A stretch of 64,000 nt of DNA from Dipteris shenzhenensis. Its lineage: Eukaryota. Shown here one piece after another: positions 1 through 64,000 of this stretch (the first letter of the stretch is position 1; every line of letters starts with the position of its first letter). The stretch is taken from assembly GCA_047967505.1 (NCBI GenBank), contig CM106538.1; one strand, given 5' to 3'. Both the position numbers and the translations under genes were made by a program. The notes under the pieces are model-generated. The model was given only the letters and a program-made list of their open reading frames with translations, was not told where the DNA came from and did not search any database.

Positions 1-285
1 TTTGAACTAGAATATTTTACAATATACAGAAGAATCTTATATTAATTAAATTATAGGATAATTATCTTCATTCTATCTTTTAAATACTATTTTATTTATT
101 ATATACATCCAATAAAGATTTAAAGAATTTAAAACCAGATCGATTTAAATCTAAGGACAATACTCGAATTGCCAAATATATAATGATAAAAATAGAAAAT
201 AATGTGTAATGATAAAAATACAGTGTGCAATGTGTTTTGATATTTAAATGAAAATATCAATTAACAACACAATGCAATTAACAAG

Positions 286-1315
286 AGCCGAGGCTGAAGC
301 TTACTATGTATGATGGAGGTGAATTGGTGGATGTCACACTTTATAGTCAGGCTGTTGGATGCCTTATATACTTGTGCAATACACGGCCGGATATTCAGTA
401 TGCAGTATCTCAGGTGAGCAGATATATGCACAGCCCAAAGACAACACATTGGTAGGCTGTAAAATGCATCTTCAGATATTTGCAAGGCACAAAGTCTTTT
501 GGTTTGATGTTTCCTAGGGGGGTGACTTGCAGATGCATGGTTACAGTGATTCGGATTGGACTGGAGACTATGATACTAGGTAGTCCACTAGTGGTAATTG
601 TTTCCTTTTGGGCAAAGCTTGCATTTCTTGGCTGAGCAAGAAGCAATCTACAGTGGCTACTTCCTCATGTGAAGCTGAGTACAGGGCAGCTTTCACAGCG
701 ACAGTTGAGTATGTTTGGCTTCGATGTTTGTTCGTTGATCTTTGTCTCTTATTGGAGGGTCCTTCTCCAATTCTCACTGATAGTCAGAATGGTATAGTAG
801 TGGCAAAGAATCCTATGTTTCGTGCTCACACGAAGCACATTGAGGTTCATTATCATTATGTCAGAGAGAAGTTACATACAGGGGAGATCAGTATGATCTA
901 TGTGTCAACGCATGACAATGTTGCAGACATTTTCACCAAAGCACTTCCACGTGAGAAGTTTGAGGCATTTCGCAGTGCCCTAAACTTATCTCCTTTTGGT
1001 GATTGATCACTACCTTGTACACCACATTGGCACTGCAGGAGGGTGTTAGAATTATTATTATATTCTAGGCGGTGGCCAATGTAATGTAATAAGTGGGTTA
1101 GGGGCACTTTTCCCTCTTAGAGGTTTTTTCCCCTAACCACAATCTTATCTCTAACCGTAAACTATGGTTAGTGATTAGATAGGGTTTTGTCACTTAGACA
1201 AAGCCCTCATCTCTTTCATTGTACTTCACTTCATTTTCCGTACACTTTGGGAGTGACCTACGTTCGGCTCACTCTCTACTTGCTCACTCTTGCTCTTGCT
1301 TCCATTTTTCTCACA
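286..1315 (+). mobile_element. Ty1/copia LTR retrotransposon, 3' remnant (RT C-terminus, RNase H, PPT, 3' LTR)
   Basis: ORF 608-1006 has copia RNase H motifs (SKKQSTVATSSCEAEY, TKHIEVHYHYVRE, DNVADIFTKAL). Upstream degraded RT matches 33060-33390. A purine tract precedes TGTTAGAATT at 1044. Confidence 0.93.
1044..1315 (+). repeat. Copia LTR (family shared with 28235-28472 and 33825-34095)
   Basis: TG...CA termini; clear similarity to the two other LTR copies, including the ggttagggg...cccctaacc hairpin. Confidence 0.85.
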
Positions 1316-2680
1316 GGGATGTCCTAGAGTTACATAAACTTGCGTTGAGTGGGCTGAGAGATTCACAATTGCACATTGTTCTCCAAGGTTTAAATGCACT
1401 ATGATGATTCAAATCTGAATACAAGGAAATCCTATGCATGTGGACAAGCGGATGGTTGCTAGTGGTCATGGAACAATCAGTGGTTGTACGAGTCTTTTGG
1501 TGCATAGTATTCAAGGCTTGTTCGTGCGATCTTTGGAAATTTTTGAAAGTTTGAGGTGCGAGCTTTGAAAAAGAAATCTGAAATTTGAAAAAAGGGAGAA
1601 GGGGAGGTAAAACATTCACATGACATGTAAAGAAGCATAGGATCTTCTACGGATCCTCTTCAATACAAATCTTCAAGAGGTCGATCAACTCTCATCTGTT
1701 GTGAGAATCAAAGATGTATTCCTATTGCTGTAATTCTGTACTACTTCCCTCTGCCAAACGCCCTTCTTGGTTTAGCGAGGGTAGTACAGCCTATTTGGGA
1801 AGGCCTCCATAAGGGCGGCTCTATGGTCCATCAGCCCTAAGAATGGCCTGCAATAAAACCAGCATAGAATGCTAATTGAGTTTACTGGTGCAATAACATT
1901 TGTGATGCTGTCCATTGCTAGCCTTTGCTGTAGTGAAATAGCCATGGAGTGGTCTTAAAAAATTCTTTATTAAAGGGATGTACTAGAATAACTTAACTTG
2001 CTTTGAGTGGGCCTAGAGGTGCACAGATGTGCATTGTCCTCCTAGCAGCTGATCCACTATTTGTATGCCGATCCAATATTTGTATGAAGTTTGCTCTATC
2101 AGGCTTCTCTACTTTGAGACATAAACTTAAAGTCTTATTACAAATCAGTTAAAATGGAGGTTATGATATTTCTTACTAGAGTTGGTCTCTCAAAACTCTC
2201 ACTTTTCATTGTGACACTCTATCTTCCTTCGATGTTTTCCATATATGTTTCTTGCACGATGTCACCTTGATTTGTAAAACTGTGTTATGGGCCGCATCAG
2301 GTCAAATAGCAATGCCAAATTTGTGGTGGGTTAATCGTCACTCGTTTTGCTTGTTTGTTTATGAAGAATTTGGAAGATTGATAATTTCAATGCTATCTAA
2401 TAAAGAGTGAGTTACATCAAGCGTACATTATAGCGTGAATGTGGTTTGCAGAGATTGGGTTTGATCGGGATAGGTCTGCAGACTTTACGTCTCTTGGTGA
2501 GTCGCACGATCATTTGCAAATATATTTCAATGAGTATACAGAATATTGCTCTAGTATTTCTGTGTTCTGAATGTTTTGGAGTAGTGCAAGTGCTTGTGGG
2601 AAGAATGAGCTTTATTGGCATGTGTACTAAAGGATTTTTCAAGTTTTGAAAAGTTCATTTTGGGTTGATAACCTAGCTAT

Positions 2681-3340
2681 TGTAACGCCTTGCCATATCG
2701 CTAGCAAATACACAATGGACATTAACACTTGCTGATGAATGGGTAAGTACGTCAGCAAAGCCAATTCAAAATCAGGTTCCTCTTGCACTTCAATGGGTCA
2801 AAATGGACAAAGGGTGGTGTGCTTAACCATTGTGGAAGCATATGTGAGAGTCTAAGAGTACAAATCAATTAAAAATGATATATCGCAGAAAGAGACGGAA
2901 GAAAAATGTTCAAATTGATTCCAAATAGGCAGCTCTCGCAAGGTAGATGGCTGCGTAAAAATCACCTAACTCAAATGCACTCTAAGCTGCCATGCACTCA
3001 CTAACAACCTTCCTTGAATGCCATGGAGTTGGGGCATGAGGCCCCCTATTCATAGGCGGGAGGCCACACAAGGTCAGCCCCTATTGGATGCATGTTGGTG
3101 GCGGCCCTTTGGGCTTGAATTCCTCAGCCCATGAGGATCAGCCTATGGTGTGTTCTATTTTGGCTTTTTATTTACAGTTAGATGGGCTTGATGGGGACCC
3201 CCCTGCTGTAGTCATGGTTGTTAAGACACTCGTGTCTTATGATAAGACATTTAAGGCACTTAAGACACGTGTTTGACCTTAAGGCACCTTTAGACACTCT
3301 TTTTTTTATATAAAAAAGGTGTGGTGGGTAGGGTGTAACA
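2681..3340. repeat. Possible LTR (gypsy-like)
   Basis: Begins TGTAACGCC and ends GGGTGTAACA; lies next to a gag remnant. No TSD or second copy found. Confidence 0.35.
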
Positions 3341-3487
3341 ACAAACATTGAGTTTGACTTAACCATGCTATCGTTGATGGTGACTTTGGATCCAGCAGTG
3401 GGAGTGACCTCATTAGATGAATCTTGAGAGCTTTGACTCTTGAGAGTTGAAAGTTTCCTTTCAATTATATGTATTGAGATGTAGATT

Positions 3488-4290
3488 TCATTCATGTCTC
3501 ATGTGATTGAGAGCAAATAGAGAAGGCATTGTAGTGGGATCCTGCATGTGCATTAAGCGTGCCACAGTTGCTGCATGCATGATGTCTTGTATGCCCTTAT
3601 GCTGCTGGGTATTAACCACAGCCTGCATCTTTGGAGTGAGACCAGACCTGTACTTTCTTACCTGGGTCTTCGTAAAGACCTTCTTAAAGGGAGAAATATG
3701 CAAGTATGCATCCCAAAACTTCTGATTATAGGCCGGTATTGTGTCTCCTACATCCGTATGCAAACAGTCCTAGGCAATGAGAACATGGTCTCTAAATTGC
3801 TAAGGCATGAACTGCTTGTAGAAGGCTTTCTTGAAGCCCTTCCACTTCTTTGGAGTAGAACCAGTTGTGGTCTGTGCACTCCACCATGCACTAGCTGTGT
3901 AGAACCAGTTGTGGTCTGTGCACTCCACCATGCACTAGCTGTCCCTGCTACATGTAAACTAACCATGCATAGCTTGGAGGACTCAGAAAAATTCTCTGTG
4001 CCAAAAGTTGCATCAAACTGCTTGATCAATTGCATGGCCTTCTCTGTATGACCATACCTGCCATTTAATGTAGCAAACCTGACAGAATTCCCACCTTTGA
4101 ATTCCTTAGTTTTTGCTTTCATAGCTGCATGCTTTTCCTTAGATGACTTCTTCTTCTTAGCTTCGATGACCCAGAAGAAGAAGATGATGATGAAGATGCA
4201 GAGGTGGAACTCGAAGAAGAGGAAGAAGAACTTGAATCTTTTTGTTGTCCTCGTAACTAGGCTTTTTAGTCTTCCTCGATGCATCCTCTG
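3488..4290 (-). pseudogene. Ty3/gypsy-type gag remnant, frameshifted by a 44-bp tandem duplication
   Basis: Retrotransposon gag-like segments (IKQFDATF...SLHVAGTASAWW; KYRSGLTPKMQAVV...IMHAA) in ORFs 3748-4284 and 3488-3763. Confidence 0.6.
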
Positions 4291-5285
4291 AAGGAAGAAT
4301 AGGAGCTGTACTCAAAGAGCTTTTCTTGCAAACTCCTTTTGAGTTGCTCCAGAGGGAGCTTTCTCTGTCCTTTCCTCTACAAGAGATTCTACCAATTTGC
4401 AAAATAGAGGATCCCTTCGTGCCTCTACTACTTCAGCAAGCAATTCTCTATAAAGCTCTCTTTGTTAGATTGCACGCCCTCTTCATGCCTGACTTGGGCA
4501 GTATCTGCAACTCCCTCATGGGATGTAACCGTCGTCAGGTTTAGCTTAACCATAGGTCTGCCACCTCAGCAGCTTGGCTGGCTGCCACATCAGCATCTCT
4601 GCACAGTTGCCACATCACAAACTGCTACATCAGCACTGATTGCATGCTATGCCATGTGTTAGTGTCACGTCATCGCCTAGTTGGCGGTTGCGACATCAAC
4701 ACCCAGGTGGCATAAGCTTTTTTTTTGTCGGCTCAACAACGGGGATTCATGCCCAATAACGGAGAATTGCTGTGGATTCTTTGCATTTGCAACTTTCTGA
4801 TCATTTGCAGCGTCTCAAGGCTTCAGTTATCATGTGATGCATTTACCCTTGCCCAGTAGATACTGGCGTAGTCTAGATAGTGTCAAGGCTATTAATTGCA
4901 TCGCCCACTTCCTTTGCCCAGCCTTCAACTAGCCTCTCTGATTTGACAAGGCGGACTCACTCACAACCTCCGTTTAGAACCAAAAAGAGAGGCGGCACAT
5001 CCACAATTGAAGCATGATACCCTTTGACTAACACCCGCTTTGCTTCACGCCCATGCAATTTCTGAGAGTGTGCGGTCCGCCTTTTTATGCAAAGGGGTAC
5101 TAAAATCCTACCTTGCGTTATCTCTGTCAGTACACGCGTTTACCTCACAGGCCACTGGTAACTGTGCGCTACAGATGTCCATTAGCATTCGCTTCACCTC
5201 CACAAGCTGGCAGAAGCACTTTGCCGAGCACCCATACAATTCTGGATTGTCTTTGTCATAGAAGACATAAGAATCTTGCGCACAC

Positions 5286-7284
5286 TTTTTTTTTTTTGGT
5301 GAAATCTTTTATTTCTGTGTGGGAAACCTCAAAAAGAGGTGAAAACCCACCAATAAGTACAAAGAGAAAATTTACAAGTAAATCCTTAGAGAGAAAATCT
5401 CATGAGGCAACCAAGTAAAAATTTACATATCAGTTGGAGGAGACTCCAACAAAACATCATCCATTTTCAAACTATTGCCTTGTAAAAATTGATGCGATGG
5501 AGTGACAACGCCATTAATAAAACATAGTTGTTTTTTGCCCTTGTGATTCTTCTTAAGATAAGCGGGTAGCCGAAACTTTTGAACCACAGGATCAAAAACC
5601 TACTGCAACTAGGGATGAAAAGACTCCAAGGAACAAGGAACATTAGGATCCGAGACTGAGAGGCTTTGTAATGGGGCCGGCATATCAACAAGCTTCTCAG
5701 GGGAAGGAACATGAAACTCCACAGAAAAGGAAATATTTGCATCCGGAATAACAGTATCTGGAGCTGAAGGACACTGTAGATTTTCTTCCACTTCATGCAT
5801 AACAGCAGAATTTTGCAGCAGTGAAGAAGAATGTGACAGAACAACTTCAGACGTCGAAGTAGCAGCAAAAACCGGATCACAAAGGACCTGACAATCTGAC
5901 ACTGTAGGTAGTGGATCCGGAACAGATAAAACAGCAAAAGGATTCGAATCTTGAACCAGCTTAGCCTCCTGAAATTTCCTCCAGACCTTAGCAGGTTTGA
6001 AAAAATGCCAGACTTCCTGTGTACTGGAAAAAGAAATAGGAACCGTAGGAACCGGTACAGGAGGAGGAGAACTCTTCAGAACAGGAGCTGGCGAAGAAGA
6101 AGAAGGGCATGCTCTGGCAAAATGACCAAGTTGGTGACATTTATAGCAAGCATTGGAAAAGGAGGCAAAACGAAGAGGAATCCGGAGAGGATGAGAAAAT
6201 CCAAAATCCAGTTCCAGATATGAAGGTATGAGCTGCTCCATATCCCAAAGAACACATATCCGAATATCTTTGCTTGTGACCAGAAAGTCTTGTTTAGGAA
6301 CGAAAAGGACACGGCCCAGCAGACCTGCAAGAGAAGGAACTTACTGAAGAAGTGGAACTGGCAAATCCTTGAGAGTAATCCAAACAGGACAGTTGAGAGA
6401 TTGCGTAGCTTGGAGCAAGATGATCAGGCTGAAGGAGTACGAAGAGAGACCACTGGAGAAGAGACATTTGACAATGGAGTAACAAGCGGAGGTTGTACTC
6501 TTCTCCATTCCTGTCTGAACTTAGATTTCTGTGAAGAAATAGCAAGGGGAGACAGAACCGCCTCCTTAGGAGCTGGTTGAACCATAGAAGAAGGGCAGCT
6601 GCGAGCAAAATGACCCAGTTGCTTACACTTGTAACATGCATTGGGGAATGAAGCAAACTGCAATTTTATGCACAACGGATGAGTAAAGTCAAAATCAATA
6701 TCCAAACAAGCAGGGATAGATTGGGCCATATCCCATAGCACACAGATTCGAATATCTCTGCTCTTGACTACGAAATCTTGCTTGGGAAAAGGCAACACTC
6801 TTCCGAGAAGGGGGGCAATAGAGGAAAGATGAGGAATAAGAGGAAACGACAAAGCTTTGAGGGTAATCCAAACAGGACAGTAATGCAAAAGATTCTGTGT
6901 ACGATTAAATAGGGGATCCCAAGGCATAACATAGGCAAAAAAACCAGCAACAGGAACCCGTGCCATGCTAACCAGCTGATTGAACCAATCAACGTATGAA
7001 CAGGGGCAGCCACAGGAACTGAAGCAGGTGGGATTGACGGTGAAATATGTACGCGAGCAGGAAAAGGAGGGTCTAGAACAACAGCGGCAGAAAGTGATGA
7101 AGTAGGAGGAGAAAACGTGGCTTCAGGCGAAACTGATGCAATAGGAAAAGAAAACGGGGCTTCATGTGGGGTATCACATATAGGGTCAAGCTGGTGGTCA
7201 GGAGCTTCAGAACGGGAAGCAGCAAGAAATGGCGTAGGGGAAAACAGAAGGGTTGCAGGAAGCAGCTCCTCCATGATGGCAAAA
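5286..7284 (-). mobile_element. ORF1-only LINE-like element, copy A (zinc-knuckle module duplicated)
   Basis: Poly(A) tail (T-run 5286-5297); plant L1 ORF1 motifs (YVMPWDP, CPVWITLK.L, CYKCxxxGHxxxxC, present twice); ATG at 7274; no EN/RT between the ORF end (5423) and the tail. Confidence 0.8.
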
Positions 7285-7285
7285 C

Positions 7286-7334
<49 letters not shown>

Positions 7335-7484
7335 CGGCGCAGGGGAAAACGGAAGGGTTGCAGGAAGCAACTCCTCCGTGATGGCAAACCCCCCCCTCCC
7401 CCACACACATACACCCACACACCCACACCCACACACACACGCGCACACACCCACACACCCACCCACACCCACACCCACGCCGCC

Positions 7485-7515
<31 letters not shown>

Positions 7516-7520
7516 ACATA
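7285..7520. repeat. Poly-C/(CA)n microsatellite tracts enclosing a duplicated ~55-bp 5' stub of element A
   Basis: C-runs and CA repeats; AGGGGAAAAC.GAAGGGTTGCAGGAAGCA.CTCCTCC.TGATGGCAAA occurs at ~7236 and ~7341. Confidence 0.9.
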
Positions 7521-9533
7521 TTTTTTTTAATATAGTGAAATCTTATATTTCTGTGTGGGAAACCTCAAAATAGGTGAAAACCCACCAATAAGTACAAGGA
7601 AAAAATTTACAAGTAAAGCCTCAAAGCGAAAGTCATGAGGCAGCCAAGTAAAAAGTTACATATCAAGCTGGAGGAGGATCAAACACAGCATCCTCCAGCT
7701 TCAAATTATTGCTTTGTAAAAACTGATGCAGTGATGAAACCACACCATCAATAAAAACAAGCTGTCCTTTACCCTTGTGATTCTTCTTGATATAGGCTGG
7801 TACCCGAAATTTTTGAATCACAGGTCAAAAACCTGTTGTAACATGGGATGAAAAGATTCTAGTAAAAAAGGTACTTCTGCATCCCGAACAGAAGAAGACT
7901 CTGGCACAGGCATCAAAGGCAAAGGGGCTAAATCAACCTTTGTATCCTCCAACGAAAGAGCTGCATCTGATAAAGTAGAACTCAGCATTTCAGCTTCACT
8001 TTGAGGACCAACTTGAGAAAGAGCAGGGGCAGCATCCTGTATAATCCCCTCTGCAAGGGGCACATCCATATCCTGAGAGGAAGGAGGCTGAAGATGCTCA
8101 ACAGGAGTCGCATCCTGAACTTCTTCAGCAAGAGAAAGAGTGGCCTGTGATTTTTCTACCTTCCTCCAGTAATGCTTCGGAGCAGTAAAAGAAGGCTTAT
8201 CCAACAAAACCTTAGCAGAAACCGGAGGAGAAGGAAGAGTAAACTTCACAGCTGAAGAAGGAGCAGGAGGAGTGGTCATGGAAGTAGAAGGGTAGGCACG
8301 TGCAAAATGACCAACCTGACAACACCGATAATAGGATGTAGGAAAAGAATCAAAATGTAGCCTGATGCGCATTGGATCAGCAAAGCCCAAATCAAGATCC
8401 AGAGTAGATGGCACAGGTTGCATCATATCCCATAAGATACAGAGTCAAACATCACGGGTAGCCTGCAAAAACTCCGGTCTCGAAACATGGAGAGGCCTCC
8501 CCAGAAGCGCTGCAAGAGTTGGCAGAGGCTGAAGAAGAGGCACAGGCAGCGCTTTGAGGGTAATCCAAACCGGACAATGGTTAGAAGAGAGGCAGACGGA
8601 TCAAATAGGGGATCCTAGGGCATCACATAAGCAAAAAAACCCGCTCCAGGAACACCAGCACGACTGACAAGGCGCTCAACCACATCAGTCGAAGAGCAGT
8701 GGGCATAGTAAATTCCTTTGCCTAGAAAGACAAAGGAAGAGATACAATCCGGATCCACTGCAACATCAGTTCAATGACGAAGATGAGCTGAAGATAAAAC
8801 CCTGCCCATAAAATAGAGGCAGACTCCCAATTGCTGAGCGTGACGAAGACCGGAGACCAAAAGGGCAGAATCCAAGGAGCGAACAAGCGGGGAATATGAT
8901 AAAGGAGCTTCTGTGACAGAGGAAGAGCACAATTGGGGAAGAAGATCCAGCTGGGAGAGAAGGACCATCAGAAATATCTAGCTTTGCCGATTTGACTGAA
9001 GGCGAGGCAAACACACCACCATGCTTCTGCCGAAGAAAAGCATGAGTAGTAGGAGTAGAGGCAGAAAGAGGAGAGGCTGAGGCAGAAAAAACAAAGGAAA
9101 CAGGTGTTGAAGCAGCAGGAAGGGAGGAGGAAGATGACACCGAGGGCTGCAACACCGGAACAGAAGGCAAAAGAGGCGCAGGGACAGATGGAGGCTGTAT
9201 AGCCTGTACGGACGGCTATACAATAGGGTTTGCAGAAAGAAAAGGCAGAGAGGAAAGCTGCTGCAGGCTAGAGGCTGTAGGACTTAGTCCCGAGGGCTGT
9301 ACGGAGGATGTAGGAGAGGCAGCAACCTGTACGGACTGCGTGAGAAGAGTAGATGAAGGGTGAGACTGAACACAATAGGGCTGGGACTGTACAAACGGGC
9401 GCGAGAAGGGAGCAAGAAGCTGTACGGACAATACGGATGGGGCTGGGAGGTGAATAGAGGATGACGGAATAGAAACAGAGGGGGACGAAGGGTCGACCAG
9501 GGCTAAGGGGGCTCCAGAGCTCTCCATTGCTCA
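7521..9533 (-). mobile_element. ORF1-only LINE-like element, copy B
   Basis: T-run 7521-7528; 3' end highly similar to copy A; QQLGVCLYFMGR, CPVWITLK and degenerate zinc knuckle; ATG at 9527; several frameshifts. Confidence 0.8.
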
Positions 9534-9558
9534 CCCACCCACCCACACACACTCTCTC

Positions 9559-10692
9559 TGTGACGCTCCAATTTTGTATATGAAATATTTTGGAATATAT
9601 ATCATAGATAGTGTTCAAAAAGGATGGTTTTGATGTTTTGAAGGTTTTTGGAAAGTTTGGTGTTGGTCCAAAAATTTTGGTTTTTGTCCATTATGGTGTC
9701 GGCTGGATTTTGCGGCTTGATTAGAGAGATAATTTGAAGAAATTTTGTATGAGAGAGTTCTAGATCTTGTTGAGTAGAAAAACTTTGTCCTAGTGAAAAA
9801 TTTGTGGTTCACTCGTTTGCATGCTTGTATGGAGGGCAGAAGTTGCTAACAAAGTGGTTTTGAGCTAAAAGAGCATCTAGATTTCTGTGTCAAGAGTTGC
9901 AGGCATTAGACGGAGGTCGAGATGGAAGAATTAGCCATGAAAGGTGAAATGCAAAGGGAAAGAAGAGGGTCCGATCTTCGAGATGAGCTATTGAGCTTGT
10001 CCATTGGATCTACGAGGCAGGCGTGGTGATGCTCCGAACAAGGCCATTTTCATGCCTTAAATTTTTTTTTTTTTTAAAAAGAGAGACGTCGAAATTCCGT
10101 ACGCGTTTGCTATCATAAGCGCATGCTAACAGAAGGTGAAAAGCACACGCATGCTTTTCGAGAAAAGCTGTTTTTTGGCCGATTTTGAAGGTTTTTGGCG
10201 GCTTATTTTGGAGTCGTGAAAGGCTATAAAAGAAGAGGAGATCGTGAGAAGGAGAACATACAATCCAACGCACGCATATCGAGGCTGTACGAAAGAGAAT
10301 AGAAGGCATGTATCTCGAGGTTGCTCGAGCGAAGAGAAGGCACACATATCGAGGTGCTGCGAAAGTGACAATAGCGCACGCAAATCGAGGCAGTGCAAAG
10401 AAGAAGATACGATCAAGATATTTTGAGAGTGAGAGTGAGAGTGAGAGTGTGATTGAGATTTGATCGTTTGATCATCTGATTTGAACATCTTCATGCGAGT
10501 GAGAGTGAGAGTGAGAGTGAGATAGCTCGGGGGTGGACGGGTGGTATCGAGCTCCTTCACGGAGTGATTCTTCTCCGAAATTATTGTAAAGGCTCATCAG
10601 TTTGATTCATACTGCAATCTCTCTTCTTTTTCATTGGTGATTATTATCTTGCTACAATTTTGATCGTGATTGTGAAAGAACGGTGCCTGACA
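9559..10692 (+). repeat. 5' LTR of the gypsy element
   Basis: Direct repeat of 15535-16666 with scattered substitutions and small indels; contains (GAGTGA)n tracts. Confidence 0.97.
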
Positions 10693-10694
10693 AG

Positions 10695-10706
10695 TGGTAT
10701 CAGAGC
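10695..10706 (+). promoter_or_regulatory. Primer binding site (tRNA-iMet)
   Basis: TGGTATCAGAGC 2 nt after the 5' LTR. Confidence 0.95.
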
Positions 10707-10715
10707 ACGGTTTCG

Positions 10716-13700
10716 ATGGCAGACAACGAGGCAATTATGAAGAAACTAGAAATACAAGATTCATTGATTTGAAGGCTAACCATGGAATTAAACAGATTGT
10801 CCAAAGGAAAAGACGTAGCGGATGATGGAGCTAGTAGTGGTGCTGCTGGCAGAAATTTAGAAGATGAAGAGGTCTATGTCGAGCTTGGTGCCGGGGTACC
10901 GAGCCGAAGGAGATAAAGAGGTGAGGAAGATGTTGCCGAAACTGCTCTTTTGCAAGTTTTTAAGAAAGCGAAACTCTCTGAATTTGATGGTGAGAAGAAG
11001 ACCGGGGAAGATTTGGAAGTGTGGCTTGAAGAACTTGAAGATTTCTTTGCCCTACGAGAGTTTGATGAAGCGGGAAAGGCTAAGATCGCGGCACTACAGT
11101 TACGTGGAGTTGCAAAACTATGGTGGAAGTCGCATGTGCAAATCCGACAACGTCAAGATCAACCCATCACATGGGCTGAATTCAGAACTGCAGCTGAAAA
11201 GAGGTATTGTTCTCCACATTATTATATGGAAAAGAAGATGGAGTTCTATAATTTTAAGCAAGTACAAGAGGGAAAACATAATCTATCTGTGGATGAGTAT
11301 AAAGAGAAGTTCCTGCGATTACATAAGTACGCACTGTGATGGGCTGAATTCAGAACTGCAGCTGAAAAGAGGTATTGTTCTCCACATTATTATATGGAAA
11401 AGAAGATGGAGTTCTATAATTTTAAGCAAGTACAAGAGGGAAAACATAATCTATCTGTGGATGAGTATAAAGAGAAGTTCCTGCGATTACATAAGTACGC
11501 ACCTGAGGTCACAGGTGAAGCTCTTACTCATAAATTTGTGGAAGGGCTTAAGGAAGATCTTTTATATATGATGAAAGGAACAGGATCAAGTGATTTCTTG
11601 GATGCTGTGGCTAAGGCCGAAAACTTTGAAAAGATGGAAGAATATAACCTAAGAAAGATAGCAAAATCAAGGTTCATTCCAACAGGTCATTGTCTTCAAG
11701 GGTCACAAGGTTCAGGTATGCCTCAACGAAAACCTGATTATTCAAATATGCCTAGATTTCAAGAGAGGAGTAGCCAACCTGGGTACAATCAAGTGGGAAG
11801 GCCAAATAACCGAAATCAGAATCAAAATCAAAATCAAAGAAATAAAGGAGTTTCAAATAAGAAAACCCAAGAAAACGCACCTTGGAAAAGTGATTCAGAG
11901 TTTATTGAACGGGCAAGAAGATTGGGATTATGTTTCCGATGTGGTGAGCAAGGTCACCGAACATTTGAGTGCCCGAATAAAGCAAAATTTAATTTTATGA
12001 AAGGACCAATGATGGGAGCAAAGACGAATTAGACGAATCCAACCATCGACGAAGCGGTGGACAAAGGTATGTGCTTGGAACCTTTGAAATGTATGGCATC
12101 TTCCACAACTCATATGCATGCGTCTGTGATTAAAGTGATGGGGAAAATTGGGAATCAAAACATAAGTTTTCTTATTGACTCTGATAGCACTCATTGTTTT
12201 ATATCCCCGAAATTCCTTAAGACTCTAAACGTAGAAATTAGGGATCAAGTCAGAAGACCAGTCCAACTTGCTAATTGAAAATTACATTATACTCAAGGGC
12301 TTCTAGAAAATCTTTCCTTCAGTTTAGCACAGAGGAAGAGTAAGGGAGATTTTTATGTTATTGAGATGGGGAAGTGTGACGCTATTATTGGAATGGATTG
12401 GTTAAATGTAAACAAAGCAGTTATTGATTGTGGAGAAAGGACCGTTAGTTTTCTTAATGAAGATGGCAAAGATAAAATTATTCAAGGAGAAGAAAGAGAT
12501 AGTAAAGCTTCTCTCATATCAGCCATGAAATTGCTGCGAGGAGTAAGACAGGGCTGTGACACATTTCTCGTCTTTGTTGATAAGTTAAAGGAGGGAAGTG
12601 AAGATGAGACAGTACCACACTATGTTACAAAACTCCTTGAAGAATTTTCCGATGTGTTTCTTGATGATTTACGTGGGATGCCACCGCCTAGACATCTTGA
12701 CCATGCTATAGAGTTAGAACCAGGCACAAGTCCTTATTGTCGGGCTCCCTATAGATTTAATGTGGATGAACTAAAGGAGTTAAAGCTTCAACTGGATGAC
12801 TTGTTAAAGAAAGGGTTTATAAAGGCTAGCGTTTCTCCTTGGGGTGCTCCAGTCTTATTTCAAAAGAAAAAGGATGGAACTTATAGGCTTTGCATTGACT
12901 ATAGAGGATTGAATCGGCATACTATAAATAATAAATACCCTCTACCTCACATTGATGAATTGTTGACTCAATTGAATGGTGCCACAGTGTTCTCTAAAAT
13001 TGATTTGCGATCTGGTTACCATCAGATTCGTATTGAGGAGGAGGAGGACATTCCTAAAACTGCTTTTAGAACTCGCTATGGCCATTATGAATTTACTGTG
13101 CTTGCTTTTGGCTTGACCAATGCACCCGCTACCTTCATGTGTCTAATGAATGATGTATTCCGTGAGTATTTAGATAACTTCATTCTGGTTTTCTTGGACG
13201 ACATTTTTGTACATTCCAAGAATGGGGAACAACATGAACAACATCTAAGGAAAACACTTGAAAAGTTACGGGAGCATAAACTTTATGGGAAAAAGAGCAA
13301 ATGTTTCTTCGCTAAAGACAAGCTTGTGTATTTGGGTCGTGTGATTTCAAAAGATGGTATTCATATTGATCCTGACAAAGCAAGGCTTATTTCGGAGTGG
13401 CCTAGACCGAAAAATGTAAGGGAGGTAAGAGGCTTTATTGGCTTAGCACAATATGAGAGAAAACATATCAAAGATTTCTCAAAAATAGCCTCTCCACTTA
13501 CTGATTTGACAAAACTTGACAAGCAGTTTATATGGACGGAGAAGTGTCAACAAGCTTTTGATACTATAAAAGACAAAGTGGCTGAAAATTATATTCTCAA
13601 GATACCCGAGATGGGTAAACCTTTTGTAATGACATGTGATGCTAGTGGTACCCGACTTGGATGTGTACTTTCTCAAGATGGTCGTGTAGTGGAATATGAG

Positions 13701-15507
13701 TCTCGAAAATTAAGGAAGCATGAAGAGAACTATCCCACGCATGATCTCAAATTGGCTGCCGTTGTTCATGCATTGAAACATTGGAGACACTTTCTACTTG
13801 GTGTAAAGTTCGAACTTCGAACAGATCATGAAAGTTTGAAGTACCTCTTCACTCAACCATTATTGAATAATAGGCAAAGAGGATGGATGAATCTTCTTTC
13901 CGAGTATGACTTTGAGATTAAGTACATTGAGGGAAAGGAGAATAGGGTGGTTGATGCTTTAAGTAGAAGACCTTTCGTGAATGCCATCACCCTTATTCGT
14001 TCCGATCTTGCAGAAAACATTAGAAATGAACTTGAACATGATGTTTTTTATGCACCTATTCTTCAAAAGATTGCTCAAACACCTTGTGAAAAGATTGAAG
14101 GAAAATTTCATTTGGTGAATGGTAATTTATATTGCCATGATAGACTTTGTGTACCATGTGATTCACCTTTGAGATGGAAAATCTTGTATGATTGTCATGA
14201 TGCTCCATTTTCGGGACATGTTGGATATAACAAAACATACAGCAAGGTTCGAAAATCATTTTATTGGCTTGCACTAAAGCGTGATGTTCGTCGTTATGTC
14301 CAAGAATGCTTACAATGTCAACAAGTGAAGGTGGAATAACATAAGATGCCTGGTAAGATGCAACCTTTGGATATACCTTTCAGGAAGTGGGAATCAATAT
14401 CCATGGGTTTTATTACTAAACTACCTATAGCTCGAGGGGGATATGATACCATTTTTATCGTCGTTGATCGTTTTACCAAAATGGCACATTTCTTTCCTAT
14501 GAAAAAGACTGATGGTGCTCTTGAGGTAGCTAAGTTGTTTGTGAAAGAAATTTTCCGATTGCATGGGATGCCTAAAAGTATTGTGTCAGATAGGGATTCC
14601 AAATTTACTTCTCATTTTTGGAAGGCCACATTCAAAGCAATTGGGACGGAGCTTAAGATGAGTACAGCTTTCCACTCACAAACAGATGGAGAAACTGAAA
14701 GGGTTAATCACGTACTTGAGGATATGCTTCGAATGTATGTTAATGAGAAGGAAACAAATTGGACAGAATTCCTATCCTTAGCCGAGTTTGCTTATAATAG
14801 TTCCTGGCATAGCTCCATTCAAATGTCTCCATTTGAAGCCATGTATGGTCAGAATTGCCACACTCAATAGTTCCTGGCATAGCTCCATTCAAATGTCTCC
14901 ATTTGAAACCATGTATGGTCAGAATTGCCACACTCCTGTGAATTTTTCGGATCCTCAAAATAGAGTCGAAGTGTCTAGACAAATGCTTGAGAGAATGGAT
15001 GAGGAAGTGAAACTGATTCGGAAGAGCATTCAAAGAGCACAAGACAGGCAAAAGCAATACTATGATAAGAAGCGGTCTTTCCGTGAATTTCAGATTGGGG
15101 AGATGATATTTCTGAAAGTAATACCTAAACGCAGTAATCTAATCCTTCGGAAGGATAGAAGGCTCGCACCTGGTTTCGCAGGATCTTTTAAAATCTTAAA
15201 GAGGGTGGGAACGCTTGCATATCAACTTGAACTGCCTGAGAACATAAAAGTGCATCCTGTTTTCCATGTCTGTCTATTGAAATCTTATGTTGCCAACCCA
15301 ACTCATATTTTGCAGGACAAGTCTAGGATCATGGAGGATGGGACTTTGAAAGTCGAACCTGAATATATATTGGATAGGAACACGAAGCGGCTTAGGAATA
15401 GAACAATAGAAGAAGTTTTGGTTAAGTGGGATGCTTATCCTGTAGAAGATGCTTCATGGGTAGACTTAGATGCCTTACTTACTGAGTTTCCTTCATTTAA
15501 ACTCTGA
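10716..15507 (+). pseudogene. gag-pol polyprotein with chromodomain integrase, disrupted
   Basis: One frame from ATG 10716: gag zinc knuckle CFRCGEQGHRTFEC, protease LIDSDSTHCFI, RT VFLDDI, RNase H CDASG, integrase SDRDSKF, chromodomain VLVKWDAYPVEDASW. Interrupted by in-frame stops and two tandem duplications. Confidence 0.95.
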
Positions 15508-15534
15508 GGACAGAGTTCCTGAAGAGGGAACGGA

Positions 15535-16464
15535 TGTGACGCTCCAATTTTGTATATGAAATATTTTGAAATATATATCATAGATAGTGTTCAAAAAGGA
15601 TGGTTTTGATGTTTTGAAGGTTTTGAGAAAGTTTGGTGTTGGTCGAAAAATTTTGGTTTTTGTCCACTATGGTGTCGGCTGGATTTTGCGGCTTGATTTT
15701 GAGTTGGTTAGAGAAATAATTTGAAGAAACTTTGTATGAGAGAGTTCTAGATCTTGTTGGGTAGAAAAACTTTGTCCTAGTGAAAAATTTGTGGTTCACT
15801 CGTTTGCATGCTTGTATGGAGGGCAGAAGTTGCTAACAAAGTGGTTTTGAGCTAAAAGAGCATCTAGATTTCCGTGTCAGGAGTTGCAGGCATTAGACGG
15901 AGGTCGAGATGGAAGAATTAGCCATGAAAGGTTAGATGCAAAGGGAAAGAAGAGGGCCCGATCTTCGAGATGAGCTATTGAGCTTGTCCATTGGATCTAC
16001 GAGGCAGGCGTGGTGATGCTCCGAACAGGGCTGTTTTCATGCCTTTAAAAAAAAAAAAAAAGAGACGTTGAAATTCCGTACGCGTTTGCTATTATAAGCG
16101 CACGCTAAAAGCAGGTGAAAAGCACACGCACGTTTTTCGAGAAAAGCTGATTTTGGAGGTTTTTGGCGGCTTATTTTGGAGGCGTGAAAGGCTATAAAAG
16201 AAGAGGAGATCGTGAGAAGTAGAACACACAATCCAACGCACGCATATCGAGGCTGTACGAAAGAGAAGAGAAGGCACGCATCTTGAGGTTGCTCGAGCGA
16301 AAACAAGGCACGCATATCGAGGTGCTGCGAAAGTGACAATAGCGCATGCAAATCGAGGCAGCGCAAAGAAGAAGATACGATCAAGATATTTTGAGAGTGA
16401 GAGTGAGAGTGAGAGTGTGATTGAGATTTGATCGTTTGATCATCTGATTTGAACATCTTCATGC

Positions 16465-16496
<32 letters not shown>

Positions 16497-16666
16497 TAGC
16501 TCGGGGGTGGACGGGTGGTATCGAGCTCCTTCACGGAGTGATTCTTCTCCGAAATTATTGTAAAGACTCATCAGTTTGATTCATACTGCAATCTCTCTTC
16601 TTTGTCATTCGTGATTATTATCTTGCTACAATTTTGATCGTGATTGTGAAAGAACGGTGCCTGACA
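15535..16666 (+). repeat. 3' LTR of the gypsy element, preceded by PPT GAAGAGGGAACGGA (15521-15534)
   Basis: Direct repeat of 9559-10692. Confidence 0.97.
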
Positions 16667-16693
16667 CTCTCTCTCTCTCTCACAGACATGCAC

Positions 16694-18620
16694 TTTTTTT
16701 AGTGAAACCATATATTTCTGTGTGGGAAACCCCAGAAGAGGTAAAAACCCACCATATAGTACAAAAGTAAAAAGTTTTACAAGTAGGCCCCTTGAAAAAG
16801 CCAGGTAGCTAACCGGAAACTAGAAAAGTGAAAATAATCACAAATCACCAGGGGAGGCATCTAGTAGGATATCCACCACTGTGAGATTATTTGCTTGCAA
16901 AAACTGTTGTAGAGGAACCAGGCAGCTAACTGGAAACTAGAAAAGTGGAAATAATCACAAATCACCAGGGGATGCATCTAGTAGGATATCTACCACTGTG
17001 AGATTATTTGCTTGCAAAAACTGTTGTAAAGGAACCACATCTCCATCAATAAAATGAAGGTATTTTTTACCTTTGTGATTCTTCTTGAGATCTCGAAATT
17101 TTTGAATCACAGGGTTAAAAACCTGCCGCAACCAGGGATGGAAAGAGTCCAAAGAAAAAGTAGAGGCAGGCACCAGATCCGTCATGGATGAGGAAAAGTA
17201 GTATCCAGTCCAAGAGAAGTATCCATATTAACAACCACAGTCTGAGTAGCTTGCTCTTGCAAATCCACAGTTGGTTCCACAAGGGCATCATGAGCTCGAT
17301 CTGAAGAAGAAAGATCCACATGTTTATGTTGCTCTGGCAAATCTGTATTCTCATCACCTGCATTATGTCCATCTGAAGGAGATATATCGACATGTAACTC
17401 AAAAGATTGTAATTCAGAGACCGGAGAAGGTGGGCGAGACTCCACTCCTTCAAAATGAGACTGCTGAATTGAAACTATCTCTGGAGGGTCAGCAACATGA
17501 AAGGGAGGATATACTGATAGAGAAGCTTTCTCTTGAGGATGGACCCGTTGCCATTCCTTTTTGTGTTTATGCTGGTCTAACTTAACTAAATGGAGAGGAG
17601 GAGAAACTTGAGGGAAAGGCAAACTGTTGTGAGATTGAGGTAAGAGCAAGGGGCAGCACCGAGCTGCCTACATTTATAACACGCATTTGGGAAAGAAGCA
17701 AACTTCAGAGGAATGCGGAAAGGATGCACCATACCAAAATCAATATCCAAGCAGGAAGGTATAGGTTGCTCCATATCCAAAGTATGCAAACACGGATATC
17801 TCTCTTCAGAACTAGGAAATCTTGCTTCGGGAGATGCAGAATCTTCCCCAACAACGCTGCGATAGAGGAAATATGTGGGAGAAGAGGTATCGGCAATGCT
17901 TTGAAAGTAACCCAGACTGGGCAGTAATGCATGAGGTTCTTTGCCGGGTCAAAAAGAGAGTCCCATGGCATAACATAAGCAAAAAAGCCTGCACCATGGA
18001 CCCTTGCCTGATTTACCAAACTATACACTGTCTCCACATCAACACAGCGAGCAAAGTAGAAACCTTTGCCCAAAAAAACAAAAGAAATAATTCGATTAGG
18101 ACCAACTGCTGCAGAAGACCACGCACGCAACTGAGAAGGAAAGAGGATACGTCCCATGAAGTAGATGCAAATTCCGAATTGCTGCACTTCAGAGAGACTC
18201 TCAATAAGCGAATCTGGAGATTGAGCCCGATTTAGTAACAGACCTGAATTGACCATCTCTGAAACTGAGTCTTCACACAGCCGTCGAAGCAGGTCCCGTT
18301 GCAAGGAAGTAGAAGAACTGTGGCTGTTATGAAGCTTAGGCTGAGAAGATACAGAGAAAGAAACGTGTTTCTTTCTTGCGACAGAAGCAGGATTTGACCG
18401 AAAAAGAAACGGAGCGGCGACGGCTGGCGATGGGTTTACGGGACCAAATGGAGCTTGCGAAGTAGAAGCAGAAAGCTGCCAAGGAACATCTGAAGGTTGC
18501 GAAGTAGAAGTAGAAAGCTGCAAAGGAACGGAGGTGGGCTGGCGTGAGGCAAAGGAAGACGAAAAGGACATAGGCAACGAACGGGAGGAAACATCGAGTT
18601 CCATCTTTCCCTTTCTACCT
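16694..18620 (-). mobile_element. ORF1-only LINE-like element, copy C
   Basis: T-run 16694-16700. ORF 17705-18628 has a DUF4283-like region (FLGKGFYFARC, YVMPWD, CPVWVTFKALP), followed by CYKC and the shared C-terminal domain (16955-17185). ATG at 18604. Confidence 0.82.
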
Positions 18621-18875
18621 GCACACACACTTTTTTTTTTGTGAGAAGAAATATTTTATTGCTGTAAAAGAATTACATTCATAGTTATTGCAAAAGCGAA
18701 GTAACTACTACTCCACTGAAAATCTCAGTATAAGCTATATATACATCATGATCAATCAAATGAGTCTGAAAGCAATCATAAAATGATTGCCGCAGAGATT
18801 GTCTGAAAAAAACAAAAGATGGAGAAGTAGGATCACCAAAGACTCTATGATTTTGTCCATCCATAGAGTCCACAG

Positions 18876-21825
18876 TGTTGGTAAACTGAAAGGAAAGCAT
18901 GGAGTGAACACAAACTAAGAATTCTTGCTTATGGAATGAAGAAAGGTGAGGTCCTTAAGTAGGCACCTCTTACATGATCACTGACATCATTGATGACCTC
19001 TGAGCTCCACAATCATCTCCTCAATCTGCTCCTAGATTCTCTCAATCATCCTATGTGGCTTCTACCACCACCTAATAGTGCTGATGGGCACCTAATTGTG
19101 CCTCTAGCACACACACATAGAAACCAAGGTGTGCCTGGGGCATACACCTTGAGATATCCCAACATACCTCCCCTCAAGGGAATGCCTCAGGCTATGTCAA
19201 GGATACAGTTAGCACAAGGTGTCACATGCCATCTCATGGTGGTCATGGATCTATCAATGGCTAGGATCTCAAGCTAGCAAGGGTTCCCATGGGTGTAAGG
19301 TAAACAAAAGGGATACAAAAGACCTTCCAATGGTTATCTCCCCTTCGTGTACATGCACACAATGTCTGCAGGAGGTACAATGGAGCAAAAACACTTACAC
19401 ATGGCCTACATCATATGGTGACCAGAGGTGTTTACAAAACACACAATAGTTTATTTCATTCATTTTGGGAGGACTATCCAGGCTGAGTACCTTGACTCAA
19501 CAAAAAAGAGAGATCTGGAGCATACATGGAGATGATTCAAAAAGCATAATCTTCATAGGATGCCTCATCTTGTGGAGGCACATCAACTGAAAGTAGATTG
19601 GCATTTTCTGACTTTGAAGTTGCTTCCTTTTTGGCTGTACAAAACTTTTCATGATGATTGTTCTTGCCAACAGTGTTTGCATGGATTGATCTTGAAGCAG
19701 TCTTTTGAGAGGTGATTAGTCTTCCCACAATGATTGCAAGGTGAAAACTTGCCCTTTTGGATTTTTATGGCATAGGCTGTGTCATTTCCTTTCCGGAGTT
19801 CCATGTGCCTTTCTTCTTCTTGAAGAGCAGAGATAAGACCTTCAAGATTAGGATTAGGAAGATTTTTCAAAGTGGTAACAACATGATCATAATCTTCAGG
19901 CATACTCTTGAGCAACACTGCCATAGCATCATCTGTAGTGTTAGGAGAGTTGATAGAAGCAAGTTGAGGCATGAGACTCCACATGTAATTGACATGGGCA
20001 GCCAAAGGAGTGCCACTAACCATCTTCAATTCAAAGAAAGCAATCTTAAGTGACAATTTTGAGATGTGAGAGCTAGCACCAAAAATAATATCAAGCTTCT
20101 GCCAAGCTTTTGAAGAAGACTCTAAGTCAGAGATGTGATGAATATAGTCATCTCCTAAGGCAAGAGCAATGATGCCATAGGCTTTCTCCTCTCTAGCAGG
20201 ATCTCTTGCCAGGTGTGTCGGAGTTGAGGATTCTCCAGCATTGGAGGCTGTTGAAGAAGAAGTTGAAGCCGGTTTCACAAGCCCCCAGAGGTTTTCCCTC
20301 ATTAATGCAAACTTGACCTTCATGTGCCATGTGTGGAAACCCTTACCATTGAACTTATCGATATTCAAGATGGTAGCCATGAGGGTCTAACCCAGAATGG
20401 GCAGTGTCTACCTCTTACAAGGCAAGAAAGAGTTGAAGAGCTTCAAAAAACAAGCATTTAGAGTAGCAAAGGCTTGCAACCAAAATCCATACTACAAACC
20501 AATGATGTTTTCACTTGCATGCTTCATAGAGGTGACTAAATGAAAGTATTCCAAGCAAATCCAGGTATAGCAACTTAAAAGAAAGTTGTAGCCACAGTTG
20601 TACTGATGCTTTTCAAAATTTTAAAACCTTAGAAATGCTAAAGTAGCATCTAATGTAGCATCACACTCACAACCTTGCCAAAACTGTCCAAAACAAAGGC
20701 CTGAACTTGGAGGGCTTGTATCTCACTCTTCAAAGCAAAGAAAAGAGGGCTTTCTGAAGCAAAAGAAAGCTCATATACCAGAGAAGATTCAGCACAGAGG
20801 TTGGGCGAAATGGCGTGCTGTTTTGCCCGGGGGAGTTGCTGCAGGCTGAACCTGAGTTTTGACGATTTCTCATTTGTTATTGAACCAAATGAGCTGAAAA
20901 ATGACTCAAAATGTTCGTCTTGAGGTCGCCCATCTACTCCTAAGAGGGCTCAAGCAATGGTGCAGCAGGCAGGGAGTATTTTGCAATAGAAGAATGAGGA
21001 AAAAATGCGCTGTTTGGAGAATGGCAGCCAGCAGAGACGTTTTTTTTTCAATTTCTTGCAGGTGGAGGTTCGCCCAAACGAGGGGTATCTCCAGCAGGAA
21101 GGGCTTGGAGAATGGCGGAGAATTGAGGGAGAACAAGCTTTAGCAAGATTTGGGAAGAAAGAGAAGAAATGGTGAAGATGAAGAAGAAGAAGATGGAGAA
21201 GAAGATGATGTGGCACAAGTGGGCTCAAGGAGGATCAAAGTGCTCTGATACCATGTTGGTAAACTGAAAGGAAAGCATGGAGTGAACACAAACTGAGAAT
21301 TCTTGCTTATGGAATGAAGAAAGGTGAGGTCCTTAAGTAGGCACCTCTTACATGATCACTGACATCACTGATGACCTCTGAGCTCCACAATCATCTCCTC
21401 AATCTGCTCCTAGATTCTCTCAATCATCCTATGTGGCTTCTACCACCACCTAACAGTGCTTATGGGCACCTAACTGTGCCTCTAGCACACACACATAGAA
21501 ACCAAGGTGTGCCTGGGGCATACACCTTGAGATATCCCAACATATATCTCAAGGTGTATGCCCCAGGCACACCTTGGTTTCTATGTGTGTGTGCTAGAGG
21601 CACAGTTAGGTGCCCATAAGCACTGTTAGGTGGTGGTAGAAGCCACATAGGATGATTGAGAGAATCTAGGAGCAGATTGAGGAGATGATTGTGGAGCTCA
21701 GAGGTCATCAGTGATGTCAGTGATCATGTAAGAGGTGCCTACTTAAGGACCTCACCTTTCTTCATTCCATAAGCAAGAATTCTCAGTTTGTGTTCACTCC
21801 ATGCTTTCCTTTCAGTTTACCAACA
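18876..21825 (-). mobile_element. Non-autonomous gag-only Ty1/copia element carrying an extra inverted LTR
   Basis: 3' LTR 18876-19164, 5' LTR 21254-21542, PBS (GCTCTGATACCA 21242-21253), PPT adjacent to 19165, inverted LTR 21544-21825; TSD CACAG at 18871-18875 and 21826-21830. Confidence 0.93.
19537..20380 (-). pseudogene. Copia gag with two zinc knuckles (frameshift in the second)
   Basis: IDKFNGKGFHTWHMKV, AYGIIALAL, LLKSMPEDYDHVVTTL, CNHCGKTNHLSKDC; no pol downstream. Confidence 0.88.
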
Positions 21826-23906
21826 CACAGTGCCCAGTAGCGCACCCAAACAAAAAATAAATCAAAATCCTGTAGAGCTGGATGAAAACCAAATAACCAG
21901 AAGAACTTGCTAAAAGTAACAGTAGGAAATCTCGCTCGAAGTCCCTGTCGAATGAGAGCGAGGAAATCACAAGTGTGTGGACAGTGCCAAAAGATGTGAA
22001 GCACAGAGATTCACCAGGATGTAGACATTTGTGGCAAACAGTCGAAGCAATATTTCTATGCGCGAGTAATTGCCCAAATGGAAAAATGCCAAGTAGGACT
22101 CGCCAAAGGAAAAGCTGTTGCCGAAGAGGGACTTTATAATGCCAAAGGAGATGCAGCCGCTTTCTCCACCACTTTAGTAGGCAATCCATATGCCAAACAG
22201 AATTTGCTCTGTCAGAAATCCAAGGCGGAAGCAACAACACTTTATACATAGAAGGCACTGTGATATGTGAGAGCTTCAAAGGACGGGCTGAAGAGGAAGA
22301 AGAATGTAGAGTCCAATCCTCAAGCCTATCTTGACGTTCCAAACGAGGTACCGGCAAGAAAGGTTGAAGCATTTCGAAAATTTTATGCCATAAAGGACGA
22401 TAATGAGCTCCCAAACCATATTTGCTAGCAGCAGTAGAAAAAGATAAAAGAGTGCCATCATCCTGAAGTACATCCGCCATAGAAGAAATGCCTTTGAAAG
22501 ATATAAAATAAGAACGCCTGGGTTCTTGTATAGCCAAAGGAGGGTGGAATACTTTGGACCAATAAATACTCTCAGCCCTCAAGGAATTTCCCGACAAAGA
22601 ATCCCTGCCATGCCATTCTAAGTGGGATAAAATATGCTTCCAATCAAGAAGCAAACGAGAGACAAAAGGGTAGTCTCTGATCTTGCCTTGAATAGAGCCA
22701 AATAGAAAATCCCACTGTGTAGGCTGCCAATGTCCAAAAGTAGAAGTATCAATATGCAACAAAAGAGAGCGGATCATGAAAGCCCAAGGCTGATCCCCTT
22801 GCATAAACTGCAACATCATTTTAACCCTGTGAGCAAGTATATACATTTGAATATTGAGTATGTTCAGACCCCTGTGCATCTTTGGAGAGCATAGAATATG
22901 CACAGAGAGTAATCTGAGACTTTTCTTGCCATTTTTTGAACACCAGAAAATCTCCATGATAGCAGACATAAAGGAAACCAGATCTGCCTTAGTGAACATG
23001 ATGAGAGGCAGAGAGAATTCTATGTAAGCTATTAAAATGGATTGCGTTATTCGCAATCGAACATGTAATGGCCAAGTTGTAAGCTTCCAAGGCCACAAAA
23101 GACTTTGTCAGTCTTTAGCATGCAACGGCAGTAGCTTTGATTTCTGAAAATTGACATGAAGACCAGCAGCCAAACCATAGGTAGAAAGAGCCTGCATAAT
23201 CATGGAGAGATCGCTTTGAGTATTTTTTGGGGTAAAGAAAGAATCATCAGCATATGCTTGAGCGATCATGCTATGGCTGCCAGGAATTTCCAATCCGTGC
23301 AAAGGTGGTCCATATATTGAAGCATTGGATGAGTGGCTATGGCAAATAGTAAAGCACTGAGGGGACATCCTTGCCGAACAGAACAACCAAGAGTCCAGGT
23401 TGTAGAAATATCCCCTGAAAGTATGCAGGCAGCTTTAGTATCTTGATATAGCCAATTGATAACTTGCTGCATATTTATGCCAAATCCCAAGGCCTGCATA
23501 GTTAATGAAATAAAGTCCCACTTAACAGTATCAAAAGCTTTGGCAATATCAACTTGCAATAGCAAAACATCCTGCTGCTGCATATATTTGGCATATTCAA
23601 TTCCAACATAAGCATTAGCAATGTTATCTGTGATATGCGTACGAGGAACAAAACCATATTGCGCAGGATGCAACCCATCATGTAAATAGCCTTTTAGCCG
23701 ATTAACAATCATTTTGGTAGTAAATTTGTAAATGACTGGCATAAGCGTGATAGGTCTCCAATCAGTCAAAGGTTCACAAATTTGCTTTTTTGGAAGGAGT
23801 TTAACAAGACCTCTCTTCCATGTGTCTGGCATTTTTTGTTTTAACCCTCTTGGCATAAGCCAAGCCTTGTTGACCAAAGTGACCACGCTCTGGCCGAAGT
23901 TAGCTC

Positions 23907-25563
23907 TGTAATGCTCTTGGCCTAAGCCGAGTCTCCCTAACCGGAGTTAGGCTTATTTAACCGGAGTTAAGTATCTTTGACCGTAGTCAATACTTTGACC
24001 AATAAAAGATAACTTTTTTGAATATAATTAAATAAATGAAGAACTCTCTAATTATGATCAAATAAATGGAATTTGAACTTTGACTTGGAATATTTACAAC
24101 TTGGTCACATGTTGCCTTTTTTTTGTTGCTCCACGTGCATGTGTAAGGTCCTCATCGACATAAATAAGCTTGCCTTCAAGGTGGCCCTCTTTGTCAAGAC
24201 AACATGTCTTGTTCCTTGCATCATAGCTTCCATCCTCTTCATGTGCTCAGACATTTTTATTTTTATTTTTTCCGAAAAAACAGTGCTGATTATATTACTT
24301 CGAAAACAAGGTACATGAGGTCAGTTTTGCAGCTGACGGGGCTGCGTTCACAAATCGGACGCAGCCCTAAAAGGAAACAGAAAGCTCTCTCTCATGGAGG
24401 GATCAGGCGAGTGTGAATGAACAGCCAGAGAGGTGGTGAATAGCGCCACTGAAGGCCCTGAGAAGTATGCTCGAAGAAGAGGCCCTGCGTATCCCAATCA
24501 CGGAGGAAATGTCTCCGCTTCTCCCGGCCAGCCCGGGAATCTCCCTATATCTGGTCCCACTGGCCTCTGAGTGTGTGTATAATCTCACTCTAGATGTCGG
24601 TCATGACCTGGGCAGTCGAAAGAGAGGTGCCACCGAGGATCTGCGCGTAGCGCGAGGTCCAAATGTGCCATCCAGCGATGCTGCTAATAATCTCCCAGAC
24701 TGGCTGCCTCTCCTGAGATCCTGTGTCAGCCTCTGCCAGGTGCGGCGGAATGCCCTCTAGCGGCCCCTGCTCAGACATTTTTATGTATGTGTGTGTCTAT
24801 GATTATATTGTATTTGTCTTTAGTGTTGTTGCTCAATTGATGCTCCACCCATTCAGCTCATTGTATCTGGTTCTTTCAGTCCCATAGACCCTTTGGTCTT
24901 TCAAAGACTTTTAATAATCTTTCTTTCTTGTTCTTTCTTTCTTTCTACTTGACTATATCAGGGGTTTCTCCCTTGAGTCATCTTTCCCCGATCTCTAGGC
25001 ATTTCAACCTGTTTGCTCTACTTGAAGCTTCCCATGCATGAACTAATAGTAAGCTGGTGATATCATCCTTGATCCTCACCACTTTGAGGTTATGAGCCTT
25101 ATTTGATCTGTGGATCTCCTTTTGAAAGTTGTTTTAGATTGCCATGGAACTCCTTGTAGGACTACGTAGGTGCTGCCATAGGCTGTAGAAGTAGGTCATG
25201 TGGGTCGTTTGTTGCAGAGCCAAGAAAGACCAGGATATTGTGCAGGTAAATAGCCTATTATAGGCTAGAGAAGCTGACTAGTTGGCAGTGCCATTTGGCA
25301 GTCCTATACAGGGTCAGGTACAGGTGGACCCATTACACTCTAGATCAGGTCAGCCCAACCCTAAGCAGGTTGGGCTGATAGACTGGCCAGTTGGCCAGGG
25401 CCCAATAGAGGAGGGGTACTTCCCCTGTACAAGGCCTCATTATGGAGGCTATCATGAGTTCAGTTCAGAAGTATCACTGTGGAGCAACACTTGATACATA
25501 CATACAGCCAGTAGGAGAGCACATGTGTGCAGGGGGGGTGGCGTCTAAGAAACTCGCACTACA
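23907..25563 (+). repeat. Probable orphan LTR containing a LINE insertion
   Basis: Termini TGTAATGC...GCACTACA; followed after 2 nt by TGGTGATTAAAGC, which resembles a decayed iMet PBS. No second copy. Confidence 0.4.
24261..24767 (-). mobile_element. 5'-truncated L1-type LINE 3' end with 17-bp TSD
   Basis: TGCTCAGACATTTTTAT at 24244-24260 and 24768-24784; T-rich tail at the left end; translation contains WHIWTSR and the C-terminal QWRYSPPLWLF. Confidence 0.8.
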
Positions 25564-25592
25564 GATGGTGATTAAAGCTCACTGACGAGCAA

Positions 25593-28472
25593 GCCAAAAG
25601 ACTTTTACCTTGCAAGTAACGGAAGATGTGTTTTACAACCTGCCAATGCATAATCTTTGGGCTGTGCATATACCTGAGAAACTGAAAACTGAATATCAAC
25701 TCGTGTATTGCAGAGATAAATGAGGCATCCAACAGCCTGGCTATAGAGTGTGACATCAATTGATTCACCGGCATCATGCATTGTAAGCTTCAGCCCCGGC
25801 TCCATGGGAGTGGACATAGGCTTGCAATCATGCATGTTGAATCTGTCCAAGAGCTTTTGAACATACTTGGACTGAGACATAACAATGCCACATTTTTCTT
25901 GAATAAACTGGATCCCCAAAAAGAAATGTAACAAGCCCAAGTCTGACATATCAAATGTAGCTTTCAATTGGACTTTGAAATCTGCAATTACTTCCTCATT
26001 TGATCCGGTGAGCAGCATGTCATCTACATAAAGAATGATGACCAAAATATCCCCCCCATCCTTCTTGATGTAGAGGGTGCTCTCAGTTGGACTATTGTGC
26101 AGCCCCTTGCTGGTTAGAAAGGCATCAATTTTTGCATACCATGCACGTGGGGCTTGTTTCAGCCCATACAAAGCTTTATTCAGCTTGCATACTTGGTGTG
26201 TATTTCTTAAAATTTCAAAGCCCGGAGGTTGTTTGACATAAACCTCTTCCAACAAGTCTCCATTAAGGAAAGCTGTTTTAATGAACATTCCATTCAAAAT
26301 TTGCAGCCATTGCTATAACTGACTTGATGGTGGTCATTCTGGATGTAGGAGCAAAAGTCTTCTCATAATCTATGCCCTTTTTCTGAGCATATCCTTTTGC
26401 AACCAGCCTTGCCTTGTACCGATCAATGGACCCATCTGGCTTTCTTTTGACTTTGAAAACCTAACGTGTACCTATGGCATTCTTACCTGGTGGCAAATCC
26501 ACGACATCCCAAGTCTGATTTTTATGAATGGACTGCAATTCATCGTGCATGGCATTCATCCAATGCACATTATCCTTTGCTTCTTCAAATGTCTCAGGCT
26601 CCTCCTCATCAAGAAGAGTACCTGCATAAGTTGATTCAATTGAAAGAGCCCCTCCCCCCCCCGTGTGCCTTACTGCACTACGAGTTTTGCCAGGCAATGG
26701 AGCCTCAAGCTTACTCTCCCTGAGAGTCTGAAGCAACCAATGCGGGACTGTTTTGGCTGCGTGTATCTCTTGAATTTCTTGCCTGACAACTTCATCCACA
26801 CCCTGAGGTTGTACTAATTCAGCTGGGGCTGAATCTATACATGTGGATTTGGGGGAGGTTGCTGTAAATCGGGGGAACTAAATGCTATAGGAAGCATCCC
26901 CTCAAACACATCATGTGAAGAGGCTGGAATCTGAAATTCAGCATGTGTATGTGCAGAATTTTCAGAGAATATAACATCTCTACTAACAAAAATCTTGCGT
27001 GTAGCAGGATTGTAGAGACGATAGCCTTTGCTTTGTGAACTATATACCACAAAAATGCATGCTGCATTTATACCTCTACCCCTGCCTCCAGCTGTAGGAG
27101 TGATAGGTGTAGTAGCTGTATCTGGTCTTGCTTCATCCCCATTGACATAATCCCAAAGATGTCTGCCAACCAAGATATTGCGAACCATGAAACTCCACAA
27201 GGAGTAGTTAGTGCCATCCAACTTATCCTCCTGTGTGAGAACCCCGAACACCTCATTGGAGTTGACTTGAGCCATTTGTACCAGAAAATAAAAAAAAATA
27301 CAGCAGACTGACCAAGTGAAATTCCTTCCTGGGATATAAAATGAACAAGTAAAATCTGCAAAGAAAAAGCTGCCCACAGTGACAAATACTGTCACAGCCT
27401 GTCAAAGGCTCAGAATGCACTTCAATTGCCCTGAGAGCATAATGTCTGCAATGTCACTCAAAATGAGTCCAAAATTGCCTGCAAACTCCCAAATTGGTTT
27501 TTCACTGCAAAATTGCAACCCACTTGCAAAAACCCCAATTTCTTGAGAAAAATTGCATCCAAAAGAGGACAAATTAACTGAAAGCCCTGATTATGCAAGA
27601 AATCGTAGTGCAAAACAGAAGCCCCAAATTTTGGGGAGAAATTGAGCTAAAATTGGGGCAAATTCTCAAAAAACCCCAAACTTTATAAAAAAAGGCCCAA
27701 ATTTCTCCAAATGTGGTCACAATTGCCCACAGAACTCCTTGAATACACAGCCAAACAATGGTTCAATGCAAAAAAATGTCTACAAGCGTCGATTGTTCAA
27801 GCATCGTGTCGAGCCAAGTACGGCCACACGTGCGGTGCAGTTGTACGGTCGAATCTGCAGGTACGGAATGCGAGTGGGAACTTAAGGTTGCACGGATGTA
27901 CGGACTGAGCGCACGGATGTACGGACTGTGTTGTACGGAAGCTGCTGCAATGTTGTATGGCGAAATTGTCGATTCGTACATTGTATGGACTTCAAAGTGT
28001 ACAGACAAATGTTGCACCGGGTACTTGTACGGAATGGCAGCACAGGCTGGTACGAGGCAATACGAACGAAGTGACGCGTGCAGTACAGAAGTTCGTACGT
28101 TGTACGGTGCACGTACAATTGGTTGTATGGACGACAAGTTGCTAGACGACGAGTAGGAAGAGCTTGCGGGCAAGGAGCAGGGAGCTGGGTAGGAAGCTAG
28201 GAGTAGGGCTGGAAGTAGTGGCTCTGATACCAAATGTGAGAGAGAGGAGAGTGAGAGAGCAAGAGAGCTGAACGTAACGTTGCAATAGATGAAGTAAAGT
28301 AGTACAAGAAGTGGGAAAGGTTTTGTCTAAGTGACAAAACCTTATCCTTCACTAACCGTAGTTAGTGAACTAACTGTGGTTAGGGGGAAAAACCTCAAAT
28401 GAGGGAAAAGTGCCCCTAACCTATTTATAACATTACATTGGTCACTGCTAGAATATAATAATAATTCTAATA
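25593..28472 (-). mobile_element. Ty1/copia element: 5' LTR, PBS, internally deleted gag/integrase, RT; 3'-truncated
   Basis: LTR 28235-28472, PBS 28221-28232, gag start KLDGTNYSLW, RT motifs LYGLKQAPRAW and YVDD. Same family as 30100-34095. Confidence 0.92.
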
Positions 28473-30099
28473 GAAACTAGCTTGGGGGTGAGTTTTCTTC
28501 TAACAAGATCGTCCTGCGTGATCCACAAGTCTCCCACTGTGTCAGACATAGGAAAGGAACATCTAGTGAGTACTAGTATGGCGATAAATGGTCAATGGAC
28601 ATATCTTGTGATTGGAACCATTTGGAGACTCACATAGAGGATAAGAGGGCCCTCCATGAGGGTCTCTTAATCCATCCAAACTGTCTAAGGTGGTCAAGAT
28701 ATGTAATGATATGAAGTGATGCATCTGTATGAAGGGGTCTCCTTGTCTATAAAACATCAAAAAGGCATATAAGACAAGAATTTGAAGTACATTATCCCAT
28801 GTAGGAAAACTAGAGATCTCTAGCGCACATCCAAAATATGTAGCTGAAAAATGATACTAAAAATATACCTCGGCATTGGAGTATATCCATGAGATGGGCT
28901 AGGGTCCTTGGAGCCCACTCGTGTCTTTGAAACATGTATGAGATCTGCATGTCACCCTCTGGGTTACTCCATGCGTGTCACTCGTGGACATCGTGACATA
29001 GTTTGTCATGAGGTAGTCCGGAGTCATGAGGCAAGTAGATGTGGCCTGAGCTATAAAGGACCATGTCGAAAAAGCCGTAGTCAAGCAATCAATGGTATCC
29101 ATTTTGCATAGTATCCAGGGGATCTCATCAGTACATGCTCATTTGTTTCCACCGTATGCATGCCATAGAGATTGCACAGCCTCAAGTCTTGGTAGTGTCA
29201 TGTGGCTGCAATTCTCATCTTGCCTTGATCTGATGAGGTCTAGAGCTGTCCATGGCTATCTATATTGCATGTGAGAGTGCATTGGTAGGAACATTGATGA
29301 AAGAAAAGTGGTAGGGAACTTAGTGAAGAGCCTATGCAACTGAAGACAGGACGGGTGTGAAGCAACTCTCTTTCATTCCATGGAAACGTTTACCAGTTCA
29401 GCATGCATGGTCATGCCTCAGATGGCCAGGAGTAACGTTCATGAAAGCAAAAGGAGAAAAAAAAACAACAACCAGCAATCACCATAATTCAATTAGTTCT
29501 ATAGATAAGGTCGGGATTACCTATGGGATTAGACTAGCAATATGGGCTCCAATAGAAATAGAGCAAATGCACAACGCCAGACCATGTACCAGGACCACTA
29601 TGACTTGAGATGATACCCTCAACAGGCCACAAACAAGCACAAAGACACCAGGAAGTCTCTCAACCGAGATGGCACAAGTGAGACGATGAACAAGACACAG
29701 TCAGACGGGACAATGCACATCTGTGGTACCACAAGCAATAGGAATGAGCCACAACTCCTGTAGATCATCCAAGATCCTCTAGACTTCAGTCGAACAGGTC
29801 TTCACCCTTCCTTGTCCACACGCATGGGCAGCTTCCCTATCAGCGTTGTCTTCTCGTACGCAGCAACCTCTCCTCAATGTATGAGCAGTCTCCTGCGCAA
29901 TCCTTTGGCATCTGCTCCTCAAATTCTGATTCACCTCAAGAACAAGTGATCAGCAGCTCTTCAAATTCCAACGATAGAATTCCAGCGAAGGGGGGGCAAG
30001 CTTTGTACGTGTGCCTCAAGCAAGCAAAGCTCTCTCTCACAATCAGCGCAGAAGGCAGCGTAGACCACCAGCGATGTGCAATCAGCGCACATCTCCTCT

Positions 30100-33000
30100 T
30101 CTCAAAAACCCAGGGGGTGCAAATCCTCTCACTTTTCATGAGTTGATAGGACTTCTGCTTCAGGAACAGCAGACCAGGGAAAACTTGGCTTCACGTGCAG
30201 GTGAACAAGCTATGCTCTCAAAGTTTAAATAAAAAACAAAGGGGCAGGCAAAGACATCAGTAAATCAGCCTTCCAGTGGGTCAGGACAGGCTTCACAAAA
30301 GGCTAAAAATGATGCAAGTAAGCCCAAGAAGAAGGGTTTTTGTCACTACTGCAAAAAGCCAGGTCATCACATTGTAGAATGCAGGAAAAGGCTTGCAAAA
30401 GAGAAGAAAAACAGCTCCGGTATGGCTGTTTCAGATTCAGCTCCTCATGCATCTGACAGTGGGGATGCTGCAGCCAACTTTGTTGGACAGCATTATGCCT
30501 TTTTATCTTGCATTTCAGATTCTAGGCTGGCTGCTCCAGATGCTCGGGATAGTACAGCCACTTGTAATGATGATACATATGCATTTTTGACTCGCAGTTA
30601 TGACTCTTCTACGGATGCATCTGCTCTCAGTGTCAATGAAACATTGAACACTTGGTATTTTGACATCGGTGCATCCAAGCACATCACTTCTAGGAAGTGT
30701 CTTTTTACTTCCTTGCATCCACCTCCTATTGGTAAGAAAGTCACTTGTGCCAATAACTCATCATATTCAGTACGTGGCACAGGAAATGTTGAGCTTACTG
30801 CCATTGATGGCTCAATTTTCAAACTTTTAGATGTTTTATATGTGCCTGGTATAACCAAAAATCTTCTTTCAGTGTCCACTCTTAACAGAGATGGATTTCA
30901 GGTCATCTTTGAGGATGACAAATGTGCTGTCCGAGACAGGGAAGATGATTATGCCTTAAGATTATCTGGTACTCTGCTGCGTGGGCTTTTTCAGCTTGAT
31001 CTTTTTGAGAAAAGAGCAGCCCATGCTCTTGCAGTTTCTACCCCTACTGCTGCCATGTAGAATGCAGAATTATGGCATGCCCGATATGGCCACATGCATA
31101 CCAACAGCTTGATGACACTTTAGAAGCATTCCATGGTTGATGCATTGCCACCTCTTGAGATACCTCCTCCACATGCCTGTGAAGGGTGCATTTTAGGCAA
31201 GATGCATAGATTCCCCTTCAAAAAGGATGGTTCAGTTAAAGCTGTCCGCAAATTACAGCTTATACACAGTGATGTCTGTGGTCCCATGAGGACTCCATCA
31301 TTGGGTGGTCATCTCTACTTCGTTATCTTTATTGATGATTACTCCAATTTCACTTGGGTCTTTGGGCTGAAGCGCAAATCAGAAGTGTTCACTCAAGATA
31401 CAGACATTGCGCACAGATAGAGGTGGAGAATACTTGTCTACAGATTTTGATGCTTTTCTGAAAGGCAAGGGTATTGTGCATCAGCTCACAGTGAGGCTGA
31501 CCCCTCAGCAAAATGGCAAAGCTGAGAGGAAAAATAGAACTCTCATGGAGATGGACAGATGTATGCTGAAAAGCAAACACATGCCTCACAAATTCTGGCT
31601 TGAGGGTCTAATGTGTGCCAATTACATTTTGAATCGGGCTCCCACTAAGGCTTTAAAAACAAAAACTCCCTATGAAGTCTGGAATGGGAGAAAGCCTTCA
31701 GTGGATCATTTCCGAGTCTTTGGATGCCTTGCTTATGCTCATGTGCCAGTTGAATTTAGGCACAAGTTGTCAGATAAAGCCATTACGTGCATATTTGTTG
31801 GGTACAGTGCAGAAAGCAAGGGGTACCGTCTCTACAATCCTACTACACGCAATATCATTGTCAGTAGAGATGTGATATTTGCTGAAAATTCAGCTCACAC
31901 TCAGGCTGAATTTCAAATGCCTTCTTCTTTAGAGGATGTCTTTGAGGGGTTGCTACCCATTGCCTTGGGTTCCCCTGCTGATATTTCTGATGCAAATCAG
32001 AATTTACAGCCACCTCCCGATGCTTTAATTCCGCCACAGGATGTCTTGCCACCTCCACGGGCAGTGGAACAGGTGGTGCAGCAAGAAATTGCAGACATAC
32101 ATGCAGCAAAAACAGTCGTAAACTGGCTGTTACAGACTCTCAGGGAGAGTAAAATTGATGCTCCGTCACCTGGCAGGACTCGCAGTGCAGCAAGGCACAT
32201 GGAAGGTGCTAATTCAGTGGAATCAGCATATGCAGGTACTCTTCTTGATGAGGAGGAGCCTGCCACATTCGAAGAGGCAAAGGACAATGTGCATTGGATG
32301 AATGCCATGCACGATGAGTTGCAGTCCATTGAAAAAAATCAGACTTGGGATGTTGTAGACTTGCCACCAGGTAAACATGCCATTGGCACACGATGGGTTT
32401 TCAAGGTCAAACGGAAGCCAGATGGCTCCATCGACAGATACAAGGCAAGGCTGGTTGCTAAAGGCTATGCTCAGAAAAAGGGCATAAATTATGAGGAGAC
32501 ATTCGCTCCTACATCTCGGATGACCACCATCCGATCAGTTATTGCAATGGCTGCACATTTTGAATGGAATGTTCATCAGTTGGACATAAAAACAGCCTTC
32601 TTAAATGGAGACTTGCTGGAAGAGGTGTATGTCAAACAACCTCCACGCTTTGAAATTACAGCAAATGCACTTCAAGTATGCAAGCTAAACAAAGCTTTAT
32701 ATGGGCTGAAACAGGCCCCTCGTGCATGGTATGCCAAGATTCATGCCTTTTTGACCAGCAAGGGGCTGCACAATAGTCCTACTGAGAGCACCCTCTACAT
32801 CAAGATGGATGGGGGGGAAATTTTAGTCATCCTTCTTTATGTCGATGACTTACTGCTCACAGGGTCCAATGAAGACAAAATTGCAGATTTCAAAGCTGAT
32901 TTGCAAACCAACTTTGACATGTCAGATTTGGGGCTGCTTCACTTTTATTTGGGGATCCAGTTCTCTCATGAGACACGTGGCACTGTTATGTCTCAGTCCA

Positions 33001-34095
33001 AGTATGTGCAGAAACTCTTGGACAGATTTAACATGCATGATTGTAAGCCCATAGCCACTCCCATGGAGCCGGGGCTGAAACTCACAATGCATGATGCAGG
33101 AGAATTAGTTGATGCCACACTTTACAGTCAAGCTGTTGGATGCCTCATATATCTCTGCAACACTAGACCTGATATTCAGTTTGCAGTATCTCAGGTGAGC
33201 AGGTACATGCACAGCCCAAAAACTATGCATTGGCAGGCAGTTAAGCGCATCTTCCGTTATTTGCAGGGCACGAAGTCTTTTGGCTTGCTATTTCCCAAGG
33301 GGGGTGACTTGCAGATGCATGCCTACAGTGATTCAGATTGGGCTGGTGATTATGACATTAGGCAGTCCACTAGTGGCAATTTGTTTCTTTTTGGGTAAAT
33401 CTTGCATTTCCTGGCTGAGCAAGAAACAATCTACAGTGGCTACCTCATCATGTGAAGCTGAGTATAGGGTAGCTTTCACAGCAATAGTTGAATGTGTCTG
33501 GCTGCGACGTCTATTTGCTGATCTTCATCTGTCTTTGGAGGGTCCTTCTCCAATTCTCACTGATAGTCAGAGTGCCATTGCAGTGGCAAAGAATCCAGTG
33601 TTTCATGCTCGCACGAAGCACATTGAGGTTCACTATCACTACGTCAAAGAGAAGTTGCATGCAGGAGAGATCAGTATGATCTTTGTGTCCACACATGACA
33701 ACGTTGCAGATATTTTCACCAAAGCACTACCACGTGAAAAGTTTGAGGCATTTCGCAGTGCCCTGAACTTATATTCGTTTGGTGATTGATCAGCCTTGTA
33801 CATGACATTGGCACTACAGGGGGGTGTTAGAATTATAGATATAATTCAGCAGTGACCAATGTAATTTAATAAGCTAGTTAGGGGCACTTTTCCCTCTTTA
33901 AGAGGTTTTTCCCCCTAACCGCAGTTAGTTCACTAACTATGGTTAGTGACTACTAAGGTTTTGTCACTAGGACAAAACCTTCTCTCTCACTCTTTGAGTT
34001 GTACTCTTTACACTCTTCTATTGCAACTAAGCTCTCAAGCTTTCAGCTCTCAAGCTCTCACTCTCTTGCTCTCTCTCTCTCCGCAATCTCTCACA
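30100..34095 (+). mobile_element. Ty1/copia element, 5'-truncated (gag end, PR, INT, RT, RH, PPT, 3' LTR 33825-34095)
   Basis: CHYCKKPGHHIVEC, WYFDIGASKHIT, LWHARYGH, IHSDVCGP, RTDRGGEY, YKARLVAKGY, YVDD, YSDSDWAG; stops and frameshifts present. Confidence 0.95.
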
Positions 34096-36090
34096 GCAGT
34101 TTGCTACTTCCCCCCGGAGACCTCCCACTTTGCCAGAGATATTCGAGGTGATGATGAGACATCCCCATTTGCTGCCCTTTATTAGTCCATCGTTGACTTT
34201 TCTAGCCGCGGAGAAGTCCCTCTAGTGGGGGACTTCTACGCGAGGACAAGGGCCCATCACATACCACTTCTTGATTTCAGAGATGATTCCACTCTACTGG
34301 CAGATGTTGACCTTGAGGAGGCAGGTATGCTACGGGTTTCGGTTGACAGGCGAGGTCCATTCTCATCTTATGGGCAGGCCCTGTTAGACCTAGGCAGGAT
34401 ACATGAGCTCATTATCTATAATGGTCTTGACAGATGGCCCGCTTCAGGTGGTTTCACATGCTTTCCACATGGGGGGGGCTCCAGTGTTGTTGATTACATC
34501 ATGGGATCCCCTGTCTTCACATCTTGCATTACTGACTTCACTGTAGCACCTCTCTCCCCAGGGGCTGATCATACATACCTTTTCTGTCGCATCTCCACCT
34601 CCCTTCGCACAGCACCTTCCACCCCACTTAGTGCTTACTGCACCTACCATGATATACGCTTTGATCGGGATCACTCACCTTCTTACTCTGGCCGTGTGTA
34701 CATACTTCTCGCTTATATTGACTTCATACCCCTTTTAGAGGATCGTGCTGCCCTTGTTACCCGCTCACTACACGAGGCTGCCATTCACGCTTTTCCCCAC
34801 ACCATCCGCTCCACCCGCCCATCACCCCCTAGAACCGTACCCTGTAATAGTTGGTACAATGATGAGTGTAAGGCCTTACGCCGTCAACTCAGATTTGAAA
34901 CCAAAAACAGTGTTTCGAGCGCACTAGATACGCTATGTGAATATCGTAGACTGGTACGGAGGAAGAAACTAGACTTCGTTCGTCGAAACGAGGAGGAGCT
35001 ACTGAACATTTTGTTTAGTAACAACTCTAAGGACTTCTGGCGGAGATTTTTAGAAGGACGGTCCCCTCCGCCACTCACTGACACCCAGAACGCACACTTT
35101 ATGACATCCCAAATCAGCCAGTCCCTAGCCTTTCACACATGCCTCGTCCCACATCGTGCACCCTCTTCACTAGAGGAGGGGTAAAGGATGCCGTAATTAA
35201 ACTTCATAATGGCCGAGCGAAGGATCATGAGGGACTATGCACTGATCATGAGGGACTATGCACTGAGTTCATTGCATATGGGATTAACCTCCTAGCCCCG
35301 ATCTTAGCAAAGCTTTTTAATGAGGCGGTTTGTTTGGGATTTCCACACACTTGGACCATTAACACTATCTCACCCATCCACAAGGCAGGGGATCCCATGA
35401 GCCCGGAGAACTACATGACCATTATGATTGGACAAGTCATGTCTAAGATTTATGCATCAGTACTTGACTCCGAGGTTAGCAGACTTGCAGAGTGTTGAGA
35501 ACTTAGAGCAGCAGGACAGGCCGAATTTCGGCGTGATCATGAAACCATGGACCACATTCTCACGCTCAGATGTATCATCGAGGAGGCGAGGTCACGGAAG
35601 CAGAGGGTTTATCGTTGCTTTGTGGATTTTTGCAAGGCATTTGGCATGGTCCCGAGAGCCTGCCTCATACGGCGCCTACAAGATTTGGGTTATGACCAGG
35701 AGATCATTTGGGTTGTCATGGCACTTTAAGAGAGTTTTTGGCAGAGTTCGGGCAGGATCCGGGTGCACATACGAGATCATGAGTACCTTGGGGGTCAAAT
35801 AAGGGTGTCCTTTGTCGCCTACCTTGTTTGGCCTCTACATTGACGAGCTTGAGACAGTGATGCAGACACAGGGGGGTGTAGGTTGCTCTCTTACGGGCAC
35901 GCTGATCCAGATTTTTCTCTATGTAGATGACGTGGCTCTCTTGTCTTCCTCAGCAGAGGGACTTCAGAGACACCTAGACGCACTATAGTCGTTTTGTGAG
36001 TCTCATGATTTGAAGGTCAACCTGGGTAAAACCAAGGTCATGATCTTCAATATATCTCGAGCCATTATGCGTCAGGAGCAGTTCACATTT
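34096..36090 (+). mobile_element. Non-LTR retrotransposon fragment (AP endonuclease plus RT; RTE-like or related clade), degraded
   Basis: EN motifs VCYFPP, GDFYAR, SVVDY, ADH; RT motifs PIHKAGD..PENY, DHILTLR, FVDFCKAF, GVK*GCPLSPTLF, YVDD. Confidence 0.88.
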
Positions 36091-36339
36091 GCGGGATCAT
36101 CTGCTAATCGGCGATAGAGTGCTGTCGGCTACTCACGGGTGCGGCTATGGCACGTCTCTTGGTCATAGCTCGCGCCTAACCAAGGCTACCATGATCCTTG
36201 TCAGTCGGGCTCTGACTCTAAACAGGGAGGGGATATCCCCAAGTGTAATCTGTGTGTCAACCCCCTGTTTGAGCTGTTAGGTCACTAGCTCTGGGTCACG
36301 GTCATGTTGAGGCCTTGTCTCATGGGGGTCCATGTGATC

Positions 36340-36720
36340 TAGCTGAAAAAACTCCGTGATAGAGCTCTGAGAGGGATCATCCAAGGAAAAAGTTTGCTCC
36401 TGTCTCCGTGCTCAAAGTATCCTCTCGTGGTGTCTGAGTACCTCATGAATGAAGCCTGCCCAACATCGCTGGTCTGGGTAGCAGAGGAATCGGGCCAAAA
36501 TCCCATAGCTATCTCTGAAGAGGCAGTAGAAACGCCCTCGGATCTCATAGTAAACATGACACCTGAAGATGAAGTGCTCCTCTGTCTCAACCTCCTGCAT
36601 GTCACATAATGTGTGCATATGCACCTCTCCTTGGGTAGTCGCTCTACTTTGCCACTCTCGATACGAAGTCTATGTAAAGAGACCCGAAACTGCCCAATAG
36701 AGATCCTGAGTGAGAGAGGG
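36340..36720 (-). mobile_element. LINE 3' fragment (C-terminal CCHC domain)
   Basis: HRLRIESG...CTLCDMQEVETEEHFIFRCHVYYEIR. Confidence 0.75.
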
Positions 36721-36939
36721 TGGGTGTGAGGAAATAATGCTCAAATGAAGACATGAAGAAGGCTTTCATTCATTCATCAAGTATGACAAGATAAGTGAAG
36801 TACAAACCTTATATAGGCTACTCACTCACACACTAGCACCTAGTGCATATGGGATAAGTCCCATAATGACACGTGGCACTCACACACGACTCACACACAT
36901 GAACTAGTACTAGATCACCTAGTACTACACACCAACACA

Positions 36940-37400
36940 CTCTTTGGCTATGATATCTCCAATAAGAGTGGCCCAAAATTGTGCCCCTCCTGAAAGAGAC
37001 AATAGTATTGTCCTTGGATCCCATAGTAGACTAGGCAGGTATATAGGAAATGCTCCTCTGTCTACACTTATGCCAGTGTGCATAACCACTGCTCTCTATG
37101 CGTGCTTGTGGCTTTCCCTGCCTGGATCCTCAGCTGAGTGAGACTCGCAATTTGTCCGATGGCAATCCTCAATGCGCGTGAAACCTGTTTGTCCTCTTGA
37201 GACTGGGTTTGATAATCACTCCATTCTCTAATACTTTCAAAAAATGGTCATGGTAGAATTTGGTTCTTGGTGGGGAACTCCTGGTCCCCCCCACATGTCT
37301 GTGATGTATAGAGCTGGAGTAGATCCAAATGTATGAATTGGTTGATCTCATCTCGTGGGATCAGGGGAGACGGGGCATCCAAGCTGTACTGGAAGGGGGG
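36940..37400 (-). mobile_element. LINE 3' fragment, second diverged copy
   Basis: KFYHDHFL...RIAIGQ...EEHF..CLVYY; homologous to 36340-36720 and 38600-39120. Confidence 0.65.
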
Positions 37401-37670
37401 AGATAGTCCATGAGAGAGAGAGAGAGAGAGAGAGAGAGATGTTATTGTGTTTGTATTGTTATGTCTGCGTTTGTGTACGTTGTAATAAAGGGGCTTGACA
37501 TTCTAGGGGAAGGCACTATTGTTTAAAAAAAAACCCTCTCAAATTTTCCTAGCATAAATATGCAATTTGAATTCTATGATTGTCTGAATGTGGTGCTGAG
37601 GTGTCTAGTTATGTGTCTTTGCTTCTTTTTGTGTGTGTGTGCGCGCCGCATGTGCATGTGTGCATTTCTC

Positions 37671-37707
<37 letters not shown>

Positions 37708-38599
37708 TGTGGGGGTGAGGGTCACATTAACGGGTTTGCATGTCATGATGAGGCTGTATATGTGCAGTAAAGGAGCTTGATATTCCAGGGGAAGTTACTA
37801 CTGTCAAAAGTTTTCCATTCGAATTTCCTAGTGTGGAAATGCAACATGAATCCTATGTGGGTCTGAATGTGGTGCTGAGGTTAGACTCTAGCTACTTCTT
37901 TCTTTTGTTTGACTCATTACTTCAGCCTGCTACTGAGTGAATCTGCACTACTTGATATCTATGTGCTTTCAGTATAAAAAGAAAGAAAGAAAGAAAGAAA
38001 TATTAACGTCTGCGAGAGGCCTCGCGGGCCTATGAGACAAAGTGCGAAGCCAAGAAGTACCTCATACAAGCCAGAGAGGGCTGAAGCAAAGGCCTTGCTG
38101 AGAACTGAAAACTGAAAAACTGAAAAACTGAAAGAAAAAGCTAACATGCTAACATGCTCAGCTAGTGAGCAAAGCAAAACACTAGAGTAGCAAAGTAACA
38201 GAAGCATGTTAGGTGCTTAGGGCTAGCACTCCTAGTACGTGCTCAGGTTCCATATATCCAGGTAACCTGGTGGCACTCTGATGAGATGTGAGAAGCTCTC
38301 GTATCTGTGTCTGTTGAGCTGTCTCGCGACGTGGGGGAGGGTGTGGTCTCCTTGATCTCTGGATCCGGTGGGCTACGTCAAGGGTGATGCCTCGTCTTTG
38401 GCGGTCACTTCTGAGAGGGGATGAGATAGGCCGGACCTCGATTGTGTGTACTTTGGGCTCTCTCCGTGTCGTACGTGGAGTGTGTGTCACTCGTCTGACC
38501 GCATCCTGGTGGACAGTCCTGCTACTGATTCATGATGCTATTATCTCATCAAGCTCCTCTCCCTCAGCTACACTGGCAGCTGACTCCGATGCATAGAAG

Positions 38600-39120
38600 T
38601 CTGTGATTTGTCGATGGTGACCTGTGGCATCAGTCCATGCTGCTCTCTGGCCTGTTGCATCAGTGTGTCTCTTTGTCGGCGCATCTCAAGTAGGTAGAGC
38701 CCAACACACTCCTGATCATGGAAATGTATCAGCCGTGTGAGTGGACCAAAGCCATGCCCCTTCTAGAAGAGGCAATGATATCGTCCTCGGATCTCATAGT
38801 AGACCGGACAGACACATAGAAAGTGTTCTTTGTCTCGATCTCCCCCATCTGGCATAGTGTGCAAGTCCTCTGCTCTCTGGGTATGCCTGTAGCTCTCCTT
38901 GTGTCAATCTGTAGCTGATGTGATGAGACTCGTACCTGACCAATGGCGATCCTCAGTCATGTGAAACTCTCCTGTCCTCAAGATACTGAGGTCTGATGAT
39001 GACTGTGCTCTGAGCCTCAGGAAGTGATCATGGTAGAACTGGAGCTTGGTGGAGAGATCCTCTCCCCCCCAAGCCCTAGATGTATGGAGCTAGAGGAGGT
39101 CCATCCGTATGATAGTGGAA
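38600..39120 (-). mobile_element. LINE 3' fragment, third diverged copy
   Basis: FYHDHFL...EHFLCVCPVYYEIRGR. Confidence 0.65.
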
Positions 39121-42100
39121 GATGTTCTTGTTATTCTTGATTTGAATTGCAGGAATTCAAGATGAAGTGTGAAGGTCCAATGGCAGGATCAAGGCTCATC
39201 ATGTAGATTATATTTTTTCAAAGCTTGATAGTCATAATAAAACCTTTGAAAGAGAAATTTGAAAAGAGAGAAACTATATGTTGTGGTCTGTATAGTGAAT
39301 AACAAAAACTGTAAGAAATGGAGACGTTACAATGAGATCATGCGCCTAAAATATATTGCACAGCAAACAATACTGTTACTCATAGTAGATGTCACAGTAT
39401 AGGTTGGGACACTGGGCGCCAATATGGATGTCTGCTCGATGAAAAATGCAGCCTTGTTCTAAGTTGAACATGTATATCTGCTAATAGCTTTACATTTAAT
39501 GTGTGCATTGGCAAGTTATGCATTTGGGCCTGATGGGGGAGTCGCTCATTGTCTATTACTGCATTCTAAGCCTGATGATTCTATCCTGTATGTTTTTCCG
39601 AAAGCCACAGATGCAGCTGTGAAAGAGATTGCAACGTCATCCCTAAACAAGAAAATTGAGTATCCAATGATAGCTTGGTACACAAAAACGCAACATTTAT
39701 AGAAAATAGAAGCAATAATATCAAAAGATCAATAAACAACATTATTTTGTAATATTATAACCTGTGTGACACTAGATGTAAAGATCCTTTAGGTCTCGAG
39801 ATTTCGAACATTGATTTCCTGTCCATATTTCAAAAAACATTCTGCTACATGGTAAAGCTTGTTCTTATGTATTATTTGTGCTTAGAGTGAATATATGATG
39901 GAAAATACATTATTTGGTTTGCTTGATACATAACTTTGGATTTTGTTTTTCTTGGACTAGTGTCATTTATATGGTGTTGTTGTAGAAGCTTCTCTCCACA
40001 AAAGGCTTACACATCTTAGAGGAGAGCTGTCGACATTGCTGTTGGGTCCCACTCTAGGTGTGCAAGTGCTAGCCTATTGTTTCATTGCTTCATGCTCTGT
40101 GATTGTGCTGATACCCTTGGTCACAAAGGAACCACCGTATTGTTCTGAAGCGGTTACATCAGAAGTCTTTTGCATGCCCAGCAAATTGTCTCCTCATGGA
40201 AGATTGTTGTTAAACATTAGAGGGGAGCGAGAGGATGCAGGGAGCCATGTCTAAGCCCAAAAGTTTCATGGAAGTCACATGCTTTGGGTTGACCGATCAT
40301 CTTTGAGAAAAAGACCAGACCTTCGCAACCATGTTTTGGAGGTCCTGAAACCAGCCTTCAATTATTTCAAAGGGCAGTAATAGCAGATTGGCAGCTAGAG
40401 TGCCGCTGCACCAAGACAAAGACACAGATTGGCCCCAAATCTTGGCGCCCTTTCGATATTTCTTTAAGTGAGAGGCCCTGAAATCCAGGCTACATACAGG
40501 ATACACTCCTTACAACTGGAGCATTCCACATCCCAGTGAGCAACCACATACCTTGCATAGCCCTTATTTTTCACTGCTCTCACTACCCCCGGCAGTAGGT
40601 CTCCATCCCTAGTCCAGGAGGCTTGCACCCAGCCCAGAACTGTTACTAGCAGCCCACTCAGCCACTCAGCTCCCCACAGCTGTCACTAGTGCCCAATTAG
40701 CGAACTATCCGCTCCAAGCAGAAAAGGGAAAGCATACACAAGCTTTCTCCACTGTCCAGGACTGTCATCTCCAATAGTCTCTCACCCAATTGACAGCATA
40801 CATCCTGAGACATCAACTTGATTTCCATAAGAGAACTGGCATCACAACGAAGCAAACACTAAGGCAGTCACACCTGTACCATCCCTCGCGCCCGGGATAC
40901 TTCCCATTCCCGGCATGGATTTCCCGACCCCTGCCTACTCAGCAATGGGGCTGGACCAAAGATGTGCCATCTGCCTAGCAACCCTTGCCTGCATGTGACC
41001 CATATCCTAAAGAAACCAAAGCATAATCTCTACTGAAAGTGACCTCCATCAAGCATAGCTATTGGAGCATCCATTTCAGGTCCAAAACACCTGCACTCAG
41101 CTTAGGCCTGTTCCTAGCAACCAGTACTTGGTCACACAGACTCCCTTAGGATGGAGGTCATAGCTATTGGAGCATCCATTTCAGGTCCAAAACACCTGCA
41201 CTCAGCTTAGGCCTGTTCCTAGCAACCAGTACTTGGTCACACAGACTCCCTTAGCTGCTTTGAGTGCCCTCTTAGCCATTCACCTGCTCAGGACAAGGAT
41301 ACACAACTAGCATCCATTGGCAATGCTTCATACTCTGGTAGGCATCAATGCCCCATGCTTACACTTTGTTATGCATTGGCTCTCACCAAGCTTAACAGTA
41401 AGCATTTAATTCTGATCCTGCAAAAAGCCCTCAGCCCAAGACTGTTTCTAGTAGCCTTACCAGGCCACAGTCCATACAAGTGAACACAACCTGCCCTTGC
41501 TTTCTTGCATGTGCAGCAATCTGTACGGACCTGAGCATCTGTACAGCCTGTAATTGGCATGAGTACCGAACAGCTGTACGTCTCTTGCAGCCTGTGTCTA
41601 TGCCTGTAATTCCGTACAGCCAACCTGTACAGCCGTACAGTGGCTCTGTACACAACTGCCCGTACACCAGTGACGCACATCCATGTCGTACAACAGCGTC
41701 TGTAACACCTATTAATTGCTAGTACTCGCAGGCCATACTATGCATCCCGTGTACTGTCTGTACCAAACAATGAGCTGTCCGTATAGAACTGTATGTCATC
41801 CGAACACCGCAGATGACTACAACTGTGCATAGGCCATACAAAAACTGTATGGGACTACGCCAGCATTAATTATTGCCCGTGACCAGTTTCATACAAAGGC
41901 TGTACCAGCCTGCAATCCTTGCATTCGTGCACCCATGCTCAATGGTAGGCAACCAGTCCGTACAAGCGTGTGGATATCAACCGTACTCAGCCCGTACTTA
42001 AGGTACACACAGCCAGCAGTGTCTTCTACAACCGTGTAGTCCTCGGCTCCCGTGCGTGCCATAGCTCTTTTTCGTAGGCGCCAACTCCCGCGGGCTCTCT

Positions 42101-42700
42101 CCCTCCTCCCGTGAACTTTTGTGCGCCATTTTCTTGCTCAAGGCCTTCCTTGGCCTTCCTTTCCAAAAGGGGCTGCATGGGCTTGCCACGTGGCATTGCC
42201 TTGGGCTGCCCCCAAGGGCCTTCAATACCCCCTAGCCCCCTCTAGTGGGTCCTTTGTAGAAGGTGCTGTGATATGATGCAGGAATCTATTGGAATTGAAG
42301 GAGCGATTATTTTTGCATGATTCCCATCTTGTTTGGCACTTCATGCATACTGTGTATGCATGTCCCAATGATGGTGCCAAAATTTGAGAATATTTGTGCA
42401 GAGTAGAGAGTGAATGTGCTGAAGAAAGAGGGGGATGGAGGAGATTGTTTCAGCGAAGTAGCTCTTGGGAAGTGCTCTGTTGTAGACTTCTATTTCTTTG
42501 GTTGCATTGTGGTCTGCACGTGAAGGCAAATGGTGGTAGTTCTGATTTGATCTCGATCTCCTTGTTCTCCTATATAAATTCTTATTTTTGCAGAAAAATA
42601 TTGCCTCTTCGAATAAAAGAGCATGGTGATTGAGGTGAGAAAAACACGCCATATTCCCAATATATCTTGCAGCTCATCACTCTGAGAAATCTTGCCACAG

Positions 42701-42767
42701 GTATGTTCTGAAGTTGACTATTGTACGGGGTTTTGGCTTGTCCATAATACAATATAAGGATTTCTGG
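42701..42767 (+). CDS. VPS26: VPS26 (retromer subunit), internal exon
   Basis: AG/GT bounded; (R)YVLKLTIVRGFGLSIIQYKDFW; phase is consistent with the next exon. Confidence 0.85.
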
Positions 42768-42861
42768 GTATGTAGCACTGTGACTTACAAAGTCTCTATT
42801 GTCTTGCTAAATTGACTATAACAAGCCTCACTAAAACCACATTGAACATTGTGTGTTCCAG

Positions 42862-42906
42862 GTAAGAAATCCTTCGCCATTGCCAGAAATAAATAACAGT
42901 ATCAAA
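42862..42906 (+). CDS. VPS26: VPS26 internal exon
   Basis: AG/GT bounded; VRNPSPLPEINNSIK. Confidence 0.88.
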
Positions 42907-43056
42907 GTAAGATGTTTGGTCAATTAGCAATGTTTTTTGAGATCTGAATTCAGTTGCTGAACACATTTTGTCAGTGATTCGACAGTTGAAAGATATTGTA
43001 TCAGGATTTTCTCATGAGATACTTATTTTCTGAACTATGCTTTGGAACTGCTCCAG

Positions 43057-43112
43057 ATGGAAGTTGGTATTGAGGATTGCTTACATATTGAGTTTGAATT
43101 CAGCAAAAGCAA
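43057..43112 (+). CDS. VPS26: VPS26 internal exon
   Basis: AG/GT bounded; signature MEVGIEDCLHIEFEFSKS(K). Confidence 0.95.
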
Positions 43113-43292
43113 GTAATGAAAACTTCTTATTCTCTTCTTTCTTTTTTTCTTTTGCTCTTAAGCACTTCATCAATTGATTTAACTTAAAATTGTTTTGCTG
43201 TTATTTGATATGAAAGACATGGGCCATTGCCAAGATCATTACCATTGAAAATTCTTTAAATCTAACATGGGCAGAAGATGTCTATCCCTCAG

Positions 43293-43468
43293 GTACCATT
43301 TGAAGGATGTAATCATTGGGAAAATCTATTTCCTACTTGTTCGCATAAAAATAAAACATATGGAACTTGAAATCAGGCGGCGAGAATCAACAGGTTCAGG
43401 GGCAAATACTTTCCATCAAAGTGAGACACTTGCCAAATATGAGATTATGGATGGTGCGCCTGTTCGAG
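43293..43468 (+). CDS. VPS26: VPS26 internal exon
   Basis: AG/GT bounded; YHLKDVIIGKIYFLLVRIKIKHMELEIRRRESTG...DGAPVR(G). Confidence 0.96.
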
Positions 43469-43626
43469 GTATGAAGATGTGTAAGTCAATCTGTTTCTCT
43501 AATTGGATACCATGAACTGTATAAAAACAGTTGATTAGTGAAAGATTAAAAATATGTGGTAATTTAGTTAGTTGCATAGTGCTGACATTGATTTTTAAAT
43601 GCTGTATTATTTTGGGTTTTGTACAG

Positions 43627-43802
43627 GGGAGTCCGTTCCCGTTAGGCTGTTCTTGAGCCCGTATGATGTGACTCCTACTTACAAAAATGTCAACAATAAA
43701 TTTAGTGTACAATATTTCTTGAATCTTGTGCTCATAGATGAGGAAGGGAGGCGGTACTTTAAGCAGCATGAGATAATCATGTATCGTTCTGACCATACAT
43801 AA
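43627..43802 (+). CDS. VPS26: VPS26 last coding exon
   Basis: ESVPVRLFLSPYDVTPTYKNVNNKFSVQYFLNLVLIDEEGRRYFKQHEI...stop TAA. Confidence 0.96.
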
Positions 43803-45639
43803 ACTAGGATACACTCCCCATTTAAGAAAGTCAAAAAGTTTCATTGTGATTAAATCAGTTTGCAACGTTTGTTGGGTTGATGAAATAATTGGGCAGCACC
43901 TTCTTTTTGGATGTGGAAGATTATCACAAGGTTTGTCAATCTGGCTTCCCAGTACCGATCTTGATGTCCCACAATTATACCATGCTGGGTATCTATGGTA
44001 GTGGGCATCATCATCCTTTTACTCGTGCAAAAATCTGTGCAGGGGAGAATGAACATTTTTTTCAACCACTGTGTTGTGAGAGGTAATTGCTGGTAATTAA
44101 TCTGTAGCTAACAGGCATGGTTGCCATATTCTTGGCTTGATGACAGGATTAGTAATTTGTTGAGCAGAACAAAGCATAGGATAACTCAAAGGACATTGTC
44201 CACTTCAGCTTCTGATGTATTTCTTGAGAAAGGTATTAGATATACGAATAAAGCACCTAAGACATGATGAGGGGCGTATCTTCTTTGACTCTCTCTCTCT
44301 CTCTCAGAGAAAAGAATGATGCTTTCTTTCCTTTCTGTCCTTTCTAGCCAGATGATTTATTGTAATATTGTAGTCTGGCAAAAGCATTCGATGTGACAAT
44401 ATTTGTTAGTTTACTGTAAATATCAATTTGAGGACCAAGTGTTGAACATTTTTAAAATGGACATCCATCAAATTGAGGCTGGGTAGGTTCTTTACATACT
44501 CCTGCATTCTTTCACATAATGCAAATACCTTTATAAGTGTTGAGTCCTACTCATTTGGCATTGATTTTAAGGCAACTATAAAATTGGAAAAATTTAAAGG
44601 TAAAATTTCATGTCTTTCCACAAATGAATTTATAGATTGGTGCAATTATAAATATCTAGAATACATCTACATATGCACCAGTTACATTAACATACATTAT
44701 ATGCAAATTCTGCTGAAAACTTACCAAAGGTTGATGCTTTGTACATGTAGCGCTTTTATTTATAAATGAGCAAACAAGAAATCCATAGAGTTGGATCCCT
44801 TGGGAGTGTGCGTTATTAATCTATAAAGATGAATTTATGGAAACTACAATAACAATCTAGGGGTTTTGGTGGGTTTTCTTGAAATATATGATTATCAAGT
44901 TGTTCTTTAGTGCATTTGAAACATCATCGGAAAGTAATTAAAATTCTTTAAGGTTAATCGCAATCAATCTGATGAGCAATGATTTGAGGTTTGCCAATGG
45001 GTGCAACTTTTTCTATGGCATGATGTCAAGAATTGATGGGTGGTGTTCTTCTAGTTGCTCGACTTGGGTTGAGGGCAAAGAACCTAGCTTCCTTGCCCTC
45101 AACCATGTTTATTAATTTTGAGGCTCCCAATTCCATTGAATGAACTCGTGTGTCCAATATTGCAAGTTCATCTCTTTAGGTGATATTATTTTTATGGTCC
45201 TTGTGTTGTTGCTTTGGTCTTTCATATTCTTTTATGTGTCTCCCCTCCCTTGTCCCCTTGTCTTTTTGCGACACTAGTCATATCCCTTGTTGCATGATTA
45301 TGTATCGCTAGTTCTAAATCGGTCAACACATAGAGATCAAGGCCTTGTCCTCTTGTACACTATCATATTCCTCCTCTATTCCAATGTGCCAAGTTCATCT
45401 CTATATATTGTTAAGGTCCCATTGTGTCGCTTTGATCTTTTGTGTTCGTTTTATTGCTCATGAGTATATGCATGAAAAGGCGGACACAAAACCTATGTCT
45501 TGGACTACGGTTGGGGCAAGTGGTTGTGTTGGGGAAACAATTCAATTTTAGATTGCTATTAACTTATATTATGTAAAGTATCACATAGCATGTCATCATT
45601 AGGTGAAATTTGAACTAAGTGGAAAAGAAACTGAAGCGT

Positions 45640-45671
<32 letters not shown>

Positions 45672-47419
45672 TCTCTGTCTCTCTTCTTGGACCTTGACAT
45701 TTATTATACATTGGGGTCTCTGGGTCTTGCCTCACAATTGTATTAGCCCCTTGCTTCTCTCAGTCCTTACTCGGCCCCCTCTCCCCTCTCTCTATCATTA
45801 GTTAATTGAACAGACACATGGCAGATCCTACTCATAGATTAGTTGATGGGCTACGGGAGCAAGCCCAATATACTTAGGAGCACGTTTTTAGAAAAGTTGG
45901 CACCATGCAATTGTTGGAGGAGCCTTCCAAAAGAAGCAGACCTTGTCTGGAGTAAAAGCCAAGCTTTTGGCCATTCTTGGGCACCTTTGCATCTAGATTC
46001 TATAAATTGATCCCAAGGGTTGCCGTTGTACTCAATTAGTTGCCTAGCCTTGATGCACCTTGCTCGTGTTGTTCCCTCCTAGCCTTGATGTACCCTGATC
46101 TTGTTCCCTCCTAACGTTTTTGCTACTTCAACCTTGTATCTCCTTGTTTCTATGCATAGTATATCAATAGCATGTTGCTTCTCCACGTATTCTCTTCTAT
46201 TCTCTTGTAGAAGACGCGTAGATCTTGCCTTCCCTCTTGTTTATGGTGATTTGTTGCACACAAACTCCATGAGAGTTGTGTTTGTGTTGCGTGGTGGTTG
46301 GGTGTTGATGCATGCTCTCGCTTTCCATCTGTGTATGTGGAAGTTGTGAGGCTCTACGCAAAATCTCTTTGTGTGTGAGAAGAAGCACTGGTTTGTCCTT
46401 TTGGATGGTGCATACATGCTCATACATGATCGAGTATTATGCAGGAGATTTGGCTCATCCATGCTGAAAATATTTTGAGGTATAGTGAAAGTGTTGCCCA
46501 AACTTTCCTTGGTGAGTGCGTCTTTGTGTGGTTGAGGTTGGTGCTCCGCGTCACTTGTTCTTGCATAGCCCTCTATTTTTGCTAGCTTGCAATAGGTTGT
46601 GTGTGAGAGTTAAAAAATGCTCCCAACATATGAAGGGCATCAAGATAAACTTAGTAATGCTTCGGCAGTGAGAGAGAATTTTGTGCTGAGTGCAAATAAA
46701 GACAATGTAGAGAAGATTAACTTTTACATCATCAAGTGCATGGAAGAGAGATATTGCCAAGGATGTTGTTTAAGATGGCTGGGGGAAGGGCCCTTTTATG
46801 CAAGAAAGGATGACAAGACCTATGAATTGTTGCATTACATACGAAGCTACAAATTTATATATTCGCATCTAGTTCAAGCCATCACGTCCTCAATTGGTCT
46901 GACACAAAAGTGACCAAAGATTATGGCCTTATTAACTTTAGAGAAATCCCAATACCTTTCTCCATCCTATGAAACTCTGTTTTGTTTGTGCTTTTCAGTC
47001 AGTGTATTCACATGAATAAAACTCTTTTTGTTACTCTCTTGGAAGCATTGAGAAGAAACACATGCTTTTCTTATACCTTTTTTTGTCTCAAACCAGTGCT
47101 TCATTAAGGAGCATATTGTTTCTTTCTCTCATTCAGTTTTTTCAAAAAAAAAAACCATTGTTTCATTTGGTAGGCAACTAGGGTAAGAGAACCACTTGAG
47201 AAGGACGTATCTTTTTGGTATTTTTGGATGTCTAAATACAATCGGTAGGTTGAAGAGTTAAAAGAAACTTCATAATGAGTCAGAATTATGAAATTGGGAT
47301 GAGTGATAAATGATAGGTCCTCTAAGTTGCCTAGGTAGCCATTAAAGACATACTAAAGAATACCAAGGGGGAGGTCGACAAAGAGAATAGCTCCTATCCA
47401 CTTATGAAGTGGGAGATAC

Positions 47420-47516
47420 CATATGTATATACATACATAAATACAAACGTGCGTGCGTGTATGCGTACATACGTACGTGCGTACTAGCGTGCACAGACTC
47501 ACACACACACACATAC

Positions 47517-47549
<33 letters not shown>

Positions 47550-47605
47550 TATAAATATAAATATAAATATAAATATAAATATAAATATAAATATATATAT
47601 ATGTT
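47420..47605. repeat. Compound microsatellite (CA)n/(CATATA)n/(AAATAT)n
   Basis: Directly visible simple repeats. Confidence 0.9.
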
Positions 47606-47679
47606 ATAAAAATATAAAATAAGTCATATTCAAAATCTTTTTCTTTTATTATGTCTGACATACGTGATCTTCAAAAGAT

Positions 47680-47883
47680 GATTTTATGTGCAAAATTTTA
47701 TGATTTTGACATCACTAGTTGGCCAAATCCCGTTTTTGTGCAAATCTCCTATTTCGGGCTATTTTGCCATTTTTCGGGCCTGTGGGCGTCGGTTTTTGGT
47801 GCCTTCAGGGTCAATTTGGGGGGTTTTGGCCCACTCCGGACACACTGGTGATGTTAGAATCGTAAAATTTTGCACAAAAAATC
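47680..47883. mobile_element. MITE-like element with ~40-bp inverted repeats
   Basis: 47680-47719 is an imperfect reverse complement of 47844-47883; no TSD established. Confidence 0.55.
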
Positions 47884-50800
47884 AAGGATCTTATATATGC
47901 ATTTAATGTGAAGCTTGAGTACTAGACTGACATTTTTGCAGTAAGTATCCGCATTTTATGGCATTTCCCATATTTTGAGTGCAACAAAAATAGGTAAATA
48001 GTGAATTTCTTAGAGGGTCCCAAAAGGAGTTCCCTTCTTTCCTAATGCCTTCCTTGGATGTCGAGATAACACCAATAATATTAGTGCCAAGGATATGTCT
48101 CACGAATGATTAAAAAACTGACATAGTAATCAAAATAGCCTTGAGGAGAAACTCGCTCTTTCTCTATCATGGTTGATTAATCTTGTACAAACGAAGATCT
48201 CAAATTTCGATTGTTGTAATTAAAAGGTCTCCAGTACTGTGACATGCATATCCTAAGCTAAGCTCTTGAATTCATGAATCTATTGATCAAAACTTTGTGC
48301 TCAAAGTTAATCACCAAGAACAATTTCAGCATATGAAGTTAAATCTTGAACAAAGACCAAAAGAATACAATTACTGTTGGGGAAAACCTGGGTGGAAAAC
48401 TTCGAATCACTTTTGCCTTGTGGTTCAAGGAGAAGGCTGCGTGCCGTAAAAGCTAAAATAAATTACAAGCAATGCTTTTTAAACTTTATTAAAAAACATA
48501 GCGACCTAAAACCTGCTGCCACTAGCTCAAGAGCTACAGACTTTCACGAATTGAAATCCGCAAGCTGTGTGAGTGCTTCAAAATTGGCTTACGATCAGGT
48601 ATGTCTATCAATTTGCAACCACTTCTTTGTTTGTCTCTTTTGTCCGAGAAAAGTTCTCGTTAGAGGCTCCATAATCCTGTGATTTGGGCCTGCACCGGAC
48701 CCGTTAGCGTTGCCGCCATAATCTGCTGTTACTGCTTTTCTTGTTCCTGCTGATCCTGCTTCGCTATAAACTGCTGTTTCTGCTCTTGCTGTTGGGCTGC
48801 TCTCTTGTTGCATTCAAAGGTGTATTCTGTAAGACAACATTTTCACGATATAAACCGTTGTTAGTAGCCTGCTTAGCAAATCTTCACGTGAGCACACAAA
48901 GTGCCTGTGCAAGGGAGGAGACTCCAGACCTCGAACGAAACTCAGTCACAGACCACCCTAGAATTAAAAAAACCGATAGGCTTCTTTGTCAGACGTCTTC
49001 ACAGCTCTGCCATGAAGTATACAGTCTTCCCGTGTTGCTAGCAAAACCTGCTGCTCGGCAATTTCGTAATCAGCGAGGAGGGAGCTTCGAGTGGACACAC
49101 CAACACTAGTTAGGATTTACATGGGTCGTGCGATGCATCTTGCAGCTCCCGGGTTGGTCCCCACTTCCATAAAAAAACAGATTAGAATTTACCAAGTAAG
49201 TAAAACGACTATTGTACGGGACGAGCAGTAAAACTACGTCAATTTTTCATGTGATTGAAAGCCATATCTTTAAACTTCCCGTAAAACATAGGACAGGGCT
49301 CTGCTTTTACGTAGTCATGAAAACGTCAACGGAGAGAAGTATCGGAGGGTCCCGTCATCCTCATCAAATGTCCGATTTGCCTAGTTTATTATGCTCACGC
49401 GTGGGGCTTCACAGTAAATAAATTGAAAGGAGATGTGGGCGAAGAACTCCAGGGGTTGTCTAGTAGTTCTCCTTACTCTCATCCAATTAGCTCCATCCAC
49501 CAAGGAGAGGTTCCAAACAACCGAGAGGTTGAGAGCAAGGCAGCCAAGGTCGCGATGGTAGTTTTAAGGAAGAAGGAACCCATTACCTTGCTGAAGGAGG
49601 AACCGGATTCACTACCGACGCTAAACTTATTGGATTTCAAGCTAACATTGTCAATGAGCAAACAATAATCCAAGCGTCTACTGAGTAGTGTGACGACAAT
49701 TAAAATTTAAGTCTGTTCTACGAAGGTAGAGGGGTGGCTATTGTAGCTATTGTAGGCAATCACTGACCTGTACAAATCAACAGTACGATCTGACTGTCGA
49801 AACCTTCTGACGGTTCTTCATCTCCAACGTTATGACGACTTATGCTCAAGTATAGACTCCGACGAGGTTTAAAACTCTGTCGCATTCAGACTACCGCACA
49901 GTGCAGGCCAGCCTGAGCCGCTAGAGCCAAACTTAACAGTGGCACTTTGGGAGGGACAAGAGTAGTAAAGATGTTACGCACGGAGTCCAATCAGAAATCC
50001 CTCATCGTACGTAGGAGTCGTTCTTGCTGTAGTTGGAACTTGGATTAAGATATGGAACTTGGTTTAAGATGACCTCCCGCCGCGTTGCTTCTAGTACTCC
50101 AATCTTTAGAAGGCTGCTGCCCAACCAGCATTTCCAGAAATGCAGCCCCGTGAAGGTTTGAAGGCCTTCTTTAATGCAGCTTACTCTTGGAGGTTGGAGG
50201 TGTCACAGAACCTCCCATAGCCAGTGGAGTTTTTGGGCCAATGAGAAGCTTAGGGCATTGCAAGGCTGAAATTTCATGAAATTTCAAGATGCTGAGCTAG
50301 AGCTGCAATGCCAACCTAGCATTCTCACCCAGCCCTAGCCCTCCATGGGGCTGTGAGACTTACTTGCTAGTGGGGCTGAGACAACCACACTATCATGCAC
50401 GGGGAAGTCCTCTAACTTGATACTTCTCGAAGATGTTGGGGTTGCATTTAAAAAGAGCCTGCATTGATTGCATGTTACGGTTGTCTTCAGTCAAATTTCA
50501 CCCAATTAGTGTACTAAATATGAACTTATTATGACCGTATTAGATAATTCGTAATGACTTACCAACAATGGGTGATTCAAACCTAATGTTAGAACTAATT
50601 TCTTATGATGCTGTAATTTTTTCACCAAGGAAGCAATTTTTATTTTCTAATTCCTGAGACATGGTCACAACTGTTGCAAATCCCTTCTAAGTTGATCCCG
50701 CTTTCCTTTGGTAGTTTTTATTCTGAAAAATTTTCATGTACTTTGAAAAGTTAGTTAATTCTTACATACTTTTTACAAGAGGGGACATATCCATGAAGCA

Positions 50801-53800
50801 GTGTGCATGTTTGTAGTTAATTATTTATAAAAAGAATGAACGATCTGTGCAATAAAGGCATAAATGAGCAAACAACCATTTTGACACATCAAATGTGAAC
50901 TTTCTGCACGACTGACCTAAGCAAAGCAAATTACTAATTACAGATTACACATTAGAGGTCAAAAATTACAGATTATAAAAAAGTGGATGAGAGAGGGACA
51001 TGCTCTCTCATATTATAAATAACTGGAGAGAAAGTGTGCCATCTCTCTCCATACATCACGTATGATTTTACACTTTTTTAATTTTACATATAACTTCTTG
51101 TCTGTACACTGCTAATATACTTTGGGACTATTTTTTGTAGGCACTTCATTGACATTCAGAAGAAGTAAGCAATGCAAGGCGACAACGAGCATGAAACAAC
51201 CATGTAAGTTTTTATAAACCCATAACGAAATAATCCACTTCTTGAATTTCAAATATAATGTTAAATTGGCTTATTTAATTTACCTCGATGCATTGCTAAC
51301 ATATAGTAATTTGATGTTAAAAAAAAAACAAAGGCATAAGAGAAGTAGAGAGGAAGATGCTTATGAAAGAGCAAGAGAGGTAAAAAAATGCCCACCTTGA
51401 GCCATCGACATTAGCGTAAATTTACATCAATCGGCTATATAAAGAATGTGTATAAAGATATGGCTACATGGTTTATCAGATGCAATATTGTGCTCACTAT
51501 GGTAGGGTCAATTACCACACAACAAACAAGCAGCTATATAATATTTCAAGGAGAAACATCCCTCTGCCATCATTCCTAGGAAAGATCTTCTTGTCTATGT
51601 ACGTACACAATGCAGGTGGGGATAGACAATGATTTTCTTGCATGGGATGCTATAATAACACTGCACGGGAGAAAGATATAGTCAACTACGAGCCGAATTA
51701 TATAGGGTAGCTGCTTAAGACACATCCGCTTCACATGCGGTTGCTAACCATCATCAACGTATTGGATGAATGTGAAGACAACAGAACGTGCCATCGCAAA
51801 TGGTGTCGTCGATAAACAATCGCTTCTAGCAAGGGGGGTGGGGGGCATGCGCTCAAGGGGAGCAAGCAGTAAGAGGCTGCGGGAGGTGGGAGGGCACAGG
51901 GTACTGGGAGGGGGGAGGTGGAGGGGCGGTGGCACGCATGCTCACAAGGGAGGGGGAATCGCGCATGTGTGCAAGGAGGAGCATGGGGTGATGGAGGGGG
52001 GGTATTGTGCATTCATACAAGAGAGGGGTGCGTTGTGCATGCATGCAAAAGGAGTCAAGGGGGGCAGCCAGGGGGAGAGGTTGTGTCGCACATGCACGCA
52101 CGGGCGGGGGTACATCCTACACACAAGCGTGGAGGGGGGATAATGTTAATTGTGATGTCTAGAGCAGGGATGCAAGAGCAAGATAAATTTGATTCCAAAT
52201 CGATGTTTGGGACGAGTACTAGTCTCGAAAACTTGTGCTCCTATCTCGTAGAGGATGTTGTGTCTGTCGTAACCGTTCAAGAATTGCCTCGATCCGAGCT
52301 CATGCATGGCAGGAGCCTGGGGAGATAGAAGGAAAGCTGTGGGATCGGGGCCAAAACTTCTTTGTTGCTCATGAGGAGGTTAGAAATAAAATGAAATAAT
52401 ATCTAAGGGTGGGTGAGAGAATTCACGGTCCAGATCTTGGAAACGCGGTCTTCAACTAGATTTGAAATACCTAATGCCGATTCCAAATGAGTCATGTTCC
52501 TATGGACAGGTGTGACTCACTCCTACCGTTTAGTTAGAGGGGCCTTGTAGAAATCTTGGATGTTTTTGCGTATTGCCACTGCCTCTATAACTTGAATTCT
52601 TAATAATTTTTTCAACTATCTCAAAATATGCACATTGTACGATGACAACTTGGGCATAGTAGGCTCAGGAGTTGATGAATGCAGACAATAATTAAACGTC
52701 ACTTAGTCTTAAAAATATTGTGCTGATTCATCGCTCGCTCCTCAACAAAATGATGGAAAGCCTGTATGGTAAATATAAAACCCCTTCCATTAAGCTCATG
52801 TGCTATCTTGTACATATTTTTTAGTGGATCCCTCAGGCTAGTCCACTACAAGGTTTTCCTCTAGAACTACCACTAACCATAGGCCAATGAAGTCTCATAA
52901 AAATTTGCATACCATCCAAAGTCTCTCTTTAAATGCCTTGCTAATCAAGTGCCCTGTAAGCTAGAATAGCTGTCTTCATCAAAGTAAGTATCATATCGTT
53001 GAGCAGAGGCTAATTGTCTCAGTTTTATTGAGAGCAGAGGCTAACTGTCCCAGTTTTATTCTCATTTTGTTGGAGCCTTCAATTGAAAAACTTCCTATAA
53101 CAATGACGTGCTTGGACAAACATGGACATCATCAATAATGACACTGTGGTCCTCAACGTTGTAGGTGTCTAGCCTCATCCTAGACCTACTTCCATGGCAA
53201 ATGGAAATCTTTTGGGACCTTGTTGCTTCTGAAAATTCCCTTGACAATATCGTTGTTGAAAATCCTTAATGGGATGTGGAGGTGATACATGGAAAGGCAC
53301 TTTGCATCTCTTCTGGAGATCTGGTATTCCTTGCACTTCTCCATAATGATGAACATTGCATAGATGGTGATGGAAGGGGAGGGTAAAAGAAATGGAAAGA
53401 AAGCAAAGGAATCTATCAGAGACAAAGAAAGCGAGAGGATTTTTATAAACAACAGAGGTAAGAAGGCTGTGGGAACCTGCAATAGCAACCAATGAGGGAA
53501 TCCCGAAGCTAAGTATATTTGATTAGGATCTAAATTTGGGTGTCTTGTCACTTGAATGACTACATGATTAAGTGGGACACCCCTTTCTTGGATATGATCA
53601 AACTCGGGGGGGTCACTTAGTGTAATATGCCTATATCACATGCGTTCAAGGGTTCTTTTCTAAATCCCTATGTAGCCTATTTCTAGTATTTCCTAGTATC
53701 CCCTCTATAAATTTTGGGAAATTTTATAAATCCCCTTCTGTAAGTATATTTATTTTCCTAGAGGAATTTTAAAAGTCCTTATGTGAGTCATACACTACTA

Positions 53801-54830
53801 CTTTTGTATTCCCTTTAGGTAGGATGATATATTTAGAATGCAAGATCTCTACATCACCTGCATTATTTGAATCTACACACAAAAAATTAAGGTACCGACT
53901 GCAATAATGGGCAATGCATAAGTTTAAGATGGGTTTGTGTCTTGATGATGCCATAAGGCAAGAGAAACAAAGAATAAAGACATATGTGCAAAAATTAATA
54001 GGAACAAATATCAAACAAGACAAATCATGTCTGCCATACACCAAGAGCAAAGAATTGTGCAAAGTCACTTGAAACACGTAAAGAGCTCAAGAAACAACCT
54101 TTATAAAAATACTACATGAAAGATTGGGAGCTTTTATAAATGCTTTATATCTTTCAATTTTTTACAAAACCATATGTATGGGTGTTAAGCTAGGAGAAGG
54201 GATGATAGATTAGCCAATTTTACAAAGAATTCAATGACGATATATAATATTTATTTCTTGCCAAATACAAATATCTAGAGCTTTCTTATGAGAAAGATTG
54301 GAAACTTGTTTAAACAATGTATATCTGAGACTTAGTAATTTCTTCCATGTCTTTATTGTTAGAGAAGGAGTAGAGAAGACAAAACTAAAACACCATGCTT
54401 TCGGCCACATTCACGATTAGCGTTGCCACTTTTTCCATGTCTTGATTGTTAGAGAAGCAAAAGATGGAATTATCATTCTTCTTTGTCACATTTATAGAAG
54501 ATCTTTCCACTTTTTTTCTTCCATGAAAACCCTTACTAAGTCATATCAAACCATGGTATTAAAACCATAGAGGCTACATTTATACAACATCTTGTTGTAC
54601 CCGATGCCAAAATAGCATTTTCAAACTTGCTTAATGGCATTCATATAAACAAAAGTACCCAGGCGGTTGCAAATCATCCACTTCTGTGATTCAAGGTCCT
54701 GCAAAAAAATAATTTAAAAAATCCATCAAGACAAATCAAACTAAACTCAGCACATAGTAATAATCATAATAAAGCTTTTATCATATTAGAAAGATTACAA
54801 AGAAGCCCCTACCAAGTGTGTTTAATGCCC

Positions 54831-57233
54831 CTATACAAAGTCATTGAATACATTCCAATCATTCTCATCTAAAGTATACTTATTGCTATTACACTCATAG
54901 GTGAGGTTTGCCAATGCAATTACGCTCTCAATATTTATCATGTCAAGGTTTGTAAGGTCATATGTGAAGCATCTTGAACCTTTTGCCTTTTGATACCACC
55001 CAAGCTAGACTTCTACTCCAAAAGGTCTATCTGAAAGGTTGAACCCTCTTTTATATTCCACATACACCCCACCAACCTTTCTCCTCATTTTTTGAACTCG
55101 TCCAAGGTACCATATAGCTTGTGTTTTCTTTTTTTGCAAAGACTTGGATTGCATTTCCTTTTGCTTTTCCTTGTTTTGTGTTCTTCGTGAAAGAATACAG
55201 CACAATCGGAACCTATTCCAAATACTTTCTCATTTGATGTAGCAAGAGGTATATCTTCCTTAGAGTAGTATACTCCTTGGCGAACCCTTGTGAGTCTATC
55301 TTTAGAGAGTGTGGGATTTCCATTAAGTTAGCTTACCAATGTGGACTTGAAGAGAGTTTTACCATCAATGGTAACAACTGGGCTCACTGCTTCTTGTTCA
55401 TCTAGGAGAGAATCCACCACATGTCTGATTTCACTTATGGAGGCATTGTTGTCATTATCATCTATTTCTGACACATGATCTGCTTGACATTGGTCTTCTT
55501 CTTTAGAATCAAATTCTTGTAAATATGCATCTGCAAATACATTTGACCAAGGTTCCATCCACCACTTCATATTCTCACCCTTTGGCTTCATATGCGAACT
55601 TTCACACCTTTCTTGAGCACTTTTTAGTCCCTTCTTCAATGCTTTGATGATTTTATCATCAGTTGACACACACTCATAGTCCCCTAGATTAGCTTCTCGC
55701 ATGTTCGCTTTGAGATTCAATTCTCTCCAGACATGTTCTTGCTTCTTATGTGCCCTTGTAAATAGAGGACTATCCTCTTTGCATTCAAAGTGTGCAAGCC
55801 TATTCATACTACCTGCACTATGTAGCATATCCATCAAGTCATAAGCGCGTTCTTGTCCCACCATGCTTCCAATCTTGCTGAAGAAGATTTCAACTACATC
55901 TAAACCTATAAGATGTAAAGGACACCTTAGGCCTGGACAAAATTCTCTAAAGTACTTGATCAATAGGACCACAAAATGGCATGAGAGTTGCACATCTAAG
56001 AAAGCTTCCTTAGTTATGAAGTTTCTATTCAACGTATAGTTGGCATGATGAACAATCCAAGACCTCCAAATTTGAAAGAAAAAGGGACTTTGCCTGCAAG
56101 ATAGACTCGATCCACAAGATTCAAACGTGGAGATAAGAAGATGTGGATGTAGTCTCCAGTAATTTCAAGATAAGCTTGTGTTCCTAGAATCCCCCTCTCT
56201 TTTCTATGAATTCCATTGTTTGCCAATTCTTCCAAGCACCATTGCACTTGTCTACTGCATATTCTTTGAGATCTAGCCCAATTTTGGCGGTCATCTCGCC
56301 TAATGTCTCCCTCCCTTAGCATATGCTTGTCGATAGAAAAAGCATCATACACAATAATGACATGATTTAAGGTGATCCAAGCATTGCCAATAGCCAATTG
56401 ACACTTAGGCTTGTCAAGAACATTGACTAACTTTTTTCCATTATGTACAAAATCTTGATCATGCAGCCCAAAAACTTGATTTTCTAAAACTTTTGCTGAG
56501 AGAGGCCATCCATCCCATTTCATCCCAAATCTACTACCTCTTTTATCTAGATAATCGGAGATCATCAATGTTCTTTGCTGACTATCACCATCAGATGCAT
56601 GTCCAATAATTGGACCAACCGTGGTCTTTAGCTTCTCATTCCATAAGTTTAAAATAGCATCCCATTGCTTGCAAACAAAACTTGCATCAAATCGGCCGCA
56701 AGTGCAATGAAGTGCAAGAACCAAGTGTGGGAGTGCATCATGCAATGGATTGGCAAGAAAAACTCTTGCACGTCCACCAATGACACAATTTTGAAATGCA
56801 TCAATAATCTGATCATATCCTTTTTGTCCTTCTCCCACTTTGATCATGCATGTAGTCATGCATTCATGATCATCTACTTTATATCCATCAAAACCCACAA
56901 GCATGTCATCCTTTGGATTCCACCTACAAGCAATAATAAGCACAAGTTTGTAAGATCATATGCAATCCTCTTGCATTCAAAAACAAGATTTAGATTATGA
57001 AAATAATTTAGAGAAAAAGGAGGTTACCTTATCCGCTTCTTTATTGCAGTTTCATCTTCCACTATGATGAAGGGAATCCTTGACATGATTCCATGCTTTT
57101 CTTTTTCTTTTTCATAAATTTCAATGATTGCATCAATAGGTACAAACTGAGTAGCAAGTCTTTGCCCTCGCTTTGTCATTGATAAAGAAGGTCCATTGAG
57201 GTTGGAACTCAAGAATTCATGTAACCTTATCAA
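54831..57233 (-). pseudogene. DDE transposase, P-element/THAP9-like, with a GT-AG intron (56924-57027), a frameshift and stops
   Basis: Motif order IVEDETAIK..R|WNPKDD.LVG, ASDGD, QDFVHNGKKLVN, DRQNW, DVVEIFFSKIG parallels P-family DE(M/T), SD, DxxH and D..E.FF motifs. Confidence 0.65.
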
Positions 57234-59824
57234 CTTATCGAAAATTTGCCAACGGATGGGTTATTGAGCAGAGAAAGAAAAGCTATCATACCTTTATTTC
57301 AATTATAGTTTTGATTTTGGATTGCTAACTAGGCACAAAGCGAACAGAGAGTCTCCTTGGTGACCTGCACAAATCCAAGGGACAATTAATAGAAATCCTC
57401 TCAGTAGAAGGCAAGCTATAAACTCTAGTTGAGTCGTTCCCAAAACTGCCTTTTCGAGATGCAGTGCCTTATGAACAAACTTATTAGAGAGCTTATGTAA
57501 GGTAAAGGGGAAGGAGTAAGGTAAATGAGGAATCCTAAGCTATGGATGAGCAACCCAACTTCGAATTGTGCATATTAGACTTTAAAATCTTACAGTCAAC
57601 CAACGACTGAACAAAATTGAAGCAACGTCCACAGAGTGATGAGGATCCCATGAAACTGATTTGCATACATGTGAAAAGCCATGAATGAAAGTGGGTATCT
57701 CTAAAAGGGTTTCAGAGTATCATGAGGTAGACGGAAGAATCCATTATTGAGAATGAATATGCCCTGTAAGCAGATTTCAAACGAGCTTATGGGCCGCGAT
57801 GTCATCACTTATGTTCGTTACTTTAGGATATCAAGAGCATTTCTATTGGAACTAAGGCCATTAAGGTCTCATGCACACACACGGAAGATCCAAGAGGTTG
57901 CAACTCTTGGTAACCATCGTATCAACACTTATGTAATTGACACATTCCAAAGATTCAATACAATCAATTCTATGTCTATGCACATGACTCAGATTTCTAC
58001 ATGGTATCAAGCTAGGCATGGACCCAAACCAGCCATGGACTTCCGCGACCCACAGGTCTCCTAATTCTCCTCAATGAGGAAGACGATCGAGCAGAGAACA
58101 CAATCTTGTGCTAGCCCAAAATCAAAGGGCAAAGTTAATATGCAACAAACATAGACCTGCAAAACAAAGGCGACCGACAGCCTACAAATGTAGATGCTCC
58201 TACGGGAAAGACCTAGCAAGACCTGGCAAAAAGAAAGGACCAGGCAAATAGTAAAGCAACCAATGACGCTGCAGTAGACATAGATCTCCATCCCTCACCG
58301 AAGGGCAAAGACAAAAAGAAGGGCACAAAGACCCTGACAAAGGCACCCTCCAGCCCAGTCATGGAGAAAAACAGGGTGAGCTGAAGACCTTGATCATCAC
58401 AAATGGTGATGGTAACTTGCTACCAGAAAATGTAGGAATCATCAAAGGCGACCTGCAACCAAAAGATGCAAATGTACAAACGGGCAAGAATCGGAAAGAA
58501 ATGGCTATGAAGGCCTCATCCAAAGTTGTAGAAGCCATGCAAGGCATTCTCTCGCCCAAAAGAGGCACAGAACAGGGAAACTTAAAGACCCCTGACGTCA
58601 ACAAAAGGTCCTTCTCACCGAAAATGGAAGATCAAGATGAGGGTAGACTCCGACCCCAAACAAGAGCACAATTTGGTGAAACAAAGATAGACATCGAAAT
58701 GTGCGACGATCCCAGAATGGTAAAGAAAAAGAATTCTTTCTTTCTTTGCCTTACGATTAGCACTCCCTTCCATCCTAGTGAGCCACAGGGCCAATTGCAA
58801 AATCAATAAGAACCTGAATGCGATCCTAGAGATGGAGACCTTCAACGACCAATGGATGAAGCTACTGGCAACGACTGCACCAGACCAACGTCTCATGCAT
58901 GCAACGATCACAGTGCTGTAACCCAAAGCAACCAAGATTACGATAGGTCCAATAGCAATCCTGGAGAGTTGGGCAGTAATCTACAACCTGCAAGAGATCA
59001 AAAGGAATCTAGGGACGCCTGAATTGAGGCAGGTAAAGCATTGCATGCTCAAGGAATCCAGGGAAGGGGAAGTCTTTGATAGATCCACATCAGCGTTCGA
59101 AGAGGAAGAAGTGGAGAGGGTGTTGATTTAGCAAGAGGGGATTGTGGAGGATGGGGGAGAAGGAGATGGCGAGGAAGATGGAAGAGGATTAGGAGGGGAT
59201 TTCAAAAGCGGCGGCCCATTAAAGGGCCATTAAATTTTGGCAGTAAGATTTAGCAAGATTAAGATAAGATTGCATGAGTTATCACCTTCACAGCTTGTAG
59301 AGAGCTTGTAAAGAGCCATCCTAACACCTATGTTTTATTCTTTCATTTACTTTAAATTGATCATGTTTACCATATTCTAGTTCAAACTATCACTAGTGAT
59401 GCTCATAGTACTTGCTAATCTACAACTCTAGGCACAAGTGCTATATGGATACTATATTTTCCCAAGTGGGAGAATCCTTTTGAATAGGGGTATCTAAAAA
59501 TAAATACCTTACTTCTTTACTCTCATAGGTTTTATCCGATGGATTTAATGATAGAAGTGTTTCTCCACGATCTATCCATTTTCAAATAATAGATCAATTG
59601 TTTGAGAGCCTGAAGGATCTTTACAAAGGCAGTGCTAAATAGACTGAGTAGAACTAAAGAAAATCAAGTACAAGGGGCATCAACTTCAAAAATACTCTCC
59701 ACCATTGATTCAATGCAATCCCTCTGTGCATAGAAAGAAAAAGAAAGAGAGTGATGAGATTAAAAAACTTCAAAAAATAAATTCAAAATTAATGGTGTTC
59801 ATCAAGATTAGAGATCAATGTATG

Positions 59825-60069
59825 CAAGAAAGCATAGCATCCTAATCTCATCCTAATGAAAAGGCCAAAAGAGAGCAATAAAGAGAGAAAATCATAGCAT
59901 CATAATCTCATCTTAATGCAAAGGCCAAAAAGAGCAATAAATAGAGAAAAGGTTTTTAGAATTCTCTAGAATTCAAGAAAGCATAGTATCCTAATCTCAT
60001 CCTAATGCAAAGGCCAAAAAGAGCAATAAAGAGAGAAAAGGTTTTTAGAATTCTCTAGAATTCAAGAAA
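59825..60069. repeat. Local tandem repeat, three related units (CATAGCATCCTAATCTCATCCTAATGCAAAGGCCAAAAAGAGCAATAAAGAGA...)
   Basis: Visible direct repeats at ~59833, ~59893 and ~59982. Confidence 0.85.
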
Positions 60070-60379
60070 ATGCAAGAGGAGCGCTTACTCATTTCAAAAG
60101 GAAAATGCCAGTAATAGCACTTCAAAATGTCCCATGACATAAGCCACTCTATGCAAATATCCATGTCACATGTTGCAAGCTTCTGGACAATTTTTAATAT
60201 AAAATGCCCTTCTGTATATTAACCTTTGGGTATTAAATTACTTCCTTATGTATATATAAATCTGTAAGTAATTGAATTAATAAAAACCCATCTGTTGAAC
60301 TCACGTGATAGGGTTACAGATGATGAGTGACCCCCCCAAGTGATCAAATTTCCCATAATGTTCAGACTACCATGTGTTA

Positions 60380-61200
60380 CACTATTACACACAGGTCTTG
60401 TTCCGACGATTAAGCATCGATGTTTAATACACGCGGTGGGCTAATCGTTGATACATATGTTGGGATTAAAAAGATTAGTATATACCAACCTTTACCAGAC
60501 TTATTAATGGTGGGTATATACTCACTTGTAAGATCGGTAAATACCGACCTTTTACACTTTAGGTCGGTATATATCGACCTTTTATAGAAGTATAAAAGAT
60601 CGGTATTTATCGACTTTGAGACGCTTTCCTATACTAACCTTTTACAGAGAGTGTTTTTTTCCATACTGACCTTTAAAGAGAGTGTTTTCCAATGACAATT
60701 TGTTTTTCTTTTCATACATGTTTGATCCTTTGAATGAATAAAAATACAAGAGCATATACATAAAGTTTGAAGCTCATATATTCATGTCCAAGTTTGAGAT
60801 GAAAAAAATTAATAAAGAGCATTTACATTAACCACAAATACACAATGCATCCATAGACATGCATATAGACGTGTTTTCTTAATTTTTAAAAAAATTACGG
60901 GCATGTCTACTTATGCATCTATTAGTGCATCTATAGATCCGCGTCTACAGGTGTGTCTAAGACGCGCCTATAGATGTGTTATTAGACGCTCTATAGAAAA
61001 AAAAAAAAGAAAGGCGCGCTAATAGATGCTCTACAGATTAAAAAAAAAAAAGCAAAATTCTGTGTGGTTGAATAGAATGCTATGTATGTTGTGTGGTTGC
61101 AAGGATCCAATTTCTACAGTATGCAATTCAATTCTTACAGCCAACTGCATTTGAATTCGCACCATTCCATGCACGTCTATAGCCGACAATTACAATTCTA
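60380..61200. mobile_element. Probable CACTA (En/Spm) element end with subterminal repeats
   Basis: CACTA at 60380, then multiple ATACCGACCTTTT motifs in both orientations (60480-60675) and TAGACGC/GTCTA motifs (60850-61040). Confidence 0.55.
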
Positions 61201-63303
61201 AATAAAACATTACAACTCCAAAACGTTTAGTTCACAAGGCATTCATTGGTAGAATATTGCACAAGAAAGTTGAATGCCCTAAAAATAAAATGAGTGTATA
61301 TTAATTCATAGCCCAAAAAGTACTTGTATATATATATATTACGAACCCAAGCCATCTGTGGCTTCAAGAACCAAAAAAAAGAGGAGTGTATACACCAGAG
61401 AGGCATGAAGCCAAGCCAATGGCTTCAAGTACAAAAAAGAGTAGCTCGCACTAATTCTAGCACTACTTCTATGACTAATCTAAGCATCTGCATCCTCGCT
61501 CCCTTCTTCATTGCCTTCTTTGTCGCCTTCTTCATCACCTTCTTCCTCCTCACTATCCTCGTTTGCTTCCTCCTGACTATCCCAAGGGGTTTGTAAATGA
61601 GGAACAACATGTATCAATGTATGAAACATCAAATCTTTATTTATAATATTGATATTATTTAAGTACTTTTAAATACTTGGGGGGGGGGCTCCAGTAGCCC
61701 CGATATACTACTCCTCAGTAATCAATCCCTCATCATCCATGTATGTCATCTATGATGTCCACGATGGTAGGCTGTCTCGATAGGAGTAGGGTACCTTCCC
61801 ATGATATCAAGCTGTAAGATGACACAATTTGCGGAGGGGTTAGTACAAAGGAATAACCTCCTAATAAACCACATAAACATAATATAATTTGAGATCGATA
61901 CTTACAAATTGGGCCTCCCATGATGCAATATCCCTTGCTCCAAAATGCACGTTTTCATATTGCTCCATTTAGATCCTTCGTGCCTCCACATGTTGCAGAC
62001 TGGGGTCCGCCTTCACTGCCTTCATTCCTTTCTTTCACTTGCGCTTATGAGCGGTATGGAACTGGCCCCTTGGTGGTTGACCTCCCTCTCTCCTGGCAAG
62101 CTTGTTCAGCAAAGATCTTTTACTGGCAAGTATAATGGTAATCTTTGACTTTGCCCATTTCTTTATCTCGGGAGATTCATAGGGGGGAACTTATGATATC
62201 ACGTGAGTATACAATAGTTTTTTTTTTTAAAATGAGGCATAAGCTTATATATTAGGGGTGGGGGCCCTTTTTATTTTTTTCTAATATTGAATTTAAGTTA
62301 GGGGGCCATGCCATATTTAAGAGGGGGGAAAATAGTATAGGCTACCTTAGGTAACTAGTCCAAACAAGTTTTGGTTTTGTATATGGTTTTAAATAGTCAT
62401 AGGAAAAGAAATCTAAAATTTCTTATTATGTAATCTAAATGCTTGAGAAAGAACATAGATTTAAGAAAAGGGGGGAACATAATAGAATTTTGGTGGTATC
62501 TTATAAGCTTAAATAGGGGTGTTTTATCATTCTACATAGTTAATGCACGCAGGTGACGTCCCCCTTCAATGAAGAGTGAATCCCTTGGGTTCTCCATGAA
62601 CTCAAGATTAGGGGGATTGGGATACCTAGAGCGTACAGTATTGATGGTATCATCAATCAACCTTTTTTGTTGCTCTTTGAATAGAAGAAAGCAATCTTAT
62701 AGTTGTTAGCAACTACAGAGTGCATGAAGGCCATGATGTCCTTTCCCCGTGCATTCATCAAGATGTCTCCTGTCATAGTTATATCATAGAAGATCATACC
62801 ATCACCCTATGGCACATCTGCATCATCTCAATCCTCCTCGCCTCCACCATTACTGTCAAATCACTGTGCCATGCATCCCCCAAAGCTCGCCCTGCTACTA
62901 TGCCTACTGTCCTATCATGACGAGCTAGTACGCTAGGTACTCGTCTTTGGAGAAGAAACTAATGACCGCATGGGAGTACACTGGCGGCTCCGCAAGAAAG
63001 AAGGACCTCCTGACGACAGGGGAGAAGGAACTCCAGACCACCGCAAGGAAGAAGGGACTGTTGATGATTGCAGGGGAGAAGTGACTCCAAACCACAGGGA
63101 ATAAGGGACTCTTAATGATCGGGAAGAAGACTAGTAGTTCTGTCGTCTGCTGGGCTGTCTTGACTCCACAAGAGTAATCTCAGTTGGTGTGGGTATGGGG
63201 TGGTTTGGAGTCTCTACTGTCGACTCTTGGGGGGTATTTTGAGTACTCATCAAGTATGTATATAACTCTTGAGGAGTAGGAGGGTACCTCAAAATGTTAT
63301 ATA

Positions 63304-64000
63304 ACTATTGTAATATGGCATCCCGAAGATCAGGCGAGACCCTTGAAGAGCTTCCTGGCCACATGATGAACTACAGAAAAGAAGAGAAGAAGATTTTCAT
63401 CATGCATGCAATCCCGTGATTTCCATCATGTATGCCCTCTTTCCATCATGCATGCAATCCTGTGATTTTCATTATGCATGCCCTCTTTCCATCATGCACG
63501 CAATCCCATGATTTCCATCATGCACGTAATCCTGTGATTTCCATCATGCATGCCCTCTTTCTTTATCTCGCTCTCATGCTGCAGTCTAATTTTTCTCATG
63601 CAATCACTTATTTCCATCATTCATGCAATCCTTTATTTTCTCACGGATGCTTAAGGCATTGAAAATTCGACTTTTAGCATCTAAAAGTCGAATTTTCAAT
63701 GCCTTAAGCATCCGTGAGAAAATAAAGGATTGCATGAATGATGGAAATAAGTGATTGCATGAGATAAAGAAAGAGGGCATGAGAAAAATTGGATTGCAGC
63801 ATGAGGGCGAGATAAAGAAAGAGGGCATGCATGATGGAAATCATGGAATGCATGCATGATGGAAAGAGGGCATGCATGATGGAAATCACGAGATTGCATG
63901 AATGATGGAAATCTTCTTCTGTTCTTTTCTGCAGTCCATCATGTGGCCAAGAAGCTCTTCAAGAGCCTCGCTTGATCTTTGGGATGCCGTATAATAGTAG
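63304..64000. repeat. Long foldback (inverted repeat) with internal GATTTCCATCATGCATGC tandem units
   Basis: Perfect arms 63594-63677 and 63681-63764 around a 3-nt loop; imperfect arms continue to ~63304 and the window end. Confidence 0.92.

Follow-up and report, generated by a model that had tools for sequence, protein, structure and literature searches.

An array of ORF1-only elements points to probable half-LINEs in a plant, akin to those of mammals and flies

Three ~2-kb elements (E1, E2, and E3), each with a single ORF1 and a poly(A) tail, and the 3′ part of an L1 (E4) form a true head-to-tail array on the minus strand of a 64-kb window (the whole stretch of DNA analysed here) once a later gypsy insertion is taken out. 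E1-E3 are probably dead members of an ORF1-only, non-autonomous LINE family of a land plant, which would have borrowed the ORF2 of a GT-preferring L1. This kind of LINE is already known (HAL1, HeT-A) and is apparently new in plants. The first-pass annotation had proposed such a family with a microsatellite target. The family is partly supported, by separate lineages, purifying selection, a 3′ junction common with an ORF2-bearing L1, and relatives outside the locus; the target may be shorter than a microsatellite.

Layout of the array

The features of the array are as follows.

5278-5285, minus strand: E1 3′ target-site duplication candidate GTGTGCGC (8 bp), immediately behind the poly(A) and followed by unique DNA
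5286-7284, minus strand: E1, ORF1-only, chimeric; 128-nt 3′ UTR, A12
6966 to ~6590, ~6394-6100, and ~5632-5426, minus strand: E1 module a, module b, and C-terminal domain
7285-7333, minus strand: (GT)16 + G18 tract, directly before the E1 5′ end
7334-7390, minus strand: stub, a 57-nt duplicate of the E1 5′ end (89% identity)
7391-7519, minus strand: GT/G spacer from E2 poly(A) to stub, containing the E1 5′ duplication candidate (7441-7448)
7520-9533, minus strand: E2, ORF1-only; ATG at 9527, 133-nt 3′ UTR, interrupted A-tail
within E2, minus strand: decayed DUF4283-like region and knuckle; C-terminal domain at ~7865-7666
9534-9558, minus strand: GA/GT tract preceding the E2 5′ end
9559-16666, plus strand: gypsy LTR retrotransposon, a later insertion outside the family, within the (GA)n stretch of the spacer from E3 to E2
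16667-16693, minus strand: E3 3′ flank, with an 8-bp duplication candidate (16686-16693), then a GT/GA tract
16694 to ~18616, minus strand: E3, ORF1-only; ATG at 18604, A7
within E3, minus strand: DUF4283, knuckle, C-terminal domain (~17155-16958), and 117-bp tandem duplication (16801-17037)
18617-18630, minus strand: (GT)3 and the E3 5′ duplication candidate (18617-18624), directly behind the L1 poly(A)
18631 to ~23890, minus strand: E4, an L1 truncated within RT that keeps the 3′ part of ORF2 (RT, zf-RVT) and ends in A10
18876-21825: gag-only copia-type element (2.95 kb) splitting E4

On re-analysis, removal of the gypsy element leaves E1, E2, E3, and the 3′ part of the ORF2-bearing L1 contiguous on the minus strand, at nearly the same coordinates as in the first-pass annotation. 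Its further observations, that simple tracts and one duplicated 5′ stub are the sole separators and that each ATG lies within ~20 nt of a (TG)n or G tract, were reproduced as well: the E1-E4 spacers hold GT/GA/G tracts and a single 57-nt copy of the E1 5′ end (50/56 aligned bases identical) and nothing else, and the first ATG of E1-E3 lies 4-17 nt behind a GT/G tract. In the outermost 3′ flank of the array, unique DNA begins after only 8 GT-rich bases, with no microsatellite. The gypsy LTR pair (9559-10692 and 15535-16666) shows 4.2% divergence, and the element has a 5-bp GAGAG duplication. The array is interstitial, with a Vps26 exon 25 kb away and TEs around it inside the window, and no further copy of the family was found elsewhere in these 64 kb.

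ORF1 content and decay

Each element contains one decayed ORF comprised of a DUF4283 ORF1 domain, a zinc knuckle, and a conserved C-terminal domain of ~70 aa. DUF4283 has been reported as a marker of plant ORF1 (PMC5203782), and it is the sole basis for assigning the elements to a plant. LINE ORF1p coding is present in all three elements, by Pfam for E3 (DUF4283) and E1 (zf-CCHC, twice), which exceed the cut-off, and by alignment to E1 and E3 for E2, whose fragments alone miss a Pfam E value of 0.1. Six-frame reading and Pfam revealed no EN or RT in E1-E3, and Pfam yields DUF4283 and zf-CCHC, with no Transposase_22 (the mammalian L1 ORF1p type). The single ORF ends 128-133 nt before the poly(A), with no ORF2 start within the UTR. 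The L1 ORF1-type protein without EN/RT of the initial reading was thereby recovered; left out of that reading were the stops and frameshifts that interrupt all three ORFs, the chimeric nature of E1, and the C-terminal domain. E1 combines two zinc-knuckle modules (dS 1.8 between a and b) and lacks the N-terminal half of DUF4283, the 117-bp tandem duplication of E3 lies where the ORF ends, and the N-termini of E1-E3 are unalignable.

Divergence and selection

In DNA-only alignments read in frame, dN/dS ranged from 0.13 to 0.29 in eight of the nine block comparisons, values below 1 having been set beforehand as support; the ninth was saturated (pS 0.76, pN 0.23). Third-position mismatches exceeded second-position ones in all nine. 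The dS among copies was 0.7-2.3, while the LTR pairs of nested elements differ by 3-4%, and the divergence among copies is codon-biased, in agreement with the earlier view that the copies are substantially diverged and do not stem from a recent tandem duplication. To judge from this codon pattern, E1-E3 are copies of long-separated lineages under purifying selection and not local duplicates.

C-terminal domain and relatives outside the locus

The C-terminal domain has no Pfam counterpart, and within the window its profile matches E1-E3 alone, which ruled out that it is part of the E4 ORF2. It recurs in 12 outside database clusters and so has relatives beyond this locus. Another of the 13 profile matches (P0013), a repeat protein, was left out of alignment A3. 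The domain ends at the same position as in the window copies in 6/12 outside proteins, whereas two are shorter and four longer. In P0010 and P0020, the domain is followed by KNKK-VCVC, which can be back-read as an A-run plus GT repeat, and then by an E4-like stretch, for which the best of 1020 window tiles is the E4 3′ end in a protein-level reading. The 3′-end part of P0010, also compared as protein only, ranked third of 1020 tiles, after two unrelated overlapping ones.

A word-indexed protein search turned up no carrier of the domain between 278 and 2000 aa, which is weak evidence, and collection scans of viral contigs and prokaryote genomes detected none. A metagenome match (L001) proved fortuitous, lying antisense to a bacterial gene, and was rejected. 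No Pfam family is common to more than one of 20 members of the domain family, and no PDB sequence match was found. The AlphaFold models are poor (pLDDT 61 and 55), and from them no fold match above Z 2.7 was obtained. An Atlas lead, QRICH1 (PF25561), scored 0.91 with 153/256 features, the models being too poor for fold comparison; in Pfam, PF25561 matches 0/20 members. A likeness to the C-terminal domain of mammalian ORF1p may exist but drew no support from these poor models.

Conserved 3′ ends and the L1 fragment

Each of E1-E3 has a conserved 3′ end of ~130 nt plus poly(A), with 90% identity between E1 and E2 and 82% with E3 (last 90 nt), whereas the DUF4283/knuckle blocks are 61-72% identical. 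A hairpin is common to the three (z about -2 in 3/3 71-nt folds), although the 111-nt folds of E1 and E2 are not significant (z -0.5 and -0.6), and compensatory changes were found in 0/17 of its pairs. No Rfam match was found.

An 18-nt motif right before the tail is common with E4 in E1 (16/18; equalled by 1/2000 shuffles) and E2 (15/18; 7/2000), but not significantly in E3 (12/18; 146/2000). This motif includes an AATAAA-like signal ~15 nt before the tail, and the likeness could be convergent. Outside it, E2 and E4 align over their last 90 nt with a score of 23 versus 15.9±6.3 for shuffles, which is barely better.

E4 matches RVT_1 (4e-22) and zf-RVT (8e-5) in Pfam. The window does not include its 5′ half, and no endonuclease or extra ORF1 was detected among the 143 scanned of 181 flanking frames of at least 65 aa. 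The E4 lineage is a candidate partner of E1-E3.

Target junctions

With A-runs defined as at least 7 A on either strand, the window contains 39, of which only four are followed by (TAT)GTG, namely the tails of E1, E2, E3, and E4; the GTG or TATGTG noted earlier after each poly(A) is thus confined to the array. A GT-type junction is present at 4/4 local insertions, all at one locus. For microsatellite-specific LINEs, the criterion in use is that over 20% of copies adjoin the repeat (PMC4494074).

Poly(A) occurs in 3/3 ORF1-only elements and 8-bp target-duplication candidates in 2/3. GTGTGCGC has three occurrences in the window (both strands), two of which flank E1 plus the stub, and the two E3 candidates match at 7/8 positions. 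No clean duplication was found for E2, and none for E4. The E1 duplication candidate encloses the long (GT)n and G tracts, which may therefore be insertion products and not pre-existing microsatellites. Judging by the junction bases, the apparent target is a short GTG(T/C) motif and need not be a long microsatellite; of the (GT)n target first proposed, the GT-type junction stands, and the long repeat may give way to this motif.

Proposed mechanism

A ~2-kb polyadenylated RNA would be translated into an ORF1 protein (DUF4283, a CCHC knuckle, and its own C-terminal domain) that may coat its own RNA, and such cis-binding is proposed as the reason why the half-LINE ORF came under lasting selection. 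For mobilisation in trans, this RNA would take the endonuclease and reverse transcriptase from an E4-type L1, probably via the conserved 3′ end. The enzyme would actively nick short GTG(T/C) sites, giving ~8-bp duplications. Such a target would be strand-asymmetric, and each insertion would duplicate and lengthen it; as proposed here, later copies would therefore insert next to existing ones with the same orientation, so that head-to-tail arrays grow.

A more speculative extension, which we regard as rather unlikely, joins a long-lived plant ORF1-only LINE lineage, equipped with a new C-terminal domain of its own, with an ORF2 lineage (maybe without ORF1). Insertions would add (GT)n/G-run heads as the next targets, and the copies, almost without 5′ UTR, would be transcribed from the conserved 3′ end of the upstream neighbour, giving HeT-A-like arrays away from telomeres.

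Alternative explanations

The strongest competitor, unlikely but to be taken seriously, holds that E1-E3 are retrocopies of early-polyadenylated, ORF1-only transcripts of complete L1s, with selection acting on the masters and no self-standing half-LINE lineage. It predicts dN/dS below 1 and the junction common with E4 equally well, and draws support from the AATAAA-like signal and from the fact that 10 of the 12 outside clusters were analysed as protein alone, so that ORF2 may follow. However, three lineages with dS above 1 end within a few nt of one base, P0010 apparently ends at the same place, and the hairpin and E4-terminal motif fit a LINE tail and not a spacer. The missing 278-2000-aa protein also weighs slightly against it but says little, since ORF1 and ORF2 are separate proteins. 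Another, improbable reading is that the E4 lineage itself lost ORF1, making ORF1-only and ORF2-only elements interdependent. Long-lasting selection on a free ORF1, the adjacency of both kinds here and apparently in P0010, and the ORF2-only families reported among Drosophila telomeric elements (PMC13534243) are in keeping with it; E4 is, however, cut inside RT, EN and ORF1 were lacking from the scanned flanking frames, and a common target alone accounts for the adjacency.

The mammalian L1TD1 is a host gene derived from a LINE ORF1, and E1-E3 might likewise stem from a host gene family of such origin, as processed pseudogenes passively copied by L1, which appears very improbable. The single ORF, short UTRs, poly(A), and purifying selection would fit, and plant L1s have been reported to copy mRNAs (PMC3472496). 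Yet three to four lineages are present in one 7-kb array, E1 is a chimera of two, and none of the 10 outside clusters looked up (of 12) includes a named protein, a pattern more easily explained by a mobile family than by a host gene. Decayed local tandem duplication of one broken LINE is largely refuted and the least credible reading: all copies are adjacent and broken and no other occurs in the window, but the codon-biased divergence, the separate duplication candidates of E1 and E3, the unalignable N-termini, and the relatives outside the locus all oppose it.

Comparison with known systems

ORF1-only LINE derivatives have been listed from mammals, flies, mosquitoes, and Dictyostelium in the accessible parts of the literature. 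A search of the literature found no plant ORF1-only LINE family, and the accessible parts of what was found mention no plant LINE targeting microsatellites. If confirmed genome-wide, the family would be a protein-coding LINE parasite of plants, would add a new ORF1 domain and a plant L1 endonuclease with sequence preference, and would offer a natural setting in which to study why ORF1 survives the loss of ORF2 and how LINEs seed microsatellites.

Like E1-E3, the mammalian HAL1 (half-L1), whose lineages are reported to have arisen repeatedly and independently, is a non-autonomous L1-clade derivative with poly(A) that encodes ORF1p only (PMC5753468, PMC13756887). Compared by description, E1-E3 differ in their plant-type ORF1 (DUF4283 + CCHC) with its additional C-terminal domain, in having a 3′ end that is both conserved and structured, and in being stacked head to tail with a fixed GTG junction; having no Transposase_22-type ORF1p, they are not HAL1 proper. 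About 40% of 396 families of Drosophila telomeric Jockey elements are reported as ORF1-only (PMC13534243, PMC5537684). Elements of the HeT-A kind likewise form same-direction head-to-tail arrays with ORF2-bearing partners; they belong to the Jockey clade, reside at chromosome ends, and have long promoter-bearing 3′ UTRs (PMC13534243, PMC5537684), whereas E1-E3 are interstitial, with 128-133-nt 3′ UTRs, candidate target duplications, and GT spacers.

TRE5-A.2 of Dictyostelium (PMC5633606) and Ag-Sponge of Anopheles (PMC5786205) are also LINE derivatives without ORF2, described as moved in trans, and TRE5-A.2 retains the site-specific integration of its partner (PMC5633606). The TRE5-A target lies ~50 nt upstream of tRNA genes; hosts and clades differ, and no close parent element is known for E1-E3. 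Among APE LINEs targeting microsatellites, MinoAg1 (AC), Waldo (ACAY), Kibi (TC), and Koshi (TTC) insert at simple-repeat motifs as E1-E3 seem to, (AC)n being equal to (GT)n. These are all described as autonomous and animal (PMC3812793, PMC4494074), with a sequence-specific APE endonuclease and an RT of the R1 or Tx1 clade, while E1-E4 have plant L1-type ORF1/ORF2 and a target of perhaps a few bases.

In plants, LINE1-1_ZM, a stringent monocot L1, has in common with ZmSINE2/3 a conserved 3′ hairpin, as E1-E3 have; ZmSINE2/3 are non-coding SINEs with compensatory changes in the hairpin, in contrast to the coding E1-E3 (PMC3472496). Celine of poplar resembles the array in its DUF4283 ORF1 and targeted nested clustering, but has both ORFs and a centromere target (PMC11288735).

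Organization of the Array

The head-to-tail array described in the first-pass annotation was confirmed from the sequence and by self-BLAST. It comprises three dead ORF1-only poly(A) elements (E1, E2, and E3) and the 3′ part of an ORF2-bearing L1 (E4).

Components of the array, in minus-strand order
23890–18631, minus: E4, L1 ORF2 remnant, ending in A10
E4–E3 spacer, minus: 14 GT-rich bases
18616–16694, minus: E3, ending in A7
E3–E2 spacer, minus: GT/GA, later split by a gypsy element
9559–10692 and 15535–16666: LTRs of the gypsy element, with a 5-bp duplication
9533–7520, minus: E2
E2–E1 spacer, minus: GT/G tract with a 57-nt copy of the 5′ end of E1 (the stub), then (GT)16 G18
7284–5286, minus: E1, ending in A12
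3′ flank of E1: 8 GT-rich bases, with unique DNA beyond

GTG or TATGTG directly follows 4 of the 39 runs of at least seven A on both strands of the window, which are exactly the four element tails; 1.5% of positions begin a GTG.

Coding Content

E1, E2, and E3 each carry one broken ORF. Its Ser/Pro-rich start cannot be aligned across copies; after it come DUF4283, a CCHC knuckle, a linker in which each of the four modules has a W-[RQ]-[RK] motif, and a C-terminal domain of ~70 aa that is 57–64% identical between copies. Pfam detected DUF4283 in E3 (5.9e-9) and zf-CCHC twice in E1, and gave no match for three E2 fragments. The C-terminal domain had no match in Pfam or PDB and no confident fold match. 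DUF4283 has been reported as the dominant ORF1 domain of plant L1s (PMC5203782), and the host is assigned to plants on the basis of this domain. The ORF ends 128 nt from the tail in E1, 133 nt in E2, and, because of a 117-bp duplication, 257 nt in E3; no ORF2 start was seen in these 3′ UTRs.

E1 is a chimera: the first half of DUF4283 is missing, and its two knuckle modules are as far from one another as from E2 and E3 (dS 1.8). No A or GT remnant occurs at their join, so the chimera may have arisen either by template switch or by deletion across two neighbors.

E4 contains RVT_1 and zf-RVT (Pfam); a copia-type insertion interrupts it, and it breaks off within the RT. No endonuclease or further ORF1 was found nearby among 143 of 181 flanking frames of at least 65 aa. 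The copia-type element (18876–21825), in which only gag was seen by Pfam, has direct LTRs at 18876–19192 and 21254–21568 and an inverted LTR copy at ~21544–21825, which together make a palindrome of 572 bp. It is this outer, inverted copy that the 5-bp duplication CACAG flanks, and both integrated ends are therefore the same LTR end.

Divergence and Selection

In alignments built on DNA alone, dN/dS was 0.13–0.29 in eight of nine block comparisons (the ninth was saturated), with dS of 0.7–2.3, and third-position mismatches exceeded second-position ones in all nine (P 7e-3 to 5e-8). Four rows read out of frame gave 0.70–1.27, and the selection signal therefore tracks the reading frame. These dN/dS and dS values uphold the earlier view that the array is not a recent tandem duplication. 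Given purifying selection and such dS, against LTR divergence of 4.2% (gypsy) and 3.2% (copia) in the nested elements, E1–E3 thus descend from source elements that split long before the copies landed at the array.

Shared 3′ End and Putative Target Site

The 3′ end is better conserved than the ORF, with 110/122 identities between E1 and E2 and 71/87 with E3 over the last 90 nt. The last 71 nt form one hairpin in all three copies (z −2.0 to −2.2), with none of 17 pairs covarying; for E1 and E2, folds of 111 nt were not significant. In monocots, a conserved 3′ hairpin has been reported to be common to a plant L1 and its passengers (PMC3472496). An 18-nt pre-tail motif matches E4 at 16/18 positions in E1 (1 of 2000 shuffles), 15/18 in E2 (7 of 2000), and 12/18 in E3 (146 of 2000). 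The link to E4 is only suggestive, since the remaining 3′ end does not align and the motif contains an AATAAA-like signal.

With regard to the target, E3 has a candidate duplication, an 8-bp pair with one mismatch abutting both ends (18617–18624/16686–16693); E3 inserted 6 nt behind the E4 tail. A perfect 8-mer pair (7441–7448/5278–5285; the 8-mer occurs three times in the window) encloses E1 plus the stub. Both candidates begin with GTG. The flanks of E2 are too repetitive to call a duplication, and E4 has lost its 5′ end. Of the proposed siting at (GT)n microsatellites, the GTG at all four tails stands, but no microsatellite is present at the outermost flank. Because the candidates are GTG-led, the outer flank is non-microsatellite, and the long (GT)n and G tracts of E1 fall inside its candidate duplication, we infer that the target is a short GTG(T/C), the long tracts having been added or expanded at 5′ junctions. 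Such an asymmetric target would give the copies a common direction.

Relatives and Other Features

The three C-terminal domains were combined into a profile and searched against 1.84 billion cluster representatives (E ≤ 0.001), which gave 13 matches, 12 of them real (61–158 aa; 26–46% identity to E3); the other, a repeat protein, was dropped. The ten looked up lie on short contigs of Logan or ENA assemblies, with no named protein. Six of the 12 end 48–55 residues past the core motif, in line with the 50–53 of the window copies; two end earlier and four later. In the database protein P0010 and its cluster mate P0020, a frame shift after the domain is followed by a stretch that resembles the E3 3′ end, which ranks third among 1020 tiles; next comes KNKK-VCVC, which back-reads as an A-run plus GT repeat, and after it residues whose best tile of 1020 is the E4 3′ end (tblastn E 0.003). 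Read from protein only, this suggests the same tail, junction, and neighbor at an independent locus. On a bacterial metagenome contig that matched by chance (L001, 3325–9038, minus), ftsA-ftsZ-like genes neighbor large, repetitive proteins of a surface type that are rich in Cys (names by eye).

Elsewhere in the window, a second decayed LINE (34186–36110, plus), unrelated to the array, has endonuclease-like and RT-like frames with a YVDD motif by eye and no Pfam match at 1e-3; it appears RTE-like. Two long open frames (55328–56955, minus; 178 and 291 aa from ATG), without a Pfam match, contain a D-x-x-H motif presumably recalling P-element/THAP9-type transposases. A Vps26 exon lies at 43249–43512 (plus; Pfam 5.6e-29). 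Two ~195-bp copies (37411–37602 and 37683–37881, plus; 71% alike), each beginning at a (GA)12–14 tract with GT repeats between, form a small microsatellite-linked tandem; 36517–37336 is repeated at 38739–39112. Two copia-type elements (25588–33987) face each other and are 80% alike across 1.5 kb, with their 3′ part also repeating at 285–1214, and a ~700-bp inverted repeat (63305–64000; 77%) with 26- and 45-bp subrepeats runs off the window end.

Proposed Mechanism

Beside the observed anatomy, selection, junction, and relatives stands a mechanism that we infer, with trans-mobilization, partner identity, and active targeting as its elements. The array probably represents an ORF1-only family whose protein would coat its own RNA; this RNA would take EN and RT from an E4-type L1 and insert at GTG sites, so that copies would stack head to tail. 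The main rival, in which complete L1s gave rise to ORF1 transcripts polyadenylated early and E1–E3 are retrocopies of these, would be expected to show the same dN/dS and is considered unlikely. A mutually dependent pair of ORF1-only and ORF2-only elements is improbable.

Comparison with Known Systems

The feature is real, and its evidence comes from a single locus. No plant ORF1-only LINE family was found in the literature search, and Repbase, subscription journals, or supplements may hold one. A targeted two-ORF plant L1 has been described (PMC11288735), and microsatellites have been mentioned as places where plant TEs in general land (PMC12477314); the microsatellite-targeting LINEs in PMC3812793 and PMC4494074 are animal. 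Non-autonomous LINEs with ORF1 include HeT-A, HAL1, and Ag-Sponge (PMC5786205), HAL1 being defined in PMC5753468 and PMC13756887, and TRE5-A.2, without ORF2, reaches specific sites by mobilization in trans (PMC5633606). Drosophila telomeric families, about 40% ORF1-only, form head-to-tail arrays (PMC13534243), in which the upstream 3′ UTR serves as promoter for the next copy (PMC5537684). The array probably works like HAL1, HeT-A, and TRE5-A.2 and is a member of none, differing in its plant ORF1, a C-terminal domain without family assignment, the GT junction, and interstitial arrays.

Follow-up and report, generated by a model that had tools for sequence, protein, structure and literature searches.

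Introduction

In plants, the dominant architecture of the ORF1 protein (ORF1p) of L1 elements combines DUF4283 with a CCHC knuckle, DUF4283 being described as a domain of unknown function, and the available excerpts of the paper reporting this (Ivancevic et al., 2016, PMC5203782) make no mention of a conserved C-terminal block in plant L1 ORF1p. Gain and loss of modules is a known feature of ORF1 proteins (Schneider et al., 2013, PMC3905857; Metcalfe and Casane, 2014, PMC4120745), and those of the LINE-1 type carry a small extra domain, the CTD, C-terminal to an RRM-like domain. Derivatives in which ORF1 multiplies without ORF2 have also been described. HAL1 ('half-L1') of mammals is a non-autonomous L1 derivative that encodes ORF1p alone (Kojima, 2018, PMC5753468), and the EKA gene family of powdery mildew, to which effector function is attributed, is derived from LINE ORF1 (PMC4641428).

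The locus analyzed here lies within a 64-kb stretch of DNA, referred to as the window, and resembles each of these systems in part. Like plant L1 ORF1p, it shows DUF4283 followed by a CCHC knuckle, with an encoded poly(A) and in a plant-type genome, whereas it has no ORF2 and possesses, past a long variable linker, a block of 64-70 residues which is in no Pfam model. Like HAL1, it is a LINE derivative that kept ORF1 only and whose ORF1 was under selection between lineages (dN/dS 0.09-0.27). The ORF1p of HAL1 is of the mammalian coiled-coil/RRM/CTD type, whereas the ORF1 described here, from a plant-type host, is of the DUF4283 plus knuckle type with an extra C-terminal block. Although the LINE-1 CTD is also a small C-terminal module, no match to it was found in sequence or, with models of low to middling confidence, in fold, and the present module is located past the knuckle and a linker of 136-156 residues and not right after the RRM. 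As in the case of EKA, ORF1-derived sequences multiplied without ORF2; however, EKA is fungal and has effector function, whereas all copies of the present element are broken and nothing suggests domestication.

No description of plant ORF1-only LINE families or of a conserved ORF1 C-terminal domain was found in Creative-Commons PMC papers and bioRxiv. ORF1-only LINE derivatives themselves are known, and the novel aspect is the undescribed C-terminal module on a DUF4283/knuckle ORF1p. We consider it somewhat better than an even chance (roughly 55%) that the block forms a genuine C-terminal module of ORF1p in an ORF1-only family of HAL1-like non-LTR elements from a plant-type genome.

The block is carried by decayed ORF1-only elements

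The window consists of transposon-rich plant-type DNA, in which a chromodomain Ty3/gypsy element occurs beside copia fragments, DUF4283 ORFs and a fragment of a LINE ORF2. Three poly(A)-tailed non-LTR elements of ~2 kb, all of them decayed, are arranged head to tail on its minus strand, and each is composed of a short GT-rich leader, a single ORF (ORF1), a 3' UTR and a short encoded poly(A). ORF1, with an original length of roughly 550 codons, encodes in this order an S/P-rich N-terminus, DUF4283, the CCHC knuckle, a variable S/P/acidic linker and the block of 64-70 residues. Element C (16694..18630, minus strand) has its ATG at 18602-18604 and continues with a knuckle at about 17660-17720, a linker at 17185-17649, at least three frame breaks upstream of the block, a 3' UTR at 16701-16954 and an A7 tail at 16694-16700. 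Element B (7521..9558, minus strand) has its ATG at 9525-9527, followed by DUF4283 remnants, a degenerate knuckle, linker and block with several frame breaks, a 3' UTR at 7529-7655 and an A8 tail at 7521-7528. Element A (5286..6420, minus strand) is 5'-truncated inside DUF4283 and retains the CCHC knuckle, linker and block, a 3' UTR at 5298-5422 and an A12 tail at 5286-5297. The 5' end of A is abutted by a partial copy P (6427..7122, minus strand), which comprises DUF4283, zf-CCHC and the start of the linker and has no block.

A Pfam search detected DUF4283 (PF14111) in copy C (E 6.1e-9; 36.1 bits, the cut-off being 27.2) and, below the cut-off, in partial copy P (E 0.004), and zf-CCHC (PF00098) was found above the cut-off in copy A (E 1.9e-5) and in P (E 3.9e-7). 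The knuckle of copy C keeps CYKCRQLG and loses the frame thereafter, and the cysteines of copy B are degenerate. In all three copies with a 3' end, the stop codon is followed only by ~115-250 nt of UTR and an A7-A12 run, with no ORF2, and for this reason the elements are ORF1-only, as the original prediction had held. The translation of the ORF at 16955..17185 and the lesions of copies A and B also proved to be as it had described them. Its placement of the block at the C-terminus of ORF1-only proteins was likewise borne out, with the correction that the ORF1 which the block terminates in copy C is broken: ORF1 of this copy is distributed over at least four reading-frame pieces (18604-17705, 17789-17586, 17649-17182 and 17185-16955), and the ATG at 17185 is therefore fortuitous. 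The 76-aa ORF at 16955..17185 was ruled out as a free-standing small gene, as homology continues upstream of it in another frame; since every copy is broken, this ORF is a surviving piece of ORF1 and no gene.

The four copies (A, B, C and P) lie within 13 kb in one orientation with 50-66% protein identity, much like an old gene cluster, and they might thus be viewed as DUF4283-family host genes that were duplicated in tandem and have since died, the block then being a domain of a host protein. Such an origin is highly improbable: the three copies that reach the 3' end all have their A7-A12 run ~20 nt past an AATAAA-like signal whose position in the UTR is the same, copy A has lost its 5' part and adjoins P within the linker of P, and the 5' leader of C is immediately preceded by another poly(A) tail (18631-18640). 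In addition, protein searches found no annotated plant protein with the block.

P and A were also considered as a single, internally duplicated element, and this was rejected: their duplicated parts differ with pN 0.22 against pS 0.79, which indicates divergence under selection in separate lineages. At the junction (6420-6440, minus strand), truncated A is joined to the linker of P, no 3' remainder of P is present past the tail of A, and P and A together amount to ~2.0 kb, that is, one full element length. The junction may represent a template-switch chimera rather than a nested insertion.

The four poly(A) tails (5281-5297, 7500-7528, 16667-16700 and 18621-18640, minus strand) all run straight into GTG or TG-rich simple sequence, the respective sequences being GTGTGCGC; TATGTGTGTG...G-run; GTGCATGTCTGTGAGAGAG; and GTGTGTGTGC. 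These flanks suggest that the elements inserted at (TG)n or poly(A) sites, or else that a GT-rich 5' leader is part of the element. Between the tail of B and copy P, the stretch 7130-7520 contains a G-run, is (GT)n-rich, includes two direct repeats of ~100 nt (TTTGCCATCA.GGAGGAG...) and has locally very high AT and GC skew.

Copies C and B are separated solely by a Ty3/gypsy chromovirus on the plus strand (9559-16666) with gag, protease, RT, RNase H, integrase and chromodomain, which inserted into a GA/GT-rich spacer of ~60 nt between the tail of C and the start of B. The two LTRs (9559-10692 and 15535-16666) share 92.8% identity over 1151 nt, and the chromovirus is flanked by a 5-bp target duplication, CTCTC.

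Three copies converge on one C-terminal block

When the block was compared with the 64-kb window by tblastn, three places were detected, all on the minus strand (16958-17185, 5426-5632 and 7666-7875), and none beyond those of copies C, A and B. The block of copy C (16958..17158, minus strand) has 67 codons, from FSLDSFHP... to ...SPGDL, with an intact frame, a stop codon TGA at 16955-16957 and an in-frame 9-nt deletion relative to A and B. The block of copy A (5426..5632, minus strand) contains two in-frame TAG codons and ends at a TAA at 5423-5425, and that of copy B (7656..7868, minus strand) carries a 1-nt deletion and a 1-nt insertion leading to an early TGA at 7663-7665, its ancestral TAA being located at 7656-7658. 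Identities in the tblastn comparison were 59% for C-A (E 7e-22), 51% for C-B (E 1e-14) and 64% for A-B (E 3e-22).

The linkers of 136-156 residues upstream of the block are rich in S+P+T (25-35%) and in D+E (10-17%) and, aligned globally, are 22-25% identical with shuffle z values of -0.5 to 4.8. With 51-64% identity in the block against 22-25% in the linkers, the three copies indeed converge on one block after a non-conserved linker, as first noticed from the letters. Alignability at the DNA level begins about eight codons ahead of the motif SFHP and persists through the stop codon. Copy C additionally displays a tandem duplication of 117 nt (16801..17034, minus strand; the units are 95% identical) that extends from the last 26 block codons across the stop codon into the first part of the UTR; as the functional stop is in the upstream unit, the end of the protein of copy C is unchanged.

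The block evolved under protein-level constraint

Codon-level constraint was evaluated in a codon alignment framed on copy A by the Nei-Gojobori method, the three copies providing few informative sites. For C-A (61 codons), differences by codon position were 15/10/27 with a dN/dS of 0.159 (Fisher p 4e-7); the corresponding values were 17/11/25 and 0.244 (p 6e-5) for C-B (62 codons) and 14/5/19 and 0.272 (p 7e-4) for A-B (64 codons). Third positions therefore hold most of the differences in the block (27 of 52, 25 of 53 and 19 of 38, respectively), and constraint at the codon level, whose absence the original prediction had named as a refutation, is evident in every pair. The frame-breaking lesions are each confined to one copy. 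Apart from such private indels of broken copies there is a single one, the 9 nt in C, and its length is a multiple of three.

A 40-codon segment covering the knuckle gave dN/dS values of 0.09-0.25 where synonymous sites were unsaturated (three or four copies). As the dN/dS of the block is similar to that of the knuckle, the constraint on the block equals that on a part of ORF1 whose function is recognised. These results show that the block evolved under protein-level purifying selection, that the element lineages diverged while this selection was as strong on the block as on the knuckle, and that after insertion each copy decayed separately.

The synonymous difference per site in the block ranged from 0.40 to 0.63, the latter value being that of C-A. 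For A-B it falls from 0.77 in the knuckle to 0.40 in the block and to about 0.1 in the UTR, and with this drop towards the 3' end, part of the conservation may stem from some constraint on the nucleotides or from a shared 3' module of younger age.

A conserved 3' UTR adjoins the block

The terminal ~85 nt of the 3' UTR (C, 16701-16785; A, 5291-5380; B, 7533-7615; all minus strand) are 82-87% identical and contain a predicted hairpin, although the synonymous sites of these copies differ by 40-79%. By blastn, UTR identities were 87% for A-B (140 nt), 82% for A-C (93 nt) and 84% for B-C (86 nt), and the UTR after the stop codon differs by 13-18% according to blastn or by 10-11% according to global alignment. 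The predicted hairpin has 12 pairs in two stacked stems, GGTGGG...CCCAC enclosing ACCTC...GAGGT, and is located just before the AATAAA-like signal. Each pair is either retained or altered in just one of its two bases, save one pair that is broken in copy B, and no covariation was found among the three sequences. The tail of the element upstream of C has only 40 nt in common with the tail of copy A (82.5%). Because the UTR is far more conserved than the synonymous sites of the block, with a step at the stop codon, a protein module here adjoins a nucleotide module.

A UTR whose last 86-140 nt are more similar than any coding part, a predicted hairpin and an A-B synonymous difference that falls towards the 3' end could also mean that what is conserved is mainly a cis-acting 3'-terminal RNA or DNA element for reverse transcription, with the reading frame being incidental. 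For the coding block, this explanation is already largely refuted and overall very improbable. Third codon positions take most of the differences, as reflected in the dN/dS of 0.16-0.27 and in Fisher p values down to 4e-7, the synonymous difference between C and A steps sharply at the stop from 0.63 in the block to 0.11-0.18 in the adjoining UTR, and relatives with 35-47% protein identity retain the frame and the position of the stop.

Relatives outside the window and a LINE ORF2 fragment within it

A HMMER profile made from the three copies was searched against 1.84 billion representative proteins with no length limit. At E<=0.001 it gave 10 matches, nine of which align over the block (E 5e-12 to 4.7e-4) and are 35-43% identical to copy C. 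The tenth, P0007, was dropped, as it is an internally repeated protein of 318 aa that matches profile positions 16-45 only. One more relative, P0017 (E 3e-17), was obtained in a near-length word-index search with a 12-row profile. The ten relatives are ORF fragments of 56-158 aa from Logan or ENA assemblies and belong to clusters of 1-3 members; an intact full-length ORF1 with the block was seen neither among them nor in the window, where all copies are broken.

In the trimmed alignment of 12 rows, which is gap-free except for the deletion of copy C and one single-residue gap, the Q of IQKF never varies and I, K, F, K, F and D hardly do. Conservation in the block is highest at the IQKF motif, at a basic loop with the consensus KKxHKGxKK and at an F-x-D-G turn. 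Seven of the 10 relatives stop 0-6 residues from the end point of the window copies; among the others, one extends 16 residues further, one is cut within the block and one diverges halfway. All four relatives that have at least 25 residues upstream of the block are S/T/P/D/E-rich in that part, like the linkers of the window, and DUF4283 upstream of the block is within reach of none of the relatives' fragments. Two scans of metagenome contigs yielded 589 and 326 pattern matches, none of which was confirmed as the block.

Of the proteins that the exhaustive HMMER search aligned over the block, none exceeds 158 aa, and two word-index searches among longer proteins (134-2000 aa and 278-2000 aa), which count as weak evidence, found none either. 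This absence argues against the block being a tail that belongs to ORF2 or to some annotated host protein.

A degraded L1-type ORF2 fragment is present upstream of C on the minus strand (21815-23946), with matches to RVT_1 (23269-23946, E 6.6e-22) and zf-RVT (21815-23107, E 8.8e-5). It contains the only LINE-type RT ORFs in the window and belongs to another element; neither an endonuclease domain nor an ORF1 is recognisable upstream of it, and tblastn detected no block in it. The zf-RVT end of the fragment is interrupted by one of two copies (21254-21826 and about 18875-19447; 96-98% identical) of a near-perfect palindrome of ~570 nt, a MITE-like hairpin, and a copia fragment starts at 25608.

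Non-autonomous derivatives usually originate by internal deletion. An autonomous LINE that lost its middle in this way would have preserved its 3' end, and the block, which forms one contiguous conserved 3' module with the UTR, might then be a leftover fused in frame, whether the very C-terminal end of ORF2 or an exon captured from the host. This appears improbable in view of the searches among longer proteins just described, of the lack of block sequence in the ORF2 fragment of the window, and of the relatives, which upstream of the block have linker-like sequence and no RT or zf-RVT.

The same ORF2 fragment bears on another possibility, the second of the two roles suggested in the original prediction, namely that the block would dock onto the ORF2 protein of an autonomous partner LINE and would thereby restore the cis-preference that is missing in an element without its own reverse transcriptase. 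The elements, which have no ORF2, still kept ORF1 under selection, the block is carried on a long flexible tether, as may be frequent in docking modules, and a LINE ORF2 fragment lies 3 kb upstream on the same strand. However, no intact partner LINE is present within the 64-kb window, and the conserved 3' UTR alone can explain recognition in trans. As judged from these sequence features, docking is unlikely, if still worth considering.

Searches matched the block to no described family or fold

Searches with the block of the three copies and 12 family members retrieved nothing at gathering score from Pfam; sub-threshold matches, among them NCH2 (E 0.013) and FdhE_N (E 0.038), each occurred in one member. 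Transposase_22 (PF02994), which represents the CTD of LINE-1 ORF1p, gave no match at E<=1 in any of 12 block sequences. A profile search of PDB sequences reached a best E of 0.69, with a flavoprotein, and the ESM Atlas a best score of 0.83, with URO-D fragments and within the chance range, a second query there having no usable match. The block thus belongs to no named family, and none had been recognised in it at the outset.

Two AlphaFold2 models were obtained. Model 1 (copy C first, 12 rows) has a mean pLDDT of 57.5 and is composed of helix, hairpin and helix, and model 2 (P0001 first, 14 rows) has a mean pLDDT of 69.4, with 73-86 over the block, and shows mostly short strands and one helix. 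The two models conflict in the first half, where model 1 has a helix and model 2 has strands. Fold searches retrieved no neighbour, neither with model 1 against 48,161 chains (best Z 2.9) nor with model 2 (best Z 2.7), and no neighbour was found with Foldseek against the PDB (best E 0.86). The Transposase_22 fold was not among the matches listed in the fold searches, in which the queries were models of low to middling confidence. Profile searches and Foldseek on predicted structures, checks of the kind suggested at the outset, gave no match to a described family. We infer that the block may be a small alpha/beta unit on a flexible tether. The proposal of a folded domain under selection holds as regards selection (dN/dS 0.16-0.27, Fisher p 4e-7 to 7e-4), and the two disagreeing models, with pLDDT 57.5 and 69.4, do not establish a stable fold. 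A self-association prediction for two copies of residues 34-100 of P0001 resulted in a score of 0.00, which speaks neither for nor against it.

Discussion

The reading that we prefer, a genuine C-terminal module on the ORF1p of a HAL1-like family, is compatible with the following mode of propagation. The ORF1p of an element would package the element's own RNA, and the ORF2 protein of a partner LINE would supply reverse transcription, as with HAL1, for which Bao and Jurka (2010) are cited. The block would contact nucleic acid or the RNP and so aid the coating of the RNA by ORF1p in cis, and the adjacent conserved hairpin of the 3' UTR would be recognised in trans by the reverse transcriptase of the partner LINE. 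Since the IQKF motif, the basic loop and the F-x-D-G turn are conserved, a nucleic-acid or RNP contact fits best among the possible functions. That the block provides such an extra contact, helping ORF1p to coat its own RNA in cis, is put forward tentatively, at somewhat less than even odds, whereas a role in self-association is rather unlikely.

A more far-reaching version, which is doubtful at present, would make these elements of a plant lineage the first HAL1-like family outside mammals, with a newly acquired folded domain of ORF1p that, together with the hairpin of the 3' UTR, enables the element to capture in trans the reverse transcriptase made by an autonomous LINE. If true, this would be a protein-based answer to the cis-preference problem, which SINEs solve by RNA alone.

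With a small evidence base and a function deduced from sequence features, the finding is a modest one and of interest to transposon specialists. The ORF1 proteins of plant LINEs have barely been characterised, and a selected protein module located beside a nucleotide-conserved UTR offers a handle on the reverse transcription of non-autonomous elements that make their own RNA-binding protein.

Follow-up and report, generated by a model that had tools for sequence, protein, structure and literature searches.

Architecture of the insertion

The window analysed here is a stretch of 64,000 nucleotides from contig CM106538.1 of the Dipteris shenzhenensis assembly GCA_047967505.1. Within it lies a 2,950-bp insertion in which a long terminal repeat (LTR1), an internal region, a second LTR (LTR2) and an inverted third LTR (LTR3) follow one another, all inside one target site duplication (TSD) (Table 1). 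The two-LTR carrier makes up 2.67 kb of this unit. LTR1 and LTR2 form a direct repeat of 98% identity (18876-19166 and 21254-21544), and blastn aligned nucleotides 1-289 of LTR2 to 18876-19164 with 98.3% identity. Both have the termini TGTTGG...CCAACA, i.e., TG...CA ends with short terminal inverted repeats.

The extra LTR lies in the opposite orientation directly beside LTR2, with its U5 terminus at 21825 and its U3-terminal nucleotides absent. Together the two LTRs form inverted arms of 282 nt each (21254-21535 and 21544-21825) that are 100% complementary and only 8 nt apart. Folding of the 572 nt as single-stranded DNA gave one hairpin of -372.4 kcal/mol, an energy matched by 0 of 100 shuffled sequences (z = -56.8).

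Table 1. Features of the three-LTR insertion and its host LINE, by position in the window.
Feature	Position	Strand	Remarks
Host LINE ORF2 frame continued past the insertion (LWTLWMDKII...)	18759-18875	minus	39 codons until stop
Left TSD, CACAG	18871-18875	.	Read directly from the sequence
LTR1 (3' LTR), 289 nt	18876-19164	minus	U5 terminus at outer end, 18876
Internal region, 2,089 nt	19165-21253
Putative polypurine tract	19165-19175	minus	Purine run ending GAGGGGAGGTA; directly upstream of 3' LTR (LTR1)
gag ORF	ATG at 20380 to stop 19649-19651	minus	Only recognisable coding region of the element
Putative primer-binding site, TGGTATCAGAGC	21242-21253	minus	Directly downstream of 5' LTR (LTR2)
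LTR2 (5' LTR), 289 nt	21254-21542	minus	U3 terminus at 21542
Unpaired centre, CCCAACAT, 8 nt	21536-21543	.	7 terminal nt of LTR2 plus T
LTR3 (extra LTR, opposite orientation), 282 nt (283 including T 21543)	21544-21825	plus
Right TSD, CACAG	21826-21830	.	Read directly from the sequence
Host decayed LINE ORF2 (RT domain, zinc-binding tail, several frameshifts)	21831-23946	minus	Upstream of the insertion

The carrier element

The gag frame encodes 245 aa and matched PF14223 (Retrotran_gag_2) with an E-value of 1.8e-28 and 99.6 bits, against a cut-off of 27. A zf-CCHC match within it reached 20.0 bits, slightly under the cut-off of 20.8. Twelve gag homologues were identified at E <= 1e-10, the best of them 86% identical and 284 aa long, and gag-only relatives of 273-292 aa were located on short contigs. 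Searches of the internal region found none of the pol domains (protease, integrase, reverse transcriptase (RT), RNase H), and the two other internal ORFs tested matched no Pfam family. As the element is without pol, RT and integrase have to be supplied by a partner, and it is therefore non-autonomous. These data indicated that the carrier is a gag-only, non-autonomous LTR retrotransposon of the Ty1/copia type. No second copy of its family was found in the window.

The primer-binding site presumably matches the 3' end of initiator tRNA-Met; no tRNA gene was found in the window. The polypurine tract is a candidate by its position and purine content. Since the primer-binding-like site, the purine tract and gag are all on the minus strand, both outer ends of the insertion are U5 ends.

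In its coding content the carrier resembles the TR-GAG elements (terminal-repeat retrotransposons with a GAG domain), reportedly described by Chaparro et al. in 2015, which are said to be short LTR elements with gag as the sole ORF. The likeness is limited to the carrier and is irrelevant to the inverted LTR. We also considered a DIRS-like retrotransposon, a class characterized in published abstracts by a tyrosine recombinase, the absence of a TSD and inverted repeats as normal termini. This was rejected on the TSD, the copia gag, the putative primer-binding and polypurine sites, the two direct LTRs and the lack of a recombinase ORF.

Target site and host LINE

CACAG lies directly outside TGTTGG... 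on the left and ...CCAACA on the right, and a match of 5 nt at such fixed positions has a chance of ~1e-3. The TSD flanks the three-LTR unit and not the two-LTR core. The surrounding DNA is a decayed LINE ORF2, with an RVT_1 match at 23266-23946 (E 6.6e-22) and a zf-RVT match at 21812-23107 (E 8.8e-5) that was under the cut-off.

A virtual empty site, produced by excising 18876-21830, was compared with the 134 LINE ORF2-like proteins found at E <= 1e-3. Five of the 134 aligned without gaps across the joint at E <= 0.03, the best joint-spanning alignments having values of 2e-19 and 2e-35 (summed). For example, the host sequence ...FFVWVRYWA/LWTLWMD (the slash marking the joint) aligned with ...LFWVRYWALWTIWSD of the homologue P0028. 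The conserved LINE frame at the joint differs from the frame of the long 431-aa ORF. Because LINE ORF2 homologues align gap-free across the excised joint, the whole 2,950-bp unit can be treated as a single insertion.

Together, these analyses confirmed the anatomy described in an earlier note on this DNA. Its LTR-internal-LTR order with an adjoining inverted LTR was recovered by repeat comparison, and its 282-nt arms around an 8-nt loop contained no mismatch. The single CACAG duplication around the whole unit, the resumption of the LINE ORF2 on both sides and the assignment of U5 to both outer ends were likewise upheld. The note spoke of a copia element; the element is not a full copia, being gag-only and non-autonomous.

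The LTR2-LTR3 junction

The junction reads CCCAACA-T-ATATCTC and contains no CACAG. LTR2 is intact up to its terminal CA at 21542, and LTR3 ends exactly with ...CCAACA at 21825, beside the TSD. The T at 21543 may be counted as the first nucleotide of LTR3. Joining two complete LTRs bluntly by their U3 ends and removing 6 nt (GTTGGG) gives exactly this centre and explains the T at 21543 as well, and the centre may have been shaped by deletion of these 6 nt from such a join. Natural cDNA termini are found at all three free boundaries of the extra LTR. At the U3 and U5 ends of the LTR the outer 6 bp are the same, TGTTGG(G) and TGTTGG(T), respectively. In addition, CCAACA, CAACA and AACA each occur once within LTR3, at its outer end.

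Divergence among the three LTRs

LTR1 differs from LTR2 at 5 of 288 compared positions and from LTR3 at the identical 5 positions, whereas LTR2 and the reverse complement of LTR3 have no differences (0/282). This contrast between the identity of the arms and the divergence of LTR1 had been overlooked in the earlier note. The transitions in LTR1 (4/4) are all of the C-to-T type at CWG cytosines, the sites being C/G in both LTR2 and LTR3 and T/A in LTR1. As CWG accounts for 18 of 131 G/C positions, the chance of 4/4 is 3.6e-4.

Under a model in which the three LTRs are of the same age and have undergone no conversion, the 5:0:0 pattern has P = 0.004. Because the pattern is so improbable under that model, an explanation has to include either gene conversion or a third LTR of younger age. 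The asymmetry fits long-term correction between the arms of the palindrome better than a very late duplication.

Origin of the inverted LTR

The reading we favor, to which we assign a probability of roughly 45%, is that the integrated molecule was a head-to-head cDNA product carrying a U5 end on either side, and that its arms then underwent gene conversion. Starting from the anatomy, TSD, host continuity, termini and LTR differences observed at the locus, we infer the following steps. The C-terminal portion of the LINE ORF2 would have received a gag-only element in minus-strand orientation, and the cDNA of this element would have been aberrant, with a second LTR joined U3-to-U3 onto the 5' LTR in place of the free U3 terminus. 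This could have come about if RT finished the minus strand and continued along another LTR template of minus polarity to its 5' (U5) end, a route in which the strand opposite the extra LTR would still have to be completed. Alternatively, the U3 ends of two cDNAs could have been joined, where the second copy either was an LTR alone from the start or shrank to a solo LTR afterwards. Both routes would give a molecule with a U5 terminus on each end. Since TGTTGG forms the outermost 6 bp of the U3 end and of the U5 end alike, integrase would find its usual end sequence on both sides and could perform an ordinary concerted insertion that duplicates 5 bp once. Following integration, 6 bp would have been lost from the centre of the near-perfect palindrome, and gene conversion would have held the arms identical while the distant LTR1 gathered changes by deamination of methylated cytosines.

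Concerted integration via two U5 ends is familiar from in-vitro work, and its occurrence in vivo is assumed here. Published excerpts attribute TSD-flanked three-LTR complexes to template switching before integration (PMC1950507; 10.1101/452573), describe Ty1 cDNA multimers formed before integration (PMC5371812) and report that RT extends DNA on unintended DNA templates, e.g., by self-priming (PMC6088434). Counted against the head-to-head cDNA is that gene conversion has to be assumed as an added process, and that the case consists of a single locus. The earlier note had suggested an aberrant fold-back cDNA, or two head-to-head cDNAs of which one was later reduced to a solo LTR, and an aberrant cDNA with two U5 ends does stay the best single explanation. 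Simple self-priming by a folded-back 3' end of the minus strand, however, does not fit the register of the junction: the terminal CCCAACA(T) of LTR2 sits in the loop without pairing, and priming requires a paired 3' end. The junction is better matched by a blunt U3-U3 join of complete LTRs with a later loss of GTTGGG.

The main rival, which we consider rather unlikely though well ahead of the others, is a chromosomal fold-back duplication after integration of a normal two-LTR element with TSD CACAG. In this model a growing strand, in the course of replication or of the repair of a break, would have copied the end of LTR2, switched to the opposite strand and copied LTR2 backwards; the new CCAACA, complementary to the first 6 nt of the LTR, would then re-anneal to the identical CCAACA at the LTR2 end, and synthesis would proceed into the flank. 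Because the LTR has a 6-bp inverted repeat (TGTTGG/CCAACA), and CCAACA is unique in LTR3, such a copy could return exactly at the LTR boundary and leave the old TSD flanking the enlarged unit. The single TSD, which is part of the earlier note's reasoning, is not decisive, as a fold-back of LTR2 that returns by microhomology predicts the identical flank, so that the single TSD is no proof that a three-LTR cDNA was integrated. A recent origin of LTR3 by copying of LTR2 would also lead one to expect identical arms (0/282) beside five LTR1 differences, and the rival accounts for both flank and arms with no added assumption.

Inverted duplications templated by fold-back and guided by microhomology are documented at breaks in yeast (Yu et al. 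2024, PMC11724301), and our locus resembles them in having an inverted copy beside the junction and a microhomology, here the 6-bp CCAACA. However, the insertions described there are mostly about 5-34 bp, against 283 bp at this locus, where the boundaries are LTR termini. A fold-back would also require the first switch to fall exactly at the LTR terminus, with a proximal microhomology of just 0-1 nt, and the T at 21543 would have to be untemplated and yet equal nucleotide 1 of the LTR. Furthermore, LTR2 carries 0 of the 5 changes (5:0 against LTR1, P = 1/32, with polarity taken from the CWG pattern), which is unexpected if LTR2 had long aged alone.

An assembly or sequencing artefact, in which the true locus is a normal two-LTR element and a chimeric or fold-back read, or else an error of polishing or of the graph, added the inverted arm, appears improbable. 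Long perfect palindromes are difficult to sequence and assemble, and perfect identity is what an artefactual copy would show. A fold-back read, however, would run back into the element, and would not stop after one LTR and resume the flank. The outer boundary is an exact LTR terminus followed by the TSD and then by host sequence that aligns across the joint, and the centre is asymmetric (8 unpaired nt, with 6 nt missing in one arm), unlike the symmetric fold-back of a read end.

Two independent insertions, the second of an opposite copy at the same 5-bp target followed by solo-LTR collapse and trimming of the junction, are highly improbable. Inverted tandems in Drosophila, e.g., a Rover pair with a palindromic target motif in its junction, are so ascribed in the excerpts of McGurk & Barbash (2018, PMC5932611), but such events leave a copy of the target in the junction, where we found no CACAG. 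Moreover, reaching the observed junction from CCCAACA-CACAG-TGTTGGG-ATATCTC would take two deletions, or a 12-nt deletion and an inserted T; CACAG is not palindromic, and the model further demands that the identical 5 bp were targeted again and that LTR3 was afterwards converted to the LTR2 sequence. Nested insertion into an existing solo LTR was excluded, there being no solo-LTR remnant or second TSD left of 18876.

Comparison with known complex insertions

Plant three-LTR complexes flanked by a TSD have been described (Sabot & Schulman 2007, PMC1950507; Zeng & Sun 2018 preprint, 10.1101/452573), and tandem LTR retrotransposon structures (PMC11899658) are likewise grouped with TSD-flanked complex insertions. 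In the excerpts of these three sources, the single TSD is read as formation before or during one integration, via template switching or cDNA recombination. The presence of more than two LTRs within a single 5-bp TSD is shared by our locus. The plant complexes in these excerpts, however, have all LTRs direct and two internal domains with a shared middle LTR (LTR-int-LTR-int-LTR), whereas our locus has a single internal domain and an inverted third LTR that adjoins the 5' LTR. Among the passages found of PMC11899658, the word "inverted" occurs in a reference title alone. Sabot & Schulman expect the outermost LTRs to be the most similar; here LTR1 and LTR3 have 5 differences and LTR2 and LTR3 have 0.

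The Drosophila inverted tandems resemble the locus in that LTR copies of the same family adjoin in opposite orientation. As excerpted, they consist of whole elements, head-to-head or tail-to-tail, with the target motif retained in the junction; in contrast, the junction at our locus lacks a copy of the target, one of the partners is just an LTR, and a single TSD surrounds the whole unit. The locus joins the known complex LTR insertions as an unusual, though not unprecedented, case.

Hairpin potential and significance

The perfect palindrome also invites comparison with Mu killer (Slotkin et al. 2005, as cited in the excerpts of PMC11624286), a natural inverted duplication of the terminal or regulatory region of a transposon. 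Our locus shares this structure, with perfect arms of 282 bp, and would give a long perfect hairpin if transcribed through. In their study of EVD, Trasser et al. (2024, PMC11624286) proposed LTR hairpins as silencing triggers and sought closely spaced sense and antisense LTRs as the trigger, finding none within the library insert size. The promoters of LTR2 and LTR3 would face apart, and a hairpin RNA would need read-through from outside, e.g., on the LINE strand. We regard as a long shot the full chain in which a two-U5 integrase event on a head-to-head cDNA concatemer created the perfect LTR palindrome in one step, conversion (possibly GC-biased) kept it error-free, and LINE read-through made it a hairpin "killer" locus against its own family.

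If an origin at the cDNA level is correct, the locus would be a fossil of a side product of reverse transcription or end joining that integrase still accepted. It would indicate that integrase in vivo does not need a U3 plus U5 pair when the terminal 6 bp are equal, and the TSD-flanked complex insertions, known so far in direct orientation only, would gain an inverted class. A broader lesson is that the terminal inverted repeats of LTRs permit a fold-back to return at the exact boundary; a shared TSD alone is therefore no proof of a single integration. The 5:0:0 pattern, being of the deamination type, offers a small natural test of mutual correction between palindrome arms in this genome. However it arose, a perfect LTR palindrome of 282 bp is what studies of the first onset of transposon silencing have sought, and the locus, combined with small-RNA and methylation data, could be used to ask if a natural LTR hairpin silences its family.

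Structure of the three-LTR unit

Analyses of the window sequence together with a repeat search bore out the coordinates of a three-LTR copia structure described in the earlier note, in which an inverted extra LTR (LTR3) directly follows a conventional element (see table). As the element lies on the minus strand, LTR2 is its 5′ LTR, with LTR3 joined to the U3 end, and LTR1 is its 3′ LTR. The unit therefore terminates in a U5 end on either side, as had been claimed, and the three-LTR observation is confirmed. The U3 and U5 ends share their outermost 6 bp (TGTTGG), which are followed by G or T. The chance probability of a 5-nt target site duplication (TSD) match at these fixed positions is ~1e-3.

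In the repeat search the arms contributed by LTR2 and LTR3 (21254-21535 and 21544-21825, 282 nt each) were 100% complementary and separated by an 8-nt spacer, CCCAACAT. As single-stranded DNA, LTR2 plus LTR3 (572 nt) folded into one hairpin of -372.4 kcal/mol, and none of 100 shuffles folded as well (z = -56.8).

Features of the three-LTR unit, its host LINE and neighboring elements
Feature	Coordinates	Strand	Remarks
LTR1	18876-19164		289 nt; window sequence and repeat search
LTR2	21254-21542		second LTR copy; window sequence and repeat search
LTR3	21544-21825		inverted LTR copy; window sequence and repeat search
TSD CACAG	18871-18875 and 21826-21830		abuts both outer LTR ends
gag ORF	19649-20380	minus	sole recognizable ORF; Pfam Retrotran_gag_2, E 1.8e-28
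Decayed LINE ORF2, RVT_1	23266-23946	minus	upstream of insertion; E 6.6e-22
Decayed LINE ORF2, zf-RVT	21812-23107	minus	E 8.8e-5, below its cut-off
Ty3/gypsy chromovirus	9559-16666	plus	LTRs ~1.1 kb
Copia-type pol region	25608-27401	minus	RVT_2, E 2.8e-58
Copia-type pol region	30233-33395	plus	RVT_2, E 3.7e-85

The insertion site in the host LINE

The earlier note had also stated that the host LINE ORF2 resumes correctly on both sides of the unit. The reading frame alone was insufficient to establish this: in the virtual empty site (the host sequence after in silico removal of the element and one TSD copy; 18000-18875 joined to 21831-23200), the frame of a long 431-aa ORF ran just 10 codons beyond the joint. 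A homologue search of the right-flank ORF was therefore undertaken. An exhaustive phmmer search with this ORF (425 aa) identified 134 relatives at E ≤ 1e-3, including 68 at ≤ 1e-10 and 11 at ≤ 1e-30, and superseded a search for homologues of the LINE C-terminus that had found none at E ≤ 1e-5 among 1,910 candidates.

When all 134 relatives were aligned to the virtual empty site by tblastn, 14 of 449 alignments extended 6 nt or more past the joint in both directions. Five of these had E values of 0.03 or less (relatives P0013, 2e-11; P0028, 2e-19; P0053, 2e-35, summed; P0127, 7e-17, summed; P0021, 0.03), and the remaining nine (E 0.89-8.8) were noise. The good alignments had no gap at the joint, with the host reading ...FFVWVRYWA/LWTLWMD (slash at the joint) against ...LFWVRYWALWTIWSD in P0028. 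Based on these ungapped alignments, removal of 18876-21830, that is, the element and one TSD copy, restores a conserved LINE motif. The 2,950 bp behave as a single clean insertion, with host bases neither lost nor gained.

A gag-only carrier element

Directly after LTR2 on the minus strand comes TGGTATCAGAGC, a putative primer-binding site for initiator tRNA-Met of the type common in copia elements, and a purine run, GAGGGGAGGTA, directly precedes LTR1. ARAGORN identified no tRNA genes in the 64-kb window. The zinc knuckle in gag scored 20.0 bits in Pfam, slightly under the 20.8 cut-off, and the other two internal ORFs tested matched no Pfam family. The internal region spans just 2,089 nt, which leaves no pol. 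With gag as its sole recognized ORF and no pol, this is a non-autonomous, gag-only, copia-type element, presumably resembling the TR-GAG class. A DIRS-type element was rejected because the locus carries a TSD, a copia-type gag and two direct LTRs and lacks a recombinase ORF. The leader between the primer-binding site and the gag start codon is unusually long (~860 nt; 20381-21241, minus strand), and neither of two ORFs tested in it matched a Pfam family. A further ~470 nt between the gag stop codon and the purine tract is non-coding.

Twelve gag relatives were identified at E ≤ 1e-10 among 268 candidates, every one on a short contig; the closest was 86% identical, and those with near-full query cover were 273-329 aa long. 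Blastn with the LTR, internal region and flanks found no further family copies in the window, where word-7 blastn returned only the three LTRs and two 16-17-nt chance matches (E 0.18 and 0.62). Similarly, tblastn with gag across the window returned only the self-match.

Neighboring repeats

The chromovirus has LTRs (9559-10692 and 15535-16666) that are 91-98% identical in blocks, and its gag, RT, RNase H, integrase and chromodomain ORFs are interrupted by frameshifts. Within it is a perfect 164-nt tandem duplication (11171-11334 / 11339-11502). Downstream of the LINE, repeated minus-strand ORFs at 5432-8444 and 16988-18655 encode zinc knuckles along with a DUF4283 domain at 17705-18655 (E 6.5e-9) and share blocks that are 64-77% identical (repeat families D5, D8 and D11); one element appears to be present here in several decayed copies. 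Tandem repeats, both short, lie at 18441-18524 (42 nt) and 16801-17034 (117 nt).

An inverted pair at 25672-27059 / 31788-33196 was considered as a second inverted-LTR case and rejected, as its arms (76-88% identity) are the opposite copia pol regions, with RVT_2 on both. A related third copia fragment at 285-897 matches 33066-33680 at 82-86%; all these are coding-region homologies unrelated to the gag-only element. Another inverted repeat (63305-63460 / 63845-64000; 156 nt, 89% complementary, 384 nt between arms) has a right arm that reaches the window end and may be longer.

Sequence differences among the LTRs

LTR1 and LTR2 differ at 5 of 288 positions (18917, 18990, 19076, 19083 and 19096). 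LTR3 is identical to LTR2 at 282/282 positions and differs from LTR1 at the same five sites. All four transitions fall at CWG cytosines, with C/G in LTR2 and LTR3 and T/A in LTR1; these cytosines account for 18 of the 131 G/C positions, and four of four would be expected by chance with P = 3.6e-4. This pattern is the apparent signature of deamination of CHG-methylated cytosines, and it polarizes the changes, placing derived bases in LTR1 and none in LTR2 or LTR3. The 289-nt LTR has no CpG and 18 CWG cytosines, a composition that, with the four transitions at CWG sites, suggests strong past CpG depletion and decay driven by CHG methylation. If three LTRs were equally old and had undergone no conversion, a 5:0:0 distribution would have a probability of 0.004 (0.012 for any one lineage), and 5:0 for LTR1 versus LTR2 alone one of 1/32.

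Origin of the inverted LTR

Among open-access papers and bioRxiv preprints, to which the search was confined, we found no description of an LTR retrotransposon that is flanked by a TSD and has a third LTR in inverted orientation. In known TSD-flanked complex insertions, all LTRs are direct and there are two internal domains (PMC1950507; 10.1101/452573; PMC11899658); the locus has the single TSD in common with that group and lacks one feature that defines it. Inverted LTR-retrotransposon tandems in Drosophila consist of whole elements with the target motif in the junction (PMC5932611). Inverted adjacency is shared with these, and here too one defining feature is absent.

The earlier note had proposed integration of an aberrant fold-back cDNA, or of two head-to-head cDNAs of which one was later reduced to a solo LTR. 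The anatomy behind this proposal stood, and the interpretation was supported in part; cDNA-level and chromosome-level origins are both candidates. Our tentative best reading, with a probability of roughly 0.45, is that the extra LTR was already present on the cDNA before integration. Each of the three free boundaries matches a natural cDNA terminus: LTR2 has its full U3 end, LTR3 has its U3 end apart from 6 missing nt, and on the other side LTR3 stops precisely at its U5 end. If two complete U3 ends were joined bluntly, head to head, the sequence would read ...GAGATATCCCAACA/TGTTGGGATATCTC..., and the actual center, ...GAGATATCCCAACA-T-ATATCTC..., is that join minus 6 nt (GTTGGG), so that the T at 21543 needs no separate explanation. 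Alternatively, this T could have been copied from the nucleotide that immediately precedes the LTR (the base after LTR1, 19165, is also T), or could be an untemplated base.

Such a cDNA could have arisen by two routes. Reverse transcriptase may have finished the minus strand and gone on along another LTR template of minus polarity, running off at its 5′ end, the U5 boundary; or the U3 ends of two cDNAs may have become joined to each other, after which the second copy was reduced to a solo LTR. Either route would yield a molecule with a U5 end on both sides, and integrase would meet the same 6-bp terminus twice and produce a normal 5-bp duplication. TSD-flanked three-LTR complexes have been ascribed to template switching or pre-integration cDNA recombination (PMC1950507; 10.1101/452573), and there is precedent for Ty1 cDNA multimers (PMC5371812) and for self-priming of reverse transcriptase on DNA (PMC6088434). 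In the observed register the terminal nucleotides of LTR2 stand unpaired, which led us to reject a simple snap-back in which the 3′ end of the minus strand primes itself. Integrase-mediated autointegration of the element into its 3′ LTR was also considered and set aside, its product being a circle and not a linear molecule able to integrate.

Given the identical arms, an origin at the cDNA level requires gene conversion between them, which would have kept LTR2 and LTR3 identical and would help to explain why neither carries derived changes. Gene conversion is plausible for arms 8 nt apart, going by other palindromes. A later chromosomal fold-back copy of LTR2, the main rival and less likely than the cDNA reading, accounts for identical arms without further assumption and leaves the original TSD flanking the enlarged unit. 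The terminal inverted repeat of the LTR would guide the strand back: within LTR3, CCAACA, CAACA and AACA are each found a single time, at the outer end, so a strand copying LTR2 backward would find its match in the CCAACA that terminates LTR2 only on reaching the LTR boundary. However, this requires an initial switch placed precisely at the terminus of the LTR, with a stray T, LTR2 has none of the five changes, and documented fold-back insertions are mostly 5-34 bp (PMC11724301).

An assembly artifact is improbable, as a fold-back read would not end its inverted copy at precisely one LTR and pick up again in the correct flank, and the palindrome shows asymmetry at its center. It is very improbable that two elements inserted at the same 5 bp and that one then became a solo LTR, the junction having no target copy of the sort expected from that route (PMC5932611). 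Nested insertion into a pre-existing solo LTR was rejected, as the sequence left of 18876 contains neither a remnant nor a second TSD.

Possible consequence for silencing

Rfam searches over the whole window found nothing, so that the hairpin matches neither a known miRNA nor any other RNA family. The two predicted LTR promoters diverge, and the element's own transcripts would accordingly be expected to form no hairpin. For the copia element EVD, an LTR hairpin was looked for and was not found within the library insert size (PMC11624286). A read-through transcript from the LINE strand would carry the perfect 282-bp hairpin, and an LTR hairpin of this kind has been proposed as a trigger of transcriptional silencing (PMC11624286).
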